In this document: piece after piece, positions 1 through 64,000 of the stretch | How the letters are laid out: each line of letters begins with the position of its first letter | Position numbering within the stretch: the first letter of the stretch is position 1 | NCBI GenBank assembly: GCA_965365355.1 | Contig: CBDUBJ010000002.1 | Coordinates: 8,178 to 72,177 of the forward strand | Source: an uncultured bacterium | GTDB lineage: Bacteria; Bacteroidota; Bacteroidia; Flavobacteriales; Flavobacteriaceae | DNA length: 64,000 nt | Direction: 5' to 3' | Made by a program: the position numbers and the translations under genes | The notes under the pieces: model-generated | The model's input: only the letters and a program-made list of their open reading frames with translations | Databases searched by the model: none | Told to the model about the DNA's origin: nothing

Positions 1-4
1 CAGC

Positions 5-520
5 ATGAGTAAACGCGATTTAAAGAAATATCTTCAGCAGCTTGATAAAAATCAGATCGAAGAGCAACTGCTTGAACTATATGACAAGTTTCCGGAGGTT
101 AAAACCTACTACAATTTTGTTTTTAATCCTCGTGAAGATAAACTTGTCCAGGAAGCAAAGGCAAAAATGTCAAATGAATACTTTCCGATCAAATCAAAAA
201 GGCCGCGACTGCGCAGGTCTGTAGCCCATAAATACATCAAGCACTTTTTAACATTAGGGCTGGAGCCGCATCATTTGGCCGACGTGATGTTGTTTAACAT
301 TGAAACTGCATTAAAATATTCAGCAAAGCGTGATATTCGATATGAATCCTTTTATAAAAGCATGCTGACTTCCTTTCGTCAAGCTGTCGATTTCATCATG
401 GTCAGCGGCATTATATCTGAATATAAAAGCCGGCTCGAATCCATTGCTGCAGAAACGAAGAGGCAAAAATGGATAAATTGCGAAGCCTTTGAAAATGAGC
501 TGGAAAAATTACATTTATAG
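5..520 (+). CDS. Conserved Bacteroidota hypothetical protein (DUF6155-like)
   Basis: 171-aa helical ORF; the N-terminus MSKRDLKKYL..EQLLELYDKFPEVKTYY resembles DUF6155 proteins as I recall them. Confidence 0.6.
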   Translation: MSKRDLKKYLQQLDKNQIEEQLLELYDKFPEVKTYYNFVFNPREDKLVQEAKAKMSNEYFPIKSKRPRLRRSVAHKYIKHFLTLGLEPHHLADVMLFNIETALKYSAKRDIRYESFYKSMLTSFRQAVDFIMVSGIISEYKSRLESIAAETKRQKWINCEAFENELEKLHL

Positions 521-608
521 AATGTTATTATGTACGCATAGCAACTAATTATGTAACGCAGTTTAACACTTAATCCTGCAACTTTGCCTAAACAAATCAA
601 GCGAGTTT

Positions 609-1085
609 ATGGCCGGAATTTTACAAAGCGTTACGTCTACTTTAATGGTTAAATTACCCGAGGATGTAATTTTGCCAACATATCAGGAAAAGATCCGCGT
701 TAAGAAAACCATTTTGCGCAGCGTCATCAGAACTTTACAGACACGCCGTCTTGAGCTTCTTTATGTCGGGTATAAACCTGAATATGTCGTGAGCAATATG
801 GATGCGGAAAAACTTACTTCAGACCGCACAATTGTAAGCATTAATGTTCTCGAGGATAATGGTTATATGTGTGATTTCAATACGTCGCAGGAAATGCTTT
901 TGAAGCGTTTTAAAAAGGAACTCCAAAGCAATAATGAACACATCGTAATCGACCGCGCGACGCAAAAAGATGGTTTTACCGAGCGCACGATCGAAATCTA
1001 TATCAAGTGTCGTTATTCCCAGAAATCCACTCATGTCCCGCACTATACGTTGGCAATGAGCTCTGGTTTTTACGCCGTTTCATAA
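609..1085 (+). CDS. Hypothetical cytoplasmic protein (158 aa)
   Basis: Clean ATG ORF after an AT-rich leader; no signal peptide and no recognised motif; overlaps the 3' end of the convergent nfi-like gene by 16 bp. Confidence 0.6.
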   Translation: MAGILQSVTSTLMVKLPEDVILPTYQEKIRVKKTILRSVIRTLQTRRLELLYVGYKPEYVVSNMDAEKLTSDRTIVSINVLEDNGYMCDFNTSQEMLLKRFKKELQSNNEHIVIDRATQKDGFTERTIEIYIKCRYSQKSTHVPHYTLAMSSGFYAVS

Positions 1086-1765
1086 TAAATTCCTGCGGTT
1101 AATTCGCCTGCCCGGAACATGTTTAATTTCTGATGTGCAATCCTTACAGGCTCCGGAATGCGATAAGGTCCGCAGCAATTCCTGATGATATCCAAAGCGG
1201 AATCGGGATCGGTCAAATGTCCCGCCGAAACAAAGATCGGCTTTACTGCATTCTTTGTCCGCAGTGCATAACCCAGCAATTCATCTTCTTCCGATTTAAT
1301 TTCACTAAAGCTAAACCTGTTCAATTCAGGGTTCTCAAAATTTCCGAACAAAGCAGTTTGCGCACAGCCAATGGTCGGCTGGTCATTGACAATTCCAAAA
1401 TGCGTCGCAATTCCCATTTTTCTAACATGTGTAATTCCGTGGCCATCCAAAACGACCAGATCAGGTTTTACTTCCAATTGTCGCCAGCCCATTTGCAACG
1501 CGGGCATTTCGCGGAAAGCGAGAAATCCTGAAATATGCGGGAATCGCGTTTCCATTATCACTAAAGATGTAGTCAATATTTTCATTTCCGGGTAAGTCAT
1601 TACGACAATCACCGAATGAACAACAGGCGAATACCGGTTGAACGATACAGTTGCGCCTGCAATCGTATTGATCTCTTTTGTGAAAGGCTTGATCTGAGTA
1701 AGTTCCCGCATTTGCTTTTGCAAAATCGTCGCCTGGGGAACTGTGATTTCGTTGTAATCGATCAT
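1070..1765 (-). CDS. nfi: Endonuclease V homologue, probably catalytically degenerate
   Basis: GFLAFRE, LDGHG, IATHFG, SAGH and RIPEP motifs of EndoV are present, but the GAD/GVD Asp reads GAT (T39) and PYIP reads PHIS. Confidence 0.85.
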   Translation of the reverse strand: MIDYNEITVPQATILQKQMRELTQIKPFTKEINTIAGATVSFNRYSPVVHSVIVVMTYPEMKILTTSLVIMETRFPHISGFLAFREMPALQMGWRQLEVKPDLVVLDGHGITHVRKMGIATHFGIVNDQPTIGCAQTALFGNFENPELNRFSFSEIKSEEDELLGYALRTKNAVKPIFVSAGHLTDPDSALDIIRNCCGPYRIPEPVRIAHQKLNMFRAGELTAGIYYETA

Positions 1766-2971
1766 TTAAAATAATTTTAGCTGGCTGCCGTCGGAAGGTG
1801 GTTTTGCATCGCCAAAAATTGTACGGCCGCCATGTTTGTAGGATTCGCGCCGCTCCTTTTCGATCAACGCTTCAAAATTGTTATTTGGGGTGAAATCTTT
1901 TTCTGCTTGCTGCGCGATTTCGGTAAGCTTACGAATTGCCTGAAGCTTGTCGCTGTTTCCAATTTTCGCTTTATCGATCGCCAGCTTTAAAGTGGAAATC
2001 GTTTCATCATAAACTTTTAACGGAACCGGAAACGGATGACCATCTTTTCCACCATGGGCAAAAGAAAATCTGGCAGGGTCGTCGAATCGGGTAGGAGTTC
2101 CGTAGATTACTTCGCTGACAAGCGCAAGAGACTGCAATGTTCGCGGCCCCATTCCCTGCAGCTGCAACAATGATTCAAAATCTTCGGGTTGCGTTTCATG
2201 CGTCAGCCAAAGCATCGCACCAAGCCTTTTCATGTTGACGTCTTCAATCCTTACATCATGATGATCGGGCATTTTCAATTTATTGATCTCGCGGATGATG
2301 TTATTAGGATTTTCACGCGAGATTTCCAAGGTTCTGTTTCTGAGCTGATCCGCTGCCGACGCCGTCATATTGAGTATCGAACCCCGGTTTTCGCCGTAGA
2401 TGAAACTGTGAGGTTCGTTTACAAAAGATTGCAAGTTCTTCGAATGCCAATGATATCGTCGGGCAGTCCTGACTTCGGGATTCATGCCTTGTTGAATAAC
2501 CGCCCAATCGCCATTTGCACTTACGATGAAATTGTGCTGGTAAAGCTGGAAGCCATCCTGAATTGCGGTGTTGTCGACTTTTGCCGTGAGCTTACTGCAT
2601 TTAGATAAGGCAAGTCCGTCGAGTCCGGTTTTATCACCAACTTTTAAAAGCTCATTTGGGGTTTCGCGTGAATGTTTTCCTTTTCCGCCGCAGATGTAAA
2701 TGCCGATGTCTTTTGATCTTGGGTTTACGGTTTTTTTCAAAGCGCCCAAAACGGAGGTGGTAATTCCAGATGAATGCCAGTCCATTCCCATGACAGCGCC
2801 CATGCTTTGAAACCAAAACGGATTACTTAATCGTGTAACGACTTCGGAGGGAGAGAACTCGGATGCAATTGTTTCGACGATCGCCAGGCCAAGTTTGCCC
2901 ATGCGGTCTGCAAGCCACGACGGAACATGTCCGTAATGCAAAGGAAGATCGGCAGAACCGGATCGTTTCAT
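1766..2971 (-). CDS. DUF763 family protein
   Basis: GSADLPLHYG, WFQSMGAVMGMDWHSSGITT and FSFAHGGKDGHPFPV motifs; HhH-like GMGPRT; the stop codon abuts the EndoV ATG. Confidence 0.85.
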   Translation of the reverse strand: MKRSGSADLPLHYGHVPSWLADRMGKLGLAIVETIASEFSPSEVVTRLSNPFWFQSMGAVMGMDWHSSGITTSVLGALKKTVNPRSKDIGIYICGGKGKHSRETPNELLKVGDKTGLDGLALSKCSKLTAKVDNTAIQDGFQLYQHNFIVSANGDWAVIQQGMNPEVRTARRYHWHSKNLQSFVNEPHSFIYGENRGSILNMTASAADQLRNRTLEISRENPNNIIREINKLKMPDHHDVRIEDVNMKRLGAMLWLTHETQPEDFESLLQLQGMGPRTLQSLALVSEVIYGTPTRFDDPARFSFAHGGKDGHPFPVPLKVYDETISTLKLAIDKAKIGNSDKLQAIRKLTEIAQQAEKDFTPNNNFEALIEKERRESYKHGGRTIFGDAKPPSDGSQLKLF

Positions 2972-3001
2972 TAGATGTATTTATGCGCAAATTTGGGTCT
3001 T

Positions 3002-3009
3002 CAAAAGTA
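3002..3009 (-). promoter_or_regulatory. Bacteroidota -7 promoter box for the DUF763-nfi operon
   Basis: TACTTTTG on the minus strand, 30 bp upstream of the ATG at 2971; matches TAnnTTTG. Confidence 0.55.
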
Positions 3010-3112
3010 CAAAACATCATGCAGATTCTGACCAATTCGCGATTTTTAATTTGTTTAACGGCCACTAATCTTAAAATTTAATCGACCTTATCAGATAACC
3101 TTTTTTTAGCAG

Positions 3113-3120
3113 TACTTTTG
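3113..3120 (+). promoter_or_regulatory. Bacteroidota -7 promoter box for the helicase gene
   Basis: TACTTTTG about 20 bp upstream of the ATG at 3140. Confidence 0.55.
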
Positions 3121-3139
3121 CAAATTGGAAAATTTGCAA

Positions 3140-4666
3140 ATGCGTAACCGGGATCACGACTTCGAAGAAGAGGAAAGAAAGGAGCTTTATGCGTACCAGA
3201 AAGGTGCTATTGACGCTATTTTCGAGAGACTCGACAATTCGCCGCCAAATTATCATTTGCTGTATCAATTGCCCACGGGTGGAGGGAAAACAGTTATTTT
3301 TTCTGAAATCGTGCGCCGATATCTTGCCAAACACAATAAAAAAGTTGTGGTTCTGACGCATCGAATTGAACTGTGCGGACAAACTTCGTTAATGCTTAAG
3401 GGTTTTGGTGTCAAGAATAAGATTATCAACAGCAAGGTCAAGGAATTGCCGGACCAGAATGATTATTCATGTTTTGTGGCGATGGTTGAAACACTTAAGA
3501 ACCGTATCAACGACGAAAAGCTGCATCTTGATAACATCGGGCTTGTGATCATCGATGAAGCGCATTACAATTCGTTCCGGAAATTGATGGCATCGTTCAA
3601 AAATTCCTTTATCCTTGGCGTGACCGCAACTCCTTTAAGCTCGAATATCAGACTGCCGATGAATCAGAATTACAGCGAGCTGATCGTCGGTGATACCATT
3701 TCTTCTTTAATCGAAAAAGGCTTTTTGGCGAAGGCGACAACCTATACTTATGATGTTGGGCTTACTTCGCTTAAAGTCGGCATCAATGGCGATTATACTG
3801 TAAAATCATCCGAGGAATTGTACTCGAACATGGTCATGCAGGAAAAGCTTCTTCATGCGTATACCGAAAAATCGCTGGGAAAGAAAACGCTGATCTTTAA
3901 CAACGGCATCAATACTTCGCTTTACGTTTACGATACTTTCCGCGAGGCCGGATTTCCTATCAGGCATCTCGACAATACGAGCAGCAACGAAGACAGGCGT
4001 GACATTTTGAATTGGTTTAAAAAAACGCCCGATGCGATTCTGACATCGGTTGGGATTTTAACGACAGGTTTTGATGAACCGACCGTCGAAAGCATCATTT
4101 TAAACAGGGCTACAAAATCGCTGACACTGTATTTCCAAATGATCGGCCGCGGCTCGAGAAAATTGCCGAATAAAGATTCATTTATCATCATCGACCTGGG
4201 TAATAATGCGGCACGTTTTGGCTTGTGGCATGAACCTGTCGATTGGCAGCATATTTTTAAATATCCTGAGCTATATCTGGAAAGCATTCGTGATGACAAC
4301 GAGATCGAAATGTTTTTTAAATATCTAATGCCGCCTGAAGTGAGGGCGAAATTTGCAAAAACCGCTGTGGTTGAAATTGATATCGATGCGGAATACAAAG
4401 CTGCGATGGCTAAGAACATGAGACTCAAGACGGTATTTGAGAAATCGCTCGAGCAACATGCCGATATGTGTGTTGATAATTCACAGGATCTTTACGGTGC
4501 GAAACAACTTGCGAAGTTGCTTGAGGGCGACATAGATTACAGGATGAAATGTTATGCCTCTTGCCTTAGCCATTGCAGCAAGAATTATCGTGAATGGCTT
4601 ATCGATGATTATAAAAGTAAACTTACACTTCTGATCGGAAAAAAATATCGTGAACAAAACTTATAA
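3140..4666 (+). CDS. Superfamily 2 DEAD/DEAH-box helicase (ResIII/RadD-like)
   Basis: Walker A PTGGGKT, DEAH, TATP and QMIGRGSR motifs. The ATG at 3140 is preferred over the TTG at 3125. Confidence 0.9.
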   Translation: MRNRDHDFEEEERKELYAYQKGAIDAIFERLDNSPPNYHLLYQLPTGGGKTVIFSEIVRRYLAKHNKKVVVLTHRIELCGQTSLMLKGFGVKNKIINSKVKELPDQNDYSCFVAMVETLKNRINDEKLHLDNIGLVIIDEAHYNSFRKLMASFKNSFILGVTATPLSSNIRLPMNQNYSELIVGDTISSLIEKGFLAKATTYTYDVGLTSLKVGINGDYTVKSSEELYSNMVMQEKLLHAYTEKSLGKKTLIFNNGINTSLYVYDTFREAGFPIRHLDNTSSNEDRRDILNWFKKTPDAILTSVGILTTGFDEPTVESIILNRATKSLTLYFQMIGRGSRKLPNKDSFIIIDLGNNAARFGLWHEPVDWQHIFKYPELYLESIRDDNEIEMFFKYLMPPEVRAKFAKTAVVEIDIDAEYKAAMAKNMRLKTVFEKSLEQHADMCVDNSQDLYGAKQLAKLLEGDIDYRMKCYASCLSHCSKNYREWLIDDYKSKLTLLIGKKYREQNL

Positions 4667-4748
4667 ACCTGTTTGCGAATCCCTTAACGTCCGTTTAGGA
4701 ATTTTCGGCATATTAAATCGTTAAACGGTTGCCAAACAATCGCAATTA

Positions 4749-4818
4749 TGCATTTCATCGAGTTTCTGGTGCATTGGACTGAACTTTTTTCACATAAATA
4801 AGCAATGACATAAATTTG
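4749..4818 (+). promoter_or_regulatory. pel-like operon promoter: -7 box plus two direct repeats 21 bp apart
   Basis: TGCATTTCATCGAG (4749-4762), TGCATTGGACTGAA (4770-4783) and TAAATTTG (4811-4818). Confidence 0.55.
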
Positions 4819-4861
4819 CTTTCGTATAGGTGTAGAAACACTTGTCAGGCAAACCGGACTT

Positions 4862-6400
4862 ATGAAAAAAAATTACGACGTGTTATTGATTTTGGAAGGA
4901 ACATACCCGTTTAACGGCGGTGGTGTTTCAACTTGGGCGCACATGCTCTGCTCTAAAGTCAAAAATGTTGATTTTTCCCTGTATTCAATCAATGCCGATT
5001 TTGAAGTTACGCCGAAATACGATGTGAGCAACATCAAAAATTTGGTGCAGCTTCCAATGTGGTCTCCACTTGAGCCACAGGAAATGATCGACTACGGAAA
5101 AAAGTACCACAAGTTTGTAGCACGGAAAGAAAAGCAGGATGAGCATGTTGTTCGTGAAGTTTTTCTTCCTGTTTTCGAACGCCTGATCGCCAATATTTAT
5201 TCTGATATTACAGATGTTGAAGAATTGGACGATACCATCTACGCGATGTGGAGATTCTTCCAGAAGCATGATTACAAAAAGACGATGAAAAGCGAACTGG
5301 TGTGGAAATCTTTTTGCTACCATGTTACAGATATTCTTGCCGGAGATAATGAAAAAGCGACTATTTACGATCTGACTGTCGGAATGCGCTGGATCTACCG
5401 TTTCCTGATGCCGCTTTCGATCGAAGTTCCGAAAGCTGATATTTCGCATTTAACGCTTGCCGGATTCCCTGTGATTCCTGCCCTTGTTTTGAAATACAAA
5501 TACGGAACACCGATGATTGTTACCGAGCACGGCGTTTACATCCGTGAGAGGCTGATTGCGATCAACACTTCGGAATACTCATTTTTCCTGAAGAAAATGC
5601 TGATCAAGTTCTCTGAATGCATCACCGAACTAGTTTATTATAAGGCCGATAAAATACTTTCCGTCAATAAATTTAACATTGCGTGGGAAAAACTTTACGG
5701 AGCGAATCCTAACAAGATTGAGATCATTTATAACGGAATCGATCACAATCTTTTTGTACCGGCTCCGAAACCTGAGCATTTGGCAGGAATTCCGACTGTT
5801 GTAGCTGCGGCCCGAATTTTTGAACTTAAAGATGTTCTTACGATGATCCGCTCATGCGATGTCGCAAGAAGGACGATCCCAAATGTACGTTACCTTGTGT
5901 ATGGCGACAATAACGCCGTTCCCGAATATACGGCAGAGTGCGAAAAGCTTATTGATGAACTGGATCTAAGGCAGAATTTCTTCCTTGCCGGCTATCATTC
6001 AAAACCACATGCATTGTTTGCTGAAGGTGACATTTCGATACTGACATCCATTTCCGAAGGTTTTCCATATACCGTTTTAGAATCAATGAGCTGCGGAATC
6101 CCCGTCGTGGCCACTGATGTTGGCGGTGTTACCGAAGCTTTGGATGATACTTGCGGATTTATCTGCAAACCAAAAGATTACGTAGAAATCGGAGCCCGAG
6201 TTGTTGAGCTGCTTCAAAATGAAGAATTGCGCAAACAGATGGGAGCGAATGCCAGAAGGAAAGTCGTTGAAAACTTTACCATCGGTAAATTTATCAGCGA
6301 ATATGAAGAAGTTTATGCACGTGTTGCCAGAAAAGAAAACAAAGAAGTTGTCGAACCAATATTTATACAGCTTGATGACCAACGTCAGGCAGCCTCATAA
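4862..6400 (+). CDS. pelF: PelF-like GT4 glycosyltransferase (DUF3492 + GT4)
   Basis: N-terminal LILEGTYPFNGGGVSTW matches the PelF signature (EGTxPxxxGGVSxW); TEHGVYIRER; GT4 E-x7-E motif SEGFPYTVLESM. Confidence 0.9.
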   Translation: MKKNYDVLLILEGTYPFNGGGVSTWAHMLCSKVKNVDFSLYSINADFEVTPKYDVSNIKNLVQLPMWSPLEPQEMIDYGKKYHKFVARKEKQDEHVVREVFLPVFERLIANIYSDITDVEELDDTIYAMWRFFQKHDYKKTMKSELVWKSFCYHVTDILAGDNEKATIYDLTVGMRWIYRFLMPLSIEVPKADISHLTLAGFPVIPALVLKYKYGTPMIVTEHGVYIRERLIAINTSEYSFFLKKMLIKFSECITELVYYKADKILSVNKFNIAWEKLYGANPNKIEIIYNGIDHNLFVPAPKPEHLAGIPTVVAAARIFELKDVLTMIRSCDVARRTIPNVRYLVYGDNNAVPEYTAECEKLIDELDLRQNFFLAGYHSKPHALFAEGDISILTSISEGFPYTVLESMSCGIPVVATDVGGVTEALDDTCGFICKPKDYVEIGARVVELLQNEELRKQMGANARRKVVENFTIGKFISEYEEVYARVARKENKEVVEPIFIQLDDQRQAAS

Positions 6401-6440
6401 TCACCACGCCCCAAAACCCCATTTTCCAAAACCCTACTAA

Positions 6441-8054
6441 ATGGAAAATCAGAATGAAAATATTAAATCCCTGATCAAAAACATCAGGGATAAGATTGGC
6501 AGACCTGTAAGTAACAGGGTTGTTGTAGCTACTATCGAATCCCTGGGCATCCGGAATAAGGATACCGAAAGCGACTACGGCATTCCTTCCGTTTATGAGC
6601 TGGCCGATCTTGTGTATTACGAACTCACAACATCCGACGAGCATGTAGGTGCAAAAAACCTCAAAGAGGTGGAGGCCGAACTCAACGGTCCCAAAAAAAT
6701 AACTTTTGCCGATTATCCCTGGATCAAAGCCAAAATCTTCCTGATCTACTATCCGAAAGGAATTCTTCATCTTTTACCGGTATTGCTCCAGATTGCAGCG
6801 ATCATCGTGTTTGGATATTCACTTTGGACATACGTCGGTTTTAACCACGTGCAATCGACTGCAGTTGTGCTGGGCGTGATTATCGGCTTGGTTACAACCG
6901 GCGGATTTGTTCAGGTCATCGGGCGGCAAGCTTCATTTTATTGGAATCATGAAGATTACGTAATGGTTCGAAGTACCGTCAATTATCTTTTAAAGGCCGG
7001 AACCATTGCAATATCCGTTGTGCTTTCCCTGATTTTCGTAACCAATTTCTTTTTCCACCTTTATCCGGTGGAAGTTTTGATGATCGTATTCGCATATGCC
7101 TTTCTAATCGGTTTGCTGCTATTGCTTCTTGCGCCACTGCATACCGTGCAGCAAGGCTGGATCATTTCGCTTGCAGTATTCGCGGGAACATTTGTTGCAA
7201 TTTCATTAAAAACCCAAACAATTCTTGATATATACTATACGCATTGGATCGGAATCATTGTTGCGATTGTGATCGCACGGCTTTTCCAGATATTCTTCTT
7301 CCGATGGATCATAAAGAAGAAGAAGTCAAAATCCAACCTGAGCGTTAATCCTGCGGTTTTATTCTATCACAATTATAAATTTTTCCTGTACGGATTCTTC
7401 CTTTACGTGTTCATATTTATGGACAGGATCCTGGCATGGTCGTCAACCATAAACGGTCCGCTGCCGTATGTAATATATTTTGAAAAGGATTATGAGCTTG
7501 GAATGGACATGGCAATCTTGATTTTCCTGCTTTTAACCGGTGCATTGGAGTACAGCATCGCATCCTTTACGAGATTTTTGGACATTGGGCAAAAACTCTA
7601 TGCAGCCGATTCGCCAAAAGCTTTTAACCAAAGCCTTCTTCGAATGTATTTTCAGCATGTAATATTGCTTCTGGGAACTGCTGCTGCCGTATCGGTTTTG
7701 ATCTATTATCTGATGAATGCATCGTGGGGTTATCGCGGACAATTTCATGAAGATCTACTTCAGCTCAGTGTAAACGTCTGTATAATTGGAGGCGCGGGAT
7801 ATTTAATGCTTGCATGGGGAATGCTGAACACGTTATACCTTTTTACCTTAGGGAAACCATCTCGGCCACTAAAAGCAATAATCGCCGCATGCGTCGTAAA
7901 CTTTGTTGTCGGCTTTTTCTGCAGCAGGTTCATTGCATATGAATACAGTGTTGTCGGGATGTTTGCCGGTTCGTTTGTATTCCTCGTGCTGACAATGAGT
8001 GCGAATGTTCGATTTTTTAAAAACTTAGATTATTATTACTATGCGGCTTATTAG
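6441..8054 (+). CDS. pelG: PelG-like polysaccharide export membrane protein
   Basis: About 12 hydrophobic segments directly after pelF; GGFVQVIGRQ and FIFMDRILAW segments resemble PelG; about 100-aa soluble N-terminal extension. Confidence 0.7.
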   Translation: MENQNENIKSLIKNIRDKIGRPVSNRVVVATIESLGIRNKDTESDYGIPSVYELADLVYYELTTSDEHVGAKNLKEVEAELNGPKKITFADYPWIKAKIFLIYYPKGILHLLPVLLQIAAIIVFGYSLWTYVGFNHVQSTAVVLGVIIGLVTTGGFVQVIGRQASFYWNHEDYVMVRSTVNYLLKAGTIAISVVLSLIFVTNFFFHLYPVEVLMIVFAYAFLIGLLLLLLAPLHTVQQGWIISLAVFAGTFVAISLKTQTILDIYYTHWIGIIVAIVIARLFQIFFFRWIIKKKKSKSNLSVNPAVLFYHNYKFFLYGFFLYVFIFMDRILAWSSTINGPLPYVIYFEKDYELGMDMAILIFLLLTGALEYSIASFTRFLDIGQKLYAADSPKAFNQSLLRMYFQHVILLLGTAAAVSVLIYYLMNASWGYRGQFHEDLLQLSVNVCIIGGAGYLMLAWGMLNTLYLFTLGKPSRPLKAIIAACVVNFVVGFFCSRFIAYEYSVVGMFAGSFVFLVLTMSANVRFFKNLDYYYYAAY

Positions 8055-8847
8055 GATGATACTTTTTATCCTGCCGTCGATGCTGACCGGAGGAATAGCA
8101 GCCGCACAAACGTCGCGGAGCACGATCCTTGTTTGCTATGGCCGACTCAATCCGGTCGATATAAGCGGTTATTCGTACGTCATACTGGAATCACAGTATT
8201 ATAACGCCGCCGAGATCAAAACAATAAAGGCTCAGAATGATAAAGTCGTTGCATATATCAGCGTCGGCGAGGTAAACGCTAACGCCAAGCATTTTCATAC
8301 TTTGAAAAACGAAACGCTCGGAAAGAACAGTATCTGGAACAGTTATTATCTGAATATGAATTCAGATAAAACACGCAAAGTCTTGATGGATCTCATCGGC
8401 GAAGGACTTGCGCTCGGATATGACGGCTTTTTTCTGGACAATATCGATAATTTTACGAGTTTCGGGCCGCAGGCATTACAAAAACCACAATTGATTTCAT
8501 TCCTTCAGGAACTATTTGCCAAATATCCAAACGAAACATTTGTGCAGAATGCAGGTTTGGAAATTATCGACCAGACTGCGGCATACATTGATGCGTTGCT
8601 CATTGAATCCATTGCGACCGATTACAGTTTCGACAGCAAAACTTACAAACTTCGCGCAGACGGCGATTTCAGGAACTACGCCGGAAAACTTCGTAACATC
8701 CGCGAAAAATATAAGTTGCCGGTGATATTGGTAGAATATGCCGATACTGCAAAGCTTCACGATGCCGTAACCGAACGGATCAAACCGCTGGGATTTGAAT
8801 ATTTCATCGGAAATATCGATCTGCAGACAATACCAAAATTCAGATAA
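8041..8847 (+). CDS. Secreted endo-alpha-1,4-polygalactosaminidase-like hydrolase (GH114/PelA-hydrolase-like)
   Basis: Signal peptide ending AAA-Q (start may be the ATG at 8056); VAYISVGE, GYDGFFLDNID and LLIES motifs typical of GH114-type TIM barrels. Confidence 0.8.
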   Translation: MRLIRMILFILPSMLTGGIAAAQTSRSTILVCYGRLNPVDISGYSYVILESQYYNAAEIKTIKAQNDKVVAYISVGEVNANAKHFHTLKNETLGKNSIWNSYYLNMNSDKTRKVLMDLIGEGLALGYDGFFLDNIDNFTSFGPQALQKPQLISFLQELFAKYPNETFVQNAGLEIIDQTAAYIDALLIESIATDYSFDSKTYKLRADGDFRNYAGKLRNIREKYKLPVILVEYADTAKLHDAVTERIKPLGFEYFIGNIDLQTIPKFR

Positions 8848-8848
8848 G

Positions 8849-10816
8849 ATGTTACTAACCAGTTCAATTGTTTTGGGTTTTATCCGGCTGGCGTTCATCC
8901 TGCTGTTTTTCTTCTATCTGAATAAGAAATTTGTCAATAAATCGGATTCGAATAACCTGCTTGAATTTATCGTTCATCACTGGTTTCGATATGGAAGTTT
9001 TATCGGGATCATGCTTTTCGTAACTGTACAATTGAGCCTGTATAATCTGTTCAACTGTATGATCATTTTGATATTGATCATGACTATCGATATGATAGGA
9101 CTTAAAAATCTTCAAAATTTTAGAGCATATTTCAAGAATGCCGCCGCCAAAAACCTTCATGCGATCTTAAAGACGATAGAATTGCGGCGACCAAAATTTG
9201 CCTGGCTGCGTTTACGGAAAAAATCGCAGTCGAGGAGCCGCGGATATTTTATTTTTTTCCTGGTTGTCGTTCTTGCAATATTGATCTTTGGCAGCAGGTT
9301 TTACTTTATTCGGTACGATATGTATTCGCTGTCGGGGATCTGGCTTGGCGATCTTGCCAAGGTAAAAGATTTCGATTTCCAGATTTGGTTTTTAAACAAT
9401 ATCGCTGTTTCTGGAGATTTCGCTTTCGTAAACTTTTACTCCAAACTTACCGATGTCAGCCCTGAGATCGCCCTACAATCAATGGCACTTCTGGAATCGA
9501 CGCTAATTGGAATTCTGATTTTTTGGGTTGTTCGCAAATGTACGCCTTCACGTGCCATTGCACCGGTTATCGGAGCCATGTCGTTTGCACTGGCTTATAC
9601 ACTGATGCCGGTTAACGTGTATTTCCTGCTTCAGAGCAAGCCGATCCTTTTGGCATTGTCATTCGGACTTCCCGCAATGGTTTATTTACTAAAACCTGCG
9701 TTGTTGAAATTCAGGAAGATCAATTATTTCTTCGCAATGCTTTTTGTCTTTATAACCATCGGACTGATCGATTTATTTACCTTATATATATTGCTGCCGC
9801 CATTCGTAATTCTTGCGGGAATATTTTCCAAGCGGAAATCGAAAAAGCATTTCTGGGTTGGCGCGTTGGCATACATTGCGGGAGCGCTTTCCGTCTTTAT
9901 TATATATGGCATTGTTTGCTTTTTCCTTGAAACAGATTTGGAAACTTTCATACATACCAGCCTTATTTCGATAAGTTCGTATACTTACATTCCGCAGTTG
10001 ATCATTCCTTTTGATGTGCTTATCGATTATTATCAATTGGGATCTGTGGCCGCAATGCTCGTACTATTGGTTTACATTTTTTATCTGAAGGAAAATTGGT
10101 ACGCGGCATTTGCTTTCCTGATTTACTTTAACTTGCTTGTCCTATTGGGTAAGATGAATGATCTGACCTGGATCGACAAAGATTTGTTAAGCCAGGCACT
10201 GTCGGTTTTCATGCACATTGTCGCCGGTGTTGTCATTGCCATTGTTATTCGACTTGCCAAACCGATCTCGATCCGAACAGCGCAGTTAAACGTTCCTGTA
10301 GTTGTGGCCATTATGGCCGCACTGGTTTACGCCGCGGTGTATTATCAGAAAGACATGATCAACAGCCTTGACGAGATCGACACGACCCCAAAGCAGGTTT
10401 TGGATGCATACGATAAGATATCGACAACATATTTTCCTTTTTCATACGCTGTTGTAAACGACAACACGTCGCAGGCCATCAGTACGAACAAGCACTTTTT
10501 CATGAATTATCAAGATTTCATATACGATTACCCCAAACAGGATTCAATTTACTTTGCCAACATCAAAGACCCGAAATTTTTGAAAAAAAATCCCGAGTAT
10601 GCATTACCGAAAAGTGTGTTGATCTTTGTGTTCAAAGGTCGAAAACAGAGTATGTATGGTGAAAACGGGGATATTTCGGAAATACTGATGGATCAGCTCG
10701 ACACACTGAAAAAACGTGGCAGGACAGTTCAGCTTTTCTACACAAATGACGATATCAACGTTTATGAAGTCATAAATGAGCCGGGCGAAAGCAGGGTAGT
10801 GGACCTTATTTTCTAA
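8849..10816 (+). CDS. Polytopic membrane protein with a C-terminal soluble domain (GT-C-like architecture, family unknown)
   Basis: ATG 1 nt after the GH114 stop (the ORF track starts at 8795); more than 12 hydrophobic segments, then a soluble domain of about 150 aa. Confidence 0.7.
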   Translation: MLLTSSIVLGFIRLAFILLFFFYLNKKFVNKSDSNNLLEFIVHHWFRYGSFIGIMLFVTVQLSLYNLFNCMIILILIMTIDMIGLKNLQNFRAYFKNAAAKNLHAILKTIELRRPKFAWLRLRKKSQSRSRGYFIFFLVVVLAILIFGSRFYFIRYDMYSLSGIWLGDLAKVKDFDFQIWFLNNIAVSGDFAFVNFYSKLTDVSPEIALQSMALLESTLIGILIFWVVRKCTPSRAIAPVIGAMSFALAYTLMPVNVYFLLQSKPILLALSFGLPAMVYLLKPALLKFRKINYFFAMLFVFITIGLIDLFTLYILLPPFVILAGIFSKRKSKKHFWVGALAYIAGALSVFIIYGIVCFFLETDLETFIHTSLISISSYTYIPQLIIPFDVLIDYYQLGSVAAMLVLLVYIFYLKENWYAAFAFLIYFNLLVLLGKMNDLTWIDKDLLSQALSVFMHIVAGVVIAIVIRLAKPISIRTAQLNVPVVVAIMAALVYAAVYYQKDMINSLDEIDTTPKQVLDAYDKISTTYFPFSYAVVNDNTSQAISTNKHFFMNYQDFIYDYPKQDSIYFANIKDPKFLKKNPEYALPKSVLIFVFKGRKQSMYGENGDISEILMDQLDTLKKRGRTVQLFYTNDDINVYEVINEPGESRVVDLIF

Positions 10817-10818
10817 AA

Positions 10819-13800
10819 ATGGTAAAAACAAACAGATTATTCTTCTTTCGGATATTTGCAGCCCTTGCGGTGTTCGCCCTATTGTTTTCAGGGTGCGGGC
10901 GGCTTGACAATTTGGACGCCGACGATTTTGATTTTTTTGACAATGACGACGATAGGTCAGGTGCCGAGCTTCGCAGGTATTCCGATCCAGCCGAGTCTTC
11001 TTCGCCACTTGTTGAATATATTTTTGACAACGCCAATCCGACCAGTACAAGTTATGAAAAGCACATCAGGAAAATCTGCGATTATACCAAGCTTCCATAC
11101 CGTTCCACAAATCTGAAGGAATGGAGTGATTCACCGGAGATATCTTCGACAACACGGGTTATTTCGATACTTGAAACAAAAAAGCTGTCACAAAAAGCTA
11201 TCGAGCGACTGATTAAATTTGTGGCCGAAGGCGGAACTTTATTCCTGCCATTTGCCAGCGAAGACCACCGGATGGCATTTCTGATAGGCTTTAAACCCGA
11301 CGCCGAGTACGCCACCGATATCAAATCGAAAGGTTTCTTTTTCAAAGCGCCATTGCTTCCAAACATGAAAGGCAAAACAACAGGCGATGAAAATGTACAC
11401 TACGGATTTGCAAAAGATAATTTTACGAAAGACATCCGCGTCCTGGCCACAGCCGTCAACAATTCGGAATATCCGCTTGTCATCGAAAACCTGATTGGCA
11501 AAGGCCGGGTTGTTTTGTACAACACTTCGGGCAGCATGGAGAAAGTCGATCGCGGACTGCTTTTTTCGGGCATTTTAAAAGGCATTGAAGGAATTCCATA
11601 CCCAATCGCGAATACCAGTACAATTTTTCTCGACGATTTTCCATCGCCTTTATATGATGTGAAAAGCGAACCGATAGCTTCGGAAATGAACCTCTCGATT
11701 TCGGATTACGTGAAGAAAGTCTGGTGGCCCGACATGGTGGCGCTGGCAGAAAAGCACAATATGAGCTATTCGGCAATGATCGCATTTGATTATAAGAATA
11801 AAGTTTTACCGCCGTACATTTTCGATCAATGGGATGCTGTAAAAATTAAATCGGGCCGAAGAACCGAATCAATGAGCGACTGGCTTGTACGCGATGTTGC
11901 ACGCAAAGGTCATGAACTCGCATTTCATGGATACAATCACGTATCGTTGGTAAAAGAACTTTGGCCAAATCCCGAACATATCGGCCCGGCATTAAAAGCC
12001 GTGCAGAAGAAATGGGAAGTCAACAATTTCGGACCTATGCCTGTCACTTACGTGCCGCCTTCAAATATCATCGATAAATATGGCGTGAACGAACTCAAGA
12101 AAGGGATGCCTTCGCTAAAGTATATGTGCAGCCTTTACCTTGGCGAGATTGGCGACGGTGGCGGCCGCGAATTCGATTTTGATCCGTACAACAAGGACTT
12201 TTTCGATTATCCACGGATTTCCAGTGGATTTTACCTGAACGATAAAAAGAAGTACACCCACGAATCTATGTTTTTGTTCACTGGGATATGGACGCATTTC
12301 GTGCATCCGGATGATGTATATCAGATAGATAACCCGTTCAACATCAGTAAAGGTGATTATGAGCTACGAAACGGCCGTAACCTTGGCTGGCACAAAACGA
12401 AAGGCAAAGATTACGGACTCCTTTCCGAATTTACGGATTACATCGACCAAATGACCACCGCGTTTCCGCAGATGAGATTTTTGAATGCGGGTGATGGCGG
12501 CGCAATTGTAAACGACTGGCGTGCATCGCGTTTCCGTCATATGGGCGAAGACGGCAATTATATTGTAGAAGAAATCAATTCAAAAGATTCATTTACAAAT
12601 AAGCAGTATTGGTTTTTGTACGGAAGCCATGAAAACAGCTTAAAAATTGAAAACCAGCTTAAGAACGAGTCGGCAATTTTTTCGAAAACGCCATATATGG
12701 ATGGATATCTTTATATGGTATATACCTCGAAACCAAAACTTCGCCTGAAAGATCTTCAATATAAGAATAAGCTGCAGCCGGAACTTCTGACAAAAATATC
12801 GCGTAAAGTTGAAAATGATTACCGTCGTTTTCAGGGTAATGTCCAAAGATATCTTTCGGGCGGCGACATTAAAGTTGTCGATGAGGAAAAATTGTTCCAG
12901 CAGGAATTGGTTTCGCTGCGGAAAAAGATGCTGACGGATTCCAAAATCGATACGCTGACATGGAATAAATATGCGCGTTACATGAGCTGGGACGACCGCG
13001 GGAACGAAGTCTGGAAAATGCTTGAAGAACATTGCGTCAAGCATCCGCATAAGGAAAACATCATGTATTCCAAGATCCTGGCGCAGATTGTCGATTATCC
13101 AAATGAGCTGAGCCGTGAAAAGTGGATGAGTGCGCAAATGCTTGTGACGCCGAACGACAAAGATTTACTAAACAGCTATGTTGCATCGTTTTACACGCCT
13201 GAAAACCAGGAAAAGATCCGAAGGGCGCTCGTAAACCTGTTAAAGGTCGATACAAGTTTCAACACTTATCTTCAATATTTGCAGCATCTCCTCATGTATG
13301 ATCCGCCATCAGTGCTCAAAGAACTGGAAGGAAAGAAGCCCACGGCCGAATTTGCACCTGTTGCCACGGATGTCGCATGGTTATATGCAAATGAAGGTCA
13401 GTACGAAAAAGCATTCGAGTGGTCACAGTTCAGCGATGAGATCGATTTTGCATCCAAAATGAATTGGCTGATTGAAATGCGTGCTTACAAGATCCTCGAT
13501 CAGGAATATAAAAAGCATATTGCCGCCAATCCGGATGATTACCGCGTAAAGGCTGCAATGGTAAATGTTTATATGGATACCGGACGTTTTCGCGACGCGT
13601 GGATCCTGGCGAATTCGCTCCCTGAAATTCCGGAAAAAGATGAATTGCGTGATCTTTTAAATAAAGATGTGCTTTACGTTGAAAGCGATTTGCAGCAGGA
13701 ATTGCTTGCGGATCATTCTGAATTGTTCCTGCCGGAAGTTCGTGAAATGCTTGAGAAAACATACCGAAAGGAACGTGCAGACTTTGTATCATTCGACAGT

Positions 13801-14715
13801 CAGGCCGAATCAAATAAAAACGATCCGCAATCCTGGAGAAATATCCTGTCATACAATCATTATGATAAGAATCTGAATCTGCACTCATTCTCCGGGACGT
13901 ACAGCACGATGTATAAAGTGAATCTCCCGGTGAAAGACCTGGATAATGTTACGCACGCCATTGGTGGAATACAATATCAGTTTACGAGCAAAAAAACAGA
14001 TGAAAAACTGGAATATTGGTCGAAAGCACGCATTGAATACAGCGATTACCAGAAATTTTACTATCAGTTTGGCGCGGGCGCATTTCTATCTAAAAAGAGA
14101 AGCTTTCAATCGGCGCAGTTCAGGCTATATCCTGCCGAAACCGGGCCTGCCCACAGCAAGCGCATCTACCGGATGCAATTGAACTTGTACCAAGATTATT
14201 ATTTCATGAAGTATCTCAATGCAAGTGTTTCACTTGAGGGTAATTTCTACACTAAGAGTAAGGAAACAACAAACGTACGGATCGATCAATCGTATGAAGG
14301 TTCATTTACGGGCCGATTGGCAATGGATAAGCCTGAAGAGAAAAAGATGAAATTCATCCCTTTTGTAGAAGGCACGCTGACTCAGGCATCTGTTGGCCGG
14401 TCGATTATCAGTCCAAATCTCGGGTATCCATATTGGATGATCGATAAGCGATTATTCGGCGGCGGCGGGCTGGAGTGGAAGTACGGACTTAGCGAAGACA
14501 ACCTGATCGCAAGGGTAGAGGCAGCGTACTTTTTCGACGATTACACGGATCAGTTCCAGCGATATGCAGGAGAAATATCATATCAGCTGTTCGATTATAC
14601 GGCGGTAAGCGCATCGTTTGAAATCTATGCGCAGTCCAAATTTTATTCGAATGCAGTTCAGTTAGGCGTGAAGTACAATCTTAAGCCGCGCAAAAAAAAC
14701 AGGAACCGCGAATAA
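10819..14715 (+). CDS. Lipoprotein fusion: DUF2194/PelA-type deacetylase + TPR-like helices + C-terminal beta-barrel (PelA-PelB-like)
   Basis: Lipobox FSG-C26 followed by an acidic run; CE4-like IFLDDFP (D272/D273), HGYNH (H370/H374), YVPPSN and HFVHPDD motifs; Ala/Tyr/Trp-rich helical repeats at about aa 710-990; alternating beta-strand pattern at about aa 990-1290 ending GVKYNL plus a basic tail. Confidence 0.75.
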   Translation: MVKTNRLFFFRIFAALAVFALLFSGCGRLDNLDADDFDFFDNDDDRSGAELRRYSDPAESSSPLVEYIFDNANPTSTSYEKHIRKICDYTKLPYRSTNLKEWSDSPEISSTTRVISILETKKLSQKAIERLIKFVAEGGTLFLPFASEDHRMAFLIGFKPDAEYATDIKSKGFFFKAPLLPNMKGKTTGDENVHYGFAKDNFTKDIRVLATAVNNSEYPLVIENLIGKGRVVLYNTSGSMEKVDRGLLFSGILKGIEGIPYPIANTSTIFLDDFPSPLYDVKSEPIASEMNLSISDYVKKVWWPDMVALAEKHNMSYSAMIAFDYKNKVLPPYIFDQWDAVKIKSGRRTESMSDWLVRDVARKGHELAFHGYNHVSLVKELWPNPEHIGPALKAVQKKWEVNNFGPMPVTYVPPSNIIDKYGVNELKKGMPSLKYMCSLYLGEIGDGGGREFDFDPYNKDFFDYPRISSGFYLNDKKKYTHESMFLFTGIWTHFVHPDDVYQIDNPFNISKGDYELRNGRNLGWHKTKGKDYGLLSEFTDYIDQMTTAFPQMRFLNAGDGGAIVNDWRASRFRHMGEDGNYIVEEINSKDSFTNKQYWFLYGSHENSLKIENQLKNESAIFSKTPYMDGYLYMVYTSKPKLRLKDLQYKNKLQPELLTKISRKVENDYRRFQGNVQRYLSGGDIKVVDEEKLFQQELVSLRKKMLTDSKIDTLTWNKYARYMSWDDRGNEVWKMLEEHCVKHPHKENIMYSKILAQIVDYPNELSREKWMSAQMLVTPNDKDLLNSYVASFYTPENQEKIRRALVNLLKVDTSFNTYLQYLQHLLMYDPPSVLKELEGKKPTAEFAPVATDVAWLYANEGQYEKAFEWSQFSDEIDFASKMNWLIEMRAYKILDQEYKKHIAANPDDYRVKAAMVNVYMDTGRFRDAWILANSLPEIPEKDELRDLLNKDVLYVESDLQQELLADHSELFLPEVREMLEKTYRKERADFVSFDSQAESNKNDPQSWRNILSYNHYDKNLNLHSFSGTYSTMYKVNLPVKDLDNVTHAIGGIQYQFTSKKTDEKLEYWSKARIEYSDYQKFYYQFGAGAFLSKKRSFQSAQFRLYPAETGPAHSKRIYRMQLNLYQDYYFMKYLNASVSLEGNFYTKSKETTNVRIDQSYEGSFTGRLAMDKPEEKKMKFIPFVEGTLTQASVGRSIISPNLGYPYWMIDKRLFGGGGLEWKYGLSEDNLIARVEAAYFFDDYTDQFQRYAGEISYQLFDYTAVSASFEIYAQSKFYSNAVQLGVKYNLKPRKKNRNRE

Positions 14716-14727
14716 ACACGGTTCCTG
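14700..14727. terminator. Hairpin between convergent genes
   Basis: CAGGAACCG (14700-14708) and CGGTTCCTG (14719-14727) form a perfect 9-bp stem across the stop codon. Confidence 0.45.
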
Positions 14728-14775
14728 TAAATAAACAAACTAAACTTTCTACTAACTAAATAATAACCAAAGATA

Positions 14776-16404
14776 TTAGTGGCTGACGATAATTCTTTTC
14801 GTCTCCTTAGTGTTTCCGCCTTCAATAGATACGAAATATACTCCGTTGCTCAGGCTTTGCGTGTTTACAGTTACCTTGTCAGCAGAATCATTTCTTGTAT
14901 CAAGCGTGATTTTCTGGCCAAGTGAATTGTATACGAAAACTTTATAATCCGTGATCGATGGATATTCGATCGCGATCTGATCGTTCGCAGGAACCGGATA
15001 GATTACCAATTGTGGTTTTGAACCATCGTGGTCGCCGATTCCAAGTGCAGTTCCAACAGTAACGGTGTGGTTAAGGTTGTTGTAGCCTGTCGTAGCTTCC
15101 CATGTTCCGTTGTTCGCAGTCCGGATTGAATACTCAGGACGTGTTGACAATCCTGCATCTGAATCAGGAAGGCTCAGGAACATTTTATAATTACCCGATG
15201 CAATTGTTGCAGGCAATGTGATATTTTCAGTGATTGTAGTAAGAACTCCAGAATTCCAGAATCTTGGGTCGCTTGCCAAGGCAATTTTATGCTCCGCATT
15301 TGTAACCGTATTTCGAAGAACGATGTAAGCGGTGCGCGGTGTATAAGGTGTTGCAAAACCTACATTCTGGATCTTCAGCGTGATAGGCATTGCTGCACCT
15401 ACTGTTGCGTTTGTTGGGTAAGTTCCGTTACGTAATTCGAAGCGGTATCCAAGCCTGTTTTCGATTTCAGAAAAACAAGAATCATCTTGCCAGCTTTGCA
15501 ATACACCTGGATGGTATCCGATGTTGATGTATGACCAGTGGAATTTTTCCAATTCATCCAATGCAGTCGGACACTCGGAACGCGGTGCATTTACCGCGCA
15601 CGATTCGCCGCCCATCGGAAGGTATTTTGTTTCCTGCTCCATATATGCATAATCCGTAGCCAGGTTTCCATAAGTTCCTTCATCATCGTCGCTTGCAAGG
15701 AAGCAATCGTTGTGATGACCGGTTCTGGATAGCAAAGTATTTTGAAATGCCTGAGATTGATTCAGTGCAGTAGTAACATTGAATAAGCTTCTTTTGATCT
15801 TAGGTGTACGAACCTGAACCGTACGGTTTGCAGGAAGTGCGTTCAATAGCGCGTCAAGAACTTGTTTTCTGTTTGCGAAATCCGCAGCACTTGGCGTCAT
15901 GCTGAAGCTCGTGGTGTAATACCATTCGCCCCATGTTCCGATAAAACCGGCTTGCACAGTCGCAATAACGTCAGAATTGGCAGTAAGAATTGGCTTCAAC
16001 TGTGCAATATGCGCCAGGATCTGTGCTTTTGATGCATCTTGCGGCGTGCTGCTGTCATAATCGTCAGAATAAGCGAAACGGATGATGCATTTGATTCCGG
16101 CAGCTCTCATTTTTGCAAAGTCAGCTTGCATATTTGAGAGGTAAGTGCTTGAAATCGGGGCGCTGATGAAATCATCAAGATACCAAAGACGCAGTATCAG
16201 TGTAATCTTTTGGTTTGTCCGGTAACCGGTCAGTGATGACGTATTCAAGGGATCATAATCATTCGAGTGCGTTCCTTCGTGCTTGTAAAATCCTCTTTCT
16301 GGATTCGCGATCGCATCCGAAGTTGCCGAATAAGTCACATTTGTGTTTTGCGCGGCTCCTATGTAGGTTAAGAACAACGCGATCAGGGCAAAAAGTTTTC
16401 TCAT
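14776..16404 (-). CDS. T9SS-secreted DUF4874/DUF4832 putative glycoside hydrolase
   Basis: Signal peptide AAQ; IANPERGFY, AGFIGTWGEWY, HHNDCFLA and PMGGE motifs of DUF4874/DUF4832; Por-secretion CTD (IYPVPAND..VYNSLGQ..LSNGVYFV..KRIIV). Confidence 0.8.
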   Translation of the reverse strand: MRKLFALIALFLTYIGAAQNTNVTYSATSDAIANPERGFYKHEGTHSNDYDPLNTSSLTGYRTNQKITLILRLWYLDDFISAPISSTYLSNMQADFAKMRAAGIKCIIRFAYSDDYDSSTPQDASKAQILAHIAQLKPILTANSDVIATVQAGFIGTWGEWYYTTSFSMTPSAADFANRKQVLDALLNALPANRTVQVRTPKIKRSLFNVTTALNQSQAFQNTLLSRTGHHNDCFLASDDDEGTYGNLATDYAYMEQETKYLPMGGESCAVNAPRSECPTALDELEKFHWSYINIGYHPGVLQSWQDDSCFSEIENRLGYRFELRNGTYPTNATVGAAMPITLKIQNVGFATPYTPRTAYIVLRNTVTNAEHKIALASDPRFWNSGVLTTITENITLPATIASGNYKMFLSLPDSDAGLSTRPEYSIRTANNGTWEATTGYNNLNHTVTVGTALGIGDHDGSKPQLVIYPVPANDQIAIEYPSITDYKVFVYNSLGQKITLDTRNDSADKVTVNTQSLSNGVYFVSIEGGNTKETKRIIVSH

Positions 16405-16516
16405 AGTAGGTTAATTTTCAATTTCGCCGTAGGGCATTTATATTTAATTTGTTCTGACTCTAAATTGGGCATTTAGGTATCGTAAAGCAGACATTTTCAA
16501 ATCATTCTTACTGTCG

Positions 16517-16588
16517 CAAATCTATTTTAGCGCACCGATACACAAAATAAAAAAGTGTTAAAATTCATCTTTTAATCGACGAACTGCA
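16517..16588 (-). promoter_or_regulatory. DUF4832 gene promoter: -7 box and upstream operator-like motif
   Basis: Minus strand TAGATTTG (16517-16524) and TGCAGTTCGTCGAT (16575-16588). Confidence 0.5.
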
Positions 16589-16701
16589 ATTTTAACGCTC
16601 AAAAATAAAATAATTCTTACAGTCTAATGATGATTTGTAAGTAAAAATTGAATAAAAACGTGCTGTTTTTCTTAACAAATAACTTTTCGATTGTTGATAA
16701 G

Positions 16702-16823
16702 TACGATAAATCGAATAAAATCATCGACGAATTGCATTGCTGTTCGACAAAGTGCAACACGTGCATCGACGAAATGACTGTTTGAATCGTTAAAGTGAAA
16801 GTGCCAAATATCGATGAAACCCA
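16702..16823. repeat. Array of imperfect 14-bp direct repeats with ~21-bp period
   Basis: ATCGACGAATTGCA (16723), TTCGACAAAGTGCA (16743), ATCGACGAAATGAC (16765), ATCGTTAAAGTGAA (16786), ATCGATGAAACCCA (16810), and a weak copy at 16702. Confidence 0.7.
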
Positions 16824-17001
16824 TATTTGGGCATTTTTAAGATTTCGTTTTTCCTGGTTCCAAACGTCAGCATTTAGCCGCAGACTTTAACGCTTATATT
16901 TGAATTATAATTTATATTATGTAAAATAGAAAATATGATTGTTGCCCTTGTTTCCTTTATCTATATAAAGTACTTTTACGAACAGCTATTTTTTGTACAT
17001 C

Positions 17002-18915
17002 ATGAACGTCATTGCGACCCGCGTGGCCGACTTCCTAAAAGAATTCCAGCCTTTTTATAATCTATCCCACGAGAATCTGTTGCAGATCGCAACGGCAATA
17101 CGCGTTATCCAGCTTGAGAAAAATAAAATGCTGTTTCGTATTGATGATCCGTTGCACGACAGCTTTTATGTCGTTGCCAATGGCGTTATCAATTTATTCG
17201 TAGTTTCGGACGCCGAAGAACAACTATTGAATAAATGTTTTCCCGGTGATATTTTCGGGCTTCGTCCTTTCTTCGCTAAGAATAATTATATGATGACTGC
17301 AAAAGCCCGCGAAGACAGCGTCGTTTATGCAATTCCAATCGCAATCTTCCGTCCGTTCGTCGCCGGAAATCCCGAAGTTCTCAATTTCCTTCTGGAAAGT
17401 TTTGCTACCAATACCAGAAACCCTGACGATAAAAAACGCGGGAAACTCATTTCTGACCAGGTTCATTATGGTGATTCGCAGCCCGAGATCCAATATTTCC
17501 AATCGCTTTCTTATAATAAATCTCCTCTAAAGTCGTCTTCTGTCGCTTTAATAAAGGATATTGCTCAGATGATGACCGACAATCTGATGGATTGCGTGCT
17601 GATTTCCCAAAGTAATAAGCCTGTTGGAATCATAACCGACATGGATCTTCGCGCAAAGGTCGCTACAGGCCGATATCCCATCACTGCTACTGCAGACAAG
17701 ATCATGGCCTCGCCAGTAGTCACGGTAGCAGAAAATGTGTCGCTTGCCGAAGCCCAACTCTTGTTGCTTAAAAATAACATTACGCACCTTTGCGTAACCC
17801 ACGACGGCTCTGAAAACTCGGAAATAAAAGGCATTATCGCACAGCGCGATCTTATTGTCGCTCAGGCTAGTAATCCTGGCGTGTTAATGAAGGAAATAAA
17901 GCGGTCGCAAAATGCGGCAGACTTGAAAATCGTGCGCAGCAAGTTAACAGATCTTGTGTCGACGTCCATTTCCAAAAACATTCCTCTTACACATATTAAT
18001 AATATCGCCGGAGAAATTAATCTCGCGATGATACGCCGCTCAATCGAACTCGCAATTCTAGGGTTGGGCTCTCCTCCTGCACGTTTCGCATGGCTCAGTA
18101 TCGGAAGCCAGGGCCGAAAGGAACAACTGCTTCATACCGATCAGGATTCGATTCTCGTCTTCGAAGATGTTTCGCAGGAAAAATACCGCGACGTCAAGGA
18201 TTATTTCCTCAAACTAGCCAAGCGGACGACCGCCATTCTTGAACATATCGGATATCCACTTTGTCCAAATGGGCATATGGCAAGCAACATGTTATGGTGC
18301 AAATCGATTTCCGACTGGATCAAACAGTATACAAACTGGATGACCAAACCCGGAGAGAAAAACAACGATATCAGCAGCATTTTCTTTGACTATGAAATTG
18401 CCTTTGGCGAACTGAAGCTTGAAGAGGCGATTACTGAAGCGATCTTTTCGAATGTTGCCGTGAAAAATTCTTCTTTCTTTGATTATTTGGGCAATGACAC
18501 TTTACGGAAGCCGCCTGCGCTAAGCTTCTTTAAGAAATTCAATGTCGAAGAAGAAGGCGAAAACGAAGATAAATTCGATATTAAAAATCGGGCTCTTATG
18601 CCGCTCGTTGATGGTGCCCGCCTTTTGGTACTTAGCCAGAATATCCGCGGCATCAATAATACTTTTCAAAGATTCAAGCAATTGGCAATGGTCGAGCCAC
18701 GTCATGCCGATGTTTATCTAAATTGTGCCGAAGCATTTCTCGTACTTTCAAAGTTTCGCACACAGGAAGGTTTAAAGTATGACTCTAACGGTCAGTTTAT
18801 TAATATCAAGGAGCTGTCAAGGAATGACCGCGATCGATTGAAGAACGCACTTGCGCCGATGCGCGATCTTGAAGATATCATCAAAGACAAATTCAGGTTA
18901 ACCCAATTTTCGTAA
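17002..18915 (+). CDS. cNMP-binding + CBS-pair + DUF294 nucleotidyltransferase signal-transduction protein
   Basis: cNMP domain (GDIFGLRP), two CBS motifs (VGIITDMDL, MASPVVTV), Pol-beta-like GSQGRKEQ..TDQD, and DUF294_C (FDIKNRALMPLVDGAR). Confidence 0.9.
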   Translation: MNVIATRVADFLKEFQPFYNLSHENLLQIATAIRVIQLEKNKMLFRIDDPLHDSFYVVANGVINLFVVSDAEEQLLNKCFPGDIFGLRPFFAKNNYMMTAKAREDSVVYAIPIAIFRPFVAGNPEVLNFLLESFATNTRNPDDKKRGKLISDQVHYGDSQPEIQYFQSLSYNKSPLKSSSVALIKDIAQMMTDNLMDCVLISQSNKPVGIITDMDLRAKVATGRYPITATADKIMASPVVTVAENVSLAEAQLLLLKNNITHLCVTHDGSENSEIKGIIAQRDLIVAQASNPGVLMKEIKRSQNAADLKIVRSKLTDLVSTSISKNIPLTHINNIAGEINLAMIRRSIELAILGLGSPPARFAWLSIGSQGRKEQLLHTDQDSILVFEDVSQEKYRDVKDYFLKLAKRTTAILEHIGYPLCPNGHMASNMLWCKSISDWIKQYTNWMTKPGEKNNDISSIFFDYEIAFGELKLEEAITEAIFSNVAVKNSSFFDYLGNDTLRKPPALSFFKKFNVEEEGENEDKFDIKNRALMPLVDGARLLVLSQNIRGINNTFQRFKQLAMVEPRHADVYLNCAEAFLVLSKFRTQEGLKYDSNGQFINIKELSRNDRDRLKNALAPMRDLEDIIKDKFRLTQFS

Positions 18916-19509
18916 ATGCTCGAATGGCTTAAAAATATCAATAAGGAATATCCGGAATTCTGGAAGCGATATCTTGTCAAATTTGAGAAGAAGCCAGAGC
19001 GATATGTCGTTTTGCGAACGCATTCATCCGGACACAATCCATTAAAAGATGTAATTTTTTCATTTGGCGCAGTTTCGATCATCCATGACCAGATCATTAT
19101 CGGCGACAGTTTCGAAGTCATGTTGTATCAGTACAAATATCTGCATGACAATGACTTGCCAAATACATTTATCATAGAAAGTCCGCTAAAGAAAATGCAC
19201 GAACCACAGGCGATCGAAGAGCTCGTAGGTTTTATTGGCAACGCGATCCTGGTTGGTCATCAGGTTCATCATGATGTCGATCTGATCAATGAAGCTCTCG
19301 ATAAATTAAATGCCGGGCGATTAAAAAATGAAGCGCTTGATCTTGAGATCATGCATCGAAAATGGAAAGATACCGATAAACATTTTAATATCGATGAGCT
19401 GCTTTCGGCTTATAAATTTGCGCGAGGTGAAAATTTTACAGCATCCGAAGAGGCGTATTATCTTGCTTTGGTTTTTCTGCAACTGAAATCAAAGTTGGGA
19501 ATCAAGTAA
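18916..19509 (+). CDS. DnaQ/DEDDh exonuclease-like protein, catalytically degenerate
   Basis: Fold motifs VVLRTHSSG, LVGHQVHHD and FTASEEA; ExoI D/E are replaced by R34/H36 and the ExoIII His is lost; abuts the DUF294 gene. Confidence 0.75.
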   Translation: MLEWLKNINKEYPEFWKRYLVKFEKKPERYVVLRTHSSGHNPLKDVIFSFGAVSIIHDQIIIGDSFEVMLYQYKYLHDNDLPNTFIIESPLKKMHEPQAIEELVGFIGNAILVGHQVHHDVDLINEALDKLNAGRLKNEALDLEIMHRKWKDTDKHFNIDELLSAYKFARGENFTASEEAYYLALVFLQLKSKLGIK

Positions 19510-19983
19510 ATATATCACTTCACGAAATCGTCCGTGATGGCTGACAGATGCGATGTAATTCTTATCTTTTATTTCTACAAAAGGAATATAATTTACTGTT
19601 TTGATTTTCATGCAGTTACCATCTTTTATCTTTCTTAATGATTCAAAATCTTCCGCGCATCTGGAAGCAATCAGATCATTTGAAAAACTTGACTTGCCAT
19701 GATATCGAAATTCTTCAAATCGGACAATTGATGTTTGATTGTTGGGATTATAGCTGCATTCAAATGACTTCGGATTATATTTCCGTATTCCGGTTTTTCT
19801 GTTGGCAATCTTATACGCGGATTCTTTAATGCTCCAGATTGTCCAAAAAATCAATTCAGGTTGTTCAGCCGATAAAACTGTAGCGATTTCGCTGTCGGTA
19901 AGGACTTTCTGAAAATAACCTTTTCGCCAGATATTGCTTTCACGCCTTGCGGCTTCAAAATCCACTACATCATTACCGATCAT
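19489..19983 (-). CDS. 4'-phosphopantetheinyl transferase (AcpS-like)
   Basis: MIGNDVVD and WSIKESAYK motifs. Confidence 0.9.
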   Translation of the reverse strand: MIGNDVVDFEAARRESNIWRKGYFQKVLTDSEIATVLSAEQPELIFWTIWSIKESAYKIANRKTGIRKYNPKSFECSYNPNNQTSIVRFEEFRYHGKSSFSNDLIASRCAEDFESLRKIKDGNCMKIKTVNYIPFVEIKDKNYIASVSHHGRFREVIYLLDSQL

Positions 19984-20234
19984 TTTTGTTCTATTTTCTG
20001 CTGAATAATATCAATCGATGCTTTAACCGTCAGCATTTTTTCCATCGATTCATTGTCGATCGTAATGTCGAATTTTTCCTCAACATCCAGTACGACATCA
20101 ACGAGGTTTGCCGAATTGATCTTCAGGTCTTTGATGAAATCGGTATCCTCGCCGATTGTGTCGAGCGCAGGCAGATTTTTGGAATATGGCTTTACAATTT
20201 CCTTGAGCTGTACAATAACGTCGTGGCGATCCAT
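19980..20234 (-). CDS. Acyl carrier protein
   Basis: Acidic 84-aa protein with DLKINSANLVD (Ser attachment site) and EEKFDITI. Confidence 0.9.
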   Translation of the reverse strand: MDRHDVIVQLKEIVKPYSKNLPALDTIGEDTDFIKDLKINSANLVDVVLDVEEKFDITIDNESMEKMLTVKASIDIIQQKIEQK

Positions 20235-21499
20235 CAGATTTTAAATTTCCTAAAGATAACACAAGCATTTACATCACCAAAACCAAAACTTGCCTTCGCG
20301 ACGATATTAAGATCCATATTTTGAGTTGCAAACGGAATTCTGTTACGATCCACCATTTTCTCAATTTCCGGATGAAGATCTTCGCAATTAAGATTTGCCG
20401 CGACAAAGCCTTCCTTTAGCTGAAGAATCGCCGCGATAGCTTCGATGCTTCCCGATGCTGATAAGCAATGTCCTATCAATGATTTCGTCGCATTGAGGTA
20501 CGGAAAGTCAGCTCCTTCCCTTTTCAATGCCTGTGACCAATTTGCGATTTCTAATGGATCTTTTGACGTGGCTGTGAGATGTCCGTTTATAAGATCGATT
20601 TCTTCAGCATTAATTCCTGAGTGCTCGATTGCCTTTCTGATGCAACGCTGCACCGCGATGCTGTTTGGAGCTGTCATTGTTCCTCCATTTCGCTGGCCGC
20701 CCGAATTGATTTCCCCACCCAAAATTTCACAATAGATATTTGCGCCGCGTTTAATTGCTTCATCCAAATCTTCGATGACCAAAGCTCCTGCGCCGCTTGC
20801 AGGCACAAAGCCTGATGCCGATGCGCTCATTGGACGTGAACCTTCCACAGGATTATCATTGTGCTTGAATGTGCATACACGCATCGCATCAAATCCTGCC
20901 CATATATACGGGCCGGAATCACTTGTGCTGCCAGCCAAAATGCGTTTCGCTTTGCCCGACTTGATACGATCGAAAGCCATCAAGATGCTTTCCGTTCCTG
21001 TTGTGCACGCCGAAGAATTTGTAGTGACCTGATTTCCGAGTCCGAACTTCCCTCCGATCCACGCGCTGATTCCGCTGTTCATAGTTTGGGAAACCGCAGT
21101 GCTACCAAGCCGCCGCGTTTGATGGGCATCGATTTTATAGATGCTTTCCCTGAATTTTTCGATTCCGGATGTTCCTGTTCCGAAGATGGTTCCGCTGTCC
21201 CAATCAGGATGATCGTTTAATGTAAGTCCTGCATCTTCCCAAGCCTCGGATGCTGCCAGAATGCCGTACAATATGCCCGTCGCTGCGAAATTGCGTAATT
21301 CCAATTCACTGAAATGCTTATCGATTAAATCTTGCGTGAGTTTCGGTCTCCCTGAAATCCGGCATGAAAACTCAAGCTCTGCCAGTTGAGGATCGAATTC
21401 TATTCCCGAAATGCCATTGCGCAATGCTTGGATGAATTCCTCTTTCGAGTTTCCGTTTGGAGCTACAACTCCGATTCCGGTAACCACTACCCTATTCAT
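20234..21499 (-). CDS. Beta-ketoacyl-ACP synthase (FabF-like)
   Basis: VVVTGIGVV; Cys in SSACTTG; His in NGHLTAT and IGHCL; SFGFG. Confidence 0.9.
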   Translation of the reverse strand: MNRVVVTGIGVVAPNGNSKEEFIQALRNGISGIEFDPQLAELEFSCRISGRPKLTQDLIDKHFSELELRNFAATGILYGILAASEAWEDAGLTLNDHPDWDSGTIFGTGTSGIEKFRESIYKIDAHQTRRLGSTAVSQTMNSGISAWIGGKFGLGNQVTTNSSACTTGTESILMAFDRIKSGKAKRILAGSTSDSGPYIWAGFDAMRVCTFKHNDNPVEGSRPMSASASGFVPASGAGALVIEDLDEAIKRGANIYCEILGGEINSGGQRNGGTMTAPNSIAVQRCIRKAIEHSGINAEEIDLINGHLTATSKDPLEIANWSQALKREGADFPYLNATKSLIGHCLSASGSIEAIAAILQLKEGFVAANLNCEDLHPEIEKMVDRNRIPFATQNMDLNIVAKASFGFGDVNACVIFRKFKI

Positions 21500-21929
21500 T
21501 TCCTGAAATTATCATCCCGGCGATCGTCGCGCTGCAAATCGGTAATCCGTTTGAATTATACATTGATACATAGCATTTTAGCTTACCAAATCTAAAGTAC
21601 TTTTTGATTGATTTTACGATGACTTTGTCGCCGGGATAAACACTGTTTTCGAATTCCGCTTCCACCGATGTCAATGCGATGCTACGATTTTCTTTAGTGT
21701 CGCCGAGCAAATAGATCCCGAATGCAGTCAATCCAATCTGTGCCATCGTTTCTATCAGGATAACACCCGGAGTGACAGGCCTGTCTTTAAAATGGCCCGC
21801 GTAAAAAACAAGATCATTTCTAAATGTAAAATTTCCTTCAATCGATTCTATATCGACCTGTGTGATTTCGTCAACAAACAAAAAAGGCTCACTATACGGC
21901 AGACGGGAAATTATTTCGGAATGTTCCAT
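21492..21929 (-). CDS. 3-hydroxyacyl-ACP dehydratase (FabZ/FabA-like)
   Basis: LPYSEPFLFVD and GHFKDRPVTPGVILIETMAQ hot-dog fold motifs. Confidence 0.9.
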   Translation of the reverse strand: MEHSEIISRLPYSEPFLFVDEITQVDIESIEGNFTFRNDLVFYAGHFKDRPVTPGVILIETMAQIGLTAFGIYLLGDTKENRSIALTSVEAEFENSVYPGDKVIVKSIKKYFRFGKLKCYVSMYNSNGLPICSATIAGMIISGNE

Positions 21930-22705
21930 CAGCCGAGACTTTCGCCGCCATCGGCAATTATTGTTGTGCCGGTAATCCAGCGCGCTTCATCTTTGCATAG
22001 CAGATATGCGACATTTGCGATGTCTTCAGGTGTCGTAAGCCTGTTGTTTGGATTGCGCTTAACTCCTATTGCCAGTATCTTATCGCTGTTGGGAATACGA
22101 CGCATTGATTTTGTGTCGGTAACCCCTGCACAAATACAATTGCTTTTAACTCCGAATGGCGCCATTTCCAGTGCAATGCTTCTTGATATTGCTTCGAGAG
22201 ATGCCTTTGCTGCTGAGACGGCTGCATAATTTATCATCGATTTTCGACTTCCTTCCGAAGTGAAAGCTATAATTCGGGTATCAGTAGATAATATATTAGC
22301 TTTTAGTAATTTATCAGTCCAATCGTAAAGGGAAATTGCCATTGAATCGACGGTAATTCTGAAGTCCTCTGACGAAAGATTCTGGTTTCCTGTCATTGGC
22401 TTCAAGCTGCCTTTCGCAATGCTGTGAATCATGCAGGAGATGTTACCATTGCCAATTTCGGATTGAATTTTTCGAATGATTTCGTCCACATCTCGTACCG
22501 CATCTTTATTAAATGTAAGCAGCCTGATTCCCGCTTGGCTGATCGAATGAAAACTCTTTTCGACTTCCTTCATATTTTCCCGTGTATCGCGGTGCACGAT
22601 GATCAGGTTCATTCGATGTGCTGCGAGCTTAACTGCCGTCGCCAAACCCAGGCCGCTGCTGCCGCCTAAAATCAAACCCCATTTATTTTCAAATTCCTTT
22701 ACCAT
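21929..22705 (-). CDS. Enoyl-ACP reductase (FabI/FabL-type SDR)
   Basis: GGSSGLG; the Y-x6-K motif YAAVSAAK typical of enoyl reductases. Confidence 0.8.
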   Translation of the reverse strand: MVKEFENKWGLILGGSSGLGLATAVKLAAHRMNLIIVHRDTRENMKEVEKSFHSISQAGIRLLTFNKDAVRDVDEIIRKIQSEIGNGNISCMIHSIAKGSLKPMTGNQNLSSEDFRITVDSMAISLYDWTDKLLKANILSTDTRIIAFTSEGSRKSMINYAAVSAAKASLEAISRSIALEMAPFGVKSNCICAGVTDTKSMRRIPNSDKILAIGVKRNPNNRLTTPEDIANVAYLLCKDEARWITGTTIIADGGESLG

Positions 22706-23751
22706 TTTAGCAGAACACGTTGTGCGGAAAATCCAGGTCCAAAACTCAACATCAATCCTGTTTCAGATTTTCTAGGTTTGGTTTTTAAAATTTCTTCAAG
22801 GACATAAAAAACAGTTGCACTTGACATATTTCCGAATAGACGCAAGATCTCTTTGGTGGCTTTGATATTTCTGCCGTATTCGTGAAAAATCCCTTCGACA
22901 GTCTGGATGATTTTTTTTCCGCCTGGATGAAAGATCAGATGATCTATTTGATCCATCGAAAGGCCGTTCTTAGAAAGAAATGGCGAGATGATATTATCGA
23001 AGTGCGAAGCGATCGTATCGGGAACTTCAATGTCTAAAACCATCTTTAAGCCGTTATTCGTAAGTTTAAATCCCATCATGTGTTCGGCGTCGAAAAAATG
23101 ATACATTCCGCTATCTATGATTTCCGGACCTTCCGCAGTTTCATCGGACGTCAATAAAACACACGCCGCACCATCGCCAAAGATAGCAGCACTGACCACG
23201 TTTGCCATCGAATGATCCTCAAGTTGAAATGTTGCCGTAGGCGATTCAAATGCAATTACAGCCGCACGTTTTCCGGGATTTGCTTTGAGAAATTCGTTTG
23301 CATAAATGATTCCTGAAATTCCAGCTGCGCATCCCATTTCGGTAACCGGAAGCCGGACAATATCCTGCCTGAGTTTTACGAGATTTATCAGATATGCATC
23401 AAGCGACGGAATCATGATTCCTGTGCAGCTGACAGTTATTATAAAATCAAGTGTTGAAGGTTCCCAGTTTGCGGTTTGCAGCGATTTTCGCAGCACCTTC
23501 TCGCCCATTTCAATGGCTTCGCGAGTATAAATATCATTTTTTTCCTCAAATGAAGTCGCCGTGAAAACTTCCGATGGTTCCATGATGGAATAGCGTGTAT
23601 CGACAGCAGCATTTTCGAAGATCTTTTTGACCTTTCTTACAAACCTCTGATCTTCGCCATCAAGCCACGAATCGACATAATCGAGGACTTCGGATGTATG
23701 TCGGGAATATTTCGGAACCTCGCTGCAGGCTGTGACAATTCGTACACTCAT
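22699..23751 (-). CDS. Type III polyketide synthase (chalcone-synthase-like)
   Basis: Cys-His-Asn triad: MGCAAG, FHPGG, FGNMSS; also FGDGAA and SFGPG. Confidence 0.95.
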   Translation of the reverse strand: MSVRIVTACSEVPKYSRHTSEVLDYVDSWLDGEDQRFVRKVKKIFENAAVDTRYSIMEPSEVFTATSFEEKNDIYTREAIEMGEKVLRKSLQTANWEPSTLDFIITVSCTGIMIPSLDAYLINLVKLRQDIVRLPVTEMGCAAGISGIIYANEFLKANPGKRAAVIAFESPTATFQLEDHSMANVVSAAIFGDGAACVLLTSDETAEGPEIIDSGMYHFFDAEHMMGFKLTNNGLKMVLDIEVPDTIASHFDNIISPFLSKNGLSMDQIDHLIFHPGGKKIIQTVEGIFHEYGRNIKATKEILRLFGNMSSATVFYVLEEILKTKPRKSETGLMLSFGPGFSAQRVLLKW

Positions 23752-24455
23752 TTGTTAAAGATAATCCATTGATATCGGAACGCCCAACGCCATTTTATCA
23801 AATATTTCGAGATTCCCGCTTTTTGGCAATATTCTAACAAGTCCTGTTTTTTAAAGCCACGCAGAATTGAAACAAGTCCGTCCTCGCGCGACATTTGGTT
23901 CAATGAAAAAATTGCGCAGATGAGTTTGAATAATTTATAGGCAACTTTGCTTCGCTGCAAGTCGTTGATCACAATTCCGACCAATGCCATTTTTTTAAAT
24001 TGCTGCAGCAGCGCCAATATCTGCTCGTCTGAAAAATGGTGAAGTGTAAGCGTGCATAAGATAATGTCGCATTTCTGCGATTCAAATTCCGAAGAAAATA
24101 TGTCCAGAGTTCGAAATGAAATCCTGCTTTGGTCTGATAATTCCTTGGCGTTCTGTATTGTCGCCGGATTGGCATCGATGCCGGTCAATTTAAAATTCAA
24201 ATTATTCCGGAGCGCAAAGTCATCGAGTTCCCGAAGCATATCGCCATTCCCGCATCCGATGTCGATAATCGAAAATTCACGATCAGGTTCATTTGCAATC
24301 AATTTTTTGACTCCGTCGATCGTGATCCGGTTTCCACCCAGAATTCGATTAATTATAGCTATTTTCTGCAGTGCATCAACGAGCATTTCACCGCTTAGGG
24401 TAAAATCATCCATCATTTCGGCTTCGGTCGACCTGAATGTCGTATCGATTTTCAT
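23748..24455 (-). CDS. SAM-dependent methyltransferase
   Basis: IIDIGCGNGD motif I; LTLHHF; INDLQR. Confidence 0.9.
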   Translation of the reverse strand: MKIDTTFRSTEAEMMDDFTLSGEMLVDALQKIAIINRILGGNRITIDGVKKLIANEPDREFSIIDIGCGNGDMLRELDDFALRNNLNFKLTGIDANPATIQNAKELSDQSRISFRTLDIFSSEFESQKCDIILCTLTLHHFSDEQILALLQQFKKMALVGIVINDLQRSKVAYKLFKLICAIFSLNQMSREDGLVSILRGFKKQDLLEYCQKAGISKYLIKWRWAFRYQWIIFNK

Positions 24456-25570
24456 ATCATAATGGGTTTGCCGTGAGTCGACCTGATAATTGAAGGCAAA
24501 ACGAATGGAAAATGAGACAGTCCGCGCATCAGGTAACGGCTTATATCGGGTTTTAACATCATCGCCGAAAGTACTTTTCCGGCCTGGATCCTGTTTTTAA
24601 AATTGGTATTCCACGCATATTGATAGTTAACTTCCATTTCATCGCGGGAAATCTTTCCTGATAAATACGCAGATATGATCTCACTCGCAAATTTGGCACT
24701 GTGGATCGCCATCGCCATTCCGTTTCCACACAGCGGATGGATGAGGCCGGCACTGTCGCCTGTCATGACGATGTGATCATCGATTGCCGGTTTATGATCA
24801 AAACTAATCTGACTGATGGTCAGCGGTTTTTCAAACAGTCCAACGGCATGCGAAAACAACTTATCGAGATGCGGATTTAAATGCAGAACGTTTTTCTGAA
24901 AGTCGTCGACATTACCATATGCCCGAAAGGACGTATAACTTGTCAGATAACAGACATTTGTAATTTCGTTTTCAACTTGTGATACACCGCAATAGCCGCC
25001 CCGAAAATTATGAAGCGCCACCGAATCATTTGGAAAATCTGTCTGATAATGTGCTTTTACTGCCAGCCAGGGTGATTTCTGGGAAATGAATTTTCGCTTT
25101 AATTTCTGGTCAAGCAACGATCTTTTCCCGAATGCTCCGATTGTGATATTGGAATTATATTTCCTGCCGTCGGCGGTACTGACTATAAAGGCATCTTCTG
25201 AAAATTGTATGTCAGTAACAGTTTCGAAAATAAATTCTGCGCCGCATGAAAATGCTTTTTGATAAAGAAGATTGTCGAGCGCGAACCTGCTGATGCCGAT
25301 GCCGCCCAGTGGAAGTTTGGCCTTTAGAAGTCTTCCTGATGCTGTAGAAATCTGGAATTTCGAAATCTTTGGCAGGCTTAGCTCGCTAAAATCAATTCCG
25401 AGGTATTTTAAGTATGGAATGATCTCGTTGGAAATGTATTCGCCACAAACTTTGTGTCGTGGATATTGATGCTTTTCGATGACGGCCACGCGATGCCCGA
25501 TTTTGCACAGATGAATCGCTGCTGTCAGTCCCGCAACCCCGCCGCCAATGATGATAACTTCTTTATCCAT
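24452..25570 (-). CDS. FAD-dependent oxidoreductase (GGR/aromatic hydroxylase-like)
   Basis: IIGGGVAG dinucleotide fold; HKVCGEYIS; GDSAGLIHPLCGNGM. Confidence 0.85.
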   Translation of the reverse strand: MDKEVIIIGGGVAGLTAAIHLCKIGHRVAVIEKHQYPRHKVCGEYISNEIIPYLKYLGIDFSELSLPKISKFQISTASGRLLKAKLPLGGIGISRFALDNLLYQKAFSCGAEFIFETVTDIQFSEDAFIVSTADGRKYNSNITIGAFGKRSLLDQKLKRKFISQKSPWLAVKAHYQTDFPNDSVALHNFRGGYCGVSQVENEITNVCYLTSYTSFRAYGNVDDFQKNVLHLNPHLDKLFSHAVGLFEKPLTISQISFDHKPAIDDHIVMTGDSAGLIHPLCGNGMAMAIHSAKFASEIISAYLSGKISRDEMEVNYQYAWNTNFKNRIQAGKVLSAMMLKPDISRYLMRGLSHFPFVLPSIIRSTHGKPIMI

Positions 25571-25626
25571 AGCCTAGCTAAGATAATCAAAGGCCATCGG
25601 AAAATCAAATGGTTAAAAACGGTATT

Positions 25627-27534
25627 TTACACTTTGCCGTCGCGGATTTCGTCGACGATTTCAGGATTAAGCAATGTAGTTGTATCACCAAAATTTGAGA
25701 AATCTCCTTCAGCGATCTTGCGCAGGATCCGGCGCATTATTTTTCCCGATCTTGTTTTTGGCAATGCAGATACGAATTGCATTTTATCAAGTTTTGCGAT
25801 AGGTCCGATTTGTTCGCTGATATGCGAATTGATTTTCGCTCTTATCTGATCCAGATCATGCTCTTGCGCGGCATCCTTTAATATAACAAATCCGTATAGC
25901 GCATTTCCCTTGATATCGTGCGGATAACCGACAACTGCAGCCTCGGCGACATCTTCATGCTCGTCGATCGCATCCTCAATTGGCGCAGTGCCGAGATTGT
26001 GACCCGATACGATCACGACATCATCAACGCGGCCTGTAATTCTGTAAAAACCGTTTTTGTCGCGCAGTGCGCCATCGCCCGTAAAATACTTTCCGGGATA
26101 CGCTGTAAAGTAGGTTTCGATAAAACGCTTGTGATCACCCCAAATGGTGCGCGCGATCGACGGCCATGGATAATTGATGCACAGATTTCCCGCAGATGCT
26201 ACATCGCTGATCTCATTTTTGTTTTCATCTATCAAAGATGGCTGAATTCCGGGTAATGGAAGCGTAGCGTATGTTGGTTTTGTATCAGTGACAAAAGGTA
26301 TTGCAGAAATCATGACTCCGCCGGTTTCGGTCTGCCACCATGTATCGACGATCGGGCATTTTTTCTTTCCGACATTTTCATCATACCAGTGCCATGCTTC
26401 ATCGTTTATGGGTTCGCCGACTGAACCGATTATCTTCAATGAAGACAGATCGTGTTTTAAAACCCATGAAACATCTTCTTTTGCAAGCGAACGAATCGCA
26501 GTCGGCGCCGTATAAAATTGTGTCACCTGATGTTTCTGTATGACTTCCCAAAATCTACCTGAATCGGGAAAAGTTGGAATGCCTTCAAAAATGACGGTCG
26601 TTGCGCCATTTAAAAGCGGGCCATAAACAATATACGAATGTCCAGTGATCCAGCCGATATCGGCCGTACACCAAAACACATCATCTTTTTGATAATTGAA
26701 AATATTCTGAAACGTGTAAGCGGTATAAACCATGTAACCCGCGATTGTATGCATCATGCCTTTCGGCTTTCCCGTCGATCCTGAAGTGTAAAGTATAAAT
26801 AGCGGATCTTCGGCGTTCATTGTCGCAGCATCATTTTTCTCAGAAGCCTTTTCCAGCAGCGGTTCAAGAAAATAATCCCGCCCGTCGACCATCGTAACTG
26901 AATCGTTTGTACGTTGTGCAACCAACACATTTTCGACGGAAGGACAATCATTTAATGCGACGTCGATTATCGGTTTAAGCAATACTTTTTTGGCTCCCCG
27001 ATAAACGCCATCGGCAGTAATTACCATTTTTGATTGGCAATCGTTGATGCGGGTAGCGACGGCATTGGACGAAAAACCTGCGAAAACAACCGAATGCACG
27101 GCGCCGATGCGCGCGCAGGCAAGAACGGAAATTGCGAGTTCCGGGATCATCGGAAGGTATATGCAAACGCGATCTCCTTTTTGAATGCCTTTTTGTAAAA
27201 GGACATTTGCCATTTTACAGACATCACGATGGAGTTCCCGATAAGAAATGTGCCGAGATGATTCGGCAGGATCATTTGGCTCAAAAATTATTGCAGTTGC
27301 GTCCCCTGAGCCTTCAAGATGCCGGTCGAGGCAATTTTCGGTAATGTTTAGCTGCGCGCCATCAAACCATTTAAAAGTCGCGGCATGCATGTCAAACTCA
27401 GAAACACGATCCCATCTTCTTTTCCAAACAAAATTTTCAGATGCGATCCCAGCCCAGAATTCATCGGGACTATCAACAGAAAACCTGTATTGTTCTTCGT
27501 AAGTTTTAAGATCTTTGATATGATAAACTGCCAT
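25627..27534 (-). CDS. acs: Acetyl-CoA synthetase
   Basis: YTSGSTGKPKG, DTWWQTETGG and PKTRSGKIMRR (acetylation Lys). The ATG at 27534 is preferred over 27561. Confidence 0.95.
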   Translation of the reverse strand: MAVYHIKDLKTYEEQYRFSVDSPDEFWAGIASENFVWKRRWDRVSEFDMHAATFKWFDGAQLNITENCLDRHLEGSGDATAIIFEPNDPAESSRHISYRELHRDVCKMANVLLQKGIQKGDRVCIYLPMIPELAISVLACARIGAVHSVVFAGFSSNAVATRINDCQSKMVITADGVYRGAKKVLLKPIIDVALNDCPSVENVLVAQRTNDSVTMVDGRDYFLEPLLEKASEKNDAATMNAEDPLFILYTSGSTGKPKGMMHTIAGYMVYTAYTFQNIFNYQKDDVFWCTADIGWITGHSYIVYGPLLNGATTVIFEGIPTFPDSGRFWEVIQKHQVTQFYTAPTAIRSLAKEDVSWVLKHDLSSLKIIGSVGEPINDEAWHWYDENVGKKKCPIVDTWWQTETGGVMISAIPFVTDTKPTYATLPLPGIQPSLIDENKNEISDVASAGNLCINYPWPSIARTIWGDHKRFIETYFTAYPGKYFTGDGALRDKNGFYRITGRVDDVVIVSGHNLGTAPIEDAIDEHEDVAEAAVVGYPHDIKGNALYGFVILKDAAQEHDLDQIRAKINSHISEQIGPIAKLDKMQFVSALPKTRSGKIMRRILRKIAEGDFSNFGDTTTLLNPEIVDEIRDGKV

Positions 27535-27535
27535 G

Positions 27536-27763
27536 CTATAGTTTATTTTTGTCGTATTCACCTTTTAATGCGTAGAATCCGAACGCGAAAAGTCCGGCAA
27601 CGATGAGCGGCGTCAGCACGAAGAGAATAATGATGCCGAATACAAGATCTTCCTGGTTGCCGGTTTGAAGTTTTGGCAATCCGAAGATGAAGATGCAAAA
27701 GTATGCGGCTGCGGCTGCAAGTGAAATCCACAGGAAACCTAAAAGTCTTTTGATTGTATCCAT
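27536..27763 (-). CDS. Small two-TM membrane protein (DUF6814-like)
   Basis: 75 aa with two hydrophobic helices ending GFYALKGEYD; tightly packed between the MFS gene and acs. Confidence 0.7.
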   Translation of the reverse strand: MDTIKRLLGFLWISLAAAAAYFCIFIFGLPKLQTGNQEDLVFGIIILFVLTPLIVAGLFAFGFYALKGEYDKNKL

Positions 27764-29217
27764 TAGTCGTGGGTTGTATTATTTTTTGTTCCGATATAGA
27801 TCATCCCTATCACAAAGCTTACAGACGCAATGATGATCGGATACCAAAGCCCGTCAAGATAGTAATCCGGTTGATTATTGGTCTTGGCGTTTGTTACGAG
27901 ATATGTCGAAATTGCGGGAAGCAGCCCGCCGAAGATACCATTCCCGACGTGATACGGAAGTGACATCGATGTATATCGAATTTTTAATGGAAACATTTCG
28001 ACCAAAAATGCGGCAATCGGTCCGTAAACCATCGTAACGAAAATTACCTGTACCCAGACAAGGAAAATCAGTATCCATTTGTCGTGGCTGTTAATGAAAA
28101 TTGTTGTTTTTCCAATTGTCGAATCTGATGTAATTTCGGTTTTGGAATAAGTTCCATCATCGTACGATTTTAGTTGATGAGAATCGGAAATGGCTGCATT
28201 CGCGACGATTTCTGTCTTATTTTGAACGTTGACCGTTTGATACATCTTTTCGTAAATGGGACGATAAAGTAAAATGGCCAGCAGCATTCCCGTCATCATG
28301 ATCGTTTTGCGTCCGATCTTATCGCTGAGCCATCCGAACAGGACAAAAAACGGCGTTCCTAACAAAAGTGCGATTCCAAGCAGTTCATCGACTTGTGTTG
28401 AATCGATGTTCATTACGGTTTTCATGAAACTCATTGCATAGAATTGGCCGGTGTACCAAACGACGCCCTGCCCCATTGTTGCGCCGAATAATGCAAGAAG
28501 CACGAATTTCAGATTGTATCTGTTTCCGAAACTTTCCTTCAATGGATTGATGCTGGTTTTGCCTTCCGATTTTGCTTTTGCGAATGCAGGCGATTCGTCC
28601 ATTTTTTTGCGGATCATGTAAGATACAAAAACCATCAGGATAGAAACCCAGAAAGGAACGCGCCAGCCCCATGAGTCGAATTCTTCTGCAGATAAAAAAG
28701 ACTTTGTGGCAAGAATGACCATCAATGAAACAAATAATCCTGCGGTTGCCGTGGTCTGGATCCAGGATGTCCAATAACCTCGCTGTCCTGCCGGTGCGTG
28801 TTCAGCCACATAAGTTGCCGCTCCGCCATATTCCCCGCCTAATGCAAGTCCTTGCAAAAGCCGTAAGATCAGAACCAGAATTGGCGCGAGATACCCTATA
28901 GTTTCAAAATCAGGAACGCAGCCGATCAGGAAAGTGGCGCCGCCCATCAGCAGAAGCGTGACCATAAAGGTATATTTCCGTCCGATCATATCGCCAAGTC
29001 TGCCGAAAAACAAAGCACCAAACGGACGTACAACGAATCCTGCAGCGAATGTAGCAAGCGTAGATAAAAAGGCAGCGGTAGGATTATCAGACGGAAAAAA
29101 TTTCGTCGATATCACAACTGCGAGACTGCCGAAAATGTAAAAGTCGTACCATTCGATCAGCGTGCCCATTGACGAGGCGGAAATGACTTTCCAGATTCCT
29201 TTTGTAGATTTCTGCAT
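27763..29217 (-). CDS. MFS metabolite:H+ symporter (MHS family)
   Basis: GTLIEWYDFYIF, FGRLGDMIGRK, LQGLALGGEYGGA. Confidence 0.9.
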   Translation of the reverse strand: MQKSTKGIWKVISASSMGTLIEWYDFYIFGSLAVVISTKFFPSDNPTAAFLSTLATFAAGFVVRPFGALFFGRLGDMIGRKYTFMVTLLLMGGATFLIGCVPDFETIGYLAPILVLILRLLQGLALGGEYGGAATYVAEHAPAGQRGYWTSWIQTTATAGLFVSLMVILATKSFLSAEEFDSWGWRVPFWVSILMVFVSYMIRKKMDESPAFAKAKSEGKTSINPLKESFGNRYNLKFVLLALFGATMGQGVVWYTGQFYAMSFMKTVMNIDSTQVDELLGIALLLGTPFFVLFGWLSDKIGRKTIMMTGMLLAILLYRPIYEKMYQTVNVQNKTEIVANAAISDSHQLKSYDDGTYSKTEITSDSTIGKTTIFINSHDKWILIFLVWVQVIFVTMVYGPIAAFLVEMFPLKIRYTSMSLPYHVGNGIFGGLLPAISTYLVTNAKTNNQPDYYLDGLWYPIIIASVSFVIGMIYIGTKNNTTHD

Positions 29218-29382
29218 GTGTAGGGATTTGGATAAAAATAGAAAAATATCTTAAAGCTCCAAATATCCTAAGATACAATGCACCAAAGCTCGCCAAACGA
29301 CAAAAAAATGAATCTGACTAATGATTGTTGGGGACTTTGGTGCTTCTCAAAAAATCACTTAATTTGTGAAAACCATCCAACC

Positions 29383-29985
29383 ATGAATTTTAACCCCGAT
29401 GATATCGGGCATTCCGAATCTTACAAATTGCTTACCGGCTCGGTAATTCCACGACCGATCGGATGGATTTCCTCGATAGATTCTAAGGGTAATCTGAATC
29501 TTGCACCATTTTCATATTTTAATATTGTCGGTGATGATCCGCCACATGTCATGTTTTCAACTGTACGGACCGGCGGCGGAAACAAGGATACACTGAACAA
29601 TGTGATGGAAACGAAAGAATTTGTCGTGAATATGGTGACCGAAGATGTAGTCGAAAAGATGAATACTACTTCGCAACAGGTTCCACCCGAAATCAATGAA
29701 TTCGAATTGGCAGGATTGACTACAGCTCCGTCCCTATTGGTGAAGCCGCCAAGAGTCCTGGAAAGTAAAATAAATTTTGAATGCAGGCTTGTACATCATT
29801 ACGAACTGGAAGATCATACGAAAGGCGGCGCGGTTATGATGGTGGGACGAATTGTCATGTTTCATATTGACGACGAGATCATATCTGATAATTTCCGCAT
29901 CAATATGAACAAATACCGACCGGTTGCAAGGCTTGCAGGTTCCAATTACACCACGTTAGGCGAAATTTTTTCAATCAAAAGATAA
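29383..29985 (+). CDS. Flavin reductase-like FMN-binding protein
   Basis: VIPRPIGWISS, NLAPFSYFN, KDTLNN and RLAG motifs; ATG at 29383 (the ORF track starts at 29278). Confidence 0.85.
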   Translation: MNFNPDDIGHSESYKLLTGSVIPRPIGWISSIDSKGNLNLAPFSYFNIVGDDPPHVMFSTVRTGGGNKDTLNNVMETKEFVVNMVTEDVVEKMNTTSQQVPPEINEFELAGLTTAPSLLVKPPRVLESKINFECRLVHHYELEDHTKGGAVMMVGRIVMFHIDDEIISDNFRINMNKYRPVARLAGSNYTTLGEIFSIKR

Positions 29986-30042
29986 CATTTAAGCTCGTTC
30001 TCGATACACGCTCCGCGCACTCGAACGCACAAACCAAACATC

Positions 30043-32310
30043 ATGAAAATTACCGTAATTGGCGGCGGCCCCGGAGGCTTATACTTTGCAATTTTACTTA
30101 AAAAAGCCGTTCCGTCATGTTCGATCGACTTATATGAACGCAACAAATCCGACGATGCATTCGGTTTTGGTGTCGTCTTTTCGGATGAAACACTATCGGA
30201 ATTTTTAACGCGCGATCCGCAGTCGTACGAACTGATACGCAGGAGTTTTGCCTACTGGGACGATCTTGATGTCGTTCGAAATGGTGAGCGTGTGCGAATT
30301 ACAGGAAATGGATTTTGCGGCTGTTCACGAAAAACGTTGCTTCAGTTGCTGCAGCAGCGCTGTCGTGAGGAAGGCGTCAACCTTCATTATGAAACTAATG
30401 TGGATGACCTTTCGCAATTCGCGTCCAGTGATGTAATCGTTGCATGCGACGGCATCAACAGTTTTATCAGGGAACAGAAGGCCGCTGATTTTGAAACCAA
30501 TGTTATTTTGCAGCGCAATAAATTCGTGTGGCTCGGATCGACAAAACCATTGGATGCTTTTGCGTACTTCTTTCGTGAAACCGAGTTTGGGACAATTGTC
30601 GCGCACACTTATCAATACGAAGACGGCCGAAGCACTTGGATTTTCGAATGTACTCCCGAAACGTGGGAAAAGGCAGGTTTCGATACTTATAACGAAGAGG
30701 ATACCATTGCAAAGTTGTCGAATTATTTTAAGGATGAATTAGATGGCCATCCACTGATATCAAACAAATCCCACTGGCGTCAGTTTCCTACGATCACAAA
30801 TAGAAATTGGTCTGCGGGAAACGTAGTCCTGCTTGGAGATGCAAAAGCAACAGCCCACTACTCCATCGGTTCAGGGACAAAACTAGCGATGGAATGCGCC
30901 ATTTCACTGGCCGATTCGATTGCGGCAAACCAGCAAAGTATTCCTGAAGCGTTTAAAATGTATGAAAAGTTGCGAAGAAACCGCGTGGAAATGATCCAGC
31001 ATGCTGCGAAAGTTTCATTGGATTGGTTTGAACATATGGACAGGCATATCAAGCATCCATTCATGCAATTTGCTTTCGGAGTTATGACACGTGCCAAAAA
31101 GGTTACTTATGAAAACCTTGCACTTCGCGACCGATCGTTTACCGAAAAAGTTGTCGCTGAGTTTACTGCCATAAATAATTTTGAGAGGGCCATTTCTCCG
31201 GCATTTACGCCGTTTAAGTTTGGTGACCTCGAATTGATAAACCGTATTGCGATGGCGCCGATGATCCACAATATGGCGTGCGAAGGTGTCGTTGGCGATT
31301 GGCATCTGATGCATTACGGAAGCCGCGCCGTCGATGGTTTGGGATTGATTATTACAGAGCCGGTTTCGGTACATGAAAATGGCAAAATCAATGCAGGATG
31401 CGCCCTGATTTCTAATGACGAACAAGTATTGGCGTGGCGACGCATCACGGATTTTGTCAATCGGAACTCAAAATGTAAGATGGCAATCCAGCTCAATCAC
31501 GCAGGCCGAAAGACTCATAATCAATCAGGAAAAATTTCTGCGTCGTCGATAGCATTTGATAAAGATTTGGGTGTTCCGAAGGAAATGACAATTCAGGATA
31601 TGGATGAAATTGTCGGATCATTCATTGCTTCTGCCAAAAATGCTGAAAAAGCCGGTTTCGACATGATCAGCATCGAAATGAGCAGCGGATATTTGTTAGC
31701 CTCATTTTTATCACCGTTATCAAACCAACGCAGCGATGAATTCGGCGGAAGCGTTGAGCATAGAATTAAATTCCCGATGCGGGTTTTTAGTGAAGTCCGC
31801 AAAGCATTTGACGCAAATAAACCCATTTCAATTTCCATTTCCGCATCCGACTGGCATGAAGACGGAATTTCTCGATCAGATGTAATTTTTATCGCTAACG
31901 CATTTAAGAATGCAGGAGTCGATCTTATAAATGTTGTATCGGGTGGAACCATTTCAGATGAAAAAGCCGAATCCGGCCGCATGTATCAGACGCCATTTGC
32001 CGACCTTATCAGAAATACTGTCGATATTCCCGTAATAACCTCAGGGCAGATTCAGGATATCGATCAAATAAACACGATATTACTCAACGGTCGTGCGGAC
32101 ATAGTTGCATTAGGCCGTCCACTGATGCTCGATCCAGGATTTGTACGGAATGCGCAAGCTTATGAAACTTATCAGCCTGATGATATTCCGCGTGCATATC
32201 AAAGCGGAATTTCGCATCTTTATCCTTTAAGATCAGCTGAGAAACGTGAAAAGGATGCGATGAAAAAAGCATTGAAACCTGAAAGCCATTCAAGCCATAA
32301 AAACAAATGA
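30043..32310 (+). CDS. Anthraniloyl-/salicylyl-CoA 5-hydroxylase fused to an OYE-type oxidoreductase domain (AbmA/SdgC family)
   Basis: FAD monooxygenase motifs GGGPGG, ACDG and LLGDA..AHYSIGSGTKLAME; C-terminal OYE barrel (NRIAMAPM, QLNHAGRK, FLSPLSNQRSDEFGGS). Confidence 0.9.
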   Translation: MKITVIGGGPGGLYFAILLKKAVPSCSIDLYERNKSDDAFGFGVVFSDETLSEFLTRDPQSYELIRRSFAYWDDLDVVRNGERVRITGNGFCGCSRKTLLQLLQQRCREEGVNLHYETNVDDLSQFASSDVIVACDGINSFIREQKAADFETNVILQRNKFVWLGSTKPLDAFAYFFRETEFGTIVAHTYQYEDGRSTWIFECTPETWEKAGFDTYNEEDTIAKLSNYFKDELDGHPLISNKSHWRQFPTITNRNWSAGNVVLLGDAKATAHYSIGSGTKLAMECAISLADSIAANQQSIPEAFKMYEKLRRNRVEMIQHAAKVSLDWFEHMDRHIKHPFMQFAFGVMTRAKKVTYENLALRDRSFTEKVVAEFTAINNFERAISPAFTPFKFGDLELINRIAMAPMIHNMACEGVVGDWHLMHYGSRAVDGLGLIITEPVSVHENGKINAGCALISNDEQVLAWRRITDFVNRNSKCKMAIQLNHAGRKTHNQSGKISASSIAFDKDLGVPKEMTIQDMDEIVGSFIASAKNAEKAGFDMISIEMSSGYLLASFLSPLSNQRSDEFGGSVEHRIKFPMRVFSEVRKAFDANKPISISISASDWHEDGISRSDVIFIANAFKNAGVDLINVVSGGTISDEKAESGRMYQTPFADLIRNTVDIPVITSGQIQDIDQINTILLNGRADIVALGRPLMLDPGFVRNAQAYETYQPDDIPRAYQSGISHLYPLRSAEKREKDAMKKALKPESHSSHKNK

Positions 32311-33911
32311 AAATTTACGAAGACAATTTTGCGCATGAAAATCTGCCGTCGAAAGAACTGCAGCCCTATTATCTATTTCTGGAGCAATCGCAGTTTAACT
32401 TTGGAACTGACCTGAATTGCGCTTATCGCCTGCTCGATTATCATATTGAAAACGGTAATGGTGATGCCGTCGCAATACGAACATTTGAAATCACGTGGAC
32501 ATATCGCGAACTGTATGAAAAAAGCAATCAGATCGCGCATGTTCTTGCCGATGATCTGTCGCTAAAACCCGGGAATCGCGTTTTGATACGATCTGCCAAC
32601 AATCCGATGATGGTGGCGTGCTGGTTCGCTGTCATCAAAGCGGGCGGAATAGTCGTGGCGACGATGCCGTTGCTGCGCGAGAAGGAATTATCGACGATGA
32701 TCGAATGTGCCGAAATCTCGATGGCGCTTTGCGATTACAGGCTTGAAGAGGAATTGGCTGCGGTTCATTCGCCGTTTTTAAAACAATATATCACGTTTGA
32801 CGGCATCGGTTCAGGCATTTCAAAGCTTGAGGTTCTGATGCATAACAAATCGACTGAATTTAAAAATTATGATTCTGACGCCGAACAGGTTTGTCTGATC
32901 GGGTTTACATCAGGAACAACAGGTAAACCTAAAATGACCGCGCATTTCCATCGCGATGTTGTTGCGATCTGCGAAGCGTTTCCGCAATATGCGTTGCAGC
33001 CGACGCCGTTGGATATTTTTACGGGAAGTCCACCGCTTGGTTTTACTTTCGGGCTTGGCGGACTTGTCTTGTTTCCGTTGTATTATGGCGCATCGACATT
33101 TCTGATAGAAAAACCATCTCCTGAACTGTTGTTAAAAGCGATAGAACAGTTTAAAATTACCATTTGCTTTACGGCCCCAACTGCCTGGCGAGTCATCACG
33201 GCAAAGGTTGAGAATTTCGATATTTCGTCGCTTCGCAAGTGCGTATCGGCTGGCGAAACGCTTCCCGCTAAAGTGTGGCAGGATTGGTACGATGCAACCG
33301 GTTTAAAGATTATTGATGGAATAGGGTCGACGGAAATGCTTCACATCTTCATTTCGAATAATGAGGATTTTATGAAAAAGGGCTCTACCGGAAAGGCCGT
33401 AACTGGTTATGAAGCCAAGGTCGTCGGAAATGACGGCATCGAAGTTCCCATAAATACGCCCGGCAGGCTTGCAGTTCGCGGGATTACGGGATGTAAATAT
33501 CTTGCTCGTGAAGAAAAGCAGCGCGAATATGTTGAAAATGGCTGGAACATTACCGGAGACATTTATAAGGTGGATGAAGATGGTTACTTCTGTTTTGTGG
33601 CACGTGGCGACGACATGATCATATCATCAGGATATAATATCGGCGCTATCGAGGTTGAAAGTGTGCTCCTGCTCCATCCGGAAGTTTTAGAGTGCGCGGT
33701 TGTCGGATTGCCCGATCATGAACGAGGAATGCTGGTATGCGCAAATATTGTTTTAAAAGATCACTCGAAGGCTTGTGATGAACTTGCGAAAGAAATGCAG
33801 GATTGGTTTAAAGAGAATGCTGCGCCTTATAAATATCCAAGGATGATCAAGTTTTTGGAGAGTTTGCCTAAGACGGAAACGGGGAAAATACAGCGGTTTA
33901 GATTAAAATAA
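32307..33911 (+). CDS. Aromatic acid-CoA ligase (2-aminobenzoate/benzoate-CoA ligase family)
   Basis: FTSGTTGKPK, GIGSTE, NITGD, LPKTETGKIQR; 4-bp overlap with the upstream gene. Confidence 0.9.
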   Translation: MKIYEDNFAHENLPSKELQPYYLFLEQSQFNFGTDLNCAYRLLDYHIENGNGDAVAIRTFEITWTYRELYEKSNQIAHVLADDLSLKPGNRVLIRSANNPMMVACWFAVIKAGGIVVATMPLLREKELSTMIECAEISMALCDYRLEEELAAVHSPFLKQYITFDGIGSGISKLEVLMHNKSTEFKNYDSDAEQVCLIGFTSGTTGKPKMTAHFHRDVVAICEAFPQYALQPTPLDIFTGSPPLGFTFGLGGLVLFPLYYGASTFLIEKPSPELLLKAIEQFKITICFTAPTAWRVITAKVENFDISSLRKCVSAGETLPAKVWQDWYDATGLKIIDGIGSTEMLHIFISNNEDFMKKGSTGKAVTGYEAKVVGNDGIEVPINTPGRLAVRGITGCKYLAREEKQREYVENGWNITGDIYKVDEDGYFCFVARGDDMIISSGYNIGAIEVESVLLLHPEVLECAVVGLPDHERGMLVCANIVLKDHSKACDELAKEMQDWFKENAAPYKYPRMIKFLESLPKTETGKIQRFRLK

Positions 33912-34054
33912 TGAAATATCACATTTACTTTTATTGGCACGAGCAATTGGATTATGCAAAGCCCCGAAAATCGAATAGCAAAAAGCGGTCTGCGGATTTG
34001 GAGATGATCGCTCCAACGTAATCAGATAAACCGAGACGGGAATTTCGTCGCAGC

Positions 34055-34095
34055 CGGAATGACAAACTAAGGCAGGCGGCTTTTATATCATTCCG
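34055..34095. repeat. Degenerate REP-like inverted repeat
   Basis: CGGAATGA (34055-34062) and TCATTCCG (34088-34095) form an 8-bp inverted pair in the 240-bp gap inside the operon. Confidence 0.4.
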
Positions 34096-34152
34096 ATGAA
34101 ATCGAAAGTCGGATTTTCATAAAGAAATTTATTAAGCAAAAGAACTCTATCA

Positions 34153-34584
34153 ATGTTTTCAAAACAAGAAAAAATACGTTTTAAACACGTCGATTACGCG
34201 GGAATTGTCTTTTATCCAAGATTCCTCGAAATGCTCAACGATCTTGTAGAAGATTGGTTTGAAGAAGCGCTCGACAGGCCATTTTCTAAGATTCACGAAA
34301 CGAACGGCATTCCAACAGTTGACTTAAAAGTCAAGTTCAAAAAAGCCGCACGGATCGGCGATATGATCACTAAAACACTTTGGGTTTCCAATCTTGGCGG
34401 CGCATCTGTAACATGTGGATTCAGATTTTCTTCCGGAAATGAAGTCGTACTTGAAGGTGAAGTCACGCTTGTAAATGTTGCGTTGAATAAGGGAAATGGC
34501 AAATTATCCGCGGAACCCTTTGATAACATAACCCGATCTAAAATATTGAAATACAGCGTTGATGATAAAAATCTTCAATCATAA
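34153..34584 (+). CDS. Acyl-CoA thioesterase (4-hydroxybenzoyl-CoA thioesterase type)
   Basis: IRFKHVDYAGIVFYPRF motif with the catalytic-type Asp; hot-dog fold size. Confidence 0.9.
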   Translation: MFSKQEKIRFKHVDYAGIVFYPRFLEMLNDLVEDWFEEALDRPFSKIHETNGIPTVDLKVKFKKAARIGDMITKTLWVSNLGGASVTCGFRFSSGNEVVLEGEVTLVNVALNKGNGKLSAEPFDNITRSKILKYSVDDKNLQS

Positions 34585-34587
34585 TAA

Positions 34588-35283
34588 ATGGCAAATTATT
34601 TAATCGTCGGCGGGTCGTCAGGAATAGGAAAAGCCCTTACCAAGAAGCTTGCGGATGCAGGCAACAAGGTTTTCGCGTCATATTACAGTAATGATCAAAA
34701 TCAGGATGCGGATAACATTACCTATTTCAGGATGAATGTGCTTGATGAGGTTCCGCTTGATTTTTTGCCCGAAACAATTGACGGACTTGCCTATTGCCCG
34801 GGTTCAATAAATTTGCGCCCGTTCGAACGCATAAAACCGACGGATTTTATTGACGATTTCAATTTGCAGGTCGTCGGCGCGATAAAAATGATCCAGGTAG
34901 CATCAGCACGAATGAAACGAAGCGAAGCGGCATCAATCGTCCTTTTTTCGACGGTCGCCGTACAAACCGGATTGCCGTTTCACACGCAGGTATCAACTTC
35001 GAAAGGCGCACTTGAAGGATTGACGAAAGCGCTCGCTGCGGAATATGCACCAAAGATCCGTGTGAATTGCATCGCTCCTTCATTGACCGACACGCCTTTG
35101 GCTTCAAATCTTCTTAACAGCGATCAGAAAAAAGAAGCCAACGCCCTGCGACATCCGATGAAAAGGATTGGCAGCGTTGACGACATTGCTTCGGCCGCAG
35201 AATTTTTATTATCATCGAAATCAAGCTGGATAACGGGACAGATTTTACACGTCGATGGCGGTATATCGTCGCTTCGGGTTTGA
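34588..35283 (+). CDS. Atypical SDR oxidoreductase
   Basis: GGSSGIG, NCIAPSLTDT and ITGQILHVDGG; the YxxxK position reads VSTSK. Confidence 0.85.
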   Translation: MANYLIVGGSSGIGKALTKKLADAGNKVFASYYSNDQNQDADNITYFRMNVLDEVPLDFLPETIDGLAYCPGSINLRPFERIKPTDFIDDFNLQVVGAIKMIQVASARMKRSEAASIVLFSTVAVQTGLPFHTQVSTSKGALEGLTKALAAEYAPKIRVNCIAPSLTDTPLASNLLNSDQKKEANALRHPMKRIGSVDDIASAAEFLLSSKSSWITGQILHVDGGISSLRV

Positions 35284-35332
35284 AATCTTTGTCCGTACAA
35301 ATTAAAACGAATCGATTTCATTAAATTTACGC

Positions 35333-36322
35333 ATGGAATTTTCCCATTTTAAAGCTGCAGCCGTACAAACTTCACCGATTTTTCTAAATGTCGAAAAGAC
35401 GATCGATAAAGCAATTTCGATCATAAAAGAAGCGGCGGGTAATGGCGCACAGCTCATTGCATTTCCGGAAGTGTTTATTTCCGGATATCCGTATTGGAAC
35501 TGGATCATGACGCCGGTTCAGGGCAGCAAATGGTACGAGCAATTGTACCGCAATTCGGTTTCGGCGGACAGTCCTGAAATTGAAAGGATTTGCGAGGCCG
35601 CGAAAAAAAATGACATCCATGTGGTCATCGGAATGAACGAACGCGGTTCGAGTTATGGCGAAATTTACAACACGAACCTGATCATCGATAACATAGGAAA
35701 GATCGTCGGAAAGCACAGGAAATTGGTTCCGACATGGGCAGAGAAACTAACATGGACATCAGGCGACGGATCGTCTTTAAAAGTATATAACACGGAAGTT
35801 GGTCCGATCGGAACGCTGGCATGCGGCGAAAACACCAACACTTTGGCGCGCTTTACATTGTTGTCGCAGGGTGAGCTGATCCACATCGCAAATTACATTT
35901 CGCTTCCGGTCGCGCCTCCTGACTATAATATGGCCGAAGCAATAAAGATCCGCGCTGCAGCACATTCATTCGAAGGAAAACTGTTCACAATCGTTTCGTG
36001 TTCGACCATATCGAAAGAGATCATGGACATCATGAAAGAAGATGTTCCAAATGCAGAAGAATTGCTCACGCGGACGAATTCCGCTTTTTCAGGCTTTATC
36101 GGTCCGAATGGCGCTGTAATCGGCGATCCCTTAATCGACGATGAAGGAATAGTGTATGCCGATATAGATCTTTCCAAGTGCATCCAGCCAAAACAAATGC
36201 ACGATATATTGGGGCATTATAACCGGTTTGACATTTTTGATCTTAGAGTCAATACAGCTCCAACAAAGAAGATCACATTCGTTAATAGCAATGAGGAATT
36301 TTTCAAAAGGGAAATCCGTTAA
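35333..36322 (+). CDS. Nitrilase-superfamily carbon-nitrogen hydrolase
   Basis: Glu-Lys-Cys triad: FPE, HRKLVPT, LACGENTN; DILGHYNRFDIF tail. Confidence 0.9.
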   Translation: MEFSHFKAAAVQTSPIFLNVEKTIDKAISIIKEAAGNGAQLIAFPEVFISGYPYWNWIMTPVQGSKWYEQLYRNSVSADSPEIERICEAAKKNDIHVVIGMNERGSSYGEIYNTNLIIDNIGKIVGKHRKLVPTWAEKLTWTSGDGSSLKVYNTEVGPIGTLACGENTNTLARFTLLSQGELIHIANYISLPVAPPDYNMAEAIKIRAAAHSFEGKLFTIVSCSTISKEIMDIMKEDVPNAEELLTRTNSAFSGFIGPNGAVIGDPLIDDEGIVYADIDLSKCIQPKQMHDILGHYNRFDIFDLRVNTAPTKKITFVNSNEEFFKREIR

Positions 36323-36351
36323 ATTTTTATTCTAAACTCATAATCAATATC

Positions 36352-37452
36352 ATGGACGGAAAATACAGCGATGACGTCATTGGCCGGGCCCGAGTTCAGG
36401 ATACGCCCGAACTGGAGGCTTATTACAACGAGCTTTCAGAACTTGGCGCAGGTGCGCTCTGGACTGTTGCAAATGACATTGAGCCGTGGGAACCGCGTGC
36501 TTCATCAGTTCCGATGCTTTGGCGGTATGACGATTTGCGGGATTTGGTTTTGAGATCTTCGGAACTCGTAACACCGGAAAAAGCAGGACGACGTGTGGTT
36601 TATCTGGTAAATGATAAGCGTCGCGACGTAAGTGCTGCAGTTGGCTGGCTTTACACCGGAATTCAGGTCACGCGGCCCGGCGAAAGCACTTCTGCTCACA
36701 GGCATAAGGCATCGGCATTGCGATTTATCATGGAAGGCGAAGGAGGCTATACGGTTGTCGATGGGAATAAGATCACGTTTGAAGTCAACGATTTTGTTAT
36801 TACCCCTAATTCAACATGGCATGAGCACGGCGTTGTCGAAGGCGGTAAAACATGCATTTGGCAGGACGGTCTCGACATTCCGCTGGTTAATGCGCTTGAA
36901 GCCAATGATTATGCGGTTTTTGATGGAAAACAGCCTTTGGAAAAGCCGGTAAACTATTCACCTATGACATTTTCCGGTGCAGGCTTGCGTCCGACATATG
37001 AAAATTGGGACAAGCCATATTCACCGCTGTTTAAATATGAATGGAAGAATGTATATCCTGCACTTCAGGCTGCGGCGGCCGCGGGCGAAGGCTCGCCGTA
37101 CGATGGAATCATCATGCATTATACAAATCCGAAAGATGGCGGTCATGTGATGCAAACACTCGGCGCATCGATGCAGATGCTTTTGCCCGGACAACATACA
37201 AAAGCGCATAGACATACCGGATCATTTGTTTTTCAATGTGCCAAAGGCCGTGGTTATACGGTGGTCAACGGAAAGCGTTTCGATTGGAAAGAACGCGATA
37301 TTTTCTGCATTCCGTCATGGATGTGGCATGAACATGTGAATTTGAGCGATAGTGAAGATGCATGTTTGTTTTCGTTCCACGATTTGCCGGTGATTGAAAA
37401 ACTGGGTCTGTATCAGGAAAAGGCATATGACCAAAACAATGGCTATCAATAG
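36352..37452 (+). CDS. Gentisate 1,2-dioxygenase-like bicupin
   Basis: AHRHKASALRF and WHEH in the N-terminal cupin; AHRHTGS and WHEH in the C-terminal cupin; WQDGLDIPL. Confidence 0.9.
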   Translation: MDGKYSDDVIGRARVQDTPELEAYYNELSELGAGALWTVANDIEPWEPRASSVPMLWRYDDLRDLVLRSSELVTPEKAGRRVVYLVNDKRRDVSAAVGWLYTGIQVTRPGESTSAHRHKASALRFIMEGEGGYTVVDGNKITFEVNDFVITPNSTWHEHGVVEGGKTCIWQDGLDIPLVNALEANDYAVFDGKQPLEKPVNYSPMTFSGAGLRPTYENWDKPYSPLFKYEWKNVYPALQAAAAAGEGSPYDGIIMHYTNPKDGGHVMQTLGASMQMLLPGQHTKAHRHTGSFVFQCAKGRGYTVVNGKRFDWKERDIFCIPSWMWHEHVNLSDSEDACLFSFHDLPVIEKLGLYQEKAYDQNNGYQ

Positions 37453-37474
37453 ACAAAAGCTGATCCAACCATAC

Positions 37475-37557
37475 AGCCTGGTCCTGATCCCGATAGCTAT
37501 CGGGAGCGGCAGTTCACAGGAACGCAACGCGGGCCGAGGACTACAGCGGATAGCAGG
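37475..37557 (+). ncRNA. Flavo-1-like structured RNA/repeat, copy A (carries an 18-bp palindrome insert)
   Basis: CCTG..GGGAGCGGCA..TACAGCGGATAG-CAGG, with the perfect palindrome TCCCGATAGCTATCGGGA at 37488-37505; shares core motifs with the copies at 56.2 and 59.9 kb. Confidence 0.5.
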
Positions 37558-37602
37558 TTCCCGGTATCTGGAAAATAATATATCAAAAATATAAAATAGC
37601 AA

Positions 37603-38520
37603 ATGAAACTCGTTACATACAGTTACAACGATTCGATCCAGAGGATTGGCGTCATGCAAAACGACTCGATCATAGATATAAGCCAACTTGGAGCAATTGT
37701 CGGGAAAGATTTTCCGGTTACGATGCTCGACCTGATTGATTTCGGATTTCCGATGGTAGAGAAAATTTCGAAGGCAATTTCGGACCATGCATCAGACCTT
37801 GCCGGAATTTCGCATCCGGTTGAAAAGGTTAAGCTGCTCGCCCCTATTCCGCGGCCGCGAAAAAATATCATTGGAATCGGCCTTAATTATACGGAACATG
37901 TTGCCGAGAGCGCCAGAACGCTGGATACATCTAACGAGCTCCCGCAGCAACCCGTTATTTTCTCGAAACCTCCTACGGCTGTAATCGGTACGAATGAAGA
38001 TATCCTGCACAACCGCAAACTGACAAAGCAGCTTGATTGGGAAGTTGAACTGGCGGTGATCATTGGCAAAAAAGGAAAGTATGTCAAAAAAGAAGATGCG
38101 CTTGATTATGTGTTTGGATATACGGTCATCAATGACATCAGTGCACGCGACTGCCGCCGTGCAGGGCAATGGATCGTTTCAAAAGGCCAGGATACTTTTG
38201 CGCCTATGGGCCCGTGCATTGTAACAAAAGATGAAATTCCCGATCCGCATAATCTCAATCTGTGGCTTACACTGAACGGAATCGAAAAACAGCGCTCAAA
38301 CACGAAGTTCATGTTGTTCAACATCAATGACCTGATTGAAGATCTAAGCACTGTTTTTACAATTGAAGCCGGCGATATCATTGCAACGGGAACGCCTTCG
38401 GGAGTTGGCGCAGGCCGAAATCCGCAGGAATGGATGTGGGACGGCGACCTCGTGGAGGCTACGGTTGAAGGAATTGGGACGATTGTGAATACGGTGAAGG
38501 AATTGAGAGTTGAGAGTTGA
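37603..38520 (+). CDS. Fumarylacetoacetate hydrolase family protein (maleyl-/fumarylpyruvate hydrolase-like)
   Basis: GIGLNYTEH, IFSKPP, LDWEVEL, NDISARD, KGQDTF, GDIIATGTPSGVG. Confidence 0.9.
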   Translation: MKLVTYSYNDSIQRIGVMQNDSIIDISQLGAIVGKDFPVTMLDLIDFGFPMVEKISKAISDHASDLAGISHPVEKVKLLAPIPRPRKNIIGIGLNYTEHVAESARTLDTSNELPQQPVIFSKPPTAVIGTNEDILHNRKLTKQLDWEVELAVIIGKKGKYVKKEDALDYVFGYTVINDISARDCRRAGQWIVSKGQDTFAPMGPCIVTKDEIPDPHNLNLWLTLNGIEKQRSNTKFMLFNINDLIEDLSTVFTIEAGDIIATGTPSGVGAGRNPQEWMWDGDLVEATVEGIGTIVNTVKELRVES

Positions 38521-38555
38521 CAGTTTACAGTTTATAGTTGACAGTTTACAGTTTG
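38500..38555 (+). repeat. Tandem heptamer repeat (8 units, consensus nAGTTkA)
   Basis: gaattga gagttga gagttga cagttta cagttta tagttga cagttta cagtttg, spanning the FAH stop codon. Confidence 0.8.
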
Positions 38556-38573
38556 TAAATAAAAAGAAACATT

Positions 38574-39326
38574 TTGAAAAATACATACAGAATTGGCCAG
38601 ATTGTACCATCATCCAACGTGACGATGGAAACCGAGATCCCTGCGATATTCCGCGCGCGCGAATCGATTTTGCCCGAAAGATTTACTTTCCATTCGAGCC
38701 GGATGCGCATGAAGAAAGTCACAAAAGAAGAGCTCGAAGCAATGGATGCTATGAGTTTAAAATGTGCCCAGGAACTTTCAGACGCTCATGTCGACGTCAT
38801 GGGATACGCCTGTCTTGTCGCGATCATGAGCATGGGCCGCGGATACCATTGTGTTTCCGAAACAAACCTGCACCGCGAAACTACCGATAATGGATTTCCA
38901 ACCCTAATTGTTACCAGTGCCGGAGCTTTGGTTACAGGTTTAAAAGCCCTTGGAGCCAAAAAGGTCGCGTTGATCACGCCGTATATGAGGCCTTTGACAG
39001 ATCTGGTCGTTGATTATATCGAACATCAGGGATTTGAAGTCAAAGGTTCGATTGCGCTCGAGATTGCCGACAACCTGGAGGTTGCCGCCCAAGATCCGAT
39101 GAATTTATTGGAGATCTATAAGCGGCTTGATCTTACAGATGTCGATGTGCTGGTTGCCTCGTGCTGCGTCCAGATGCCATCTTTGCCTGCTATAGATCTG
39201 ATTGAGAAAGAGCTTGGCATTCCGGTAACCTCGGCAGCGGTTTGCACTACTTACGAAATGATGAAGAAATTGGGAATCGTAACAAAAGCTCCGATTGGAG
39301 GCAGTTTGCTCAATGGAAAATACTGA
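38574..39326 (+). CDS. maiA: Maleate cis-trans isomerase (Asp/Glu racemase superfamily)
   Basis: IGQIVPSSNVTMETE, catalytic Cys in YACLVAIM and SCCVQMPS; TTG start. Confidence 0.85.
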   Translation: MKNTYRIGQIVPSSNVTMETEIPAIFRARESILPERFTFHSSRMRMKKVTKEELEAMDAMSLKCAQELSDAHVDVMGYACLVAIMSMGRGYHCVSETNLHRETTDNGFPTLIVTSAGALVTGLKALGAKKVALITPYMRPLTDLVVDYIEHQGFEVKGSIALEIADNLEVAAQDPMNLLEIYKRLDLTDVDVLVASCCVQMPSLPAIDLIEKELGIPVTSAAVCTTYEMMKKLGIVTKAPIGGSLLNGKY

Positions 39327-39430
39327 GCGCAAACGTTTGCGTAGAATTATATAACAAACTATAAAAGTTATGTAAGATTTCGGCTAGTGATTTCGTGAAA
39401 TTTGTAATCGAACCTAAAAACCTTTTATTT

Positions 39431-39592
39431 ATGAAGACTTACAAATTTCTACGACCATTAAATCACCACGATGATGCAGATCTGAACAACATCATCAGCA
39501 TCAACAACAGCGATGCGGAAGTTGAAGAGTTCGACTTCGATTTCGATTACGATCCGAACGAAATGTATTACGCATTGGCGAACGAGAAATAA
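39431..39592 (+). CDS. Small acidic hypothetical protein (53 aa)
   Basis: ATG after an AT-rich leader; D/E- and aromatic-rich C-terminus (EVEEFDFDFDYDPNEMYY). Confidence 0.5.
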   Translation: MKTYKFLRPLNHHDDADLNNIISINNSDAEVEEFDFDFDYDPNEMYYALANEK

Positions 39593-39686
39593 GGATGCTG
39601 GCGGCTCGCAACGCACATTGGATTTTTTTTTAATTTTACGTTGATTGCAGGATTACTCTACCTGCCCGATGCATAAAATAATTTCA

Positions 39687-40562
39687 ATGTCATTGCAACT
39701 TACCCAGATCGAACGCGTTAAAACAATCACTAAGGAAGAGTTTTACAATAATTACGTGAAAAAGCAAAAGCCTGTCGTTATCGAAAGACTGACGCAGGAT
39801 TGGCCCGCTTTCCATAAATGGAATTTGGATTATATCAGTCAGATTGCCGGAAGTAAGACTGTGCCGCTTTACGATGACCGACCGGTTTCTCACAAAGACG
39901 GTTTTAACGAGGCTCATGCTAAGATGAAAATGTCTGATTACATCGAGCTTCTTAAACGCGAACCAACCAATTACAGGATATTTCTATATAACCTGATGAA
40001 GGAAGTGCCGTCGTTAAAGAGTGATTTTATATGGCCGGATATCGGACTCAGCTTGGTTAAGCAATTGCCAATGTTATTTTTCGGCGGTTCGAATTCCAAA
40101 GTATTCATGCATTTCGATATTGATTATTCTAATATTTTGCATTTCCATTTTCACGGCGAAAAGCAGTGCATTCTATTCCCGCCCGATCAAACAAAATATT
40201 TATATAAGGTTCCTCATGCATTGATCTCTAGAGAGGATATCGATTTTGATAATCCTGATTTTGAGAAATGGCCGGCACTTAAACATGCAAGCGGATGGAA
40301 AACAAATCTCAAGCATGGCGAAATGCTTTATATGCCGGAAGGATATTGGCACTATATGAAATATCTTACGCCGGGATTTTCGATGAGTCTCCGTGCTTTG
40401 CCGAAAACGATGTCAAACATTTCAAAAGCGGTGTACAATGTTTTCGTTATGAGGCATTTCGACAACTGGATGCGGAAAAGAAAAGGCCAGAAATGGATCG
40501 ATTATAAAAACAGGCGTGCGATCGAAAATACGCATAAGGCATTAGGACTTCCAACCAACTAA
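39687..40562 (+). CDS. JmjC/cupin-8 2OG-Fe(II) oxygenase
   Basis: KPVVIE, LFFGG, H-x-D in MHFDID, G(E)MLYMPEGYWH. Confidence 0.85.
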   Translation: MSLQLTQIERVKTITKEEFYNNYVKKQKPVVIERLTQDWPAFHKWNLDYISQIAGSKTVPLYDDRPVSHKDGFNEAHAKMKMSDYIELLKREPTNYRIFLYNLMKEVPSLKSDFIWPDIGLSLVKQLPMLFFGGSNSKVFMHFDIDYSNILHFHFHGEKQCILFPPDQTKYLYKVPHALISREDIDFDNPDFEKWPALKHASGWKTNLKHGEMLYMPEGYWHYMKYLTPGFSMSLRALPKTMSNISKAVYNVFVMRHFDNWMRKRKGQKWIDYKNRRAIENTHKALGLPTN

Positions 40563-40574
40563 ACAACCAACAAC

Positions 40575-40691
40575 ATGAACAGCTTTTTTAAAACACTCAT
40601 CGCAGGTTACGGTGCGAAAAAACTTGGAGGCGGATGCCTGGGAATGATAATCGTATTTATTATCATCTATTGGCTGCTTGGCAGATTTTAA
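40575..40691 (+). CDS. Small single-TM protein (38 aa, below the ORF-track cutoff)
   Basis: Manual translation MNSFFKTLIAGYGAKKLGGGCLGMIIVFIIIYWLLGRF; A-rich leader and a clean TM helix. Confidence 0.65.
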   Translation: MNSFFKTLIAGYGAKKLGGGCLGMIIVFIIIYWLLGRF

Positions 40692-40772
40692 TGTGTCAAT
40701 TGTATAATTTGAGACAAGTAAGTCTGTAACGTTTTTATTTTGAAAGACAGTAACTTTATAAAAAACAAAGTT

Positions 40773-41006
40773 ATGGGATCAAAAGGAAACATACAGCCAG
40801 GCGGCAATCGTAATGATGGCCAGAAAAATTTACAGCATGAACATCGTCCGACGAACATCAGGAGCAATCCGCGCGAAGAACAATATTCGGAATATCATGA
40901 CAAATTGACCAACGACGAAAATTTTCATGCAGGCAAGCCTGACAACCCGGAGGAAATGGATTTTCGAAATAAATTCGATAATCTTGAAAATGGAAATAAT
41001 GAATAA
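40773..41006 (+). CDS. Small hydrophilic, probably disordered protein (77 aa)
   Basis: ATG at 40773; N/E/D/Q/G-rich; followed by a terminator. Confidence 0.55.
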   Translation: MGSKGNIQPGGNRNDGQKNLQHEHRPTNIRSNPREEQYSEYHDKLTNDENFHAGKPDNPEEMDFRNKFDNLENGNNE

Positions 41007-41010
41007 ATTT

Positions 41011-41030
41011 GAGGCGAAAGCCTCTTTTTT
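41011..41030 (+). terminator. Rho-independent terminator
   Basis: GAGGC-GAAA-GCCTC followed by a T6 run. Confidence 0.8.
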
Positions 41031-41039
41031 AATGTAATG

Positions 41040-42500
41040 TCAGCCATGAATCAGTTTTTCAAGCAATCTTTCCAAATTGACCGTTGCAAAAGTTGAACTG
41101 TGATCTGATAAGCCGTACGGGATGATCAGTTCACCGTTATGAATAATGGAACCGCATGAATACACAACATTTGGCACGTAACCTTCGCGCTCCTCAGAGT
41201 TTGGCGCGATTAAAGGCTCTTTCAACCTGCCGATTTCTTTTTCCGGGTTGTCGATATCAAGCAGTGAAGCCCCGATTGTATACCTGCGCATCGATCCTAC
41301 TGCATGCGTGATCACAAGCCAGCCTTTTTCTGTTTCTATCGGCGATCCGCAATTGCCGATTTGAACCAGTTCCCAATGATATTCAGGCGACTGTATCTTT
41401 ATCGGATCTTCCCAATTATTGATGTTCTCTGAGTACATAATATAATTGTTCCATCCATCGATGCGTGAAAGCATGGCATATTTACCATTGATCTTTCGTG
41501 GAAACAGCGCAAGGTTTTTATTTTTTGCACCTGAGCCATGAAGCGGGCTCGTTTTAAATTCATAAAAATCTTTTGTATGAAGCAATTTAGGCATGATATA
41601 CTGACCATCAAAAGCGGTATATGTTGCAAAATATTTTATCGAGCCGTCATCTTCGGTAAACTTTACGAACCTCGCATCCTCAATGCCTTTTTTCTCCAGT
41701 TCTGAGATTGGAAAGATTACGCGGTCGCTGATATCAGTATCCCGCGAAAACGTAATTTTTCTATAACTGTCAGATAAAGAAAGCATTAAATTGAACTGCC
41801 TAACTTCGTACGCATCCGATGTCTGTGATTTAAAATCTTCGACAACCATTTTTAAAGTTTCATATTCAAACTCATCCGCAAGCTTTGGTTCTATCTGCTG
41901 CAGCAATGATTTATCGACGCCTTCATCTTCTGCTTTAAGAATAAAAAGATGTTTCTGATATTTTTGGTTTCTGACTTTTTCAGCTTCATCAACATAATTT
42001 CCGGCGGGAATCACGGTAATGTCGTTGTTGCTGTTGATCATCGCCCGCCGAAAAACTACCGATGACATATGTCCTTCGCCTACCGCGCGAAAACTGATAA
42101 TGACACGCAACTGGCCTTCTTCCAAATTTGATTTATCAGGATCTTCAATTATTGACGGATTAAAAAAAGCTGCAGATTCAATCGAATACTCATGGGTAAA
42201 GTATGATCCGATTAGTAATTTCTGAAATTCGCTTAAATCGTCGAAATCAGAGCCGGCTGCGGAGATCTGCGCTTTCACTTTGCTGCAGTTCTTCATGAGT
42301 TTTTTGGTGATGCTTCGATGCCGTTTCGAAAAATCCTGTAGAATCGGAAGGATGAGATTGGCGGTTTGGACCTGGTCAAATTCCAAAACTTTTTTTATCA
42401 ATGCGACTGCACGTTCGTCGCCGCTGTAAAAAAATCTTGCAATGACGCGACGCGGATCAGGCCTGACAATTACGGGTTTCCTTTGAATGCTCAATCTCAT
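41040..42500 (-). CDS. GH130-like glycosidase/phosphorylase with a long N-terminal region
   Basis: SAAFFNPS, GIEDARFV, YTAFDG, KNKNLALFP, GYVPNVVYSCG, YGLSD; ATG at 42500. Confidence 0.85.
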   Translation of the reverse strand: MRLSIQRKPVIVRPDPRRVIARFFYSGDERAVALIKKVLEFDQVQTANLILPILQDFSKRHRSITKKLMKNCSKVKAQISAAGSDFDDLSEFQKLLIGSYFTHEYSIESAAFFNPSIIEDPDKSNLEEGQLRVIISFRAVGEGHMSSVVFRRAMINSNNDITVIPAGNYVDEAEKVRNQKYQKHLFILKAEDEGVDKSLLQQIEPKLADEFEYETLKMVVEDFKSQTSDAYEVRQFNLMLSLSDSYRKITFSRDTDISDRVIFPISELEKKGIEDARFVKFTEDDGSIKYFATYTAFDGQYIMPKLLHTKDFYEFKTSPLHGSGAKNKNLALFPRKINGKYAMLSRIDGWNNYIMYSENINNWEDPIKIQSPEYHWELVQIGNCGSPIETEKGWLVITHAVGSMRRYTIGASLLDIDNPEKEIGRLKEPLIAPNSEEREGYVPNVVYSCGSIIHNGELIIPYGLSDHSSTFATVNLERLLEKLIHG

Positions 42501-42626
42501 AACGACTTTTGTTCTAAGATACAAAATATGCCGCATTGACCGCAATGGAAATTTTATAATCCGGATGTCGTAAAGCTGTAAAGGTTGTGAATGATGAACG
42601 CTGTATCTTTAGAAGAAAGCATCACC

Positions 42627-42842
42627 ATGAAAAAATCAATTCAAAATCTGAATAATCCTGAAGAAAATATCGACAGTCCTATCAATACTGCAGGAACCAG
42701 GAACAGCAGCAGCACGAAATCCCTCACGCCCGATGAAAGCGCCGATACGGATCCTAATAAAGTTCCCGACAAAGCATCGTTTTCGGATGACGAGCGCGAT
42801 GTGAACGACCGCGGCCGTTTCGATGGGGAAGTTGGAATTTAA
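42627..42842 (+). CDS. Small acidic, disordered hypothetical protein (71 aa)
   Basis: ATG at 42627; D/S/N-rich sequence ending GRFDGEVGI. Confidence 0.5.
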   Translation: MKKSIQNLNNPEENIDSPINTAGTRNSSSTKSLTPDESADTDPNKVPDKASFSDDERDVNDRGRFDGEVGI

Positions 42843-42883
42843 AAGATTTACAGCGGAACTAATTGAAACATCCCTGCGGATTC

Positions 42884-44860
42884 CTAGTATGCGAACAATT
42901 CCTGTAACGCCGTTTCAAACCGGCCTTTTGCAAGGTATTGGTCTTCCAGGGCTTTCGTAAATGGAATTGGCGTATCAAGGCTTGCAACGCGTTTTACCGG
43001 ACCGTCGAGCCATTCAAAGCAATCTTCCATGATCATTGCTGAGATGTCGCTCGCGATTCCGCCAAACATCGAATCTTCCTGCAGGATGATGCATTTGCTT
43101 GTCTTTTTTACGGATGCATAAACGGTATCTTTATCAAGAGGCTGCAGTGTACGAAGGTCGATCAGGTCGGCAGAAATCTGCGGATTCAGATCCAAAGTTT
43201 CCAATGCCCAATGTACGGCCGCTCCAAAAGCTACAATGGTAATGTCACTGCCTTCTCGAAGTAATGTTGCCTTTCCAAATGGAATGGTATAATAATCCTT
43301 CGGAACATCCTGATAAACGCTTCGGTAAAGCATCTTATGCTCGAAATACATTACGGGATTCGGATCGTTGATAGCGGTGTTCAATAATCCTTTTGCATCG
43401 TAAGGAAATGCAGGGTAAACGACTTTCAGTCCGGGAGTTTTGGTAAACCACGCTTCATTCGTTTGTGAGTGGAATGGCCCTGCCTGTGTTCCGCCACCGC
43501 AAGGCATTCGGACAACCACATCCGCGTGTTCGTTCCATCGGTAATGCACTTTTGCAAGGTAATTAACTATCGGATTAAATCCTGTCGAGACAAAATCTGC
43601 AAATTGCATTTCTACAATTGCCTTATAGCCGTTTATCGAAAGTCCCATTCCCGCAGATACCACGGCAGATTCGCAGATAGGTGTATTGAGGATGCGTTCT
43701 TTTCCAAATTCGGTTACAAAACCATCGGTAATTTTAAAAGCGCCGCCATACTCTGCGATATCCTGGCCCATGATGACGAGATTGTCATGACGGCGCAGCG
43801 ACTGCCTTAATCCTTGAGAGATCGCATCGACGAAACGAATATTCTCAGTTTCATCTGATGGCTTTATTTCTTCGAATTCATAAGGCTTGTAAACGTCGTC
43901 AATTTCAGTTTTTAAATCGGCTTTAATCTCCGATTCAGTATTTGCAATCAATAAATTCTCATCGATCTCATGCTTGATCTCTTCACGCCATTTTTCATCT
44001 TTATCTGCACGGAGAATATTTTGCTTCAATAAATATGTCCTAAAATTATCGACGGGATCTTTTTCGGCCCATAGATCCATCAATTCCTGAGGAACATATT
44101 TAGTTCCGCTTGCTTCTTCATGGCCACGCATCCTGAAGGTTTTAAATTCAATCAGCACCGGTCGCGGGTTTTGTCTCATCGATTCGACGATGTCAGAAAG
44201 TTCATTATAAACTTCAAGGATATTATTTCCGTCCAGGATATGTGCATCGATACCGTAACCGATGCCACGATCTGCAAGGTTTTCGCAACGATATTGCTCG
44301 CGAGTCGGCGTAGATAATCCGTATCCGTTATTTTCGATGATGAATAAAACCGGAAGATCCCAAACCGCAGCAATGTTTAATGCTTCGTGAAAATCCCCTT
44401 CGCTGGTTGCGCCTTCTCCGGTAAAAACCGCGGTCACTTTTCCGTTTTGTTTAAGTTTATTTGCAAGGGCGATCCCGTCGGCAACGCCTAACTGCGGGCC
44501 GAGGTGCGAGATCATTCCGATGATCTTGTAGTCCTGTGTACCAAAATGGAAAGAGCGGTCGCGGCCTTTGGTAAACCCGTTTGCCTTGCCCTGCCATTGA
44601 GAGAACAATCTGTAAAGTGGAATGTCGCGACCCGTAAAGACGCCGAGGTTTCGGTGCATCGGCAAAATATATTCATCTTCTTCGAGAACCGCCGTAACGC
44701 CAACTGAAATTGCTTCCTGCCCGATTCCTGAAAACCATTTGGAAACTTTTCCCTGACGGATGAGGATCAGCATTTTTTCTTCTATCAGCCGAGGCTTAAG
44801 AAGCCTTTTATATAAATCCAGTAACTTTTCGTCTGTCAGGTTCCTTCTTTCGAAATTCAT
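42884..44860 (-). CDS. 2-oxoacid (branched-chain type) dehydrogenase E1, fused alpha + beta subunits
   Basis: ThDP motif GEGATSEGDFHE..ENN, RGHEE, NTPICE, GPFHSQ; ATG at 44860. Confidence 0.9.
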   Translation of the reverse strand: MNFERRNLTDEKLLDLYKRLLKPRLIEEKMLILIRQGKVSKWFSGIGQEAISVGVTAVLEEDEYILPMHRNLGVFTGRDIPLYRLFSQWQGKANGFTKGRDRSFHFGTQDYKIIGMISHLGPQLGVADGIALANKLKQNGKVTAVFTGEGATSEGDFHEALNIAAVWDLPVLFIIENNGYGLSTPTREQYRCENLADRGIGYGIDAHILDGNNILEVYNELSDIVESMRQNPRPVLIEFKTFRMRGHEEASGTKYVPQELMDLWAEKDPVDNFRTYLLKQNILRADKDEKWREEIKHEIDENLLIANTESEIKADLKTEIDDVYKPYEFEEIKPSDETENIRFVDAISQGLRQSLRRHDNLVIMGQDIAEYGGAFKITDGFVTEFGKERILNTPICESAVVSAGMGLSINGYKAIVEMQFADFVSTGFNPIVNYLAKVHYRWNEHADVVVRMPCGGGTQAGPFHSQTNEAWFTKTPGLKVVYPAFPYDAKGLLNTAINDPNPVMYFEHKMLYRSVYQDVPKDYYTIPFGKATLLREGSDITIVAFGAAVHWALETLDLNPQISADLIDLRTLQPLDKDTVYASVKKTSKCIILQEDSMFGGIASDISAMIMEDCFEWLDGPVKRVASLDTPIPFTKALEDQYLAKGRFETALQELFAY

Positions 44861-44958
44861 TGGGCAGCGGATTGTTTTACGCATGTCAAAAGTATAAAAA
44901 AATTATAGGGTTGACCCATTTTCATTAACATTTTTGAACTGTTGAAAACTTTTAAAAT

Positions 44959-44986
44959 TTGAATTTATATTTATTATTTACATTTG
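44959..44986 (+). promoter_or_regulatory. Bacteroidota -33/-7 promoter
   Basis: TTG (44959-44961), 17-nt spacer, TACATTTG (44979-44986). Confidence 0.6.
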
Positions 44987-45035
44987 TGTTTACAGGCCTT
45001 TACGGGTTTTGAGTTATTAACGAAAACTAAATAGT

Positions 45036-45989
45036 ATGCAGAACATTCCCAGCGTGGATTTGCGTGATTTCCTTTCGGGCGACCCGGAACGCAAGCAAAA
45101 ATTTGTAAATGAAATCGGTAAAGCATATGAAGACATTGGCTTCGTGGCATTGAAAGGTCATTTTCTCGACGATAAGCTTGTTGATACCCTGTATTCTGAA
45201 GTTCGAAATTTCTTTAATCTTCCTTTGGAAACGAAAGCGAAATATGAAATTCCGGGAATCGGAGGCCAGCGTGGTTACGTTTCATTTGGAAAAGAACATG
45301 CAAAAGGACGTTCTGCCGGCGATTTGAAAGAATTTTGGCATTTCGGGCAGTATGTGGAGAATGACCCTAAACTTGAGGCTGAATATCCTGCGAACGTAAC
45401 TGTCGAAGAATTGCCGGAATTTAATAAAGTTGGTCGCGAAGCGTATAAAATGCTTGAAAAGACAGGCGTTTATGTCTTGCGAGCACTTGCTGTCTATCTT
45501 GGTTTGGATGAGTATTATTTTGATGATAAGGTCAAAAACGGCAACAGCATTCTTCGACCGATTCATTATCCGCCAATCACCGATGAACCTGCGGATGGAG
45601 CGGTTCGCGCGGCAGCACACGGCGATATCAATCTGATCACGCTTTTGATGGGCGCGCAGGGAAAAGGACTTCAGGTTCAAAACCATAATGGCGAATGGAT
45701 CGATGCGATTGCCGAGCCCGATGAATTGGTGATCAACGTTGGCGATATGCTTTCAAGGCATACGAACAATAAGTTGAAATCGACAATCCATCAGGTGGTG
45801 AATCCGCCGCGCGAATTGTGGGGAACTTCGAGATTTTCGATTCCTTTCTTTATGCATCCGATAAGCGAGATGTCGCTCAACTGTTTGGAAGATTGCATTG
45901 ACGAAGAACATCCAAAATTATATGACGACATCACGGCAGGTGATTTTCTACATGAGCGCCTTGTTGATTTGGGATTGATCAAAAAGTAA
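45036..45989 (+). CDS. Isopenicillin-N-synthase-family 2OG-Fe(II) oxygenase
   Basis: IPSVDL, GFVAL, H-x-D in AHGDIN, TIHQV and R-x-S in RFS. Confidence 0.9.
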   Translation: MQNIPSVDLRDFLSGDPERKQKFVNEIGKAYEDIGFVALKGHFLDDKLVDTLYSEVRNFFNLPLETKAKYEIPGIGGQRGYVSFGKEHAKGRSAGDLKEFWHFGQYVENDPKLEAEYPANVTVEELPEFNKVGREAYKMLEKTGVYVLRALAVYLGLDEYYFDDKVKNGNSILRPIHYPPITDEPADGAVRAAAHGDINLITLLMGAQGKGLQVQNHNGEWIDAIAEPDELVINVGDMLSRHTNNKLKSTIHQVVNPPRELWGTSRFSIPFFMHPISEMSLNCLEDCIDEEHPKLYDDITAGDFLHERLVDLGLIKK

Positions 45990-46096
45990 TTACTTATGCA
46001 TCTATAAAAAGACATTGAGTTCGCTTGATGTCTTTTGTTTTTGCTGCCACTGTAAATTTGGCGGACTTTTGAATTTTAAATTAAATCGATCAACCA

Positions 46097-46447
46097 ATGG
46101 CTAAGAAGCTAACAAATCTTTCAGATCTCGGTGGTTTCGTCTTTTCCACAAATAAAGATTTCGAATATAATTCTGATGCCGAAGATCATGAAACGCTCGA
46201 CGCATCAAAGCAAAAGCTTGAAGCCCATCTTGATAAAAAGAACCGCGGCGGAAAGGTGGCAACGGTTATCAAAGGATTCCAAGGCTCGGAAGCCGACCTG
46301 AAATCGCTTGGCAAAATGCTGAAAACAAAATGCGGCGTCGGTGGCGCGGTAAAGGATAACGAGATCATCATCCAGGGCAATTTCCGCGATAAAGTCATGC
46401 AGATACTTCAAGATGAAGGCTATCACGTGAAACGCGTCGGTGGATGA
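46097..46447 (+). CDS. yciH: SUI1/YciH translation-initiation-factor-like protein
   Basis: RGGKVATVIKG, LKTKCGVGG, IIIQG. Confidence 0.9.
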   Translation: MAKKLTNLSDLGGFVFSTNKDFEYNSDAEDHETLDASKQKLEAHLDKKNRGGKVATVIKGFQGSEADLKSLGKMLKTKCGVGGAVKDNEIIIQGNFRDKVMQILQDEGYHVKRVGG

Positions 46448-46460
46448 TTCAATTAGCGAT

Positions 46461-46495
46461 AAGACATTAGAAATTCGACATTCGACATTTGACAT
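46461..46495 (+). repeat. Tandem heptamer repeat (5 units)
   Basis: aagacat tagaaat tcgacat tcgacat ttgacat. Confidence 0.65.
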
Positions 46496-46506
46496 AAAAA
46501 CACATC

Positions 46507-47376
46507 ATGATCCAATCCTCCGAACTTATTTTAAATCCAGACGGCAGCGTTTACCATCTAAACCTTCGTCCCGAGCATATTGCCAATGACATTATTTTCG
46601 TTGGCGACCAGAATCGCGTCGAGAAAATCACGCAGTTTTTCGACCATGTGGAATTTTCAACCCAAAAACGTGAATTCAAAACACAAACTGGAATTTATAA
46701 AGGAAAGCGGCTTACGGTCATGTCGACAGGCATCGGCCCCGACAATATTGACATTGTTGTTAATGAGCTGGATGCCCTTGTAAATATTGATTTCGAAACG
46801 CGCAGGCCAAAAGAAGCACTGACATCTTTAAACATTATCCGAATCGGAACTTCCGGTTCGCTCCAGGCTGATATTCCGGTCGACAGTTTCGTAATGTCAA
46901 AATATGCGCTCGGCCTGGACAATATGCTTCGCTCCTATCTTATTGATGGGATTACAGATAAAAATCTTGAAGATGCATTTGTAGATCACACAAATTGGGA
47001 TCTTACTAAAGGACGGCCTTACGCAGTTGCATGCTCTGACAAGCTGGAATCCATCATCGACAGCCAGCAGATGCATAAGGGAATTACAGCAACGGCCGGC
47101 GGGTTTTACGGTCCGCAAGGCCGAATATTGCGATTGGAAATCCAGGATAGCGACCTAAATTCAAAGATGGACAGTTTCATGTATAATCAGCAACCAATTA
47201 CAAATCTCGAAATGGAAACTGCAGCGATTTATGGATTGTCTGCACTGCTCGGACATCAGGCATTGTCCCTTAACGCAATCATTGCAAACCGTTCGACCGG
47301 CTCTTTCAGTTCGGATCCTTATTTCGCTGTTGATCAACTCATCACATATACTTTAAACAAACTTGCAAATGGATAA
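46507..47376 (+). CDS. Nucleoside (uridine/purine) phosphorylase
   Basis: VYHLNL, VGDQNRV, STGIG, RIGTSG, FYGPQGR, NLEMET. Confidence 0.9.
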   Translation: MIQSSELILNPDGSVYHLNLRPEHIANDIIFVGDQNRVEKITQFFDHVEFSTQKREFKTQTGIYKGKRLTVMSTGIGPDNIDIVVNELDALVNIDFETRRPKEALTSLNIIRIGTSGSLQADIPVDSFVMSKYALGLDNMLRSYLIDGITDKNLEDAFVDHTNWDLTKGRPYAVACSDKLESIIDSQQMHKGITATAGGFYGPQGRILRLEIQDSDLNSKMDSFMYNQQPITNLEMETAAIYGLSALLGHQALSLNAIIANRSTGSFSSDPYFAVDQLITYTLNKLANG

Positions 47377-48220
47377 GGTAAGGATCGTCGGCGTACCCGA
47401 ACATTTTAATTTCCCATGGCACCTGGCGATCGAATCAGGCGATTTTGCCAAGGTCGGAATCGATCTTGAATGGACAGAAATTCCCGAAGGAACCGGAAAA
47501 ATGTGTTCCATGCTCCGCGACGGATCGACCGACATTGCCGTTATTCTGACAGAAGGAATCGTCAAAGACATTATTGATGGAAATCCTTCTAAAATCGTTC
47601 AGGTGTATGTTCAGTCGCCTTTAGTATGGGGAATCCATGTGGCCGCGGGTTCGAAGTTTCAGACTTTGGAAGAGCTTCGCGGGGCAAAAGCTGCGATCAG
47701 CCGTTTCGGATCAGGTTCGCATTTAATGGCTGTTGTCAATGCAAAACAAATGAACTGGGATCATCAAAATTTAAAATTTGAAATCGTAAATACGATCGAT
47801 GGCGCGGTCGAGGCGCTTACGTCCGGCAAAGCGGATTATTTTATGTGGGAACGTTTTATGACCAAACCACTTGTTGATAAAGGAATTTTCAGACGACTTG
47901 GCGATTGCCCGACTCCTTGGCCCTGCTTTGTTATTGCGGTCCGAAATGAGTTTTTGGAAAAGCATCCGAACGTGGTCAAGAACCTGTTGCGAGTCAGTAA
48001 TATGCATTCGACCGGTTTTAAAAAAATAAAAAACATCGATTTGATGCTTTCTGTTGGCTTTCATCAGAAAGTTAATGACATCAACCAGTGGCTCTCATCC
48101 ACCGAATGGTCCCAAATGCCACTTTCCGAAGACGTGTTAAACAAAGTTCAAAATCAATTGCTTGAACTTTCCCTTATCGATAAAAAGGGTACTTTTGCTG
48201 AAATGGTAAAAGCATTGTAG
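47369..48220 (+). CDS. Type 2 periplasmic-binding-fold protein (NMT1/THI5/Ca3427-like) without a signal peptide
   Basis: VGVPEHFN, GTGKM, ILTEG, ISRFGSGSH, WERFMTKP, TPWPCF. Confidence 0.75.
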   Translation: MDKVRIVGVPEHFNFPWHLAIESGDFAKVGIDLEWTEIPEGTGKMCSMLRDGSTDIAVILTEGIVKDIIDGNPSKIVQVYVQSPLVWGIHVAAGSKFQTLEELRGAKAAISRFGSGSHLMAVVNAKQMNWDHQNLKFEIVNTIDGAVEALTSGKADYFMWERFMTKPLVDKGIFRRLGDCPTPWPCFVIAVRNEFLEKHPNVVKNLLRVSNMHSTGFKKIKNIDLMLSVGFHQKVNDINQWLSSTEWSQMPLSEDVLNKVQNQLLELSLIDKKGTFAEMVKAL

Positions 48221-48239
48221 CTTTCCCCGTACGTCTCGG

Positions 48240-49172
48240 ATGGTAAAACTGAGGGAAATCCCGTTTAAAAAAATCTTCGAGCGGCTGCGGATAAAGAAGC
48301 CTTGGGACATGGTTATCATTTTCGGCTTAAATGTCCTGATTGCCATCCCGGTTTTTCTTATCGTGCACCAAAATCTTATCGATCCGAATTGGGTAATCGG
48401 GATCGACAGGATTCTATTGTTTATTCTGATCGTTGTCCTGATCCAGTTTATCCTGAGACTGTTGCGGCGTATTATTATTTTGGCGATGGCACTGTATCTT
48501 TTGGCTCTCGTCTACGGAAGTGTCTTTGGCGGCTATGGTTTCATGAACGTTTACGAAGACTACCGCGCACTGATCTACGCAATGGCAGAAAATCCATATC
48601 CACAGGACATCATCATTTCGAAACTACTTCCGTTCCCAAATAAAACACGGATAATTGCCGCGGTAGATTACGACAATCCGAAAGTGCGCAATTTTGCGGT
48701 AATGGCAACAACCAAGCATTTCAGGAATTTTAAGCGTTATGGCGATTATCGTGCATTGATACAGTGTTTTGCGGCATTTCAGGAAATAAACAGCCGATGG
48801 AATTATGTCAATGATCCGAAAGGCCGTGATTACATAGCAAATGCCAGTGAATCGGTTGTACTCTTATCGGGCGATTGCGATGATCACGCGATCCTCATGG
48901 CAGCTTGTGTGCGGTCGATAGGCGGAACTCCGCGGCTGATCCATACAACAGGACACATTTATCCTGAGATCCATGTAGGTTCCAAACGCGATCTTGAAAA
49001 TATCCACTATCTGATCAAAGAAGTACTATTTGCCAAGGAAAGCAAGGATCGGGACATTCATTACCATATTGACGAACGTGATCAGGTTTGGCTCAATCTC
49101 GATTACACCGCAAAATATCCGGGCGGCCCGTTTATGTCGGAAGAAATTCTCGGCGCGCTCACGCTCAATTGA
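48240..49172 (+). CDS. Membrane-anchored transglutaminase-like protein
   Basis: Three N-terminal TM segments; Cys-His-Asp-type triad GDCDD, GHIYPE, LNLDY. Confidence 0.8.
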   Translation: MVKLREIPFKKIFERLRIKKPWDMVIIFGLNVLIAIPVFLIVHQNLIDPNWVIGIDRILLFILIVVLIQFILRLLRRIIILAMALYLLALVYGSVFGGYGFMNVYEDYRALIYAMAENPYPQDIIISKLLPFPNKTRIIAAVDYDNPKVRNFAVMATTKHFRNFKRYGDYRALIQCFAAFQEINSRWNYVNDPKGRDYIANASESVVLLSGDCDDHAILMAACVRSIGGTPRLIHTTGHIYPEIHVGSKRDLENIHYLIKEVLFAKESKDRDIHYHIDERDQVWLNLDYTAKYPGGPFMSEEILGALTLN

Positions 49173-49241
49173 TTTTCTTCGGATCCGATAAAAATTTACA
49201 CAGCCTTTTTTATATCTTAGCTTGATAAACCACGGGCTTTT

Positions 49242-49814
49242 ATGAAAAAGATTTTACTTGCGGCACTATTCTCCTGCGGATTTCTGCAAGCTCAGGAAAC
49301 TGACTCACTCAGCATGCTGGCGCGCAGAAACGAATTGCGCACGGACGTTGTATCGGTGATCACCGATTCGCGATTCAATATGAGCTACGAAAGATTTTTG
49401 AATAAGGATTGGTCGCTCGGACTAAGCGTCGGTTATGCAGACAGTGACGAGATCAATGAAGATTTTGACCGCGGTTATCGGAATTACCGTCCGAAATACG
49501 ATGTCACGCCATTTGTCCGCTACAATCTATCCAAAAGCCTGAAGAGTTTTTATTTTGCGGAGGTATTCATTTCTGCCAATGGCGGCGATTTTAAAGAAAC
49601 GGTTCGTCGTGAAAATGGCGGTGAAGCGTTTTATGAAAATGAGAAAAGCACGTATACCGATGTCGGCGCAGGCGGTGGTTTCGGATATAAATTGTATATC
49701 AAGGAGCAGTTCGGCATCGAGCTTCTCGTTGCTTTTGGAGCGAACCTTTTAAATACCGACAAAAGCCCTGATGTTCTTTCACGTGTTGGCTTAAGCGTTG
49801 GATACAGATTTTAA
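49242..49814 (+). CDS. Outer-membrane beta-barrel protein (DUF3575-like)
   Basis: Signal peptide LQA-Q; amphipathic strands; ends in VGYRF. Confidence 0.75.
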   Translation: MKKILLAALFSCGFLQAQETDSLSMLARRNELRTDVVSVITDSRFNMSYERFLNKDWSLGLSVGYADSDEINEDFDRGYRNYRPKYDVTPFVRYNLSKSLKSFYFAEVFISANGGDFKETVRRENGGEAFYENEKSTYTDVGAGGGFGYKLYIKEQFGIELLVAFGANLLNTDKSPDVLSRVGLSVGYRF

Positions 49815-49824
49815 TATGATGATC

Positions 49825-50403
49825 ATGAAAAACCTTAGATATTTAGTCCTTATACTTTCATTTTCGATCATGGGTTGCGACACCGATGACGATGGTTTCT
49901 ATAACCGGGTTTATATCGATGCGGCTGAGTTGGTTACCATTGAAACAGCACCGGCATACAATGTTGGTGATATTTTTTGGGTCAACGCCCAGATTCCTCG
50001 GCTGATTGAAGAACCTGGCGAAGATACGCCGTTAGACCTAAGGCTAACAACGGGAAATGCGCCATCCTTTACGTTTTCGTTTGTACTTGAGAAATTGAAT
50101 GGCTCTACTTGGGAAGTTGTCGACCTTACAGGGAATTTTGTCGAAGATGCCGGAAATGCCGTAGTTGGCTCATTTGCGCTTGCAGATGCGGAATTCGATA
50201 TAGATCAGGATGCTTACGATTTTCGCGGTGGAATCGAGTTGAATTCGGCCGGGCAGTATCGCCTGAGCTTTGGTTACAACAGTACTTCGGCCGAGATCGT
50301 CGAATTGATTTCCAACAGTCAGGGAAATAATATTAGGGTCAATATCAACTCGACAGTGAGTCAGATCGACAACCTTGGATATTATTCATTTACCGTCAAT
50401 TAA
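49825..50403 (+). CDS. Hypothetical lipoprotein
   Basis: Lipobox IMG-C followed by the acidic DTDDD export signal; alternative ATGs at 49816 and 49819. Confidence 0.7.
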   Translation: MKNLRYLVLILSFSIMGCDTDDDGFYNRVYIDAAELVTIETAPAYNVGDIFWVNAQIPRLIEEPGEDTPLDLRLTTGNAPSFTFSFVLEKLNGSTWEVVDLTGNFVEDAGNAVVGSFALADAEFDIDQDAYDFRGGIELNSAGQYRLSFGYNSTSAEIVELISNSQGNNIRVNINSTVSQIDNLGYYSFTVN

Positions 50404-51060
50404 TTACCAATCTATTTCAGATTTTCCGTGTAAATTCAGATATGCGTTTGCCTTGCTGAATTGCGCACTTCCAAACCAGTCGCCCCGATTCGCACTTAAT
50501 GGCGACGGATGACATGATTCAAGTACCAGATGTTTGGTGCGATCGACCTTACTGCATTTTTTTTGTGCGTATGCGCCCCAAAGCATAAAAACCAGATTTT
50601 CCGTTGAATCCGATAGCTTTTCGATGACCGAATCAGTAAATATCTCCCAGCCTTTTCCATGGTGGCTTCCCGGTTCGCCTTGACGGACTGTCAATGTGGC
50701 GTTTAATAGAAGAACCCCTTGCCTTGCCCATCTTGTAAGATCTCCGGATTGCGGAATCGGTTTGTCCAAATCTTGTGCGATTTCCTTGAAAATGTTGCGA
50801 AGTGAAGGTGGAAAACGAATGCCGTCGCGTACCGAAAAGCTCAATCCATGCGCCTGACCGGGTCCGTGATAAGGATCCTGGCCAATGATTATAACTTTGA
50901 CGTCTTTGAACGAACAACTTTCGAATGCGGCAAAAATTTCATTGTGCGGCGGATAGCAAATGTTTTTTTGGTATTCTGCATCTACAAATTCACGAAGCGA
51001 ATTATAATAGGCCTTATCAAATTCAGATTGCAGAATATGTTTCCAGGATTGATCCGTCAT
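50404..51060 (-). CDS. ung: Uracil-DNA glycosylase (family 1)
   Basis: GQDPYH, GVLLLN, HPSPLS; ATG at 51060. Confidence 0.95.
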   Translation of the reverse strand: MTDQSWKHILQSEFDKAYYNSLREFVDAEYQKNICYPPHNEIFAAFESCSFKDVKVIIIGQDPYHGPGQAHGLSFSVRDGIRFPPSLRNIFKEIAQDLDKPIPQSGDLTRWARQGVLLLNATLTVRQGEPGSHHGKGWEIFTDSVIEKLSDSTENLVFMLWGAYAQKKCSKVDRTKHLVLESCHPSPLSANRGDWFGSAQFSKANAYLNLHGKSEIDW

Positions 51061-51072
51061 AGTGCTTTTTTG

Positions 51073-51129
51073 CAAAGATAATCCAAAGGCCATAAGCCGT
51101 AATAACAGATGTAAAATTGGCTAATTTTG
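51073..51129. promoter_or_regulatory. Divergent -7 boxes for ung and mutS2
   Basis: TATCTTTG on the minus strand (51073-51080) and TAATTTTG on the plus strand (51122-51129). Confidence 0.55.
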
Positions 51130-51153
51130 CAGATATAAAATTGCAAATTGAAA

Positions 51154-53328
51154 ATGACGGTAATTACCGAAAAAACGCTGCAGGACCTGCAATTTCCCAC
51201 CATCCTTGAAACAGTTTCGAATTTCTGCGTAACGGATATCGGTCAGATCAAAGCCCGCAACATCGTTCCGTTCAGGGATCAAAGGGAGCTTGAGAGTTCA
51301 CTATTGGCAACTTCGGAGTATGTGTCGTCGTTCCAGAATAACAATGCGCTTCCAAATCACGGTTTTGAAAACATCGAAAATGAAATCAAATTTCTAAGCA
51401 TCGAAGGAAGTTTTTTGGATGCGCCTGCCTTCAGGAAAATAGCTGCAATTTCAGATACCGTCAATACTTTATTGCTTTTTCTGAAAAAATTTGATGAATA
51501 TTATCCTGTGCTGAATTCGATTTCGGCGACCGTTCCATATACCAAAGAGATTGTTTCCGGCATCGATCAGATCATCGACAAATATGGGGAAATAAAAGAT
51601 GACGCTTCTTACAGACTTCAGGAAATCCGGCGAGAAATCGCAAGCGTACGTATTAAAGTGAACCAAAGTTTTGGGCAAGCGCTTACACATTATCATTCGC
51701 AAGGTTATCTGGATGACATCCGTGAGAGTTTTGTGCAGAATCGCCGTGTGCTTGCCGTATTGGCGATGTACCGCCGAAAAATCAAAGGAACGATTCTAGG
51801 CAGTTCAAAAACCGGAAGCATCGCTTATATCGAACCGGAATCTACGCTAAAATATTCAAGGGAATTAAGTAATCTGGAGTACGAGGAAAAGGAAGAGATC
51901 ATAAAAATTTTAAAGACATTATCCGATGTGATCCGCCCGCACGTTTCATTATTTGAAATGTATCAGGAATTCCTCAGCGATATCGATGTGATATCAGCCA
52001 AAGCAAGATACGCTCTGCAGATAAATGGAATCCTGCCTAAAATTTCTGAAGAACGACGGTTGTATTTTAAGGATGCATATCATCCGATCCTTTATCTGAC
52101 AAATAAACAAAAGAAAGAACCTGTTTATCCGCAGACTATTGAACTCGATCAGTCGAAGCGCATCATCGTGATTTCAGGTCCGAATGCCGGCGGAAAAACA
52201 ATCTCGCTTAAAACTGTCGGATTGCTGCAATTGATGCTACAAAGCGGAATCCTAATTCCCGTACATGAACGCAGTGAAACTTGCTTGTTTGACAGGATCC
52301 TGACGGATATTGGTGATAATCAATCGATTGAAAATCATTTGAGTACGTATAGTTACCGCCTGAAAAACATGAATCACTTTCTCCGCAAATGCAACAGTCG
52401 GACATTATTCCTGATCGATGAATTTGGAACCGGTTCCGATCCCGAACTGGGCGGTGCACTGGCAGAAACATTTTTGGAAGAATTTTACCATCGCGAAGCT
52501 TTTGGAATCATCACGACGCATTATTCAAATTTGAAGATGCTTGCAAACGAATTGCCTTTTGCAACGAACGCGAATATGTTGTTTGACGAGAAATCGCTGG
52601 AGCCGATGTATAAATTAGTCCTTGGCCAGGCCGGAAGTTCTTTTACATTTGAAGTCGCTCAGAAGAATGGCATTCCGTACGGATTGATCAATCGGGCAAA
52701 GAAGAAGATCGAAGGTGGCAAAGTCCGGTTCGACAAAACCATCGCGACGCTTCAGAAAGAGCGGTCAAAACTAGAAAAAACTTCACAAACGCTGCAGGAA
52801 GAAGAACAACGTGCACGCGAGGAAGGCAAAAAACTGGAGACGATCAACGGGAAGATCCGACAGAAACTTGAAAGTTATCAGGAATTGTATGATGAAAACA
52901 GGCGGTCAATTCAAATCGGCAAAAAAATCGATGAGATTTCTGAAAAATATTTCAATACCAAAAATAAAAAGGAGTTGATCGGTGAGTTTCTGAAGATGGT
53001 GGAAATCGAAAATTCGAAACGTAAGAAAGCTACTGCCGAAGAGATGAAAGTGCAGAAAGAAAAAGAAGCGATCAAGCAGTTTGCCGAAAAAGAGATTAAA
53101 GTTGAAGTGGAAGAAATACGCAAGGAAAAGAAGGAAAAAAAATTAAAAGCAATCCCCGCGGAAAAGTTAAAGCCAATATTAAAAGTTGGGGATCGCGTGA
53201 GAATCCACGACGGAAAAGCGGTCGGCAGCATCGACAGCATCGAAAAAAATAAAGCTGTTGTGAACTATGGCATGTTTACTTCAAAGATCAGCCTTGACGA
53301 GCTCGAATTTGTGGAAAGAAAGAAGTGA
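51154..53328 (+). CDS. mutS2: MutS2-family ATPase ending in a KOW domain (no Smr domain)
   Basis: GPNAGGKT, DIGDNQS, LIDEFGTG, TTHY; coiled coil; C-terminal KOW-like LKVGDRVRI. Confidence 0.9.
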   Translation: MTVITEKTLQDLQFPTILETVSNFCVTDIGQIKARNIVPFRDQRELESSLLATSEYVSSFQNNNALPNHGFENIENEIKFLSIEGSFLDAPAFRKIAAISDTVNTLLLFLKKFDEYYPVLNSISATVPYTKEIVSGIDQIIDKYGEIKDDASYRLQEIRREIASVRIKVNQSFGQALTHYHSQGYLDDIRESFVQNRRVLAVLAMYRRKIKGTILGSSKTGSIAYIEPESTLKYSRELSNLEYEEKEEIIKILKTLSDVIRPHVSLFEMYQEFLSDIDVISAKARYALQINGILPKISEERRLYFKDAYHPILYLTNKQKKEPVYPQTIELDQSKRIIVISGPNAGGKTISLKTVGLLQLMLQSGILIPVHERSETCLFDRILTDIGDNQSIENHLSTYSYRLKNMNHFLRKCNSRTLFLIDEFGTGSDPELGGALAETFLEEFYHREAFGIITTHYSNLKMLANELPFATNANMLFDEKSLEPMYKLVLGQAGSSFTFEVAQKNGIPYGLINRAKKKIEGGKVRFDKTIATLQKERSKLEKTSQTLQEEEQRAREEGKKLETINGKIRQKLESYQELYDENRRSIQIGKKIDEISEKYFNTKNKKELIGEFLKMVEIENSKRKKATAEEMKVQKEKEAIKQFAEKEIKVEVEEIRKEKKEKKLKAIPAEKLKPILKVGDRVRIHDGKAVGSIDSIEKNKAVVNYGMFTSKISLDELEFVERKK

Positions 53329-53750
53329 TGGATATATCAGGATTACCCACAGGAAAGAAAATCATATTGTTCGATGGCGTTTGCAATCTTTGTGATTCCT
53401 TCGTTCAGTATGTTATCAAACGCGATAAGAAGGATGTTTTCAGGTTTGCGTCGCAGCAATCTGACATTGGGCAAAAAATTTTAAAATACATCGGCGTCGA
53501 TCCACAAAATCCGAATTCGATGATTTTGTACGATCCCGGAGTCGCATACTATACAAAGTCGGCCGCGGCCGTGGAAATTGCAAAAAATCTGTCGGGAATC
53601 GGACGGCTCGATATATTGATGCGTATCTTTCCTAATGCCTTCCGCGACAAGATTTACGATTTTGTGGCCAAAAGAAGGTACGATTGGTACGGAAAGAAAG
53701 AACAATGCATGATTCCGACAGACGAAATGCGCGGAAAATTCATTGAATAA
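53325..53750 (+). CDS. DCC-family (DUF393) thiol-disulfide oxidoreductase
   Basis: LFDGVCNLC (DxxCxxC); RRYDWYGK..C. Confidence 0.9.
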   Translation: MMDISGLPTGKKIILFDGVCNLCDSFVQYVIKRDKKDVFRFASQQSDIGQKILKYIGVDPQNPNSMILYDPGVAYYTKSAAAVEIAKNLSGIGRLDILMRIFPNAFRDKIYDFVAKRRYDWYGKKEQCMIPTDEMRGKFIE

Positions 53751-53780
53751 AAAAAGCCGGACTAAAATCCGGCCTTTAAG
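53751..53780. terminator. Bidirectional terminator
   Basis: A-run, GCCGGA-CTAAAA-TCCGGC stem, T-run, between convergent genes. Confidence 0.7.
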
Positions 53781-53795
53781 TTTATAAGCAAAATC

Positions 53796-54836
53796 TTATT
53801 GCTTTACGATTTTCTTTGTCATCGATCCGTTATCGGATGACACGGTCATCATATATATTCCGCGTGCAAGGTCTGAAATGTTCATCTGAACTTCAGTCCT
53901 GTTTTCAAACGAGGCAGATTTCACTGTCCTTCCGTTCATATCGGCAATAACAACTGAATTTACATTCTGTGTATTCGCAATATTGATGAAGTTCACTGCA
54001 GGATTAGGATAGATCGAAAATTCACTTGGTGAAATAACTTCACCAGTTCCAAGAAGCGCTTCTTCCGGCGTTGCTTCTACCATCACGTTGTCGAAAGTTA
54101 CAGCAACTGCTTCAGCATTCGTATTTGGAACCGCAAAAACATAATCAATTTCTTCAACCGGGAATGGGCCGGCCCAGTTTGCTTCGGGAAGCCCGGTGTA
54201 AACCGTTGATGCTTTCCAGATTGTTTCGCCTGTAGTCGTATCGTACGAAAAACCGATTCTGTACCAAGTGTCGGCGTCCAAAACCAATCCCGGTGCTGCC
54301 GCAAGGTTGATAAGGAATGTATTGAAAGTTCCCGCGTTGTTCAGGTATGCCACGCCTTGCAATACTTTTGTTCCGACATTAAAAACGAATCCGTTCAACA
54401 CCCGTGTAACGATGTCGTCTGTTCCGTACAGTCGTATGCCGACCTGCCCGGTACTTGCGCTCGCCGGACCGGTGTATAGATCGTATTCCACTTCAATGAT
54501 TTCATTTCCTTCAGTACGTGTTGCCCAAAGATCTACCAAGCCATCCTGCCACATAAAGCGGTTTCCTTTATTTCCGTCCGGACCGGTAATCATCAGTCCG
54601 CTCCCTTCAAATCCGTCAGCGACGATCTGGAAATTTGAGTTGCCTGCATTTGTACTCGTTGTTGGATCCGCGCCATTTGTAGCAGCTGTGTAAAATCCCG
54701 CCTGCCCCGGAGTTTCACCTAAAATGTCGGTGCCGACATCGCCCAGCGTAAGCGAGTTGAAATCCTGATAGTCCAGCACCTGAGCTCCCGCGAACGAAGC
54801 GCTTAACAATACTGCCGATAGTAAAAGTTTTTTCAT
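53796..54836 (-). CDS. T9SS type A sorting-domain protein of unknown function
   Basis: Signal peptide AGA-Q; CTD SIYPNPA..IADMNGR..LARGIYM..KKIVKQ; ATG at 54836. Confidence 0.85.
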   Translation of the reverse strand: MKKLLLSAVLLSASFAGAQVLDYQDFNSLTLGDVGTDILGETPGQAGFYTAATNGADPTTSTNAGNSNFQIVADGFEGSGLMITGPDGNKGNRFMWQDGLVDLWATRTEGNEIIEVEYDLYTGPASASTGQVGIRLYGTDDIVTRVLNGFVFNVGTKVLQGVAYLNNAGTFNTFLINLAAAPGLVLDADTWYRIGFSYDTTTGETIWKASTVYTGLPEANWAGPFPVEEIDYVFAVPNTNAEAVAVTFDNVMVEATPEEALLGTGEVISPSEFSIYPNPAVNFINIANTQNVNSVVIADMNGRTVKSASFENRTEVQMNISDLARGIYMMTVSSDNGSMTKKIVKQ

Positions 54837-54908
54837 AATTGTTGGTTTTAGATTAATTGCAAAGGATCGCAATAAATCTATAAAAAATGTTTTACAAACC
54901 AACGTAAT

Positions 54909-56180
54909 TTATCCTTCAGAAAAATGTTCATCTTCTTTTCCTTCCCATTTGCCGACAACCGACGTGGCCAATGCATTCCCAAGGACATTTGTCGCACTTC
55001 GGAACATGTCGCAGAAGTGGTCGATCGGAAGGATGAGTGCGATACCTTCAATTGGAATGTCGAACATCCCGCATGTTGCCGCAACAACCACAAGGCTCGC
55101 GCGTGGCACGCCTGCAATTCCTTTACTGGTAAGCATCAAAACCAAAAGCATGGTCATTTGCGTGCCGATCGAAAGGTCGATTCCATAAGCCTGCGCAATG
55201 AAGATACTTGCGAAAGTCATATACATCATGCTGCCATCGAGGTTGAAGGAATATCCGAGCGGCAGCATAAATGAAACGATTCGGTCTTTGATGCCGAAAC
55301 GCTCAAGCTCTTCGGTTAGTTTTGGAAAAACCGCTTCGCTGCTTGTTGTTCCGAATGCAATGATCAGCGGACTGACGATTCGTTTGAGCAATGTGGTAAG
55401 GCGCCCGCGCAGGAACATAAATCCAATAAGCAGGAGGATTACCCATAGCGAGCTGATCCCGATCAGGAAAGAACCGAAATATTTTATGTAAGTCAGAAGC
55501 AGTTCGTCCAGGTCGCGGATCGCAAATACGCCGGCGATTGCGCCAAACACGCCGACGGGTGCAAAGTTCATCACGTAACTTACCATTTTCAGGATGATGT
55601 GCGATGTTTTGTCGAGCGCTTTTACAACCGGGTCGGCATAAGTTCCGATGGAAGCTGCAGCCAATCCAAAAAAGATCGAAAAGACCACAATTTGCAGGAT
55701 CTCATTGGTTGCCATGGCTTCGACAACGCTTTTTGGAATGATATGTTCGATGAAATTCTGTGCGGAGAATGCTTTTGTCTTTTCGGTAACTTCGGATGCG
55801 GTAGAAAGATCGACATCGGAAAGGTTCAAGCCAACGCCTGGTTGCAGGATGTTGACCCAGAACATACCGATCAGCAGTGAGATCAATGAAGCGGAGAAAA
55901 ACCACAGTAATGCCTTACCTCCTATCCGGCCGACAGATTTGATATCGCCAAGTTTTGCGATTCCGACAACCAATGTTGTAAAAACCAGTGGCGCGATGAT
56001 CATCTGGACCAGCCTGATAAATATTGTGGCCAGCATTTTAATATAGCCGCTGAATTCGGCTGCGGATTCCTTTGCGAAATTATTGTGGACGTATATTCCG
56101 AGAATGGCGCCCAGGATCATTGCGATGATAATTTGGACGGTCAGATTTGAAAGGAAGGATTTTTTTGTTTCGGTTGTCAT
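54909..56180 (-). CDS. Dicarboxylate/amino acid:cation symporter (GltP/DctA family)
   Basis: FIRLVQMIIAPLVF, FGTTSSEA, GYSFNLDGS, FRSATNVLGN. Confidence 0.9.
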   Translation of the reverse strand: MTTETKKSFLSNLTVQIIIAMILGAILGIYVHNNFAKESAAEFSGYIKMLATIFIRLVQMIIAPLVFTTLVVGIAKLGDIKSVGRIGGKALLWFFSASLISLLIGMFWVNILQPGVGLNLSDVDLSTASEVTEKTKAFSAQNFIEHIIPKSVVEAMATNEILQIVVFSIFFGLAAASIGTYADPVVKALDKTSHIILKMVSYVMNFAPVGVFGAIAGVFAIRDLDELLLTYIKYFGSFLIGISSLWVILLLIGFMFLRGRLTTLLKRIVSPLIIAFGTTSSEAVFPKLTEELERFGIKDRIVSFMLPLGYSFNLDGSMMYMTFASIFIAQAYGIDLSIGTQMTMLLVLMLTSKGIAGVPRASLVVVAATCGMFDIPIEGIALILPIDHFCDMFRSATNVLGNALATSVVGKWEGKEDEHFSEG

Positions 56181-56197
56181 ATGATTCTAGTTTCGAA

Positions 56198-56270
56198 GCC
56201 TAGCCCCGGGGGAAGCGGCATCCTTTTGTGGAGCTTGCGCAACAAAAGATACAGCGGACCACGGGAAACA
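56198..56270 (+). ncRNA. Flavo-1-like structured RNA/repeat, copy B
   Basis: CCCG-GGGGAAGCGGCATCCTTTTG..CAAAAGATACAGCGGACCA-CGGG. Confidence 0.6.
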
Positions 56271-56274
56271 GCTC

Positions 56275-57342
56275 CTAAGCATTTGTATAAATTTTATTGA
56301 TCAGGTAAAAATCGGCAATAACGATGGCTGCCATTGCCTCGACAATCGGTACGGCACGCGGAACAACGCAGGGATCATGTCGGCCTTTACCTTGTAAATC
56401 CGTGTAATTACCCTGATCATCGATGGTTTGCTGTGGCTTCATAATGGTTGAAACGGGTTTGAACGCAACACGGAAATAAATGTCCATTCCGTTTGAGATT
56501 CCGCCCTGGACTCCGCCGGCGTGGTTGGTTTTCGTAGAACCATCCGCATTATATTGATCGTTATGATCGCTGCCATGCATTTTGGTTCCGTCGAATCCGC
56601 TGCCGATCTCGAATCCTTTTACAGCGTTAATTGACAGCATTGCTTTTCCGAGCTCGGCGTGAAGCTTGTCGAAAACAGGCTCGCCCAATCCGACCGGCAC
56701 ATTTTGAATAACGCAAGTGACGATTCCGCCAACACTATCGCCATTTTTGCGGACATCGCGAATGAGCGCTTCCATTTTCAGAGCCGTTTCGGGATCGGGG
56801 CAACGAACGGGATTCTCTTCTGTTTTGGAAAGATCCAGTTCAAAATAGGGCTTGTCCAGCGACACATTGCCGACAGACGAAACGTAAGCATTGAATTTAA
56901 TTTCCGGCAAAAGCTGCTTTGCAATCGATCCTGCCACGACACGAACCGCGGTTTCTCGTGCAGAACTGCGGCCGCCGCCAAGATGGTCACGATGCCCGTA
57001 CTTTTGCTGATAAACGAAATCTGCGTGACCGGGACGGAATGTGCTTTTTAGATGATCGTAATCTGCAGGTTTCTGATCTGCATTTTCTATGATGAATCCA
57101 ATCGGTGTTCCCGTGGTGCGTCCGTCGAAAATGCCCGATAGGAACTTTACCGTGTCGGCTTCCTTTCGTTGGGTCACGATTGCTGACTGGCCTGGTTTCC
57201 GACGAGACATTTCCAATGAAATTTGATCGAAATCGACGGTAAGGCCTGATGGACAGCCATCTATGATGCCGCCTATCGCCGTGCCGTGAGATTCACCGAA
57301 AGATGTAAGTTTGAATATCGTGCCGAAGGTATTTCCTGCCAT
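56275..57342 (-). CDS. aroC: Chorismate synthase
   Basis: [32 protein letters not shown]. Confidence 0.97.
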
Positions 57343-57463
57343 TGAAACAAATGTAATCAGAAAGCTTTAAAGCGCCAAAGGACGATTCTGTGAGGATCTG
57401 AGACATGGTAAATCAAGCTTGAAATTATCAGTTTATATTTGTTAATATTAAAACAAGAGCAAT

Positions 57464-57492
57464 TTGGTTTTGAAGTCAAAGACTTAATTTTG
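57464..57492 (+). promoter_or_regulatory. Bacteroidota -33/-7 promoter
   Basis: TTG (57464-57466), 18-nt spacer, TAATTTTG (57485-57492). Confidence 0.6.
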
Positions 57493-57514
57493 CGTACTAA
57501 CTAATTACAATCAC

Positions 57515-58012
57515 ATGAAAAAGATTCTTTTGGCGCTAATGCTCGCGGGGTTCGCCACGAGTTTACAGGCGCAGGAAATCCCGAAAAACGCTTTGGGACT
57601 TCGACTTGGGGATAACGATGGTTTCGGCGGCGAGATTTCATATCAGCGCGGTTTGTCCGGGAACAACAGGCTTGAGCTTGATTTGGGATGGCGCGACAGT
57701 AAGTATTACGATGCTTTGAAACTTGTAGGTTTGTACCAATGGGTTTGGAACATTGACGGTGGCTTTAACTGGTATGCCGGAGTCGGCGGCGGTGTTGGAA
57801 GTTATGACATCGATGATGATGACGATCTGATCAATGACGATGATGAAAGCGGAACATTTTTGCTGCTTGCCGGGGATTTGGGAATTGAATACGTATTTGA
57901 TATTCCGCTTCAGATCTCACTTGACTTCCGTCCGGAGATCTATTTTGGCGATGAGTTCCGCGATGACAATTTCGGTCCGGATATCGCGCTGGGGATCAGG
58001 TTTACGTTTTAG
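57515..58012 (+). CDS. Small outer-membrane beta-barrel protein
   Basis: Signal peptide LQA-Q; eight or so amphipathic strands; C-terminal IRFTF. Confidence 0.75.
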   Translation: MKKILLALMLAGFATSLQAQEIPKNALGLRLGDNDGFGGEISYQRGLSGNNRLELDLGWRDSKYYDALKLVGLYQWVWNIDGGFNWYAGVGGGVGSYDIDDDDDLINDDDESGTFLLLAGDLGIEYVFDIPLQISLDFRPEIYFGDEFRDDNFGPDIALGIRFTF

Positions 58013-58070
58013 GACGGAGTTGAATAGGTTGCGGACTTCGCAAACCAAACAAGTTTAAAATTTTTACTGC

Positions 58071-58103
58071 AAACCTTCAAGGTTTTTAAAACCTTGAAGG
58101 TTT
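58071..58103. repeat. Nested palindrome (REP-like doublet)
   Basis: AAACCTTCAAGGTTTT-T-AAAACCTTGAAGGTTT: perfect 16-bp arms, each arm itself palindromic. Confidence 0.75.
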
Positions 58104-58164
58104 TATATTTTATTCCAAAATAAACTGCAATCTAAAACCTTCGCTCCAACTTCAATTACGGTTT

Positions 58165-58590
58165 TCACTCAAAAACAATCGGCTTCTTCGAATTGATCTT
58201 CACAATTGCATACGGATATGTAAACGCCTGCGTCACCATCGCGCCGGGCTCGGGTGAAAATTCTTTAACCTTTACATAGATCTTATCCGAAGTCTCACGG
58301 ACGTTTTCAACAGTTATTGAATATCCGCCGGTTCGCTTCTCGCCCATATTCAGAATGACGAAATTCGATGTCGAAACATCCGCGGCTTTAATTTTATCTT
58401 TCAAAAATTCGTCATTCAAAAGCATATTTATCTCTTTCTGCTCCGATACGATCTCGTAAAACTGGATATTCGAACCGCCGTCCGACTGCTGGGTCAAAAC
58501 TTCGTACAAACCAGAATTATCAGTCGTTGTTTTAGTGGTGCTGCACGATGCTGCGATGACCATGCTTGCAAGGATTATGAAATATCTCAT
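58165..58590 (-). CDS. Lipoprotein with a PrcB C-terminal domain
   Basis: Lipobox AAS-C; ILNMGEKRTGGYSITV; VTQAFTYPY. Confidence 0.8.
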   Translation of the reverse strand: MRYFIILASMVIAASCSTTKTTTDNSGLYEVLTQQSDGGSNIQFYEIVSEQKEINMLLNDEFLKDKIKAADVSTSNFVILNMGEKRTGGYSITVENVRETSDKIYVKVKEFSPEPGAMVTQAFTYPYAIVKINSKKPIVFE

Positions 58591-58591
58591 A

Positions 58592-59719
58592 TCAATTATT
58601 TAAAGCCTTCCGGTATAATTCTTCATACAGCGGAAGTATATTTTTGATGTCAAACTGTTTTGCAACTTCCAGCGCGTTCGCCTTAAATTCTGCCAGCACC
58701 TTATCGTCGCTCAAAATGCTTATTGCATTTGCTGCCATTTCATCGATATCGCCAACTTCACTCAGATATCCTGAAATCCCGTTAAAATTTACTTCCGGCA
58801 AACCGCCTGAATTACTCGAAATCACCGGAACGCCCCAAGCCATTGCCTCAAGCGCTGCAAGTCCGAAACTCTCCGTTTGCGACGGCAGCAAGAACAAATC
58901 GGAATAACTCAAAATGCTGTCGATCTCATTGCTGTTTCCAAAAAAGATTACTTTGTTCTCAATGCCATATTCGCGGCACAATCGCTCTGCCTTGGCTTTC
59001 TCCGGCCCATCGCCAACCATCATCAGCCTCGCCGGGATCTTTTTCTGTATCTTATAAAAGATCTTAATGATATCCGGAATCCGCTTTACTTTCCTGAAAT
59101 TGCTGATATGCGTGATGATCCGCTCGTCCTCACCTGCGATCACCGAACGCCTGCAGGCAATCCGTGGATCTTTGATATTCTTGTCCAGCTCCACGAAGTT
59201 TGGTATAACGTGGATTTCGTTCGTAATATTGAACAGTTTATAAGTTTCTTCACGAAGATTTTTTGAAACGGAAGTAACCACATCGGATTTATTGATGCTG
59301 AAACTCACTGCCGGCTTGTAAAACGGATGATTCCCCACAAGCGTAATATCCGTCCCGTGAAGCGTCGTCACCATTGGGATCTCAATGCCTTCATCTTTAA
59401 GCATCTGCTTGGCCATATAACCTGCATATGCGTGCGGAATCGCATAATGAACATGAAGCAGCTCGATCTGATACAATTTAACCATATCGACAAGCTTGCT
59501 CGAAAGCGCCAGTTCATAAGGCTGATAATGAAATAGCGGATACTCGGGAACGTTTACTTCATGATAATGGACATTTGGATTCAGGAGTGCAAGCCGCACG
59601 GGCTGGCTGTAAGTAATAAAGTGGACTTCGTGTCCGCGGTGCGCCAGTTCAAGGCCCAATTCCGTTGCAACAACACCGCTTCCGCCGAACGTGGGATAGC
59701 ATACGATTGCTATTTTCAT
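58592..59719 (-). CDS. bshA: N-acetyl-alpha-D-glucosaminyl L-malate synthase (bacillithiol biosynthesis GT4)
   Basis: CYPTFGGSGVVATELG, HVHYAIPHA, TTLHGTDIT, HISNFRKVKR, ESFGLAALE. Confidence 0.92.
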   Translation of the reverse strand: MKIAIVCYPTFGGSGVVATELGLELAHRGHEVHFITYSQPVRLALLNPNVHYHEVNVPEYPLFHYQPYELALSSKLVDMVKLYQIELLHVHYAIPHAYAGYMAKQMLKDEGIEIPMVTTLHGTDITLVGNHPFYKPAVSFSINKSDVVTSVSKNLREETYKLFNITNEIHVIPNFVELDKNIKDPRIACRRSVIAGEDERIITHISNFRKVKRIPDIIKIFYKIQKKIPARLMMVGDGPEKAKAERLCREYGIENKVIFFGNSNEIDSILSYSDLFLLPSQTESFGLAALEAMAWGVPVISSNSGGLPEVNFNGISGYLSEVGDIDEMAANAISILSDDKVLAEFKANALEVAKQFDIKNILPLYEELYRKALNN

Positions 59720-59882
59720 CTGATAAAATTAGACATCGAAAATAGCGAAAATTAAGAGGTAATTCAAGGGAAAAGCACTCCTTTGATATGAATGTTTTGG
59801 GCGTGACCCTCAATTCTGCCCGCTACAAAAATTCTATTGTAAATCAACTGTTCCAAAACATCCACAGCATCCCACGATCCCG

Positions 59883-59940
59883 GGTCGGGCTGTCCGCTTT
59901 ATCTTTTGCGCGCAAAAGGATGCCGCTTCCATCCCTCACG
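59883..59940 (-). ncRNA. Flavo-1-like structured RNA/repeat, copy C
   Basis: Minus strand GGG-ATGGAAGCGGCATCCTTTTG-CGCG-CAAAAGATAAAGCGGACAG-CCC. Confidence 0.6.
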
Positions 59941-60041
59941 CGGTTTTACACCGCTGCGCTTCCAGATCGTTAGATCGCTGCGCTTTTACATTATTAGAAA
60001 ACTGCGTATTGAAAATTGCAATTCCATAATCCAAGCCTGAA

Positions 60042-60106
60042 AATCTAACAATCTAATAATCTCTTTTCGAATAATCGAACATCGAACAATCGAACTATCG
60101 AATAAC
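60042..60106. repeat. Short tandem repeats (7-8-mers) overlapping the GH3 stop codon
   Basis: aatctaac aatctaat aatct..., then atcgaac atcgaac aatcgaac tatcgaat. Confidence 0.65.
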
Positions 60107-63007
60107 AGCCTGCTGAATGATCTTCTGAATATCTTCCCGAATATTTTCCTTGGACAAAGTATTGACCGGAGAGCCGGGATAAGTTCGGTTCGAGAGGAAA
60201 ACGTACACTATTTCAGTTTCGGGATCGGCCCAGGCAATTGTTCCCGTAAAACCGGTATGGCCAAAACTTTCGGATGAAACGCATCCGCATGTCGGCCCGG
60301 AATCACCCGGTAACTGCGGCTTGTCGAAACCTAATCCGCGACGATTGCCATCCTTGCAAAAATGGCAGGTGTTAAACGTATCAAAGGTTCTTTCACTAAA
60401 ATACCGCTGCCCGCCATAAGCTCCTTTTTGTAAAAACATCTGCATCATCTTCGCAATGTCCATCGCATTTGAAAAAATTCCGGCATGACCGCCAACGCCG
60501 CCTTCCATGGCTGCAGCCATATCGTGAACATAACCCTGAACGATCTGATGCCTGAAGTAATTATCGATTTCTGTCGGCGGAATATGGCTCATATCGTACT
60601 TCAGTAAAGGATTGTAAAGCGTATTGTTCATGCCAATCGACTTGTAAAAATTTGAATAGCTCAGGCTGTCAAGTGTTTTGCCGGTCGTTTTTTCGAGATA
60701 TTCCTTTAAAATGATGAACGTAAAATCGCTGTATTTATATTCCTTTGTCGGCAGTAATTTGCTGTTTGCGATCGCCTTCATGATGGTATCGCGGTAATCA
60801 TTTCTTATATATAGATTTTCCGCAACCTGAATCGAAAATTTCGGATCGTAAGACTTGCTGTAATATTCCTCGCTTGGCAAGCCCGCAGTGTCAAGTGTCG
60901 CTTTGTAAAATGGGATCCACGCCTGAAGCCTTGCATGGTGAGACAGCAGCTCCTTGAATTCAATGTTTTTCTTATCGGTATCACGAAATACAGGCAGCAT
61001 TTCACCAAGTTTTGTATCCATGGTAACGCGTCCTGCATCATAGAGTTTCATCACATTGGGCAACGTCGATACCATTTTGGTGATCGAAGCAACATCATAC
61101 AAATCGGTATTGCTGACCTTGATCGCATTTGCGTCATAAGTATGCGTTCCGTAAGACTTTTGATAGATGACCTTGCCTTTGCGTGCAACCAAAACCTGGA
61201 TACCGGGCGTCATCTTGGCATCAATGGCTTTTTTGGCAATCTGATCGATTCGCTTGAGGACGCTTGAGCTCATGCCTACATTTTCAGCAACCGTAAATCC
61301 AAGTCTGTTCATTTTATTGGTTCGAAGTCCGTAATTGATCGCAAATATATTACTGATCGAAACCGGTAGTTTTCCTTTGGTCTCAACGGCGCCAAATATC
61401 ATTTCCGCAGACACGATCTGTGCGACCTCTGAATTTTGATATGACAAGATCAATCCTTCGATATTATTGTAGTTCCGGATCGGCAGCAAGGAATACGGCT
61501 TTGCGAAAATATCAAGAATTACCTTGTGATGCTTGGCAATAGAATCCAGTTTAACAAGCTCTGTAGCTTTAAATTCGTGGTTTTTCCATGCGCCGTCAGC
61601 CTTGTGAAATCCTATTATGACTTTTGTAAAAGGTTTTAGGCGCACCAGCAGGCTGTCGATATTATCTTCTTCTATCTCGGTAACTTCAGTGTATTTCTGA
61701 AGTGTCGATAGAAACGGCTTGTGGTTGTCATCACCCATTTTGACGTACGCGATCCTTTCCTCCTCGAGTTTTTTCACGGGAACCACTTCTTCCGAATTTC
61801 GAAGTGTCGTAATTGCGTTTTCATACAATTCATATTGTAATGCTTCGGCTGACGTCGGATTCAGGTCATTGTAAAGATTTCGTAAATCTATCGGCCTGTA
61901 CATATCCAAACCGGCTTTGTATTTAAACCTTAAGATCTTTTTAACCGAATGTGCCAGGCGATTTTCCGTCAGGATCGAATCCTGATAAGCAACGCAAATT
62001 TTTTCGAGCGCCCGCGGAACGTTCTCAGCAAAAAGCAACACATCATTGCCGGCCATAAAGGCTTCGAGGTCTATTTCGCCCGGCTGCATAAAATCTGCCG
62101 CGCCTTTCATATTAAGCGCATCAGTAAAGATCAATCCTTCAAAACCAAGTTCCTTCTGAAGGATGTTCGTGACAACATTATACGATATCGACGATGGATA
62201 ATTTTCGCGGGATTCAAGGCTTGGCACGTTTAGATGCGCAACCATTACAGATGCAAGACCTTCCTTGAAAAGCCGTTTGTATGGATAAAATTCGATATCC
62301 TCAATGCGTGCCCGCGTAAAATTGATCGAAGGCAATGTATGATGCGAATCCGTTTCAGTATCGCCGTGACCGGGAAAATGCTTTCCTGTTGCAAAAACGC
62401 CCTGACTTTGGACGCCTTTCATCAATGCGAGTGCGCGATTGGTTACGTTGGTTTTGTCTTCGCCGAAAGATCGGTTGCCGATAATGGGATTGCGAGGATT
62501 TGTATTAATGTCAAGTACCGGCGCAAAGTTAAAGTTGACGCCTAACCGCCTGCTTTGTTTTCCGTATTCGACGCCAACTTTCTCAATAAGTTTTACATCC
62601 TGGATCGCACCGAGAGTCATATTCCACGGAAAGCGCATCACAGAATCCAATCTCATCGCCAAACCCCATTCAGCATCGATTCCGATAAACAATGGAACCT
62701 TTGCCATGGATTGATAGTAATTCGTCAGCTTTGCCTGCCGCACCGGGCCGCCCTGAAAAAATATCAGTCCGCCAATTTTATACTCACGCACAAGCTTCGC
62801 AACAGAATTCGTATGAACAGAATCTTTATTGGAATAAGCCGCAACCATAAACAACTGCCCGACGCGCTCTTCGAACGTCATGCTGTTGTAGAGGCTGTCA
62901 ACCCACGCAGTTTCCTTTGCCCGCTGTAACGGCGGATCCATTTTCCTGAACTGCGCAGTTGTAAATTGACTTATTAAAAAGAAAAGTACAATACAATATC
63001 TCATCAT
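60095..63007 (-). CDS. GH3 beta-N-acetylglucosaminidase fused to a serine hydrolase/beta-lactamase-like domain
   Basis: GH3 NagZ-type KHFPGHGDTETDSH and FTDALNM; C-terminal SITK (SxxK), YSD and GHTGFTG. Confidence 0.9.
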   Translation of the reverse strand: MMRYCIVLFFLISQFTTAQFRKMDPPLQRAKETAWVDSLYNSMTFEERVGQLFMVAAYSNKDSVHTNSVAKLVREYKIGGLIFFQGGPVRQAKLTNYYQSMAKVPLFIGIDAEWGLAMRLDSVMRFPWNMTLGAIQDVKLIEKVGVEYGKQSRRLGVNFNFAPVLDINTNPRNPIIGNRSFGEDKTNVTNRALALMKGVQSQGVFATGKHFPGHGDTETDSHHTLPSINFTRARIEDIEFYPYKRLFKEGLASVMVAHLNVPSLESRENYPSSISYNVVTNILQKELGFEGLIFTDALNMKGAADFMQPGEIDLEAFMAGNDVLLFAENVPRALEKICVAYQDSILTENRLAHSVKKILRFKYKAGLDMYRPIDLRNLYNDLNPTSAEALQYELYENAITTLRNSEEVVPVKKLEEERIAYVKMGDDNHKPFLSTLQKYTEVTEIEEDNIDSLLVRLKPFTKVIIGFHKADGAWKNHEFKATELVKLDSIAKHHKVILDIFAKPYSLLPIRNYNNIEGLILSYQNSEVAQIVSAEMIFGAVETKGKLPVSISNIFAINYGLRTNKMNRLGFTVAENVGMSSSVLKRIDQIAKKAIDAKMTPGIQVLVARKGKVIYQKSYGTHTYDANAIKVSNTDLYDVASITKMVSTLPNVMKLYDAGRVTMDTKLGEMLPVFRDTDKKNIEFKELLSHHARLQAWIPFYKATLDTAGLPSEEYYSKSYDPKFSIQVAENLYIRNDYRDTIMKAIANSKLLPTKEYKYSDFTFIILKEYLEKTTGKTLDSLSYSNFYKSIGMNNTLYNPLLKYDMSHIPPTEIDNYFRHQIVQGYVHDMAAAMEGGVGGHAGIFSNAMDIAKMMQMFLQKGAYGGQRYFSERTFDTFNTCHFCKDGNRRGLGFDKPQLPGDSGPTCGCVSSESFGHTGFTGTIAWADPETEIVYVFLSNRTYPGSPVNTLSKENIREDIQKIIQQAVIR

Positions 63008-63013
63008 AGTGAT

Positions 63014-63496
63014 TTAAAAAAAGCGGCTGTGCCAGCTTTCGTGCGCAGGAACTTCCCAGTAGTCGTTCCACTCGCCAACAGTATTAACGAGGTTATTGAA
63101 AACAATCGTATTTGGAGAGACAGCTTTATCTTTTGCCATTCTCTTAAAATCAGTCAATGGTTTATGCGCAATGTGCTCACCCAAGCGATATGTGACATTC
63201 ATCTTATCCAAAAGGCTGACACCATATTTTTTCTCGATGTTTTGGATAAATCGAACCGAATCATCGATGGAACATCCACTCGCGGCATGTGCTTCCTGAT
63301 TGACTGCCAATATGATAAACCTGTTGTATTTAACTATGTAAGCAGCTTCCAGTGAATTGCCGTGTGCTGCCCAGTTTTCGGTATATTCTTTTAATGCCGC
63401 GTCGATTTCAGAAACTTCGTCATCCGATAATTTCCTGTCGGATTGATAGATCCAGATCCGCGATTCCGGCGGCATATTTTCAAAAGGTACATTCAT
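63014..63496 (-). CDS. Conserved Bacteroidota protein with an SGCSID motif
   Basis: SRIWIYQSDR, WAAHG, ASGCSID, VFNNLV, ESWH; no Walker A/B motif. Confidence 0.7.
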   Translation of the reverse strand: MNVPFENMPPESRIWIYQSDRKLSDDEVSEIDAALKEYTENWAAHGNSLEAAYIVKYNRFIILAVNQEAHAASGCSIDDSVRFIQNIEKKYGVSLLDKMNVTYRLGEHIAHKPLTDFKRMAKDKAVSPNTIVFNNLVNTVGEWNDYWEVPAHESWHSRFF

Positions 63497-63498
63497 TT

Positions 63499-64000
63499 TT
63501 ACTTCTTTTCCAGTGCGGAAATCACTTTGAAATAGCGAAATTCCTTCATTTTCGGGTCGTACATTTCAATTTCGGAGTAGGTTGCCGAAATTCTGTCTTT
63601 CTTTTTGATCTTATTATCTGTATACAAACCTGCCGATTCAAAATAATCCATCAGCATCAGGTTATGCGTGCGTGAAGATGCGTCTTTTAAAACTATCGTC
63701 ACGAATTGATCGGATTTGATATCCGAAATCTCGCCTTCAATTGTGGTATACGCAACTTCCGATTCGATAGATTGGTCTTCAGCTTCGAAGGCAGTTCCAA
63801 GGGCGATCAGGTAATTCGGGCAGTGTGTCAGCATTTTCATCGCAACCTGCTCGCCAAATTGTTCCATCGAAACTTTATCCTGCAGGTTCACATTCTCCAT
63901 TTTGTTGATCTCCTCGACATGTGCCGAATAACTTTGAAGAAAGCATGTCAGATAATCTGCTTTCAGGTCTTCAACCGCGGTAATTTCAAGGTTTGGCCTT
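63499..64000 (-). CDS. Hypothetical protein, 5' end outside the window
   Basis: The frame of the 133-aa ORF stays open (33 more codons, no stop) up to the window edge, so the ATG at 63900 may be internal. Confidence 0.6.
   Translation of the reverse strand, partial: RPNLEITAVEDLKADYLTCFLQSYSAHVEEINKMENVNLQDKVSMEQFGEQVAMKMLTHCPNYLIALGTAFEAEDQSIESEVAYTTIEGEISDIKSDQFVTIVLKDASSRTHNLMLMDYFESAGLYTDNKIKKKDRISATYSEIEMYDPKMKEFRYFKVISALEKK

Follow-up and report, generated by a model that had tools for sequence, protein, structure and literature searches.

A conserved, phased direct-repeat module precedes a flavobacterial pel-like operon and its convergent neighbor, a gene for a DUF4832 enzyme with predicted type IX secretion

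The window, a 64-kb stretch of DNA from an uncultured member of the Flavobacteriaceae, carries a pel-like operon and, convergent to it, a gene encoding a DUF4874/DUF4832 protein (Table 1). The operon combines the glycosyltransferase PelF with PelA-type hydrolase and deacetylase modules (GH114 and DUF2194), DUF2194 being a component of the Gram-positive PelA(DA) (PMC7890745). The protein encoded at the position of pelG has no match in Pfam or NCBIfam, including the PelG family PF16933, to which the canonical PelG of locus L084 scores 502 bits; therefore, the locus is referred to here as pel-like rather than canonical. No PelD/PelE c-di-GMP receptor module was recognizable at the locus by Pfam and NCBIfam. 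The gene order of the operon is kept in the related loci L002-L025.

The DUF4874/DUF4832 protein combines a signal peptide with a C-terminal sorting domain, as expected of type A cargo of the type IX secretion system (T9SS), and its export by this system is predicted from these two features. Its C-terminus resembles solved T9SS C-terminal domains, e.g., 8glj_D, and a sequence search of solved structures matched the sorting domain alone. Another protein with a T9SS type A C-terminal domain is encoded elsewhere in the window, at 53796-54902. The remainder of the protein is predicted to be a TIM-barrel glycoside hydrolase with a beta-sandwich: the AlphaFold2 model (pLDDT 86.5) shows eight beta/alpha units in aa 38-320 followed by a beta-sandwich in aa 322-451, and Foldseek matched GH5, GH26, and GH14 barrels at E ~1e-8, with TM-scores of just 0.3-0.5. 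Among 79 relatives, at least 97% retain E160 and E267, the candidate catalytic residues. At 50% identity the family falls into 5361 clusters, and E was below 1e-100 for each of the 150 top-scoring representatives; most relatives without the T9SS domain are not located beside pel genes and do not have the promoter motif described below. The sequence-only reading of this DNA had called the family uncharacterized, which no longer holds: DUF4832 is a listed pel accessory gene in Gram-positive pel operons (Whitfield 2020, PMC7112168), and the DUF4832 protein SIR_1591 of S. intermedius disrupts Pel aggregates as effectively as PelA, its deletion having no phenotype in that organism (2025 mBio, PMC12345266).

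Table 1. Features of the pel-like operon, the convergent DUF4874/DUF4832 gene, and their promoter regions (window coordinates)
Feature	Position	Strand	Sequence	Description
pelF promoter box1	4749-4762	+	TGCATTTCATCGAG	Distal copy of putative regulator-binding repeat; exact pattern match
pelF promoter box2	4770-4783	+	TGCATTGGACTGAA	Degenerate, 21 bp downstream of box1; abuts T-run and -33 region
pelF -7 box	4811-4818	+	TAAATTTG	Bacteroidota sigma-A type
pel-like operon	4862-14715	+		Pfam and NCBIfam; genes overlapping or <=40 nt apart
PelF	4862-6400	+		NF038011 equivalog, 160.8 bits vs cut-off 100; DUF3492 and GT4 domain
PelG-position membrane protein, 537 aa	6441-8054	+		No Pfam/NCBIfam match
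GH114 hydrolase	8041-8847	+		80 bits
Membrane protein, 673 aa	8795-10816	+		No family match
DUF2194 PelA-deacetylase-like protein, 1298 aa	10819-14715	+		239.9 bits
Hairpin between convergent units	14699-14728	.		12-pair stem, 7 GC pairs; T-run after on - strand, A-run before on + strand
DUF4874/DUF4832 gene, 542 aa	14776-16404	-		PF16173 172.1 bits; PF16116 236.2 bits vs cut-off 29.2
T9SS type A C-terminal domain (aa 466-540)	14785-15009	-		PF18962 52.7 bits vs 27; TIGR04183 49.2 vs 23
Beta-sandwich (aa 322-451)	15052-15441	-		Predicted; AlphaFold2 model
TIM barrel (aa 30-320)	15445-16317	-		Predicted; AlphaFold2 model
Signal peptide (aa 1-19)	16348-16404	-	MRKLFALIALFLTYIGAAQ	Hydrophobic leader; N-terminus given
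DUF4832 -7 box	16517-16524	-	TAGATTTG	Read from sequence
DUF4832 -33-like TTTG	16543-16546	-	TTTG	18 nt upstream of -7 box
DUF4832 promoter box2	16554-16567	-	TGAATTTTAACACT	Degenerate, 21 bp downstream of box1
DUF4832 promoter box1	16575-16588	-	TGCAGTTCGTCGAT	Exact pattern match
Upstream array, five same-orientation copies	16723-16823	-		135-235 bp upstream of DUF4832 box1; repeat search family D1

The convergent arrangement noticed in the sequence-only reading is borne out, a single hairpin, likely a bidirectional terminator, lying between the two units. In each of the 21 Flavobacterium/Bacteroidota genome loci of sufficient extent, the DUF4874/DUF4832 gene directly adjoins the pel-like operon in convergent orientation, and the linkage is also seen in all full-length metagenomic orthologues whose contig continues past the gene on that side. 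The co-occurrence with pel-like loci that had been suggested as a check on the earlier reading is thus observed, and it extends to the unrelated lineage of L084, where a DUF4874/DUF4832 gene stands beside canonical PelF, PelG, and GH114 genes. No DUF4832 homologue was found within 10 kb of the pel loci of Brevibacillus and Ilyobacter (L026-L029).

Both units are preceded by a copy of the same 14-bp element, box1, 48 nt upstream of the -7 box at pelF and 50 nt upstream at the DUF4832 gene, exactly where the earlier reading had placed these 14-mers. They are the two top-scoring sites (20.8 and 19.8 bits, respectively) among ~128,000 window positions scanned with a positional weight matrix (PWM); the PWM was trained on orthologous sites, so that counts based on it are partly circular, as a test with a window-derived pattern is not. 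The pattern TGCANTTCRTCGA with at most one mismatch occurs six times in the window versus 1.66 expected, a count of six being attained in one of 100 shuffles, and all five intergenic TTCRTCGA cores of the window fall within the pelF and DUF4832 promoter regions. The weaker copies that had been reported 21 bp closer to each promoter (box2) are present, and their position is conserved across species, but both score below 4 bits by PWM, and the window alone would not distinguish them from chance; we consider them real because their position is conserved in other species, not because of their scores here. The earlier motif inventory also proved incomplete: the two flagged sites are real, and the case for them is stronger than it was put, but five more copies upstream of the DUF4832 gene had been overlooked. 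These lie at 16723, 16743, 16765, 16786, and 16810, at spacings of 20, 22, 21, and 24 bp (~21 bp), and have PWM scores of 16.6, 11.5, 10.1, 8.4, and 11.8, with ~0.2 sites of at least 8 bits expected per strand in the 588-bp region 16405-16992. Rfam recognized no structured RNA in either promoter region, its sole matches being two distant Flavo-1 RNAs, and a scan for the sigma-70 consensus, which is uninformative for Bacteroidota, yielded six sites versus 6.3 expected.

In related genomes, all 19 pelF promoters compared carry the motif in phase with the -7 box, the gap between box1 and TAnnTTTG being 48 nt in 11 loci, 59 nt in seven, and 50 nt in one. The same holds for 38 of 40 orthologous DUF4832 promoters, with TAnnTTTG 50-51 nt after box1 in 36 of the 40. 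The gap is either constant or shifted by ~11 bp, about one helical turn. Flavobacterium species that carry both the locus and the motif include F. longum, F. saliperosum, F. cauense, and F. agri. An unlinked 920-aa paralogue (L033/L034) retains the motif with a gap of 40 nt to the -7 box. Of the 300-nt regions preceding pelF, 13 of 18 contained a match to the pattern derived from the window only, as did seven of 20 preceding the DUF4832 gene, with 0.007 matches expected per region in each case; the corresponding binomial P values, ~1e-24 and ~6e-11, overstate independence, since these genomes are related to one another. The information content of box1 and the -7 box is 1.4-1.7 bits per column (1.68 for the pelF -7 box) versus 0.3-0.8 in the flanks. 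At pelF, the box2 position is conserved as (T/A)(G/A)(C/A)GTTnAAC(T/A)GAA, with 1.4 bits per column versus 0.6-0.8 in the flanks; at the DUF4832 gene it is conserved as nnnATTTTAACA(C/T), and in the distant relatives L017, L018, L024, and L054 it is a near-perfect second copy, TACATTTTATCGAT. The shared upstream motif is confirmed as real, conserved, and phased at both promoters.

Several other readings of these regions were considered and rejected. The motif does not appear to serve the divergent DUF294 gene, as there is no strong site near the DUF294 start where another gene intervenes (L002, L003, and L004), and all copies in the window are oriented toward the DUF4832 gene. An ECF-sigma promoter, suggested at pelF by TGAAC and a T-run, has nothing conserved 16-17 nt downstream, TAnnTTTG being fixed 26 nt after GAAC. 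A hidden small gene in 16405-16992 would have to be an ORF of at most 50 aa, as no longer ones occur there, and no counterparts were seen in the relatives read, where the corresponding spacer varies from ~350 to 2400 bp and sometimes contains cbpA/cbpM or a lipoprotein gene. Finally, the 22-bp palindrome GCATTTnnTCGAnnAAATGC fits some DUF4832 sites (e.g., that of L033) but fails at the pelF sites, and therefore direct repeats are the general feature.

Overall, these sequence comparisons support the co-regulation proposed in the sequence-only reading: the window-derived pattern recurs upstream of both genes in other genomes, its spacing is fixed or phased, the paralogue keeps it, and a single regulator probably controls both the pel-like operon and the DUF4832 gene. 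The putative cis-regulatory module consists of direct repeats of TG(C/T)AnTT(C/T)(A/G)TCGAT at 21-bp spacing (two helical turns), and its promoter-proximal repeat abuts the -33 region of a sigma-A promoter of the Bacteroidota type. In the proposed mechanism, one such promoter would drive the genes for PelF, the PelG-position protein, GH114, the membrane protein, and the DUF2194 protein, and the other the convergent gene of the secreted DUF4874/DUF4832 enzyme. One regulator, in the form of a tandem dimer or oligomer, would bind at each of them and would activate, not repress, from fixed helix faces centered roughly at -46 and -67, while the extra distal sites may assist by cooperative binding or looping. 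The enzyme, presumably exported by Sec and then by T9SS, would most likely cleave a Pel-like (GalNAc/GalN-rich) polymer extracellularly, beyond the reach of the periplasmic GH114 hydrolase. We regard this explanation as a whole, in which a shared module and one activator couple pel-like synthesis to a T9SS-secreted enzyme that cleaves the Pel-like polymer, as fairly probable.

Alternatively, the motif could belong to a broad, global regulator that has numerous targets. On this reading, the DUF4832 enzyme would act on another glycan (e.g., a polysaccharide from the diet or the environment), and the adjacency of the two units would be inherited gene order without functional coupling. Indeed, adjacency alone could reflect inheritance, because synteny within the genus spans the entire neighborhood, from a helicase as far as the DUF294/exonuclease pair; moreover, the majority of relatives in the huge DUF4832 family have no Pel linkage, and the search for sites in this genome covered 64 kb only. 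However, among 52 occurrences of the composite of box1 and a phased -7 box in the 1.59 Mb of DNA compared, 48 lie at the pelF and DUF4832 promoter classes. Other neighbors do change, the PKS-like cluster being absent in L030 and L032 and cbpA/cbpM or a lipoprotein gene being inserted in others, whereas the DUF4832-pel junction is invariant in the loci compared. An independent association of DUF4832 with pel genes in L084, streptococci, and clostridia, and the degradation of Pel aggregates by one family member, also argue against this alternative, which we consider improbable.

Likewise rather unlikely is a silencing role, in which a repressor, or else a protein that wraps or structures DNA, would use the repeats as operators and shut down both promoters; the distal array and the copies that overlap the -7 box would then act through looping or occlusion instead of activation. 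Consistent with such silencing, L002 and L030 have motif copies that lie across the -7 box or immediately after it, distal sites located 116-235 bp upstream recur in other species in either orientation, as in looping systems, and the five-copy array in the window is similar to wrapping-type sites. Yet the overlap with the core promoter is not conserved, and the invariant pair of boxes upstream of -33, at a helically phased distance with shifts by whole turns, is the usual geometry of an activator contacting RNA polymerase. As for a chance likeness of two upstream sequences in AT-rich intergenic DNA, for which the low-scoring +21 copies and the one matching shuffle could be cited, it is already refuted by the fixed, phased positions of both sites in dozens of genomes despite diverged flanks, and by their rank as the two best PWM matches in the window.

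Under the favored reading, activation of both units by one regulator, trimming or release of the polymer during its production is likelier than an opposed dispersal switch, because the enzyme appears to be switched on together with synthesis; trimming and dispersal had both been envisaged in the sequence-only reading. A more specific version, in which an undescribed transcription factor acting on 21-bp-phased repeats governs a compact, dedicated flavobacterial "Pel regulon" and the secreted hydrolase, as an integral step of extracellular processing, determines how long the polymer chains are or whether the polymer is cell-free or cell-bound, can be offered only tentatively.

As to the regulator, the site architecture would suit a response regulator of the LytTR type or a protein of the AraC/XylS type. 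No transcription-factor gene was found among the 30 window ORFs scanned (3125-19983 and 29278-54902), nor was a regulator gene seen in L010 in the region preceding pelF. The 9-bp core consensus of LytTR sites is [TA][AC][CA]GTTN[AG][TG], and CAGTTCGT at 16575-16588 fits it, but the G position is variable in orthologous sites (T 58%, G 26%). The LytTR-type regulator AlgR acts through multiple upstream sites to control an exopolysaccharide operon; its core, CCGTTCGTC, is similar to AGTTCGTC of the motif described here. LytTR regulators bind two 9-bp direct repeats with a 12-bp separation (PMC4005675), and the promoters of this family (AgrA P2/P3, ComE, and AlgR at algD) resemble ours in that imperfect direct repeats recur every 21 bp immediately ahead of the promoter (PMC4005675, PMC4227749). 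At least two such repeats are formed here by box1 and box2 at both promoters, and the upstream array follows nearly the same period. In contrast to LytTR sites, the conserved unit is 14 bp long and the G of the GTT core sits at a variable position; no LytTR gene is among the window ORFs scanned, and we treat LytTR membership as a lead only. XylS, of the AraC/XylS type, has sites built of TGCA-N6-GGNTA direct repeats spaced by 21 bp, of which the promoter-proximal repeat overlaps -35. The module is similar in having two direct repeats at 21-bp spacing with the proximal repeat in contact with -35/-33, distal sites in either orientation, and two sub-elements per unit about one helical turn apart (TGCA ... 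TCGA); the sequences, however, agree in TGCA only, and a candidate gene was not found.

Pel is a widespread biofilm polymer, and its control is understood mainly via c-di-GMP, through FleQ and PelD in Pseudomonas and PelD in Bacillus. The sharply defined and highly conserved promoter module described here can be used as bait for a regulator in Bacteroidota, and the locus predicts a two-promoter regulon that is readily testable with reporters. A dedicated Pel regulon, if true, would make T9SS a part of matrix biogenesis in a phylum apparently without the c-di-GMP control of Pel used elsewhere. The partnership of Pel with a DUF4832 hydrolase is extended from Gram-positives to a Gram-negative phylum, where the enzyme must cross the outer membrane, with T9SS as the predicted route; in addition, the enzyme is a candidate reagent for breaking up biofilms. 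The literature searched contained no account of a pel-like locus in Flavobacterium or of how such a locus is regulated. The link between Pel and DUF4832 is already known, and what is new here is the version in Bacteroidota with predicted T9SS secretion, together with the shared motif. The question of Pel regulation without a c-di-GMP signal was also raised in the S. intermedius study (PMC12345266).

By domain content and gene context, the window protein is similar to SIR_1591 and to the DUF4832 genes of Gram-positive pelDEA(DA)FG operons, sharing the Pfam domain DUF4832 and a location beside pelF/pelG-type genes. By architecture, it also resembles SIR_1591 in having a TIM barrel followed by a beta-sandwich, beta-amylase-like structural neighbors, and a predicted extracellular location. 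SIR_1591 has an N-terminal membrane anchor, whereas the window protein, from Bacteroidota, has a cleavable signal peptide and the T9SS type A C-terminal domain. Further, the window gene forms a separate convergent transcription unit outside the operon, the locus also encodes GH114, and the CotH, polyphosphate polymerase, and DUF4956 companions are absent. The hydrolase domain of PelA in P. aeruginosa and the product of the stand-alone PelA(H) gene in Bacillus cereus cleave the polymer, with effects on cell-free Pel and on biofilm disruption. Like them, the window enzyme is, by its context, a Pel-locus hydrolase, but those enzymes belong to another fold family (GH166/GH114-like). Since the window has its own GH114 gene for the role of the PelA hydrolase, the DUF4832 enzyme would thus be an additional, secreted hydrolase.

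The motif that the sequence-only reading had placed upstream of both the pel-like operon and the convergent DUF4832 gene is confirmed by the window statistics and can be followed through orthologous promoters. Both 14-bp copies (box1) and both -7 boxes (TAnnTTTG, Bacteroidota sigma-A type) are present, separated by 48 nt at pelF and 50 nt at the DUF4832 gene, and the gene map confirms the convergent orientation of the two units. The pattern TGCANTTCRTCGA with at most one mismatch has six matches in the window versus 1.66 expected; among 13 TTCRTCGA cores five are intergenic, and all five fall within the two promoter regions. A weight matrix derived from orthologous sites ranks the two box1 copies as the top positions of the window (20.8 and 19.8 bits). 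The weaker copies described 21 bp closer to each promoter (box2) score below 4 bits and are not significant in the window alone, but the most distant orthologues (relative loci L017, L018, L024, and L054) have a near-perfect second copy there, e.g., TGTATTTCATCGAT-N7-TACATTTTATCGAT, and thus box2 is a real, degenerate proximal repeat. In addition, five overlooked copies form an array in the orientation of the DUF4832 gene, their starts being 20, 22, 21, and 24 bp apart, where about 0.2 sites as strong are expected per strand of the 588-bp spacer.

Conservation was assessed in 29 genome loci fetched with the DUF2194 protein as an anchor and 85 further places fetched with DUF4832 homologues. The window-only pattern occurs in the correct orientation within 300 nt upstream of pelF in 13 of 18 loci and upstream of the DUF4832 gene in 7 of 20, the background being 0.007 per region; the formal P values of 1e-24 and 6e-11, respectively, are too optimistic because the compared genomes are related. 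Box1 and the -7 box retain 1.4-1.7 bits per column versus 0.3-0.8 bits in the flanks, which, unlike these elements, have diverged between relatives. From the end of box1 to TAnnTTTG the pelF promoters have 48 nt (11 loci), 59 nt (seven), or 50 nt (one); the DUF4832 promoters have 50-51 nt in 36 of 40 cases, with 49 nt for one promoter and 40 nt for an unlinked paralogue. Such differences of about 11 bp correspond to one helical turn. At +21 the pelF promoters carry (T/A)(G/A)(C/A)GTTnAAC(T/A)GAA and then a T-run; their GAAC and -7 box are exactly 26 nt apart. The DUF4832 promoters retain nnnATTTTAACA(C/T). The composite of box1 and a phased -7 box was found 52 times in 1.59 Mb of fetched DNA, 48 of these at pelF or DUF4832 promoters. 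Distal copies in either orientation occur 116-235 bp upstream of the DUF4832 box1 in many species, and also 61-114 bp upstream of the pelF box1.

Several other elements were noticed around these sites. Only two genomes, related to each other, have a full box1 (L002, 20356-20369 (-); L022, 20191-20204 (-)) at the 3' end of a ketoacyl synthase gene, upstream of a phosphopantetheinyl transferase gene, and a -7 box follows it after 59 nt; this site is not in the window. Conserved columns and inspection by eye of orthologous DUF4832 promoters in loci L004-L032, together with a repeat search of the window, revealed TTCTTAC(A/T). This element precedes box1 by 20-50 nt at DUF4832 promoters, is absent from pelF promoters, and may bind a second factor particular to the hydrolase gene. 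An inverted repeat, GTTAAAAT ... ATTTTAAC, flanks the DUF4832 box1 on both sides, and about half of the orthologous DUF4832 promoters have GTTAAA(A/T) ahead of box1; thus box2 of this gene may double as a palindrome half.

Positions of the described features in the window
Feature	Position (strand)	Remarks
Box1, pelF	4749-4762 (+)	
Box2, pelF	4770-4783 (+)	
-7 box, pelF	4811-4818 (+)	
PelF glycosyltransferase	operon 4862-14715 (+)	DUF3492 and GT4; NCBIfam PelF equivalog, 160.8 bits (cut-off 100)
537-aa polytopic protein	operon 4862-14715 (+)	PelG position; no family match
Small GH114 hydrolase	operon 4862-14715 (+)	leader peptide
673-aa membrane protein	operon 4862-14715 (+)	no family match
DUF2194 protein, 1298 aa	10819-14715 (+)	Pfam
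Hairpin	14699-14728	single, 12-bp stem; between operon and convergent DUF4832 gene
DUF4832 gene	14776-16404 (-)	converges on operon; DUF4874, DUF4832, T9SS type A sorting domain
TTCTTAC(A/T), two clearest copies	16499-16515, 16608-16624 (+)	strand opposite the DUF4832 gene
-7 box, DUF4832	16517-16524 (-)	
Box2, DUF4832	16554-16567 (-)	
Inverted repeat	16554-16565 / 16588-16599	
Box1, DUF4832	16575-16588 (-)	
Array of five copies	16723-16823 (-)	
AT-rich element, ~30 bp	~16925-16955	TTTTCTATTTTACATAATATAAATTATA on the - strand
cNMP-binding/CBS/DUF294 nucleotidyltransferase gene	from 16993 (+)	divergent neighbour of the DUF4832 gene; then exonuclease-like gene
PKS-like cluster	19489-25570	phosphopantetheinyl transferase, ketoacyl synthase, dehydratase, reductase, type III PKS-like enzyme, methyltransferase, FAD-dependent enzyme
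Flavo-1 RNA motifs	56198-56272 (+), 59879-59949 (-)	above Rfam gathering threshold

The source of the window is a Flavobacterium-like bacterium; two Flavo-1 RNAs are present, and the closest loci belong to Flavobacterium genomes and MAGs. The tightly packed operon has no PelD or PelE recognisable by family searches and no match to the PelG Pfam model, and therefore "pel-like" is the right term. In Gram-positive bacteria, DUF2194 is a component of the PelA deacetylase protein (PMC7890745). In the protein of the window Pfam covers residues 69-603 only; the remaining C-terminal part of about 700 aa, unannotated and kept across the genus, could stand in for the missing PelB/PelC export parts. On the far side of the DUF4832 gene, the conserved AT-rich element upstream of the cNMP-binding/CBS/DUF294 gene, present also in L018, L030, and L032, is probably a promoter or operator of that gene with no relation to the Pel motif.

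Co-occurrence of the two units was verified: in all 21 genome loci that reach far enough, the DUF4832 gene lies directly next to the DUF2194 gene and converges on it, at identities down to 39%. L030-L032 show the same adjacency, and so do all full-length metagenomic orthologues on contigs that continue past the gene in that direction. The remaining neighbourhood is variable: in some species cbpA/cbpM or a lipoprotein gene occurs as an insertion on the far side, and the PKS-like cluster, its functions read from translations and the phosphopantetheinyl transferase confirmed by Pfam, is a variable insertion, since it is missing from the otherwise syntenic L030 and L032. In L033/L034, a 920-aa paralogue containing He_PIG repeats has unrelated neighbours, yet retains box1, box2, and a -7 box; thus the motif tracks the gene, not the location. 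The DUF4832 family comprises 5361 clusters at 50% identity, and relatives at 40-50% identity without the T9SS domain are mostly found away from pel genes and without the motif. L084 and L073 are informative exceptions, the one in L073 being surrounded by GT4 and acetyltransferase genes. No DUF4832 gene was found in the Brevibacillus and Ilyobacter pel loci examined. The metagenomic contig L084 (1-13322) encodes canonical PelF and PelG (the latter at 502 bits) and a GH114 protein of 926 aa; next come a DUF4874/DUF4832 protein of 838 aa and a further GH114 protein, which carries a GH114_assoc domain. It is a third lineage pairing this enzyme family with Pel.

In the AlphaFold2 model of the DUF4832 protein (pLDDT 86.5), residues 38-320 form an eight-stranded beta/alpha barrel and residues 322-451 a beta-sandwich; a linker of low confidence leads to the C-terminal sorting domain (466-540). 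Foldseek retrieves GH5 and GH26 mannanases/endoglucanases and GH14 beta-amylase with E ~1e-8 and TM-scores of just 0.3-0.5, so that in the model the fold class is clear and no structure is close. Two glutamates, E160 in WGEW following strand 4 and E267 in GGE where strand 7 ends, are shared by at least 97% of 79 relatives of 36-56% identity; the same applies to HNDCF (231-235) and to the cysteine pair C234/C269. By analogy with clan GH-A enzymes, E160 and E267 are candidates for the catalytic acid/base and nucleophile. The family, described as uncharacterised in the sequence-only reading, is not wholly so, and the proposed action on a Pel-like polymer has an experimental precedent. DUF4832 ORFs were listed, together with CotH, polyphosphate polymerase, and DUF4956, among the accessory genes that adjoin pelDEA(DA)FG in streptococci and clostridia (Whitfield et al. 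2020, PMC7112168). SIR_1591 of S. intermedius combines a TIM barrel with a DUF4832 beta-domain and has beta-amylase- and beta-galactosidase-like structural neighbours; the purified protein is as effective as PelA(H) in breaking up Pel-dependent aggregates, and deletion of its gene gave no phenotype (2025 mBio study, PMC12345266). In the literature searched, neither a Flavobacterium pel-like locus nor the regulation of one was described.

Overall, the proposed co-regulation and function are supported by every comparative test available, and the enzymatic part is not new. Two things are new: a clearly delimited and broadly conserved promoter module that connects a Bacteroidota pel-like operon with a predicted hydrolase, and a version of the Pel-associated DUF4832 enzyme with predicted T9SS secretion. 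Two phased direct repeats directly precede the -33 region, at a spacing from the promoter that shifts by whole helical turns only; the geometry is that of an activator touching RNA polymerase from one DNA face. Repression or DNA wrapping via the arrays and via occasional sites overlapping the core promoter, as seen in L002 and L030, is less likely. Both promoters share one arrangement and would therefore respond in the same sense, which favours a role during polymer production over an opposed dispersal switch. The secreted enzyme would then trim, release, or size the polymer outside the outer membrane, beyond the reach of the periplasmic GH114. The 21-bp repeat period matches that of LytTR sites, in which two 9-bp direct repeats are joined by a 12-bp linker (PMC4005675). 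No regulator gene was found nearby (window ORFs 3125-19983 and 29278-54902, and upstream of pelF in L010). A phased direct-repeat layout just upstream of the promoter is also typical of AraC/XylS activators. The motif core AGTTCGTC resembles the AlgR site CCGTTCGTC, whereas in comparison with LytTR sites the G of the GTT core coincides with a variable position of the window motif.

Follow-up and report, generated by a model that had tools for sequence, protein, structure and literature searches.

A flavobacterial operon that may degrade anthranilate by CoA-dependent hydroxylation and gentisate-like ring fission

Which aromatic acid would be degraded by a flavobacterial gene cluster that pairs an aryl-CoA ligase and hydroxylase with a gentisate-type dioxygenase and a nitrilase homologue, and at which step would nitrogen leave? 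Open reading frame calls combined with Pfam and NCBIfam models located nine genes at 29383-39326 of the window (the whole 64-kb stretch of DNA analyzed), every one on the + strand (cf. Table 1), as an earlier note on this DNA had claimed. The frame of the flavin-reductase-like protein opens at 29278, and its true start is likely the ATG at 29383, since the alignments of homologues begin there; the ligase frame and the end of the hydroxylase frame share 4 nt. The major facilitator gene, which is divergent from the operon, scored 366 bits against the NCBIfam metabolite/H+ symporter model (the cutoff of 443 was not reached) and lies upstream of the operon in 34 of 80 related loci; its product may serve in uptake, though it is only loosely tied to the operon. 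Membership of the Cupin_8/JmjC-like protein, whose gene lies downstream of the operon in only 3 of the 80 loci, is doubtful.

Table 1 Features of the locus (window coordinates) and the families or matches assigned to them
Feature	Coordinates	Strand	Family or match
MFS metabolite/H+ symporter	27763..29217	-	Pfam Sugar_tr/MFS_1
Flavin-reductase-like protein	29383..29985	+	Flavin_Reduct PF01613, 2.3e-26
Two-domain hydroxylase, 755 aa	30043..32310	+	FAD_binding_3 + Oxidored_FMN
Aryl-CoA ligase	32307..33911	+	AMP-binding + AMP-binding_C
Hotdog thioesterase	34153..34584	+	4HBT_2
SDR oxidoreductase	34588..35283	+	adh_short_C2
Nitrilase homologue	35333..36322	+	CN_hydrolase
Bicupin dioxygenase	36352..37452	+	gentisate 1,2-dioxygenase model
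FAH-family hydrolase	37603..38520	+	FAA_hydrolase, 2.9e-71
Maleate cis-trans isomerase, Asp/Glu-racemase-type	38574..39326	+	match to 4FQ7
Cupin_8/JmjC-like protein	39645..40562	+	PF13621, 1.7e-34
Terminator-like hairpin	41011-41024		3' of the Cupin_8/JmjC-like gene

The arrangement is far from chance, since eight core genes (those for the flavin-reductase-like protein, hydroxylase, ligase, thioesterase, nitrilase, bicupin, FAH-family hydrolase, and maleate isomerase) keep identical order and strand in 59 of 80 Flavobacterium or related loci, nearly all of the others being interrupted by contig ends. The earlier note had left both the SDR and the flavin reductase unassigned. By its distribution, the latter is a conserved member of the system, its gene being found in 79 of the 80 Flavobacterium loci and sharing 39-57% identity with cluster genes of Burkholderia, Ralstonia, Aminobacter, Tistrella, Novosphingobium, and Sulfitobacter alexandrii, whereas no SDR orthologue was detected in the 80 loci, and the SDR, seen in this window only, is probably a lineage-specific insertion or passenger outside the core pathway. 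Beyond these loci, a nitrilase-dioxygenase-FAH-isomerase module with 58-68% identity occurs in Ruegeria, Sagittula, Sulfitobacter, Leisingera, Shinella, Burkholderia, Caballeronia, Ralstonia, and Embleya, and is thus conserved in Flavobacterium, Alpha- and Betaproteobacteria, and an actinomycete, a span that we count as four phyla. The upstream genes vary across phyla, while the nitrilase stays fixed beside the dioxygenase. Among 19 plasmid-borne dioxygenases of this clade, 17 lie near a branch-1 nitrilase, which belongs to the clade of the operon's enzyme in 11 cases and to a NIT4-like clade in 6 (3 of these inspected directly).

The neighbors of this module point to anthranilate (2-aminobenzoate), a compound that arises from tryptophan/kynurenine and from indole/isatin breakdown. 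In Embleya, genes for tryptophan 2,3-dioxygenase, an amidohydrolase, kynureninase, and an AraC regulator are directly followed by the module. In Proteobacteria, it adjoins an IorA/IorB-like 2-oxoacid (indolepyruvate-oxidoreductase-like) gene pair, and an intact isatin hydrolase (1e-137 to 1e-100 against 5NMP and 5NNA) stands beside it in four of six clusters, namely those of Burkholderia, Caballeronia, Shinella, and Sagittula; the Ralstonia cluster retains an isatin hydrolase remnant. The operon's ligase, which scored 324 bits against the benzoate-CoA ligase family model (cutoff 375), shares 50-54% identity with the ligases found in anthranilate clusters of the abm type, in a comparison set for ligase and hydroxylase that excludes the characterized salicylate-specific SdgA/C and CehG/H. 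The identity is 50.6% with the abm-type cluster ligases of Ruegeria and Sagittula, the latter cluster carrying tryptophan dioxygenase and kynureninase and the former the dioxygenase only, and 52% with a Ralstonia gene whose annotation reads 2-aminobenzoate-CoA ligase. Both the gene linkage and the ligase thus favor the 2-aminoaryl acid substrate suggested previously, and we propose that the protein is an anthranilate-CoA ligase.

The hydroxylase consists of an N-terminal FAD monooxygenase and a C-terminal OYE-like domain, scored 865 bits with the NCBIfam model 'bifunctional salicylyl-CoA 5-hydroxylase/oxidoreductase' (below its 1078 cutoff), and is 41-43% identical to abm-type and equally to dioxygenase-linked proteobacterial homologues. 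The OYE substrate-binding motif H-x-A-H-G-Y, intact in three of three abm-type hydroxylases, reads E-M-S-S-G-Y here; its first His is replaced by Gln or Glu throughout the dioxygenase-linked hydroxylases (5 proteobacterial and about 115 of 120 Flavobacterium proteins), in which the proton-donor Tyr is often Phe, Asn, or Ser. Since the ene-reductase site is degenerate in the dioxygenase-linked copies and intact in the abm-type ones, an aromatic 5-hydroxy product is to be expected, which gives comparative support to the same view in the earlier note, and the enzyme is proposed to be an anthraniloyl-CoA 5-hydroxylase. The thioesterase, encoded in 73 of the 80 loci and 36-40% identical to those of the Burkholderia, Ralstonia, and Sagittula clusters, would act on 5-hydroxyanthraniloyl-CoA. 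Two absences noted before were also borne out: tblastn with abm-type queries (enoyl-CoA hydratase, acyl-CoA dehydrogenase, 3-hydroxyacyl-CoA dehydrogenase, and RidA) gave no match across the 64-kb window, and the gene cluster contains no GST- or mycothiol-type isomerase that could act as a GSH- or mycothiol-dependent maleylpyruvate isomerase.

The bicupin protein scored 295 bits with the gentisate 1,2-dioxygenase model (cutoff 442) and 276 bits with that of the 5-aminosalicylate dioxygenase MabB (cutoff 650), and it is 62% identical (549 bits) to 3BU7 (GDOsp), published as a gentisate 1,2-dioxygenase. It keeps the N-terminal three-His site together with L38, R83, Q108, A125, R127, H162, W172, D174, and L176 (SDO numbering), and lacks none of the residues listed as conserved among gentisate dioxygenases; of 78 clade members, 77 retain the second HxH...HEH motif, which lies in the C-terminal cupin. 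We propose that it is an Fe(II) 5-hydroxyanthranilate 1,2-dioxygenase of the GDOsp clade, with gentisate as another possible substrate. The FAH-family protein, which matched PDB 8SKY (1.7e-62) and the maleylpyruvate hydrolase 6JVV (1.7e-31) and is 58-61% identical to its proteobacterial cluster counterparts, would be an acylpyruvate hydrolase that splits pyruvate off the ring-fission product. Maleate, an intermediate already postulated in the earlier note, is supported by the match of the isomerase to the characterized Pseudomonas putida S16 enzyme 4FQ7 (2.2e-95, about 65% identity), with both catalytic Cys motifs (GYACLVA and CVQMPS) present and identities of 86% (median) in Flavobacterium and 64-68% in Proteobacteria.

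The enzyme that would release nitrogen had been taken for an amidohydrolase acting on maleamate, and this assignment is unsupported as written. We rejected an amidase-type hydrolase, since the best PDB matches of the CN_hydrolase protein are true nitrilases (6ZBY at 4.5e-67, 8UXU, 3WUY, and cyanide dihydratases), while amidases score only around 1e-6; these matches place it among the homologues of branch-1 (true) nitrilases. Its active-site motif LACGENTN is invariant, and its gene is the second most conserved of the operon (median identity 82% in Flavobacterium, 59-67% in Proteobacteria and Embleya) and always stands beside the dioxygenase. Variant clusters carry a nitrilase of a second lineage, NIT4-like, in its place. 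Together, these two lineages imply that the ring-fission product could be a nitrile instead of an amide, and a nitrile accounts for the pattern no less well than maleamate does. To our knowledge, no branch-1 nitrilase has a physiological amide substrate, and no ring-cleaving dioxygenase forms a nitrile.

On balance, we consider the chances slightly better than even that the operon serves aerobic anthranilate breakdown by a hybrid of CoA-dependent hydroxylation and gentisate-like ring fission, the steps being proposed on the basis of the genes present, their conserved order, the families of their products, and the active-site motifs. The ligase would convert anthranilate to anthraniloyl-CoA, which the two-domain flavoprotein, its ene-reductase half disabled, would hydroxylate at C5 to aromatic 5-hydroxyanthraniloyl-CoA rather than to a reduced ring of the Azoarcus type. 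The thioesterase would then free 5-hydroxyanthranilate, an easily oxidized p-aminophenol probably kept reduced by the flavin-reductase-like protein, for which we propose NAD(P)H-dependent reduction of the oxidized (quinone-imine) form. Cleavage between C1 and C2 by the bicupin dioxygenase would leave nitrogen on C2, and the FAH-family enzyme would yield pyruvate and a nitrogen-bearing C4 acid. From this acid (or from its C7 precursor) the nitrilase is proposed to free NH3, giving maleate, which the isomerase would turn into fumarate. The nitrogen function may be an amide (maleamoylpyruvate to maleamate) or, about equally likely, a nitrile (3-cyanoacryloylpyruvate to (Z)-3-cyanoacrylate). The overall route of the earlier note is therefore well supported by context as to substrate, aromatic product, and maleate, but not as to the amidase. 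If correct, the ring would be opened with nitrogen attached and ammonia then freed by a true nitrilase, a route that appears new, as we found no published description of it.

Nitrogen could instead be lost before cleavage, which we hold to be unlikely. Here, 5-hydroxyanthranilate would be oxidized by the flavin-reductase-like protein to its quinone imine, the imine hydrolyzed by the nitrilase (RidA in some variants), and the quinone re-reduced to gentisate, on which a true gentisate 1,2-dioxygenase would act before hydrolysis of maleylpyruvate and isomerization of maleate. The complete set of gentisate-dioxygenase residues and the published name of 3BU7 agree with this, as does the classical work of Cain (1968), which is cited for gentisate being formed from anthranilate via 5-hydroxyanthranilate. 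Furthermore, the flavin-reductase-like protein, after 3BPK, best matches the 2-nitrobenzoate nitroreductase 4Z85 (7.6e-33), which acts on a 2-N-substituted benzoate; its gene adjoins the nitrilase gene in variant clusters and accompanies RidA, without a nitrilase, in Sulfitobacter alexandrii. However, both true-nitrilase lineages would separately have had to gain imine or aryl C-N bond hydrolysis, which we do not know from anywhere in the nitrilase superfamily. Moreover, Ruegeria, Sagittula, Shinella, Caballeronia, and Embleya have the nitrilase without the flavin-reductase-like gene, and the Burkholderiaceae order dioxygenase-FAH-nitrilase-isomerase suits hydrolysis after cleavage.

An ordinary CoA-dependent route that forms gentisate from salicylate or 3-hydroxybenzoate, as in the sdg, ceh, or BH1999 systems of Streptomyces, Rhizobium, or Bacillus halodurans, with direct maleylpyruvate hydrolysis, maleate isomerase, and a nitrilase that either supplies the route with an aromatic nitrile as a peripheral enzyme or has no part in it, seems improbable to us. 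It would draw on the name of the best hydroxylase model, which public annotations share, on the gentisate-like dioxygenase, and on the fact that ligase, hydroxylase, thioesterase, dioxygenase, FAH, and isomerase are chemically complete for it without the nitrilase. Yet hydroxylase and dioxygenase both fall under the curated cutoffs, the nitrilase is strongly conserved and fixed in place while upstream genes vary, the linked tryptophan dioxygenase, kynureninase, and isatin hydrolase are not salicylate-related, and, of the ligases compared (a set without SdgA and CehG), those of the abm type come nearest to the operon's. Against the proposed anthranilate route stand the gentisate residues of the dioxygenase, the lack of tryptophan dioxygenase, kynureninase, and isatin hydrolase genes within 10 kb of the Flavobacterium loci, and that of a hydroxylase in cis in the Roseobacter, Shinella, and Embleya clusters. 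It is very improbable that 3-aminobenzoate is the substrate, being CoA-activated, hydroxylated para to the amino group to 5-aminosalicylate, cleaved in MabB-like fashion, and deaminated as an enamine to maleylpyruvate, since the MabB score, though near that of the gentisate model, is far under its cutoff, the linked genes and abm-type ligase indicate a 2-amino substrate, and an enamine deaminase would more plausibly be RidA-type than a nitrilase.

Among known systems, the CoA-dependent conversions of salicylate to gentisate (sdgABCD of Streptomyces sp. WA46, cehGHI of Rhizobium sp. X9, and the gentisyl-CoA thioesterase BH1999 of Bacillus halodurans) share with the operon an aryl-CoA ligase, a two-domain FAD/OYE hydroxylase whose substrate is the CoA ester, a hotdog thioesterase, and a bicupin 1,2-dioxygenase; unlike them, the operon has a branch-1 nitrilase and a maleate isomerase as fixed module parts, relatives in a tryptophan/isatin context, an anthranilate-type ligase, and a hydroxylase and dioxygenase below NCBIfam cutoffs. 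The Azoarcus evansii abm pathway, with homologous clusters in Ruegeria, Sagittula, and Ralstonia, uses 2-aminobenzoate-CoA ligase and 2-aminobenzoyl-CoA monooxygenase/reductase, followed by beta-oxidation-like steps. Under NADH limitation, the Azoarcus-type monooxygenase/reductase forms 5-hydroxyanthraniloyl-CoA (PMC3534580). The operon resembles abm-type homologues in its ligase and hydroxylase architecture, but its window lacks enoyl-CoA hydratase, acyl-CoA dehydrogenase, and RidA, its OYE His-His-Tyr site is degenerate, and a thioesterase and ring-cleaving dioxygenase are present instead. As in the breakdown of nicotinate/nicotine and 2,5-dihydroxypyridine by way of maleamate (NicF/Ami and NicE/Iso of P. 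putida KT2440 and S16), a C4 cis-dicarboxylate derivative would lose NH3 to give maleate and then fumarate, and Iso of S16 is the 4FQ7 protein matched above. NicF/Ami maleamate amidohydrolase is, however, an isochorismatase-like enzyme, whereas the operon's candidate is a branch-1 nitrilase homologue and a carbocyclic ring would be opened by a gentisate-type bicupin. The gentisate route in which maleylpyruvate is hydrolyzed directly (HbzF of Pseudomonas alcaligenes; maleylpyruvate hydrolase structure 6JVV) likewise uses an FAH-family hydrolase, without a thiol-dependent isomerase, to form a cis-C4 acid and pyruvate, but the operon's FAH is only distantly related to 6JVV and is combined with both a nitrilase and a maleate isomerase. 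Finally, the two-iron GDOsp of Silicibacter (Ruegeria) pomeroyi (SPOA0115), the bicupin's orthologue with the same two HxH...H metal motifs, is known from studies as a gentisate dioxygenase only; its gene is grouped with those for a nitrilase, an FAH, and a maleate isomerase and lies close to IorAB and thioesterase genes, which suggests a physiological substrate other than, or besides, gentisate.

The window had a G+C content of about 43%, and its nearest relatives were Flavobacterium genomes and metagenome-assembled genomes, the best match of the hydroxylase being 74% identical. Nine open reading frames lay head to tail on the forward strand between 29278 and 39326, and comparison with Pfam and NCBIfam bore out all nine gene families named in the earlier note (cf. 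the table below). The start assigned there to the flavin reductase, 29383, is also probable, since homologs align from this position and the 35 codons upstream have no counterpart. None of the operon proteins reached a specific NCBIfam equivalog cutoff. A promoter and terminator scan stayed at chance level, the sigma-70 consensus in any case not being applicable to Bacteroidota.

Features of the operon, of the remaining window and of the compared loci
Locus	Position	Strand	Feature	Source or reading
Window, operon		+	Flavin_Reduct protein	Pfam/NCBIfam
Window, operon		+	FAD aromatic hydroxylase fused to an Old-Yellow-Enzyme (OYE)-like domain, 755 aa	Pfam/NCBIfam
Window, operon		+	Benzoate-CoA-ligase-family enzyme; start overlaps hydroxylase stop	Pfam/NCBIfam
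Window, operon		+	4HBT_2 hotdog thioesterase	Pfam/NCBIfam
Window, operon		+	SDR	Pfam/NCBIfam
Window, operon		+	CN_hydrolase (PF00795)	Pfam/NCBIfam
Window, operon		+	Bicupin, gentisate 1,2-dioxygenase family	Pfam/NCBIfam
Window, operon		+	FAA_hydrolase (PF01557; FAH)	Pfam/NCBIfam
Window, operon		+	Asp/Glu-racemase-type isomerase	Pfam/NCBIfam
Window	37190-37350		Second metal motif of the dioxygenase, C-terminal cupin	
Window	25627-27561	-	Acetyl-CoA synthetase	Bona fide enzyme
Window	19489-25570	-	Type III polyketide synthase, ketoacyl synthase, FabA-like dehydratase, SDR, SAM methyltransferase, FAD monooxygenase/halogenase-like genes, phosphopantetheinyl transferase	Resembles a lipid/pigment cluster of the alkylresorcinol or flexirubin type
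Window	4862-14715	+	DUF3492 glycosyltransferase (PelF-like), two large proteins without Pfam match, 1298-aa DUF2194 protein	Possibly a Pel-like exopolysaccharide locus
Window	60095-63007	-	970-aa fusion of GH3 glycoside hydrolase and beta-lactamase-family domains	
Window	16993-18915	+	cNMP-binding, CBS and DUF294 nucleotidyltransferase domains in one protein	Putative signaling enzyme
L040 (Flavobacterium)	14052-15635		Glu_synthase-family FMN protein	
L081	3664-7903		IorA/IorB-like neighborhood	
L082	5371-9548 and 17294-18073		IorA/IorB-like neighborhood	
L083, L084, L085, L088			IorA/IorB-like neighborhood	
L087	10271-11862		NIT4-like variant	
L096	11039-12603		NIT4-like variant	
L097	16047-17651		NIT4-like variant	

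The operon was compared with 80 genome loci encoding a relative of the hydroxylase. All eight core genes, that is, all but the SDR, occurred in the same order and orientation in 59 of these loci, and nearly all the others ended at a contig edge; in the Flavobacterium loci the highest median identities were those of the isomerase (86%), the nitrilase (82%), and the dioxygenase (80%). The SDR gene was missing from all 80 loci and the downstream Cupin_8 gene from all but three; each is a lineage-specific addition. Between the ligase and thioesterase genes, 29 loci carried an insertion encoding a membrane-anchored FMN protein of the Glu_synthase family (PF01645, about 527 amino acids), which is absent from the window, while other insertions encoded an AHSA1/SRPBCC protein (14 loci), a secreted alpha/beta hydrolase (11), or an amino-acid permease (3). 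The methyltransferase and FAD genes of the putative lipid/pigment cluster recurred upstream in about 15 related loci, and 35 of the 80 loci had the acetyl-CoA synthetase gene upstream of the operon. The latter gene was rejected as a member of the system, as it encodes a bona fide AcsA (937 bits, over the cutoff), and its linkage probably reflects a conserved neighborhood rather than a common function.

The hydroxylase proved to be an AbmA-type fusion of FAD_binding_3 (residues 111-317) and Oxidored_FMN (residues 388-705) domains, and it scored 865 bits with the salicylyl-CoA 5-hydroxylase model (SdgC; NCBIfam NF006101), the cutoff of which is 1078. Since it was equidistant (41-43%) from its dioxygenase-linked proteobacterial homologs and from those of abm-type clusters, which resemble the Azoarcus evansii 2-aminobenzoate pathway, overall identity could not assign its substrate. 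In the Azoarcus-type enzyme, hydroxylation of 2-aminobenzoyl-CoA at C5 is followed by reduction of the ring in the OYE half, and with limiting NADH the enzyme yields 5-hydroxyanthraniloyl-CoA (PMC3534580). As the mark of a functional ene-reductase we took the H-x-x-H substrate-binding pair and the Tyr proton donor of YqjM-type OYEs. All three abm-type proteins (Ralstonia, Ruegeria, and Sagittula) had the motif H-(A/C)-A-H-G-Y, whereas the window enzyme, with E-M-S-S-G-Y, lacked this site, and most Flavobacterium hydroxylases had Q-A-H-H-G-F. The first His was replaced by Gln in about 115 of 120 Flavobacterium proteins and in the dioxygenase-linked copies of Ralstonia, Burkholderia, Caballeronia, Cupriavidus, and Novosphingobium. 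Among dioxygenase-linked hydroxylases the Tyr was often Phe, Asn, or Ser, the second OYE element, SPMAQY, was likewise changed, and the motif differed from the abm type in every protein examined. This split tracked pathway context and not taxonomy, Ralstonia carrying both types, which argues at the level of sequence that the reductase half would be inactive in those pathways that continue with a thioesterase and a ring-cleaving dioxygenase, and that an aromatic product is to be expected.

The ligase of the window was 50.6% identical to the ligases of abm-type clusters and 52-54% identical to others, one of them annotated as a 2-aminobenzoate-CoA ligase. A tblastn search against plasmids and megaplasmids revealed adjacent dioxygenase and nitrilase genes (58-68% identity) in Ruegeria pomeroyi, Sagittula, Sulfitobacter, Leisingera, Shinella, Burkholderia sp. 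SFA1, Caballeronia, a Ralstonia solanacearum strain, and the actinomycete Embleya, and the FAH and isomerase genes stood beside them in all seven clusters directly inspected. The genes upstream of this lower module varied between groups. In Embleya, genes for tryptophan 2,3-dioxygenase, an amidohydrolase, kynureninase, and an AraC regulator were directly followed by the four module genes, and in Proteobacteria the module adjoined a two-subunit indolepyruvate:ferredoxin-oxidoreductase-like enzyme (IorA/IorB-like), a thioesterase, and MarR regulators. A 'cyclase family' gene, whose product matched crystallized isatin hydrolases at 1e-137 (5NMP) and 1e-100 (5NNA), lay beside the module in four of six proteobacterial clusters (Burkholderia, Caballeronia, Shinella, and Sagittula), Ralstonia keeping a remnant. 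The product of kynureninase is anthranilate, and that of isatin hydrolase is isatinate (2-aminophenylglyoxylate), which the IorAB-like enzyme, as a 2-oxoacid oxidoreductase, would convert to anthraniloyl-CoA; it is thus a candidate for this missing step of indole/auxin catabolism. Within 10 kb of the Flavobacterium clusters there was no tryptophan dioxygenase, kynureninase, or isatin hydrolase gene.

In Burkholderiaceae the two-domain hydroxylase was encoded within the cluster, and in roseobacters in a separate abm-type cluster; the Roseobacter, Shinella, and Embleya clusters held no hydroxylase gene in cis. The abm-type cluster of Sagittula comprised genes for an SDR, a MarR regulator, enoyl-CoA hydratase, acyl-CoA dehydrogenase, ligase, thioesterase, and RidA, with tryptophan dioxygenase and kynureninase in the same operon, and that of Ruegeria had most of these genes without kynureninase and thioesterase, only tryptophan dioxygenase being nearby. 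RidA adjoined the ligase in the abm-type clusters of both genera and of Ralstonia, as did the thioesterase except in Ruegeria, and the best match of the window thioesterase (40%) was the one from the Sagittula abm-type cluster. The kynureninase and isatin-hydrolase neighbors, taken with the identity of the ligase to abm-type ligases, therefore point to a 2-aminoaryl acid, that is, to anthranilate, the substrate which the earlier note had proposed. A reading with 3-aminobenzoate or 5-aminosalicylate was rejected on gene context.

The dioxygenase is a bicupin with two Cupin_2 stretches, and its HRH...HEH motif aligned with H119, H121, and H160 of salicylate dioxygenase. Residues described as conserved in all gentisate dioxygenases (L38, Q108, A125, R127, H162, W172, D174, and L176; PMC11264262) were all present in the alignment (2PHD/4FAG numbering). 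The protein scored 295 bits with the gentisate dioxygenase equivalog TIGR02272 (cutoff 442) and 276 bits with the MabB model (cutoff 650), and was only 37-42% identical to gtdA-type enzymes. A second metal motif, HxH...HEH, was kept in 77 of 78 clade members and corresponds to the second iron site reported for GDOsp, the SPOA0115 protein of Ruegeria pomeroyi (PDB 3BU7). GDOsp was published as a gentisate 1,2-dioxygenase; the related kinetic study used the Corynebacterium enzyme, not GDOsp, and SPOA0115 and SPOA0111 receive passing mentions in R. pomeroyi transcriptome and fitness papers. Gene context argues that the physiological substrate of the dioxygenase would be nitrogen-containing rather than gentisate.

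The isomerase matched 4FQ7 at 2.2e-95 and 2XEC at 3.3e-63, with both catalytic cysteine motifs, GYACLVA and (C)CVQMPS, aligned. Maleate, postulated earlier from the DNA alone, is therefore almost certainly an intermediate, and it follows that the FAH must directly hydrolyze a cis-acylpyruvate. The latter protein (PF01557 at 2.9e-71; PDB matches 8SKY and 6JVV) grouped with acylpyruvate/maleylpyruvate hydrolases, with diketo-acid hydrolases as its relatives and maleylpyruvate hydrolase as a more distant one. Its best NCBIfam match, under the cutoff, was 2,4-didehydro-3-deoxy-L-rhamnonate hydrolase, in a family where sequence cannot separate hydrolase from isomerase or decarboxylase.

In a PDB search, the CN_hydrolase matched nitrilases and cyanide dihydratases at 4.5e-67 to 4.8e-43, and formamidase, Nit2, carbamoylases, and aliphatic amidase only at 1e-7 to 4e-6. 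It thus belongs to branch 1 of the nitrilase superfamily, the only branch from which nitrile hydrolysis is known, the amidases falling in branches 2-9 (PMC7815647), and C≡N hydrolysis may be its activity. The amidohydrolase of the earlier note accordingly gives way to a relative of true nitrilases, the amidase branches matching at about 1e-6. Alignment to 6ZBY, 8UXU, and 3WUY showed the Glu-Lys-Cys triad and a second Glu (PE..., hrKl.PT..E, and laCgE elements), while the canonical C-W-E-(H/N) motif was absent, LACGENTN being found in 119 of 120 Flavobacterium orthologs and three proteobacterial ones; the score with the Nit6803 nitrilase model was 236 bits (cutoff 502). No cluster gene encoded an isochorismatase-family domain, as in the maleamate amidohydrolases NicF/Ami, the PF00795 protein being the only C-N hydrolase. 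Nitrilase homologs of at most 52% identity (Polaromonas, Salinigranum, and Rhizobium) stood in unrelated contexts, uninformative on function. In Aminobacter, Tistrella, and Novosphingobium, a variant cluster combined the same dioxygenase and FAH with a different nitrilase and had no maleate isomerase. This nitrilase, about 31-35% identical to that of the window, matched plant NIT4 (PDB 6I00) at 5.5e-105, kept CWEN, and had the flavin-reductase-like gene directly beside its own. Since two independent lineages of true nitrilases, and never a NicF-type or signature amidase, accompany the dioxygenase, we suggest that the nitrogen-bearing substrate may be a nitrile.

Such a product can be rationalized as follows. 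If a ring bearing NH2 on C2 is opened between C1 and C2, the lactone known as an intermediate of gentisate-type cleavage would become a seven-membered cyclic imidate, because C2 bears NH and not O. Hydrolysis of the imidate would yield the amide, and hence the succession maleamoylpyruvate, maleamate, and maleate of the earlier note, whereas elimination would yield R-C≡N and an enolate, the second oxygen atom being lost as water. On the nitrile branch, the FAH would release pyruvate and (Z)-3-cyanoacrylate, which a true nitrilase would hydrolyze to maleate and NH3. (Z)-3-Cyanoacrylate, a small carboxy-nitrile, would be similar in size to beta-cyanoalanine, the substrate of NIT4, and the copper/O2 oxidation of o-phenylenediamine to cis,cis-mucononitrile provides a chemical precedent. 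Amide and nitrile seem to us about equally probable; the full succession in which a dioxygenase of the GDOsp clade cleaves 5-hydroxyanthranilate at C1-C2 to a nitrile, with the FAH and then the nitrilase leading to maleate and NH3, is put forward tentatively, as a possible rather than a probable course.

The main rival to both branches is that nitrogen could be lost before ring cleavage. Early loss would agree with the intact three-His site and the full set of gentisate-dioxygenase residues, with the published function of the 62%-identical Ruegeria ortholog, and with the order anthranilate, 5-hydroxyanthranilate, gentisate, for which Cain (1968) is cited. Moreover, the conserved flavin-reductase-like protein resembles 2-nitrobenzoate nitroreductase and could cycle redox-neutrally from aminophenol through quinone imine and quinone to hydroquinone, and one Sulfitobacter cluster has RidA and the flavin-reductase-like gene without a nitrilase. 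However, the nitrilase often occurs without the flavin-reductase-like gene, the Burkholderiaceae gene order dioxygenase-FAH-nitrilase-isomerase speaks against early loss, and we know of no imine or aryl-amine hydrolysis in the nitrilase superfamily. A plain salicylate or 3-hydroxybenzoate pathway is improbable, as it would leave the nitrilase, the best-conserved accessory gene, without a role and the tryptophan and isatin gene context unexplained.

Full-text literature searches returned no description of the route, of maleamoylpyruvate, or of a nitrilase tied to gentisate-type cleavage, and a curation effort of 2022 expressly excluded the breakdown of tryptophan through anthraniloyl-CoA monooxygenase because too little was known about it. 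None of the enzyme families is new in itself; the novelty lies in how they are combined. The fate of anthraniloyl-CoA past hydroxylation is an acknowledged gap, for which the module, with functions assigned from sequence and context, would offer a complete route by which anthranilate is converted to fumarate, pyruvate, and ammonia. In Flavobacterium the module appears to belong to the core gene set, and it also occurs in roseobacters, actinomycetes, and Burkholderiaceae, Ralstonia solanacearum strains among them. It further points to a way in which isatin and isatinate, formed when indole or auxin is degraded, may enter central metabolism, the IorAB-like enzyme supplying anthraniloyl-CoA, and it would reinterpret the structurally solved 'gentisate dioxygenase' GDOsp and give branch-1 nitrilases, few of whose natural substrates are known, a defined role in catabolism. 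The nitrile variant, if true, would be new enzyme chemistry, the first case in biology of an aromatic ring being cleaved to a nitrile, and would supply a physiological substrate both for the LACGENTN clade and for the bacterial NIT4-like clade, two nitrilase lineages that are so far orphans.

Compared with known systems, the operon departs from the AbmA type, which is recognized by enoyl-CoA hydratase, acyl-CoA dehydrogenase, and SDR genes directly downstream: such beta-oxidation-type genes are co-located in the abm-type clusters of Ruegeria, Sagittula, and Ralstonia, whereas homologs of them are absent across the whole 64 kb, as the earlier note had remarked for the operon. The dioxygenase is an ortholog of GDOsp, and the isomerase has a characterized relative in the P. 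putida S16 maleate isomerase (2e-95).

Follow-up and report, generated by a model that had tools for sequence, protein, structure and literature searches.

[quoted passage not shown] The hydroxylase described here, which is encoded in a 64,000-nucleotide stretch of DNA from an uncultured member of the Flavobacteriaceae (the window), belongs to the same family and has the same architecture. In the Abm-type homologues compared, a set that does not contain the Azoarcus sequence itself, the OYE site is a canonical Q-H-H-Y-R, whereas the window enzyme carries E, S and S in place of the two His and the Arg. The genes of Abm-type homologues lie beside those for enoyl-CoA hydratase (ECH), acyl-CoA dehydrogenase (ACAD) and RidA, whereas the window enzyme lies in a ring-cleavage operon and scores below the cutoff of the NCBIfam equivalog NF006101.

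The CoA-dependent gentisate route of the salicylyl-CoA 5-hydroxylase SdgC from Streptomyces sp. WA46 was reportedly described by Ishiyama in 2004. In this type of route, to which the gentisyl-CoA thioesterases BH1999 and PhgB also belong, a ligase is followed by a hydroxylase, a thioesterase or spontaneous hydrolysis, and a gentisate-type dioxygenase, and the window operon shares this logic. Counterparts of the window's nitrilase, dioxygenase, FAH and Amdase genes, 50-64% identical to them, are present in the Streptomyces loci L164, L173 and L185. With the hydroxylases of actinobacterial loci linked to ring cleavage, such as L164, the window hydroxylase shares 38-41% identity. The strain WA46 SdgC, which presumably belongs to the L164 clade, was not found by name among the best 120 Streptomyces homologues. 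The motif ELQ[YF][GA]HG[HQ]L occurs in 120 of 120 sequences of the Streptomyces clade, and the second His is kept there together with the FMN Arg and Gln, whereas the window enzyme is without the second His and the Arg. The NJ tree does not place the Streptomyces clade as sister to the Flavobacterium clade.

The YqjM or "thermophilic-like" OYEs (PDB 1z41, 3gr7) share Q102, Y169 and the GR phosphate motif with the window enzyme. They differ from it in H164, H167, R215, Y28 and S249, which are replaced by E, S, S, N and V, respectively, and in that the window domain is fused to a monooxygenase. Three of these positions, Q102, Y169 and R215, are named together with R308 as mutated in PDB entry 8x0j, an engineered OYE of the YqjM class.

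According to PMC3534580 (citing Langkau 1990) and PMC4539516, 5-hydroxyanthraniloyl-CoA arises when NADH is limiting and the cyclohexenone-CoA is formed otherwise. These papers back the chemical premise of the initial annotation of the window, namely that the hydroxylated intermediate re-aromatises when it is not reduced.

Gene, protein architecture and operon

The features of the locus are collected in Table 1. The best match of the fused protein, an FAD monooxygenase followed by an OYE barrel, was NF006101 with 864.6 bits, which is below the cutoff of 1078; the Abm-type homologue L070 scored 1362, and L164 lies exactly at the cutoff. The FAD monooxygenase motifs are intact, as had been stated initially: GGGPGG (aa 7-12), DGINS (aa 136-140) and GDAKATAH (aa 265-272) were all found, and only 3 of the 190 clade-invariant positions in this half are changed. 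Its identity to clade members is 75.5%, compared with 76.9% in typical pairs. VioD structures match the FAD half, while the PDB contains no solved structure of the fused enzyme (best Foldseek TM normalised to the query ≤0.44).

The fold of the OYE half is also clear. PF00724 matches aa 388-705 with 217 bits, the AF2 pLDDT is 90-98 over most of the domain, and the predicted fold superposes on YqjM 1z41 with a TM of 0.96 and an rmsd of 1.3 Å (Foldseek). In the sequence alignment to YqjM, 39% of residues are identical over 320 aa (E 5e-65).

Table 1. Features of the hydroxylase gene and its operon in the window (positions in the window; aa, residues of the hydroxylase).
Feature	Position	Strand	Evidence
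Flavin_Reduct (PF01613) gene, directly upstream of the hydroxylase gene	29278..29985	+	Pfam; 55-83% identity in 79 of the 80 loci listed
Gene for the 755-aa two-domain flavoprotein, AbmA/SdgC family	30043..32310	+	ORF; Pfam FAD_binding_3 and Oxidored_FMN
FAD aryl-CoA monooxygenase domain, N-terminal, aa 1-370, intact	30043..31152	+	Motifs, conservation, VioD structure matches
OYE (TIM-barrel) domain, C-terminal, aa 387-706; fold kept, active and FMN sites decayed	31201..32160	+	Pfam, AF2, Foldseek, conservation
APMIHN, aa 405-410; H409 for a clade-invariant Gln, N410 for the YqjM Y28 equivalent	31255..31272	+	Alignment, site table
Q483, equivalent to FMN-binding Gln102 of YqjM; kept in the window, Asn in the sister	31489..31491	+	Site table
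Degenerate OYE signature GFDMISIEMSSGYL, aa 538-551	31654..31695	+	Motif search, OYE alignments
E545 for the first His (YqjM H164); clade consensus Gln	31675..31677	+	Alignment, site table
S548 for the second His (YqjM H167); His in 100% of the three comparison groups	31684..31686	+	Alignment, site table
Y550, which matches the proton donor Y169 of YqjM; replaced by Ser in the sister and by Phe in 94% of the Flavobacterium clade	31690..31692	+	Site table
S598 for the FMN-anchoring Arg (YqjM R215); common to the sister lineage; Arg in 99-100% of the three comparison groups	31834..31836	+	Site table
Aryl-CoA ligase, benzoate-CoA ligase family; start overlaps the hydroxylase stop codon	32307..33911	+	ORF, family match
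Acyl-CoA thioesterase, Hotdog-fold (4HBT family)	34153..34584	+	Family and Pfam matches
Nitrilase-superfamily C-N hydrolase; kept in the same operon of Flavobacteria and Actinobacteria	35333..36322	+	Family and Pfam matches
Bicupin ring-cleavage dioxygenase, gentisate or 5-aminosalicylate 1,2-dioxygenase-like	36352..37452	+	Family and Pfam matches
Fumarylacetoacetate-hydrolase-family (FAH) hydrolase	37603..38520	+	Family and Pfam matches
Amdase / maleate-isomerase-like protein, Asp/Glu racemase superfamily	38574..39326	+	Family and Pfam matches

The operon combines an aryl-CoA ligase with a gentisate-type 1,2-dioxygenase and a thioesterase, as an SdgC-type operon does. The ligase shares 45-54% identity with those of Abm-type clusters, and the bicupin dioxygenase scored below both family cutoffs (295 bits against 442 and 276 bits against 650). 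The operon is conserved across the 80 loci listed, in which the thioesterase, dioxygenase, FAH and isomerase genes are 65-92% identical. None of ECH, ACAD and RidA was found within the window operon or 10 kb of it, and the operon has neither ECH nor ACAD in the same 80 loci. This gene content bears out the earlier assignment to ring cleavage and not to beta-oxidation. Scanning the operon for promoters and terminators gave results no different from those for shuffled sequence.

Probable decay of the OYE half

In alignments to GkOYE (3gr7) and YqjM, E545 and S548 stand opposite both His of EIHAAHGYL, exactly where the initial annotation had placed them. Its second observation, that APMCQY reads APMIHN, stands in part: the motif is present and Q409H and Y410N are real departures, but the Cys is not conserved in the family. 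The change at I408 (Cys26 of YqjM) was dropped as evidence, the position being A, D or C in Abm-type and G or E in Flavobacterium-clade sequences. The loss is also wider than had been noted, with R replaced by S at aa 598, S by V at aa 632 (YqjM S249) and N410 where 99% of the Abm-type sequences and 97% of those in the Flavobacterium clade have Tyr.

The comparison of active-site residues drew on 135 sequences of the Abm type, 78 from the Flavobacterium clade and 119 from the Streptomyces clade. At the equivalents of H164, H167, Y169 and R215, the Abm-type sequences have H (99%), H (100%), Y (100%) and R (99%), the Flavobacterium clade Q (100%), H (100%), F (94%) and R (100%), and the Streptomyces clade Q (100%), H (100%), H (89%) and R (100%). 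The window enzyme reads E/S/Y/S and its sister Q/D/S/S. Of the features of an active ene-reductase, the window enzyme has the Tyr and the FMN Gln, the Arg of the FMN set being S598, and neither a His/His nor a His/Asn pair is present; the GR(P) phosphate motif is retained. As judged from these alignments, the OYE half lacks the residues that ene-reduction would need: both substrate-anchoring His, the FMN-anchoring Arg, the Tyr28 equivalent and some 20 more clade-invariant residues.

The changes are concentrated in the OYE half, where 25 of 128 clade-invariant positions are altered (controls: 1.4 on average, maximum 7) and the half shares 57.1% identity with the clade, compared with a typical 71.4%. 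The OYE/FAD ratio of dN is 2.7 for the window and 1.3-2.1 in other pairs; dS between the window enzyme and its relatives is saturated, so that only dN ratios are usable and positive and relaxed selection are inseparable by them. Amino-acid changes build up roughly 2-3 times faster in the OYE half than in the FAD half. The difference in identity between the OYE and FAD halves is about 0 to +3.5 in Abm-type enzymes, -5.5 in the Flavobacterium clade, -7 to -11 in the Streptomyces clade and -18 to -22 in the window lineage. The TIM-barrel fold is kept, and purifying selection on the fold continues.

The loss of the His pair is shared with one sister lineage only (P0002/L001), a second organism from the same metagenome whose enzyme is 74% identical and in which the decay is common to both. 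The two enzymes have seven identical derived substitutions, R598S and Y410N included, and are 86% identical in the FAD half and 64% in the OYE half. At other conserved positions that are changed in both, the replacements differ: H548 became S in the window and D in the sister, S444 became H or N, and S632 became V or T.

Active-site state and gene neighbourhood across the family

The association between the state of the OYE site and the neighbouring genes was counted in 197 non-redundant loci, 133 of them with a canonical His-His-Tyr site and 64 with a non-canonical one. Ring-cleavage genes (cupin dioxygenase, nitrilase, maleate-isomerase-like) lie beside none of the 133 canonical and beside 62 of the 64 non-canonical enzymes, an association that is largely between clades and corresponds to roughly four independent events in a rough NJ tree. 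At least two of ECH, ACAD and RidA accompany the enzyme in 116 of the 133 canonical loci. The nearest canonical outgroup, the P0121 clade, is also tied to ECH, ACAD and RidA, its neighbourhood being taken from relatives as P0121's own contig is 2.8 kb long. In an alignment scan of Betaproteobacteria (best 80 loci), all newly added loci were canonical and Abm-type; the AbmA of Azoarcus/Aromatoleum is not among them.

In the enzymes linked to ring cleavage, Gln or Asn recurrently takes the place of His1, and/or Phe, His or Gln that of Tyr. The same operon is present in all 78 of the other Flavobacterium-clade relatives, together with Q-x-x-H, mostly Phe for the Tyr, and the FMN-site residues. 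The rule is not absolute: in a third, deeply degenerate group (P0128, P0133, P0135, P0141, L163, L167 and L172), some members have beta-oxidation neighbours (L167, L172). The comparison across homologues that the initial annotation had called for, OYE-site loss against ring-cleavage neighbours, was strongly positive. Loss of the HxxH pair does not serve as the family-wide signature that had been expected, since every enzyme linked to ring cleavage outside the window lineage keeps the second His.

Discussion

We regard the window hydroxylase as an aryl-CoA 5-hydroxylase of the AbmA/SdgC family whose OYE half is, with a probability of about 70%, a catalytically dead relic that probably no longer binds flavin. 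In the proposed mechanism, the enzyme would only hydroxylate 2-amino- or 2-hydroxybenzoyl-CoA, para to the 2-substituent and with NADH. The dienone or quinoid intermediate, given no hydride, would tautomerise to the aromatic 5-hydroxy-aryl-CoA. The thioesterase would release the free acid, whose ring the bicupin dioxygenase would then open, and the FAH-type hydrolase, the nitrilase-type amidase and the maleate-isomerase-like protein would complete the pathway.

The initial annotation had proposed that disabling the reductase reroutes flux to an aromatic product for ring cleavage. The OYE half without ene-reduction residues and the ring-cleavage operon fit this proposal, but the missing His pair cannot have caused the rerouting here: 78 relatives with Q-x-x-H and a conserved FMN site already have the same operon, and the loss in the window is thus a consequence of the rerouting. 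The change from "hydroxylate and reduce" to "hydroxylate only" would have come earlier, in the whole Flavobacterium clade and separately in the Streptomyces clade of salicylyl-CoA hydroxylases; both carry Gln in place of His1 and Phe or His in place of Tyr, and both preserve the FMN site. The window and its one sister lineage would then have lost the residual role of the FMN site, as the end stage of decay. The sequence comparison indicates that the state of the window OYE half is a later relaxation of constraint, after the rerouting. OYE mutants illustrate that activity can survive the replacement of Tyr by Phe or of His by Gln or Asn, and for this reason a dead OYE half across the wider clade is only what we infer.

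The rapid change of the OYE half might instead be adaptive, the domain having gained a new function such as dienone tautomerisation or re-aromatisation, NADH or CoA binding, a regulatory or scaffold role, or partnership with the Flavin_Reduct protein. The half is full-length with high predicted-fold confidence, the flavin reductase gene is conserved just upstream, and the strict conservation of the FMN site in the rest of the clade implies some role of the OYE half there. Because Y550, Q483 and GR(P) are kept and a dN of 0.30 with saturated dS speaks for overall purifying selection, the half is not drifting freely and may retain a non-reductase function. Nevertheless, the window and its sister differ in their replacements at shared positions, with Q483 kept in one and N in the other, which looks like relaxation and not like the two converging on a new site, and they are still diverging in the OYE half far more than in the FAD half. 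We consider a gain of function unlikely.

It is considerably less probable that ring reduction was outsourced, to the SDR encoded at 34588-35283 or to an enzyme encoded elsewhere, and that a non-aromatic CoA ester is still made. The SDR gene does lie within the window operon, but it is absent from that of the sister and stands outside the conserved operon. As PMC3534580 and PMC4539516 suggest, the intermediate would re-aromatise unless reduced within the enzyme; moreover, ECH, ACAD and RidA are absent while the ring-cleavage genes are well conserved across loci. An error of assembly or sequencing, or a pseudogene in the course of being lost, is a hardly credible source of the deviant motif. 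The record of the protein is limited to one metagenome contig; against this, its 755-aa ORF is uninterrupted and translationally coupled to the ligase gene, the FAD half is conserved, and the second organism carries identical derived substitutions.

More tentatively, and at somewhat less than even odds, members of the AbmA/SdgC family may have moved repeatedly from "dearomatise and beta-oxidise" to "hydroxylate and cleave the ring", in at least three to four events (the Flavobacterium clade, the Streptomyces clade, L166 and L212). Every such event would have inactivated the OYE half through the same two or three residues, with Gln or Asn for His1 and Phe, His or Gln for Tyr. The half would then have been gradually abandoned, the window lineage being the most advanced, with its FMN site gone. 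The literature search found no paper on OYE-site changes in SdgC-type enzymes; one may still exist.

Taken alone, the window is a modest result that confirms a ring-cleavage route whose pathway logic was already known. The curated NF006101 gives the name "bifunctional ... oxidoreductase" to reducing Abm-type and to apparently non-reducing Sdg-type enzymes alike, the highest scores among the sequences scored here being Abm-type, and a residue signature that splits the two types would improve pathway prediction for the catabolism of anthranilate, tryptophan and salicylate. If the repeated recruitment is true, a signature of two or three residues would predict an aromatic or alicyclic product for thousands of proteins named "bifunctional salicylyl-CoA 5-hydroxylase/oxidoreductase", and the conserved operon would be an uncharacterised route from anthranilate via 5-hydroxyanthranilate with an amide as the ring-cleavage product. 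Within the family, enzymes grade naturally from fully active ones through those with swapped catalytic residues and a kept FMN site to those in which the FMN site is lost, a series that could be used to study the origin of a pseudo-enzyme in a fused domain and the re-aromatisation of a labile dienone versus its capture by hydride.

Hydroxylase gene and its surroundings

The hydroxylase of the window consists of an N-terminal FAD_binding_3 half and an Oxidored_FMN (Old Yellow Enzyme, OYE) half at aa 388-705, according to Pfam. The FAD motifs GGGPGG, DGINS and GDAKATAH were all found, as the initial annotation had stated. The OYE half is 39% identical to YqjM over 320 aa. Alignments to GkOYE and YqjM placed E545 and S548 opposite both His residues of EIHAAHGYL, which confirms the previously reported replacement of the His pair; the APMIHN reading was also correct. 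The AF2 model (pLDDT 90-98 over most of the barrel, pTM 0.88) superposed on YqjM with a TM score of 0.96 and an rmsd of 1.3 Å; this half has kept its fold. No second OYE gene was present elsewhere within the 64-kb window, and structure searches found no solved structure of a fused FAD monooxygenase-OYE enzyme.

The gene lies in a co-directional ring-cleavage operon whose order, without the SDR gene, is the same in the contig of the sister lineage (L001) and in essentially all 80 Flavobacterium-clade loci with a long enough contig. Neither the SDR of the window nor the 516-aa Por_Secre_tail (T9SS-sorted) protein of the sister belongs to the conserved operon. The nitrilase-superfamily C-N hydrolase is conserved in the ring-cleavage operons of Flavobacteria and Actinobacteria at 53-89% identity. 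This gene and the maleate-isomerase-like one jointly suggest an amide intermediate, e.g., a maleamate-type product, which would favour an amino-substituted substrate (anthranilate via 5-hydroxyanthranilate) over salicylate. RidA, in turn, is conserved in the clusters of Abm-type enzymes, and the two observations hint at an amino-substituted substrate, such as anthranilate, for both routes.

A Flavin_Reduct homologue occurs in 79/80 of the Flavobacterium-clade loci listed (L083-L161 among them) and close to two ring-cleavage-linked loci of Actinobacteria. The Streptomyces loci lack it and, except for L061, it was not found in loci of the Abm type. A separate reductase is normally not needed by group A FAD monooxygenases. 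The Cupin_8 gene that follows the operon is kept only in the closest relatives (L082, L084 and L085, 76-85% identity).

The window also carries a minus-strand cluster, biosynthetic in look, which may be a locus for a lipid pigment of the alkylresorcinol or flexirubin type. It encodes a phosphopantetheinyl transferase, ketosynthase, FabA-like dehydratase, SDR, type III PKS (chalcone-synthase-like), methyltransferase and a FAD monooxygenase or halogenase-like protein.

Coordinates of features in the window and in the compared loci
Feature	Sequence	Position	Strand	Remark
cNMP-binding, CBS, DUF294 nucleotidyltransferase protein	window	16993-18915	+	no relation to the hydroxylase finding
Biosynthetic cluster	window	19489-25570	-	
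Acetyl-CoA-synthetase-like ligase	window	25627-27561		next after the minus-strand cluster
Flavin_Reduct (PF01613)	window	29278-29985	+	directly upstream of hydroxylase
Aryl-CoA hydroxylase	window	30043-32310	+	operon; 755 aa
APMIHN	window		+	aa 405-410
Degenerate OYE signature GFDMISIEMSSGYL	window	31654-31695	+	aa 538-551
E545	window	31675-31677	+	faces first His
S548	window	31684-31686	+	faces second His
Ligase, benzoate-CoA-ligase family	window	32307-33911	+	operon
Hotdog thioesterase	window	34153-34584	+	operon
SDR	window	34588-35283	+	between thioesterase and nitrilase; not in sister
Nitrilase-superfamily hydrolase	window	35333-36322	+	operon
Bicupin dioxygenase	window	36352-37452	+	operon; gentisate / 5-aminosalicylate 1,2-dioxygenase-like
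FAH-family hydrolase	window	37603-38520	+	operon
Amdase / maleate-isomerase-like protein	window	38574-39326	+	operon
Cupin_8 (JmjC-like)	window	39645-40562	+	after operon
Por_Secre_tail protein	L001	4993-6543		between ligase and thioesterase
Nitrilase-superfamily homologue	L164	12390-13442		actinobacterial
Nitrilase-superfamily homologue	L166	6727-7725		actinobacterial
Nitrilase-superfamily homologue	L212	1737-2798		actinobacterial
Flavin_Reduct homologue	L166	20293-20907		
Flavin_Reduct homologue	L212	3984-4685		
Stand-alone Oxidored_FMN protein	L311	12549-14030		adjoins fused enzyme
Stand-alone Oxidored_FMN protein	L312	12346-13815		adjoins fused enzyme
Stand-alone Oxidored_FMN protein	L313	12592-14040		adjoins fused enzyme

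OYE-site residues and divergence of the two halves

The best 120 homologues of the window protein are of the Flavobacterium type (64-74% identity), with the consensus GFDMIELQAHHGFL, S/APM[GE]QY, IQLGHSGRK and SVRISASDW. Among them, only the window protein and its closest relative, the sister protein P0002 (74% identity, EIQMNDGSL), deviate. All 120 Streptomyces homologues of the L164 protein, many of them named salicylyl-CoA 5-hydroxylase, carry ELQ[YF][GA]HG[HQ]L.

Residues (%) at YqjM-equivalent positions
YqjM site	Abm-type (n=135)	Flavobacterium clade (n=78)	Streptomyces clade (n=119)	Window	Sister
Y28	Y 99	Y 97	Y 51	N	N
Q102	Q 100	Q 100	Q 100	Q	N
H164	H 99	Q 100	Q 100	E	Q
H167	H 100	H 100	H 100	S	D
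Y169	Y 100	F 94	H 89	Y	S
R215	R 99	R 100	R 100	S	S
S249	S 99	S 100	S 100	V	T

Outside the window lineage, every ring-cleavage-linked enzyme shows strict conservation of the second His, the FMN Arg and the Gln, and loss of the His pair is thus not the recurrent signature that had been proposed. The same conservation suggests that these OYE halves still bind FMN and keep some role. In OYEs, His to Gln/Asn and Tyr to Phe replacements are not always inactivating. No mention of the OYE-site changes of this family was found in the literature searched.

The loss in the window protein exceeds the initial account and affects only the OYE half. Among 78 other clade members, 190 positions of the FAD half and 128 of the OYE half are near-invariant; 3/190 and 25/128 of them are changed in the window protein and 2/190 and 17/128 in the sister, compared with means of 2.2 and 1.4 in controls (OYE maximum 7). 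Seven changes are identical in both proteins (R394G, Y410N, A530S, L544I, A546M, T560S and R598S); therefore, the decay started in their common ancestor. Other positions had different outcomes in window and sister (S or D for H548, H or N for S444, V or T for S632), the pattern that would be expected under relaxed constraint. Identity of the window protein to the rest of the clade is 75.5% in the FAD half (typical pairs 76.9%) and 57.1% in the OYE half (typical pairs 71.4%), while window and sister share 86% and 64%, respectively. Between window and sister the OYE/FAD ratio of dN reaches 2.7, compared with 1.3-2.1 in other pairs; because dS is saturated, overall omega nevertheless stays well below 1. 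A sequence artefact was considered as the source of the deviant OYE half, but the two contigs, although scaffolds of a single metagenome assembly, represent two organisms that both show the decay.

OYE identity minus FAD identity ranges from about 0 to +3.5 percentage points in Abm-type enzymes through -5.5 in the Flavobacterium clade and -7 to -11 in the Streptomyces clade to -18 to -22 in the window lineage, a gradient that fits a progressive abandonment of the OYE half.

Site state and gene neighbourhood across the family

Four genome scans yielded 310 loci, of which 197 non-redundant ones with at least 6 kb on either side formed the test set. Flanking ORFs were clustered and their representatives compared with Pfam, which gave the neighbour families RidA/L-PSP, enoyl-CoA hydratase (ECH), AMP-ligase, acyl-CoA dehydrogenase (ACAD), SDR and PaaX; the loci were then searched by BLAST with operon proteins and Pfam-derived seeds as queries. 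A locus was counted as having the ring-cleavage set if it carried two or more of three genes (dioxygenase, nitrilase, Amdase).

The correlation of site state with ring-cleavage or beta-oxidation neighbours ran in the predicted direction: the ring-cleavage set was found in 0/133 loci of canonical His-His-Tyr enzymes, 116 of which carried two or more of ECH, ACAD and RidA, versus 62/64 loci of non-canonical enzymes (the exceptions being L167 and L195). Since the loci share phylogenetic history, a Fisher p-value over them should not be taken as if each locus were independent evidence. Ring-cleavage-linked enzymes have the states QHF and QHY in the Flavobacterium clade, whereas Streptomyces and Yinghuangia have QHH and QHQ, L166 has HHF and Enemella (L212) has NHY.

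Of the canonical enzymes, those closest to the Flavobacterium clade form the P0121 clade (Alphaproteobacteria, Lysobacterales), with HxxHGY and Arg in 120/120 sequences and, in L311, L312 and L313, ECH, ACAD and RidA directly upstream of the fused enzyme. These three Abm-type clusters also carry a second Oxidored_FMN protein of ~490 aa and POR/TPP (indolepyruvate-oxidoreductase-like) genes; a kynurenine-formamidase-type cyclase gene is present in L311 and L313 and Rieske oxygenase genes in L312 and L313.

A rough NJ tree placed the Flavobacterium clade beside P0121 and L176 and nested the ring-cleavage enzymes of Actinobacteria within canonical enzymes from the same group, which suggests at least 3-4 independent changes instead of one. 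A degenerate OYE half is common in the family. Among 67 full-length 50%-cluster representatives, canonical Q-H-H-Y-R was present in only 19, the alignment being uncertain for the most degenerate members; the C-terminal domain is strongly degenerate in 48 (among P0126-P0270), some with unrecognisable OYE motifs. Loci with such a domain are L163, L167, L168, L172, L195 and L215. Loss of canonical residues is not always paired with ring cleavage, since L167, L168 and L172 have ECH or ACAD neighbours.

The top NCBIfam match of the window protein is NF006101, 'bifunctional salicylyl-CoA 5-hydroxylase/oxidoreductase' (864.6 bits, short of its curated cutoff, 1078). Despite the salicylyl-CoA 5-hydroxylase in its name, this model gives its top scores to beta-oxidation-linked Abm-type proteins (L070, 1362); Streptomyces ring-cleavage-linked L164 scores exactly the cutoff (1078) and Flavobacterium-clade proteins fall below it (961; window 865). 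A single name therefore spans at least two probable functions. The assignment of the L164 clade to characterised SdgC is circumstantial, based on its Streptomyces origin, operon content and score at the cutoff.

Cause or consequence

The window protein combines an intact monooxygenase half with an OYE half that has the fold but not the site. It lacks features that define an active OYE and an AbmA-type monooxygenase/reductase; from its sequence, it is predicted to work like an SdgC-type hydroxylase. The chemical premise of the initial annotation, that the hydroxylated intermediate re-aromatises when not reduced, is documented in the literature (PMC3534580, PMC4539516). Its further proposal, that loss of the His pair caused the rerouting, does not hold, as the operon came first: in the window lineage it is older than the complete loss of the OYE site, and this loss therefore arose later, as a result of reduced constraint.

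In the proposed route, NADH-driven para-hydroxylation of anthraniloyl- or salicylyl-CoA would give an intermediate that tautomerises spontaneously, yielding the aromatic 5-hydroxy thioester. Once this thioester is hydrolysed, the bicupin dioxygenase may open the ring; the FAH-type enzyme would then hydrolyse a C-C bond and the nitrilase-type enzyme an amide, with cis-trans isomerisation as the probable last step. The window is an end-stage example, and the pattern seen across the family is of more use.
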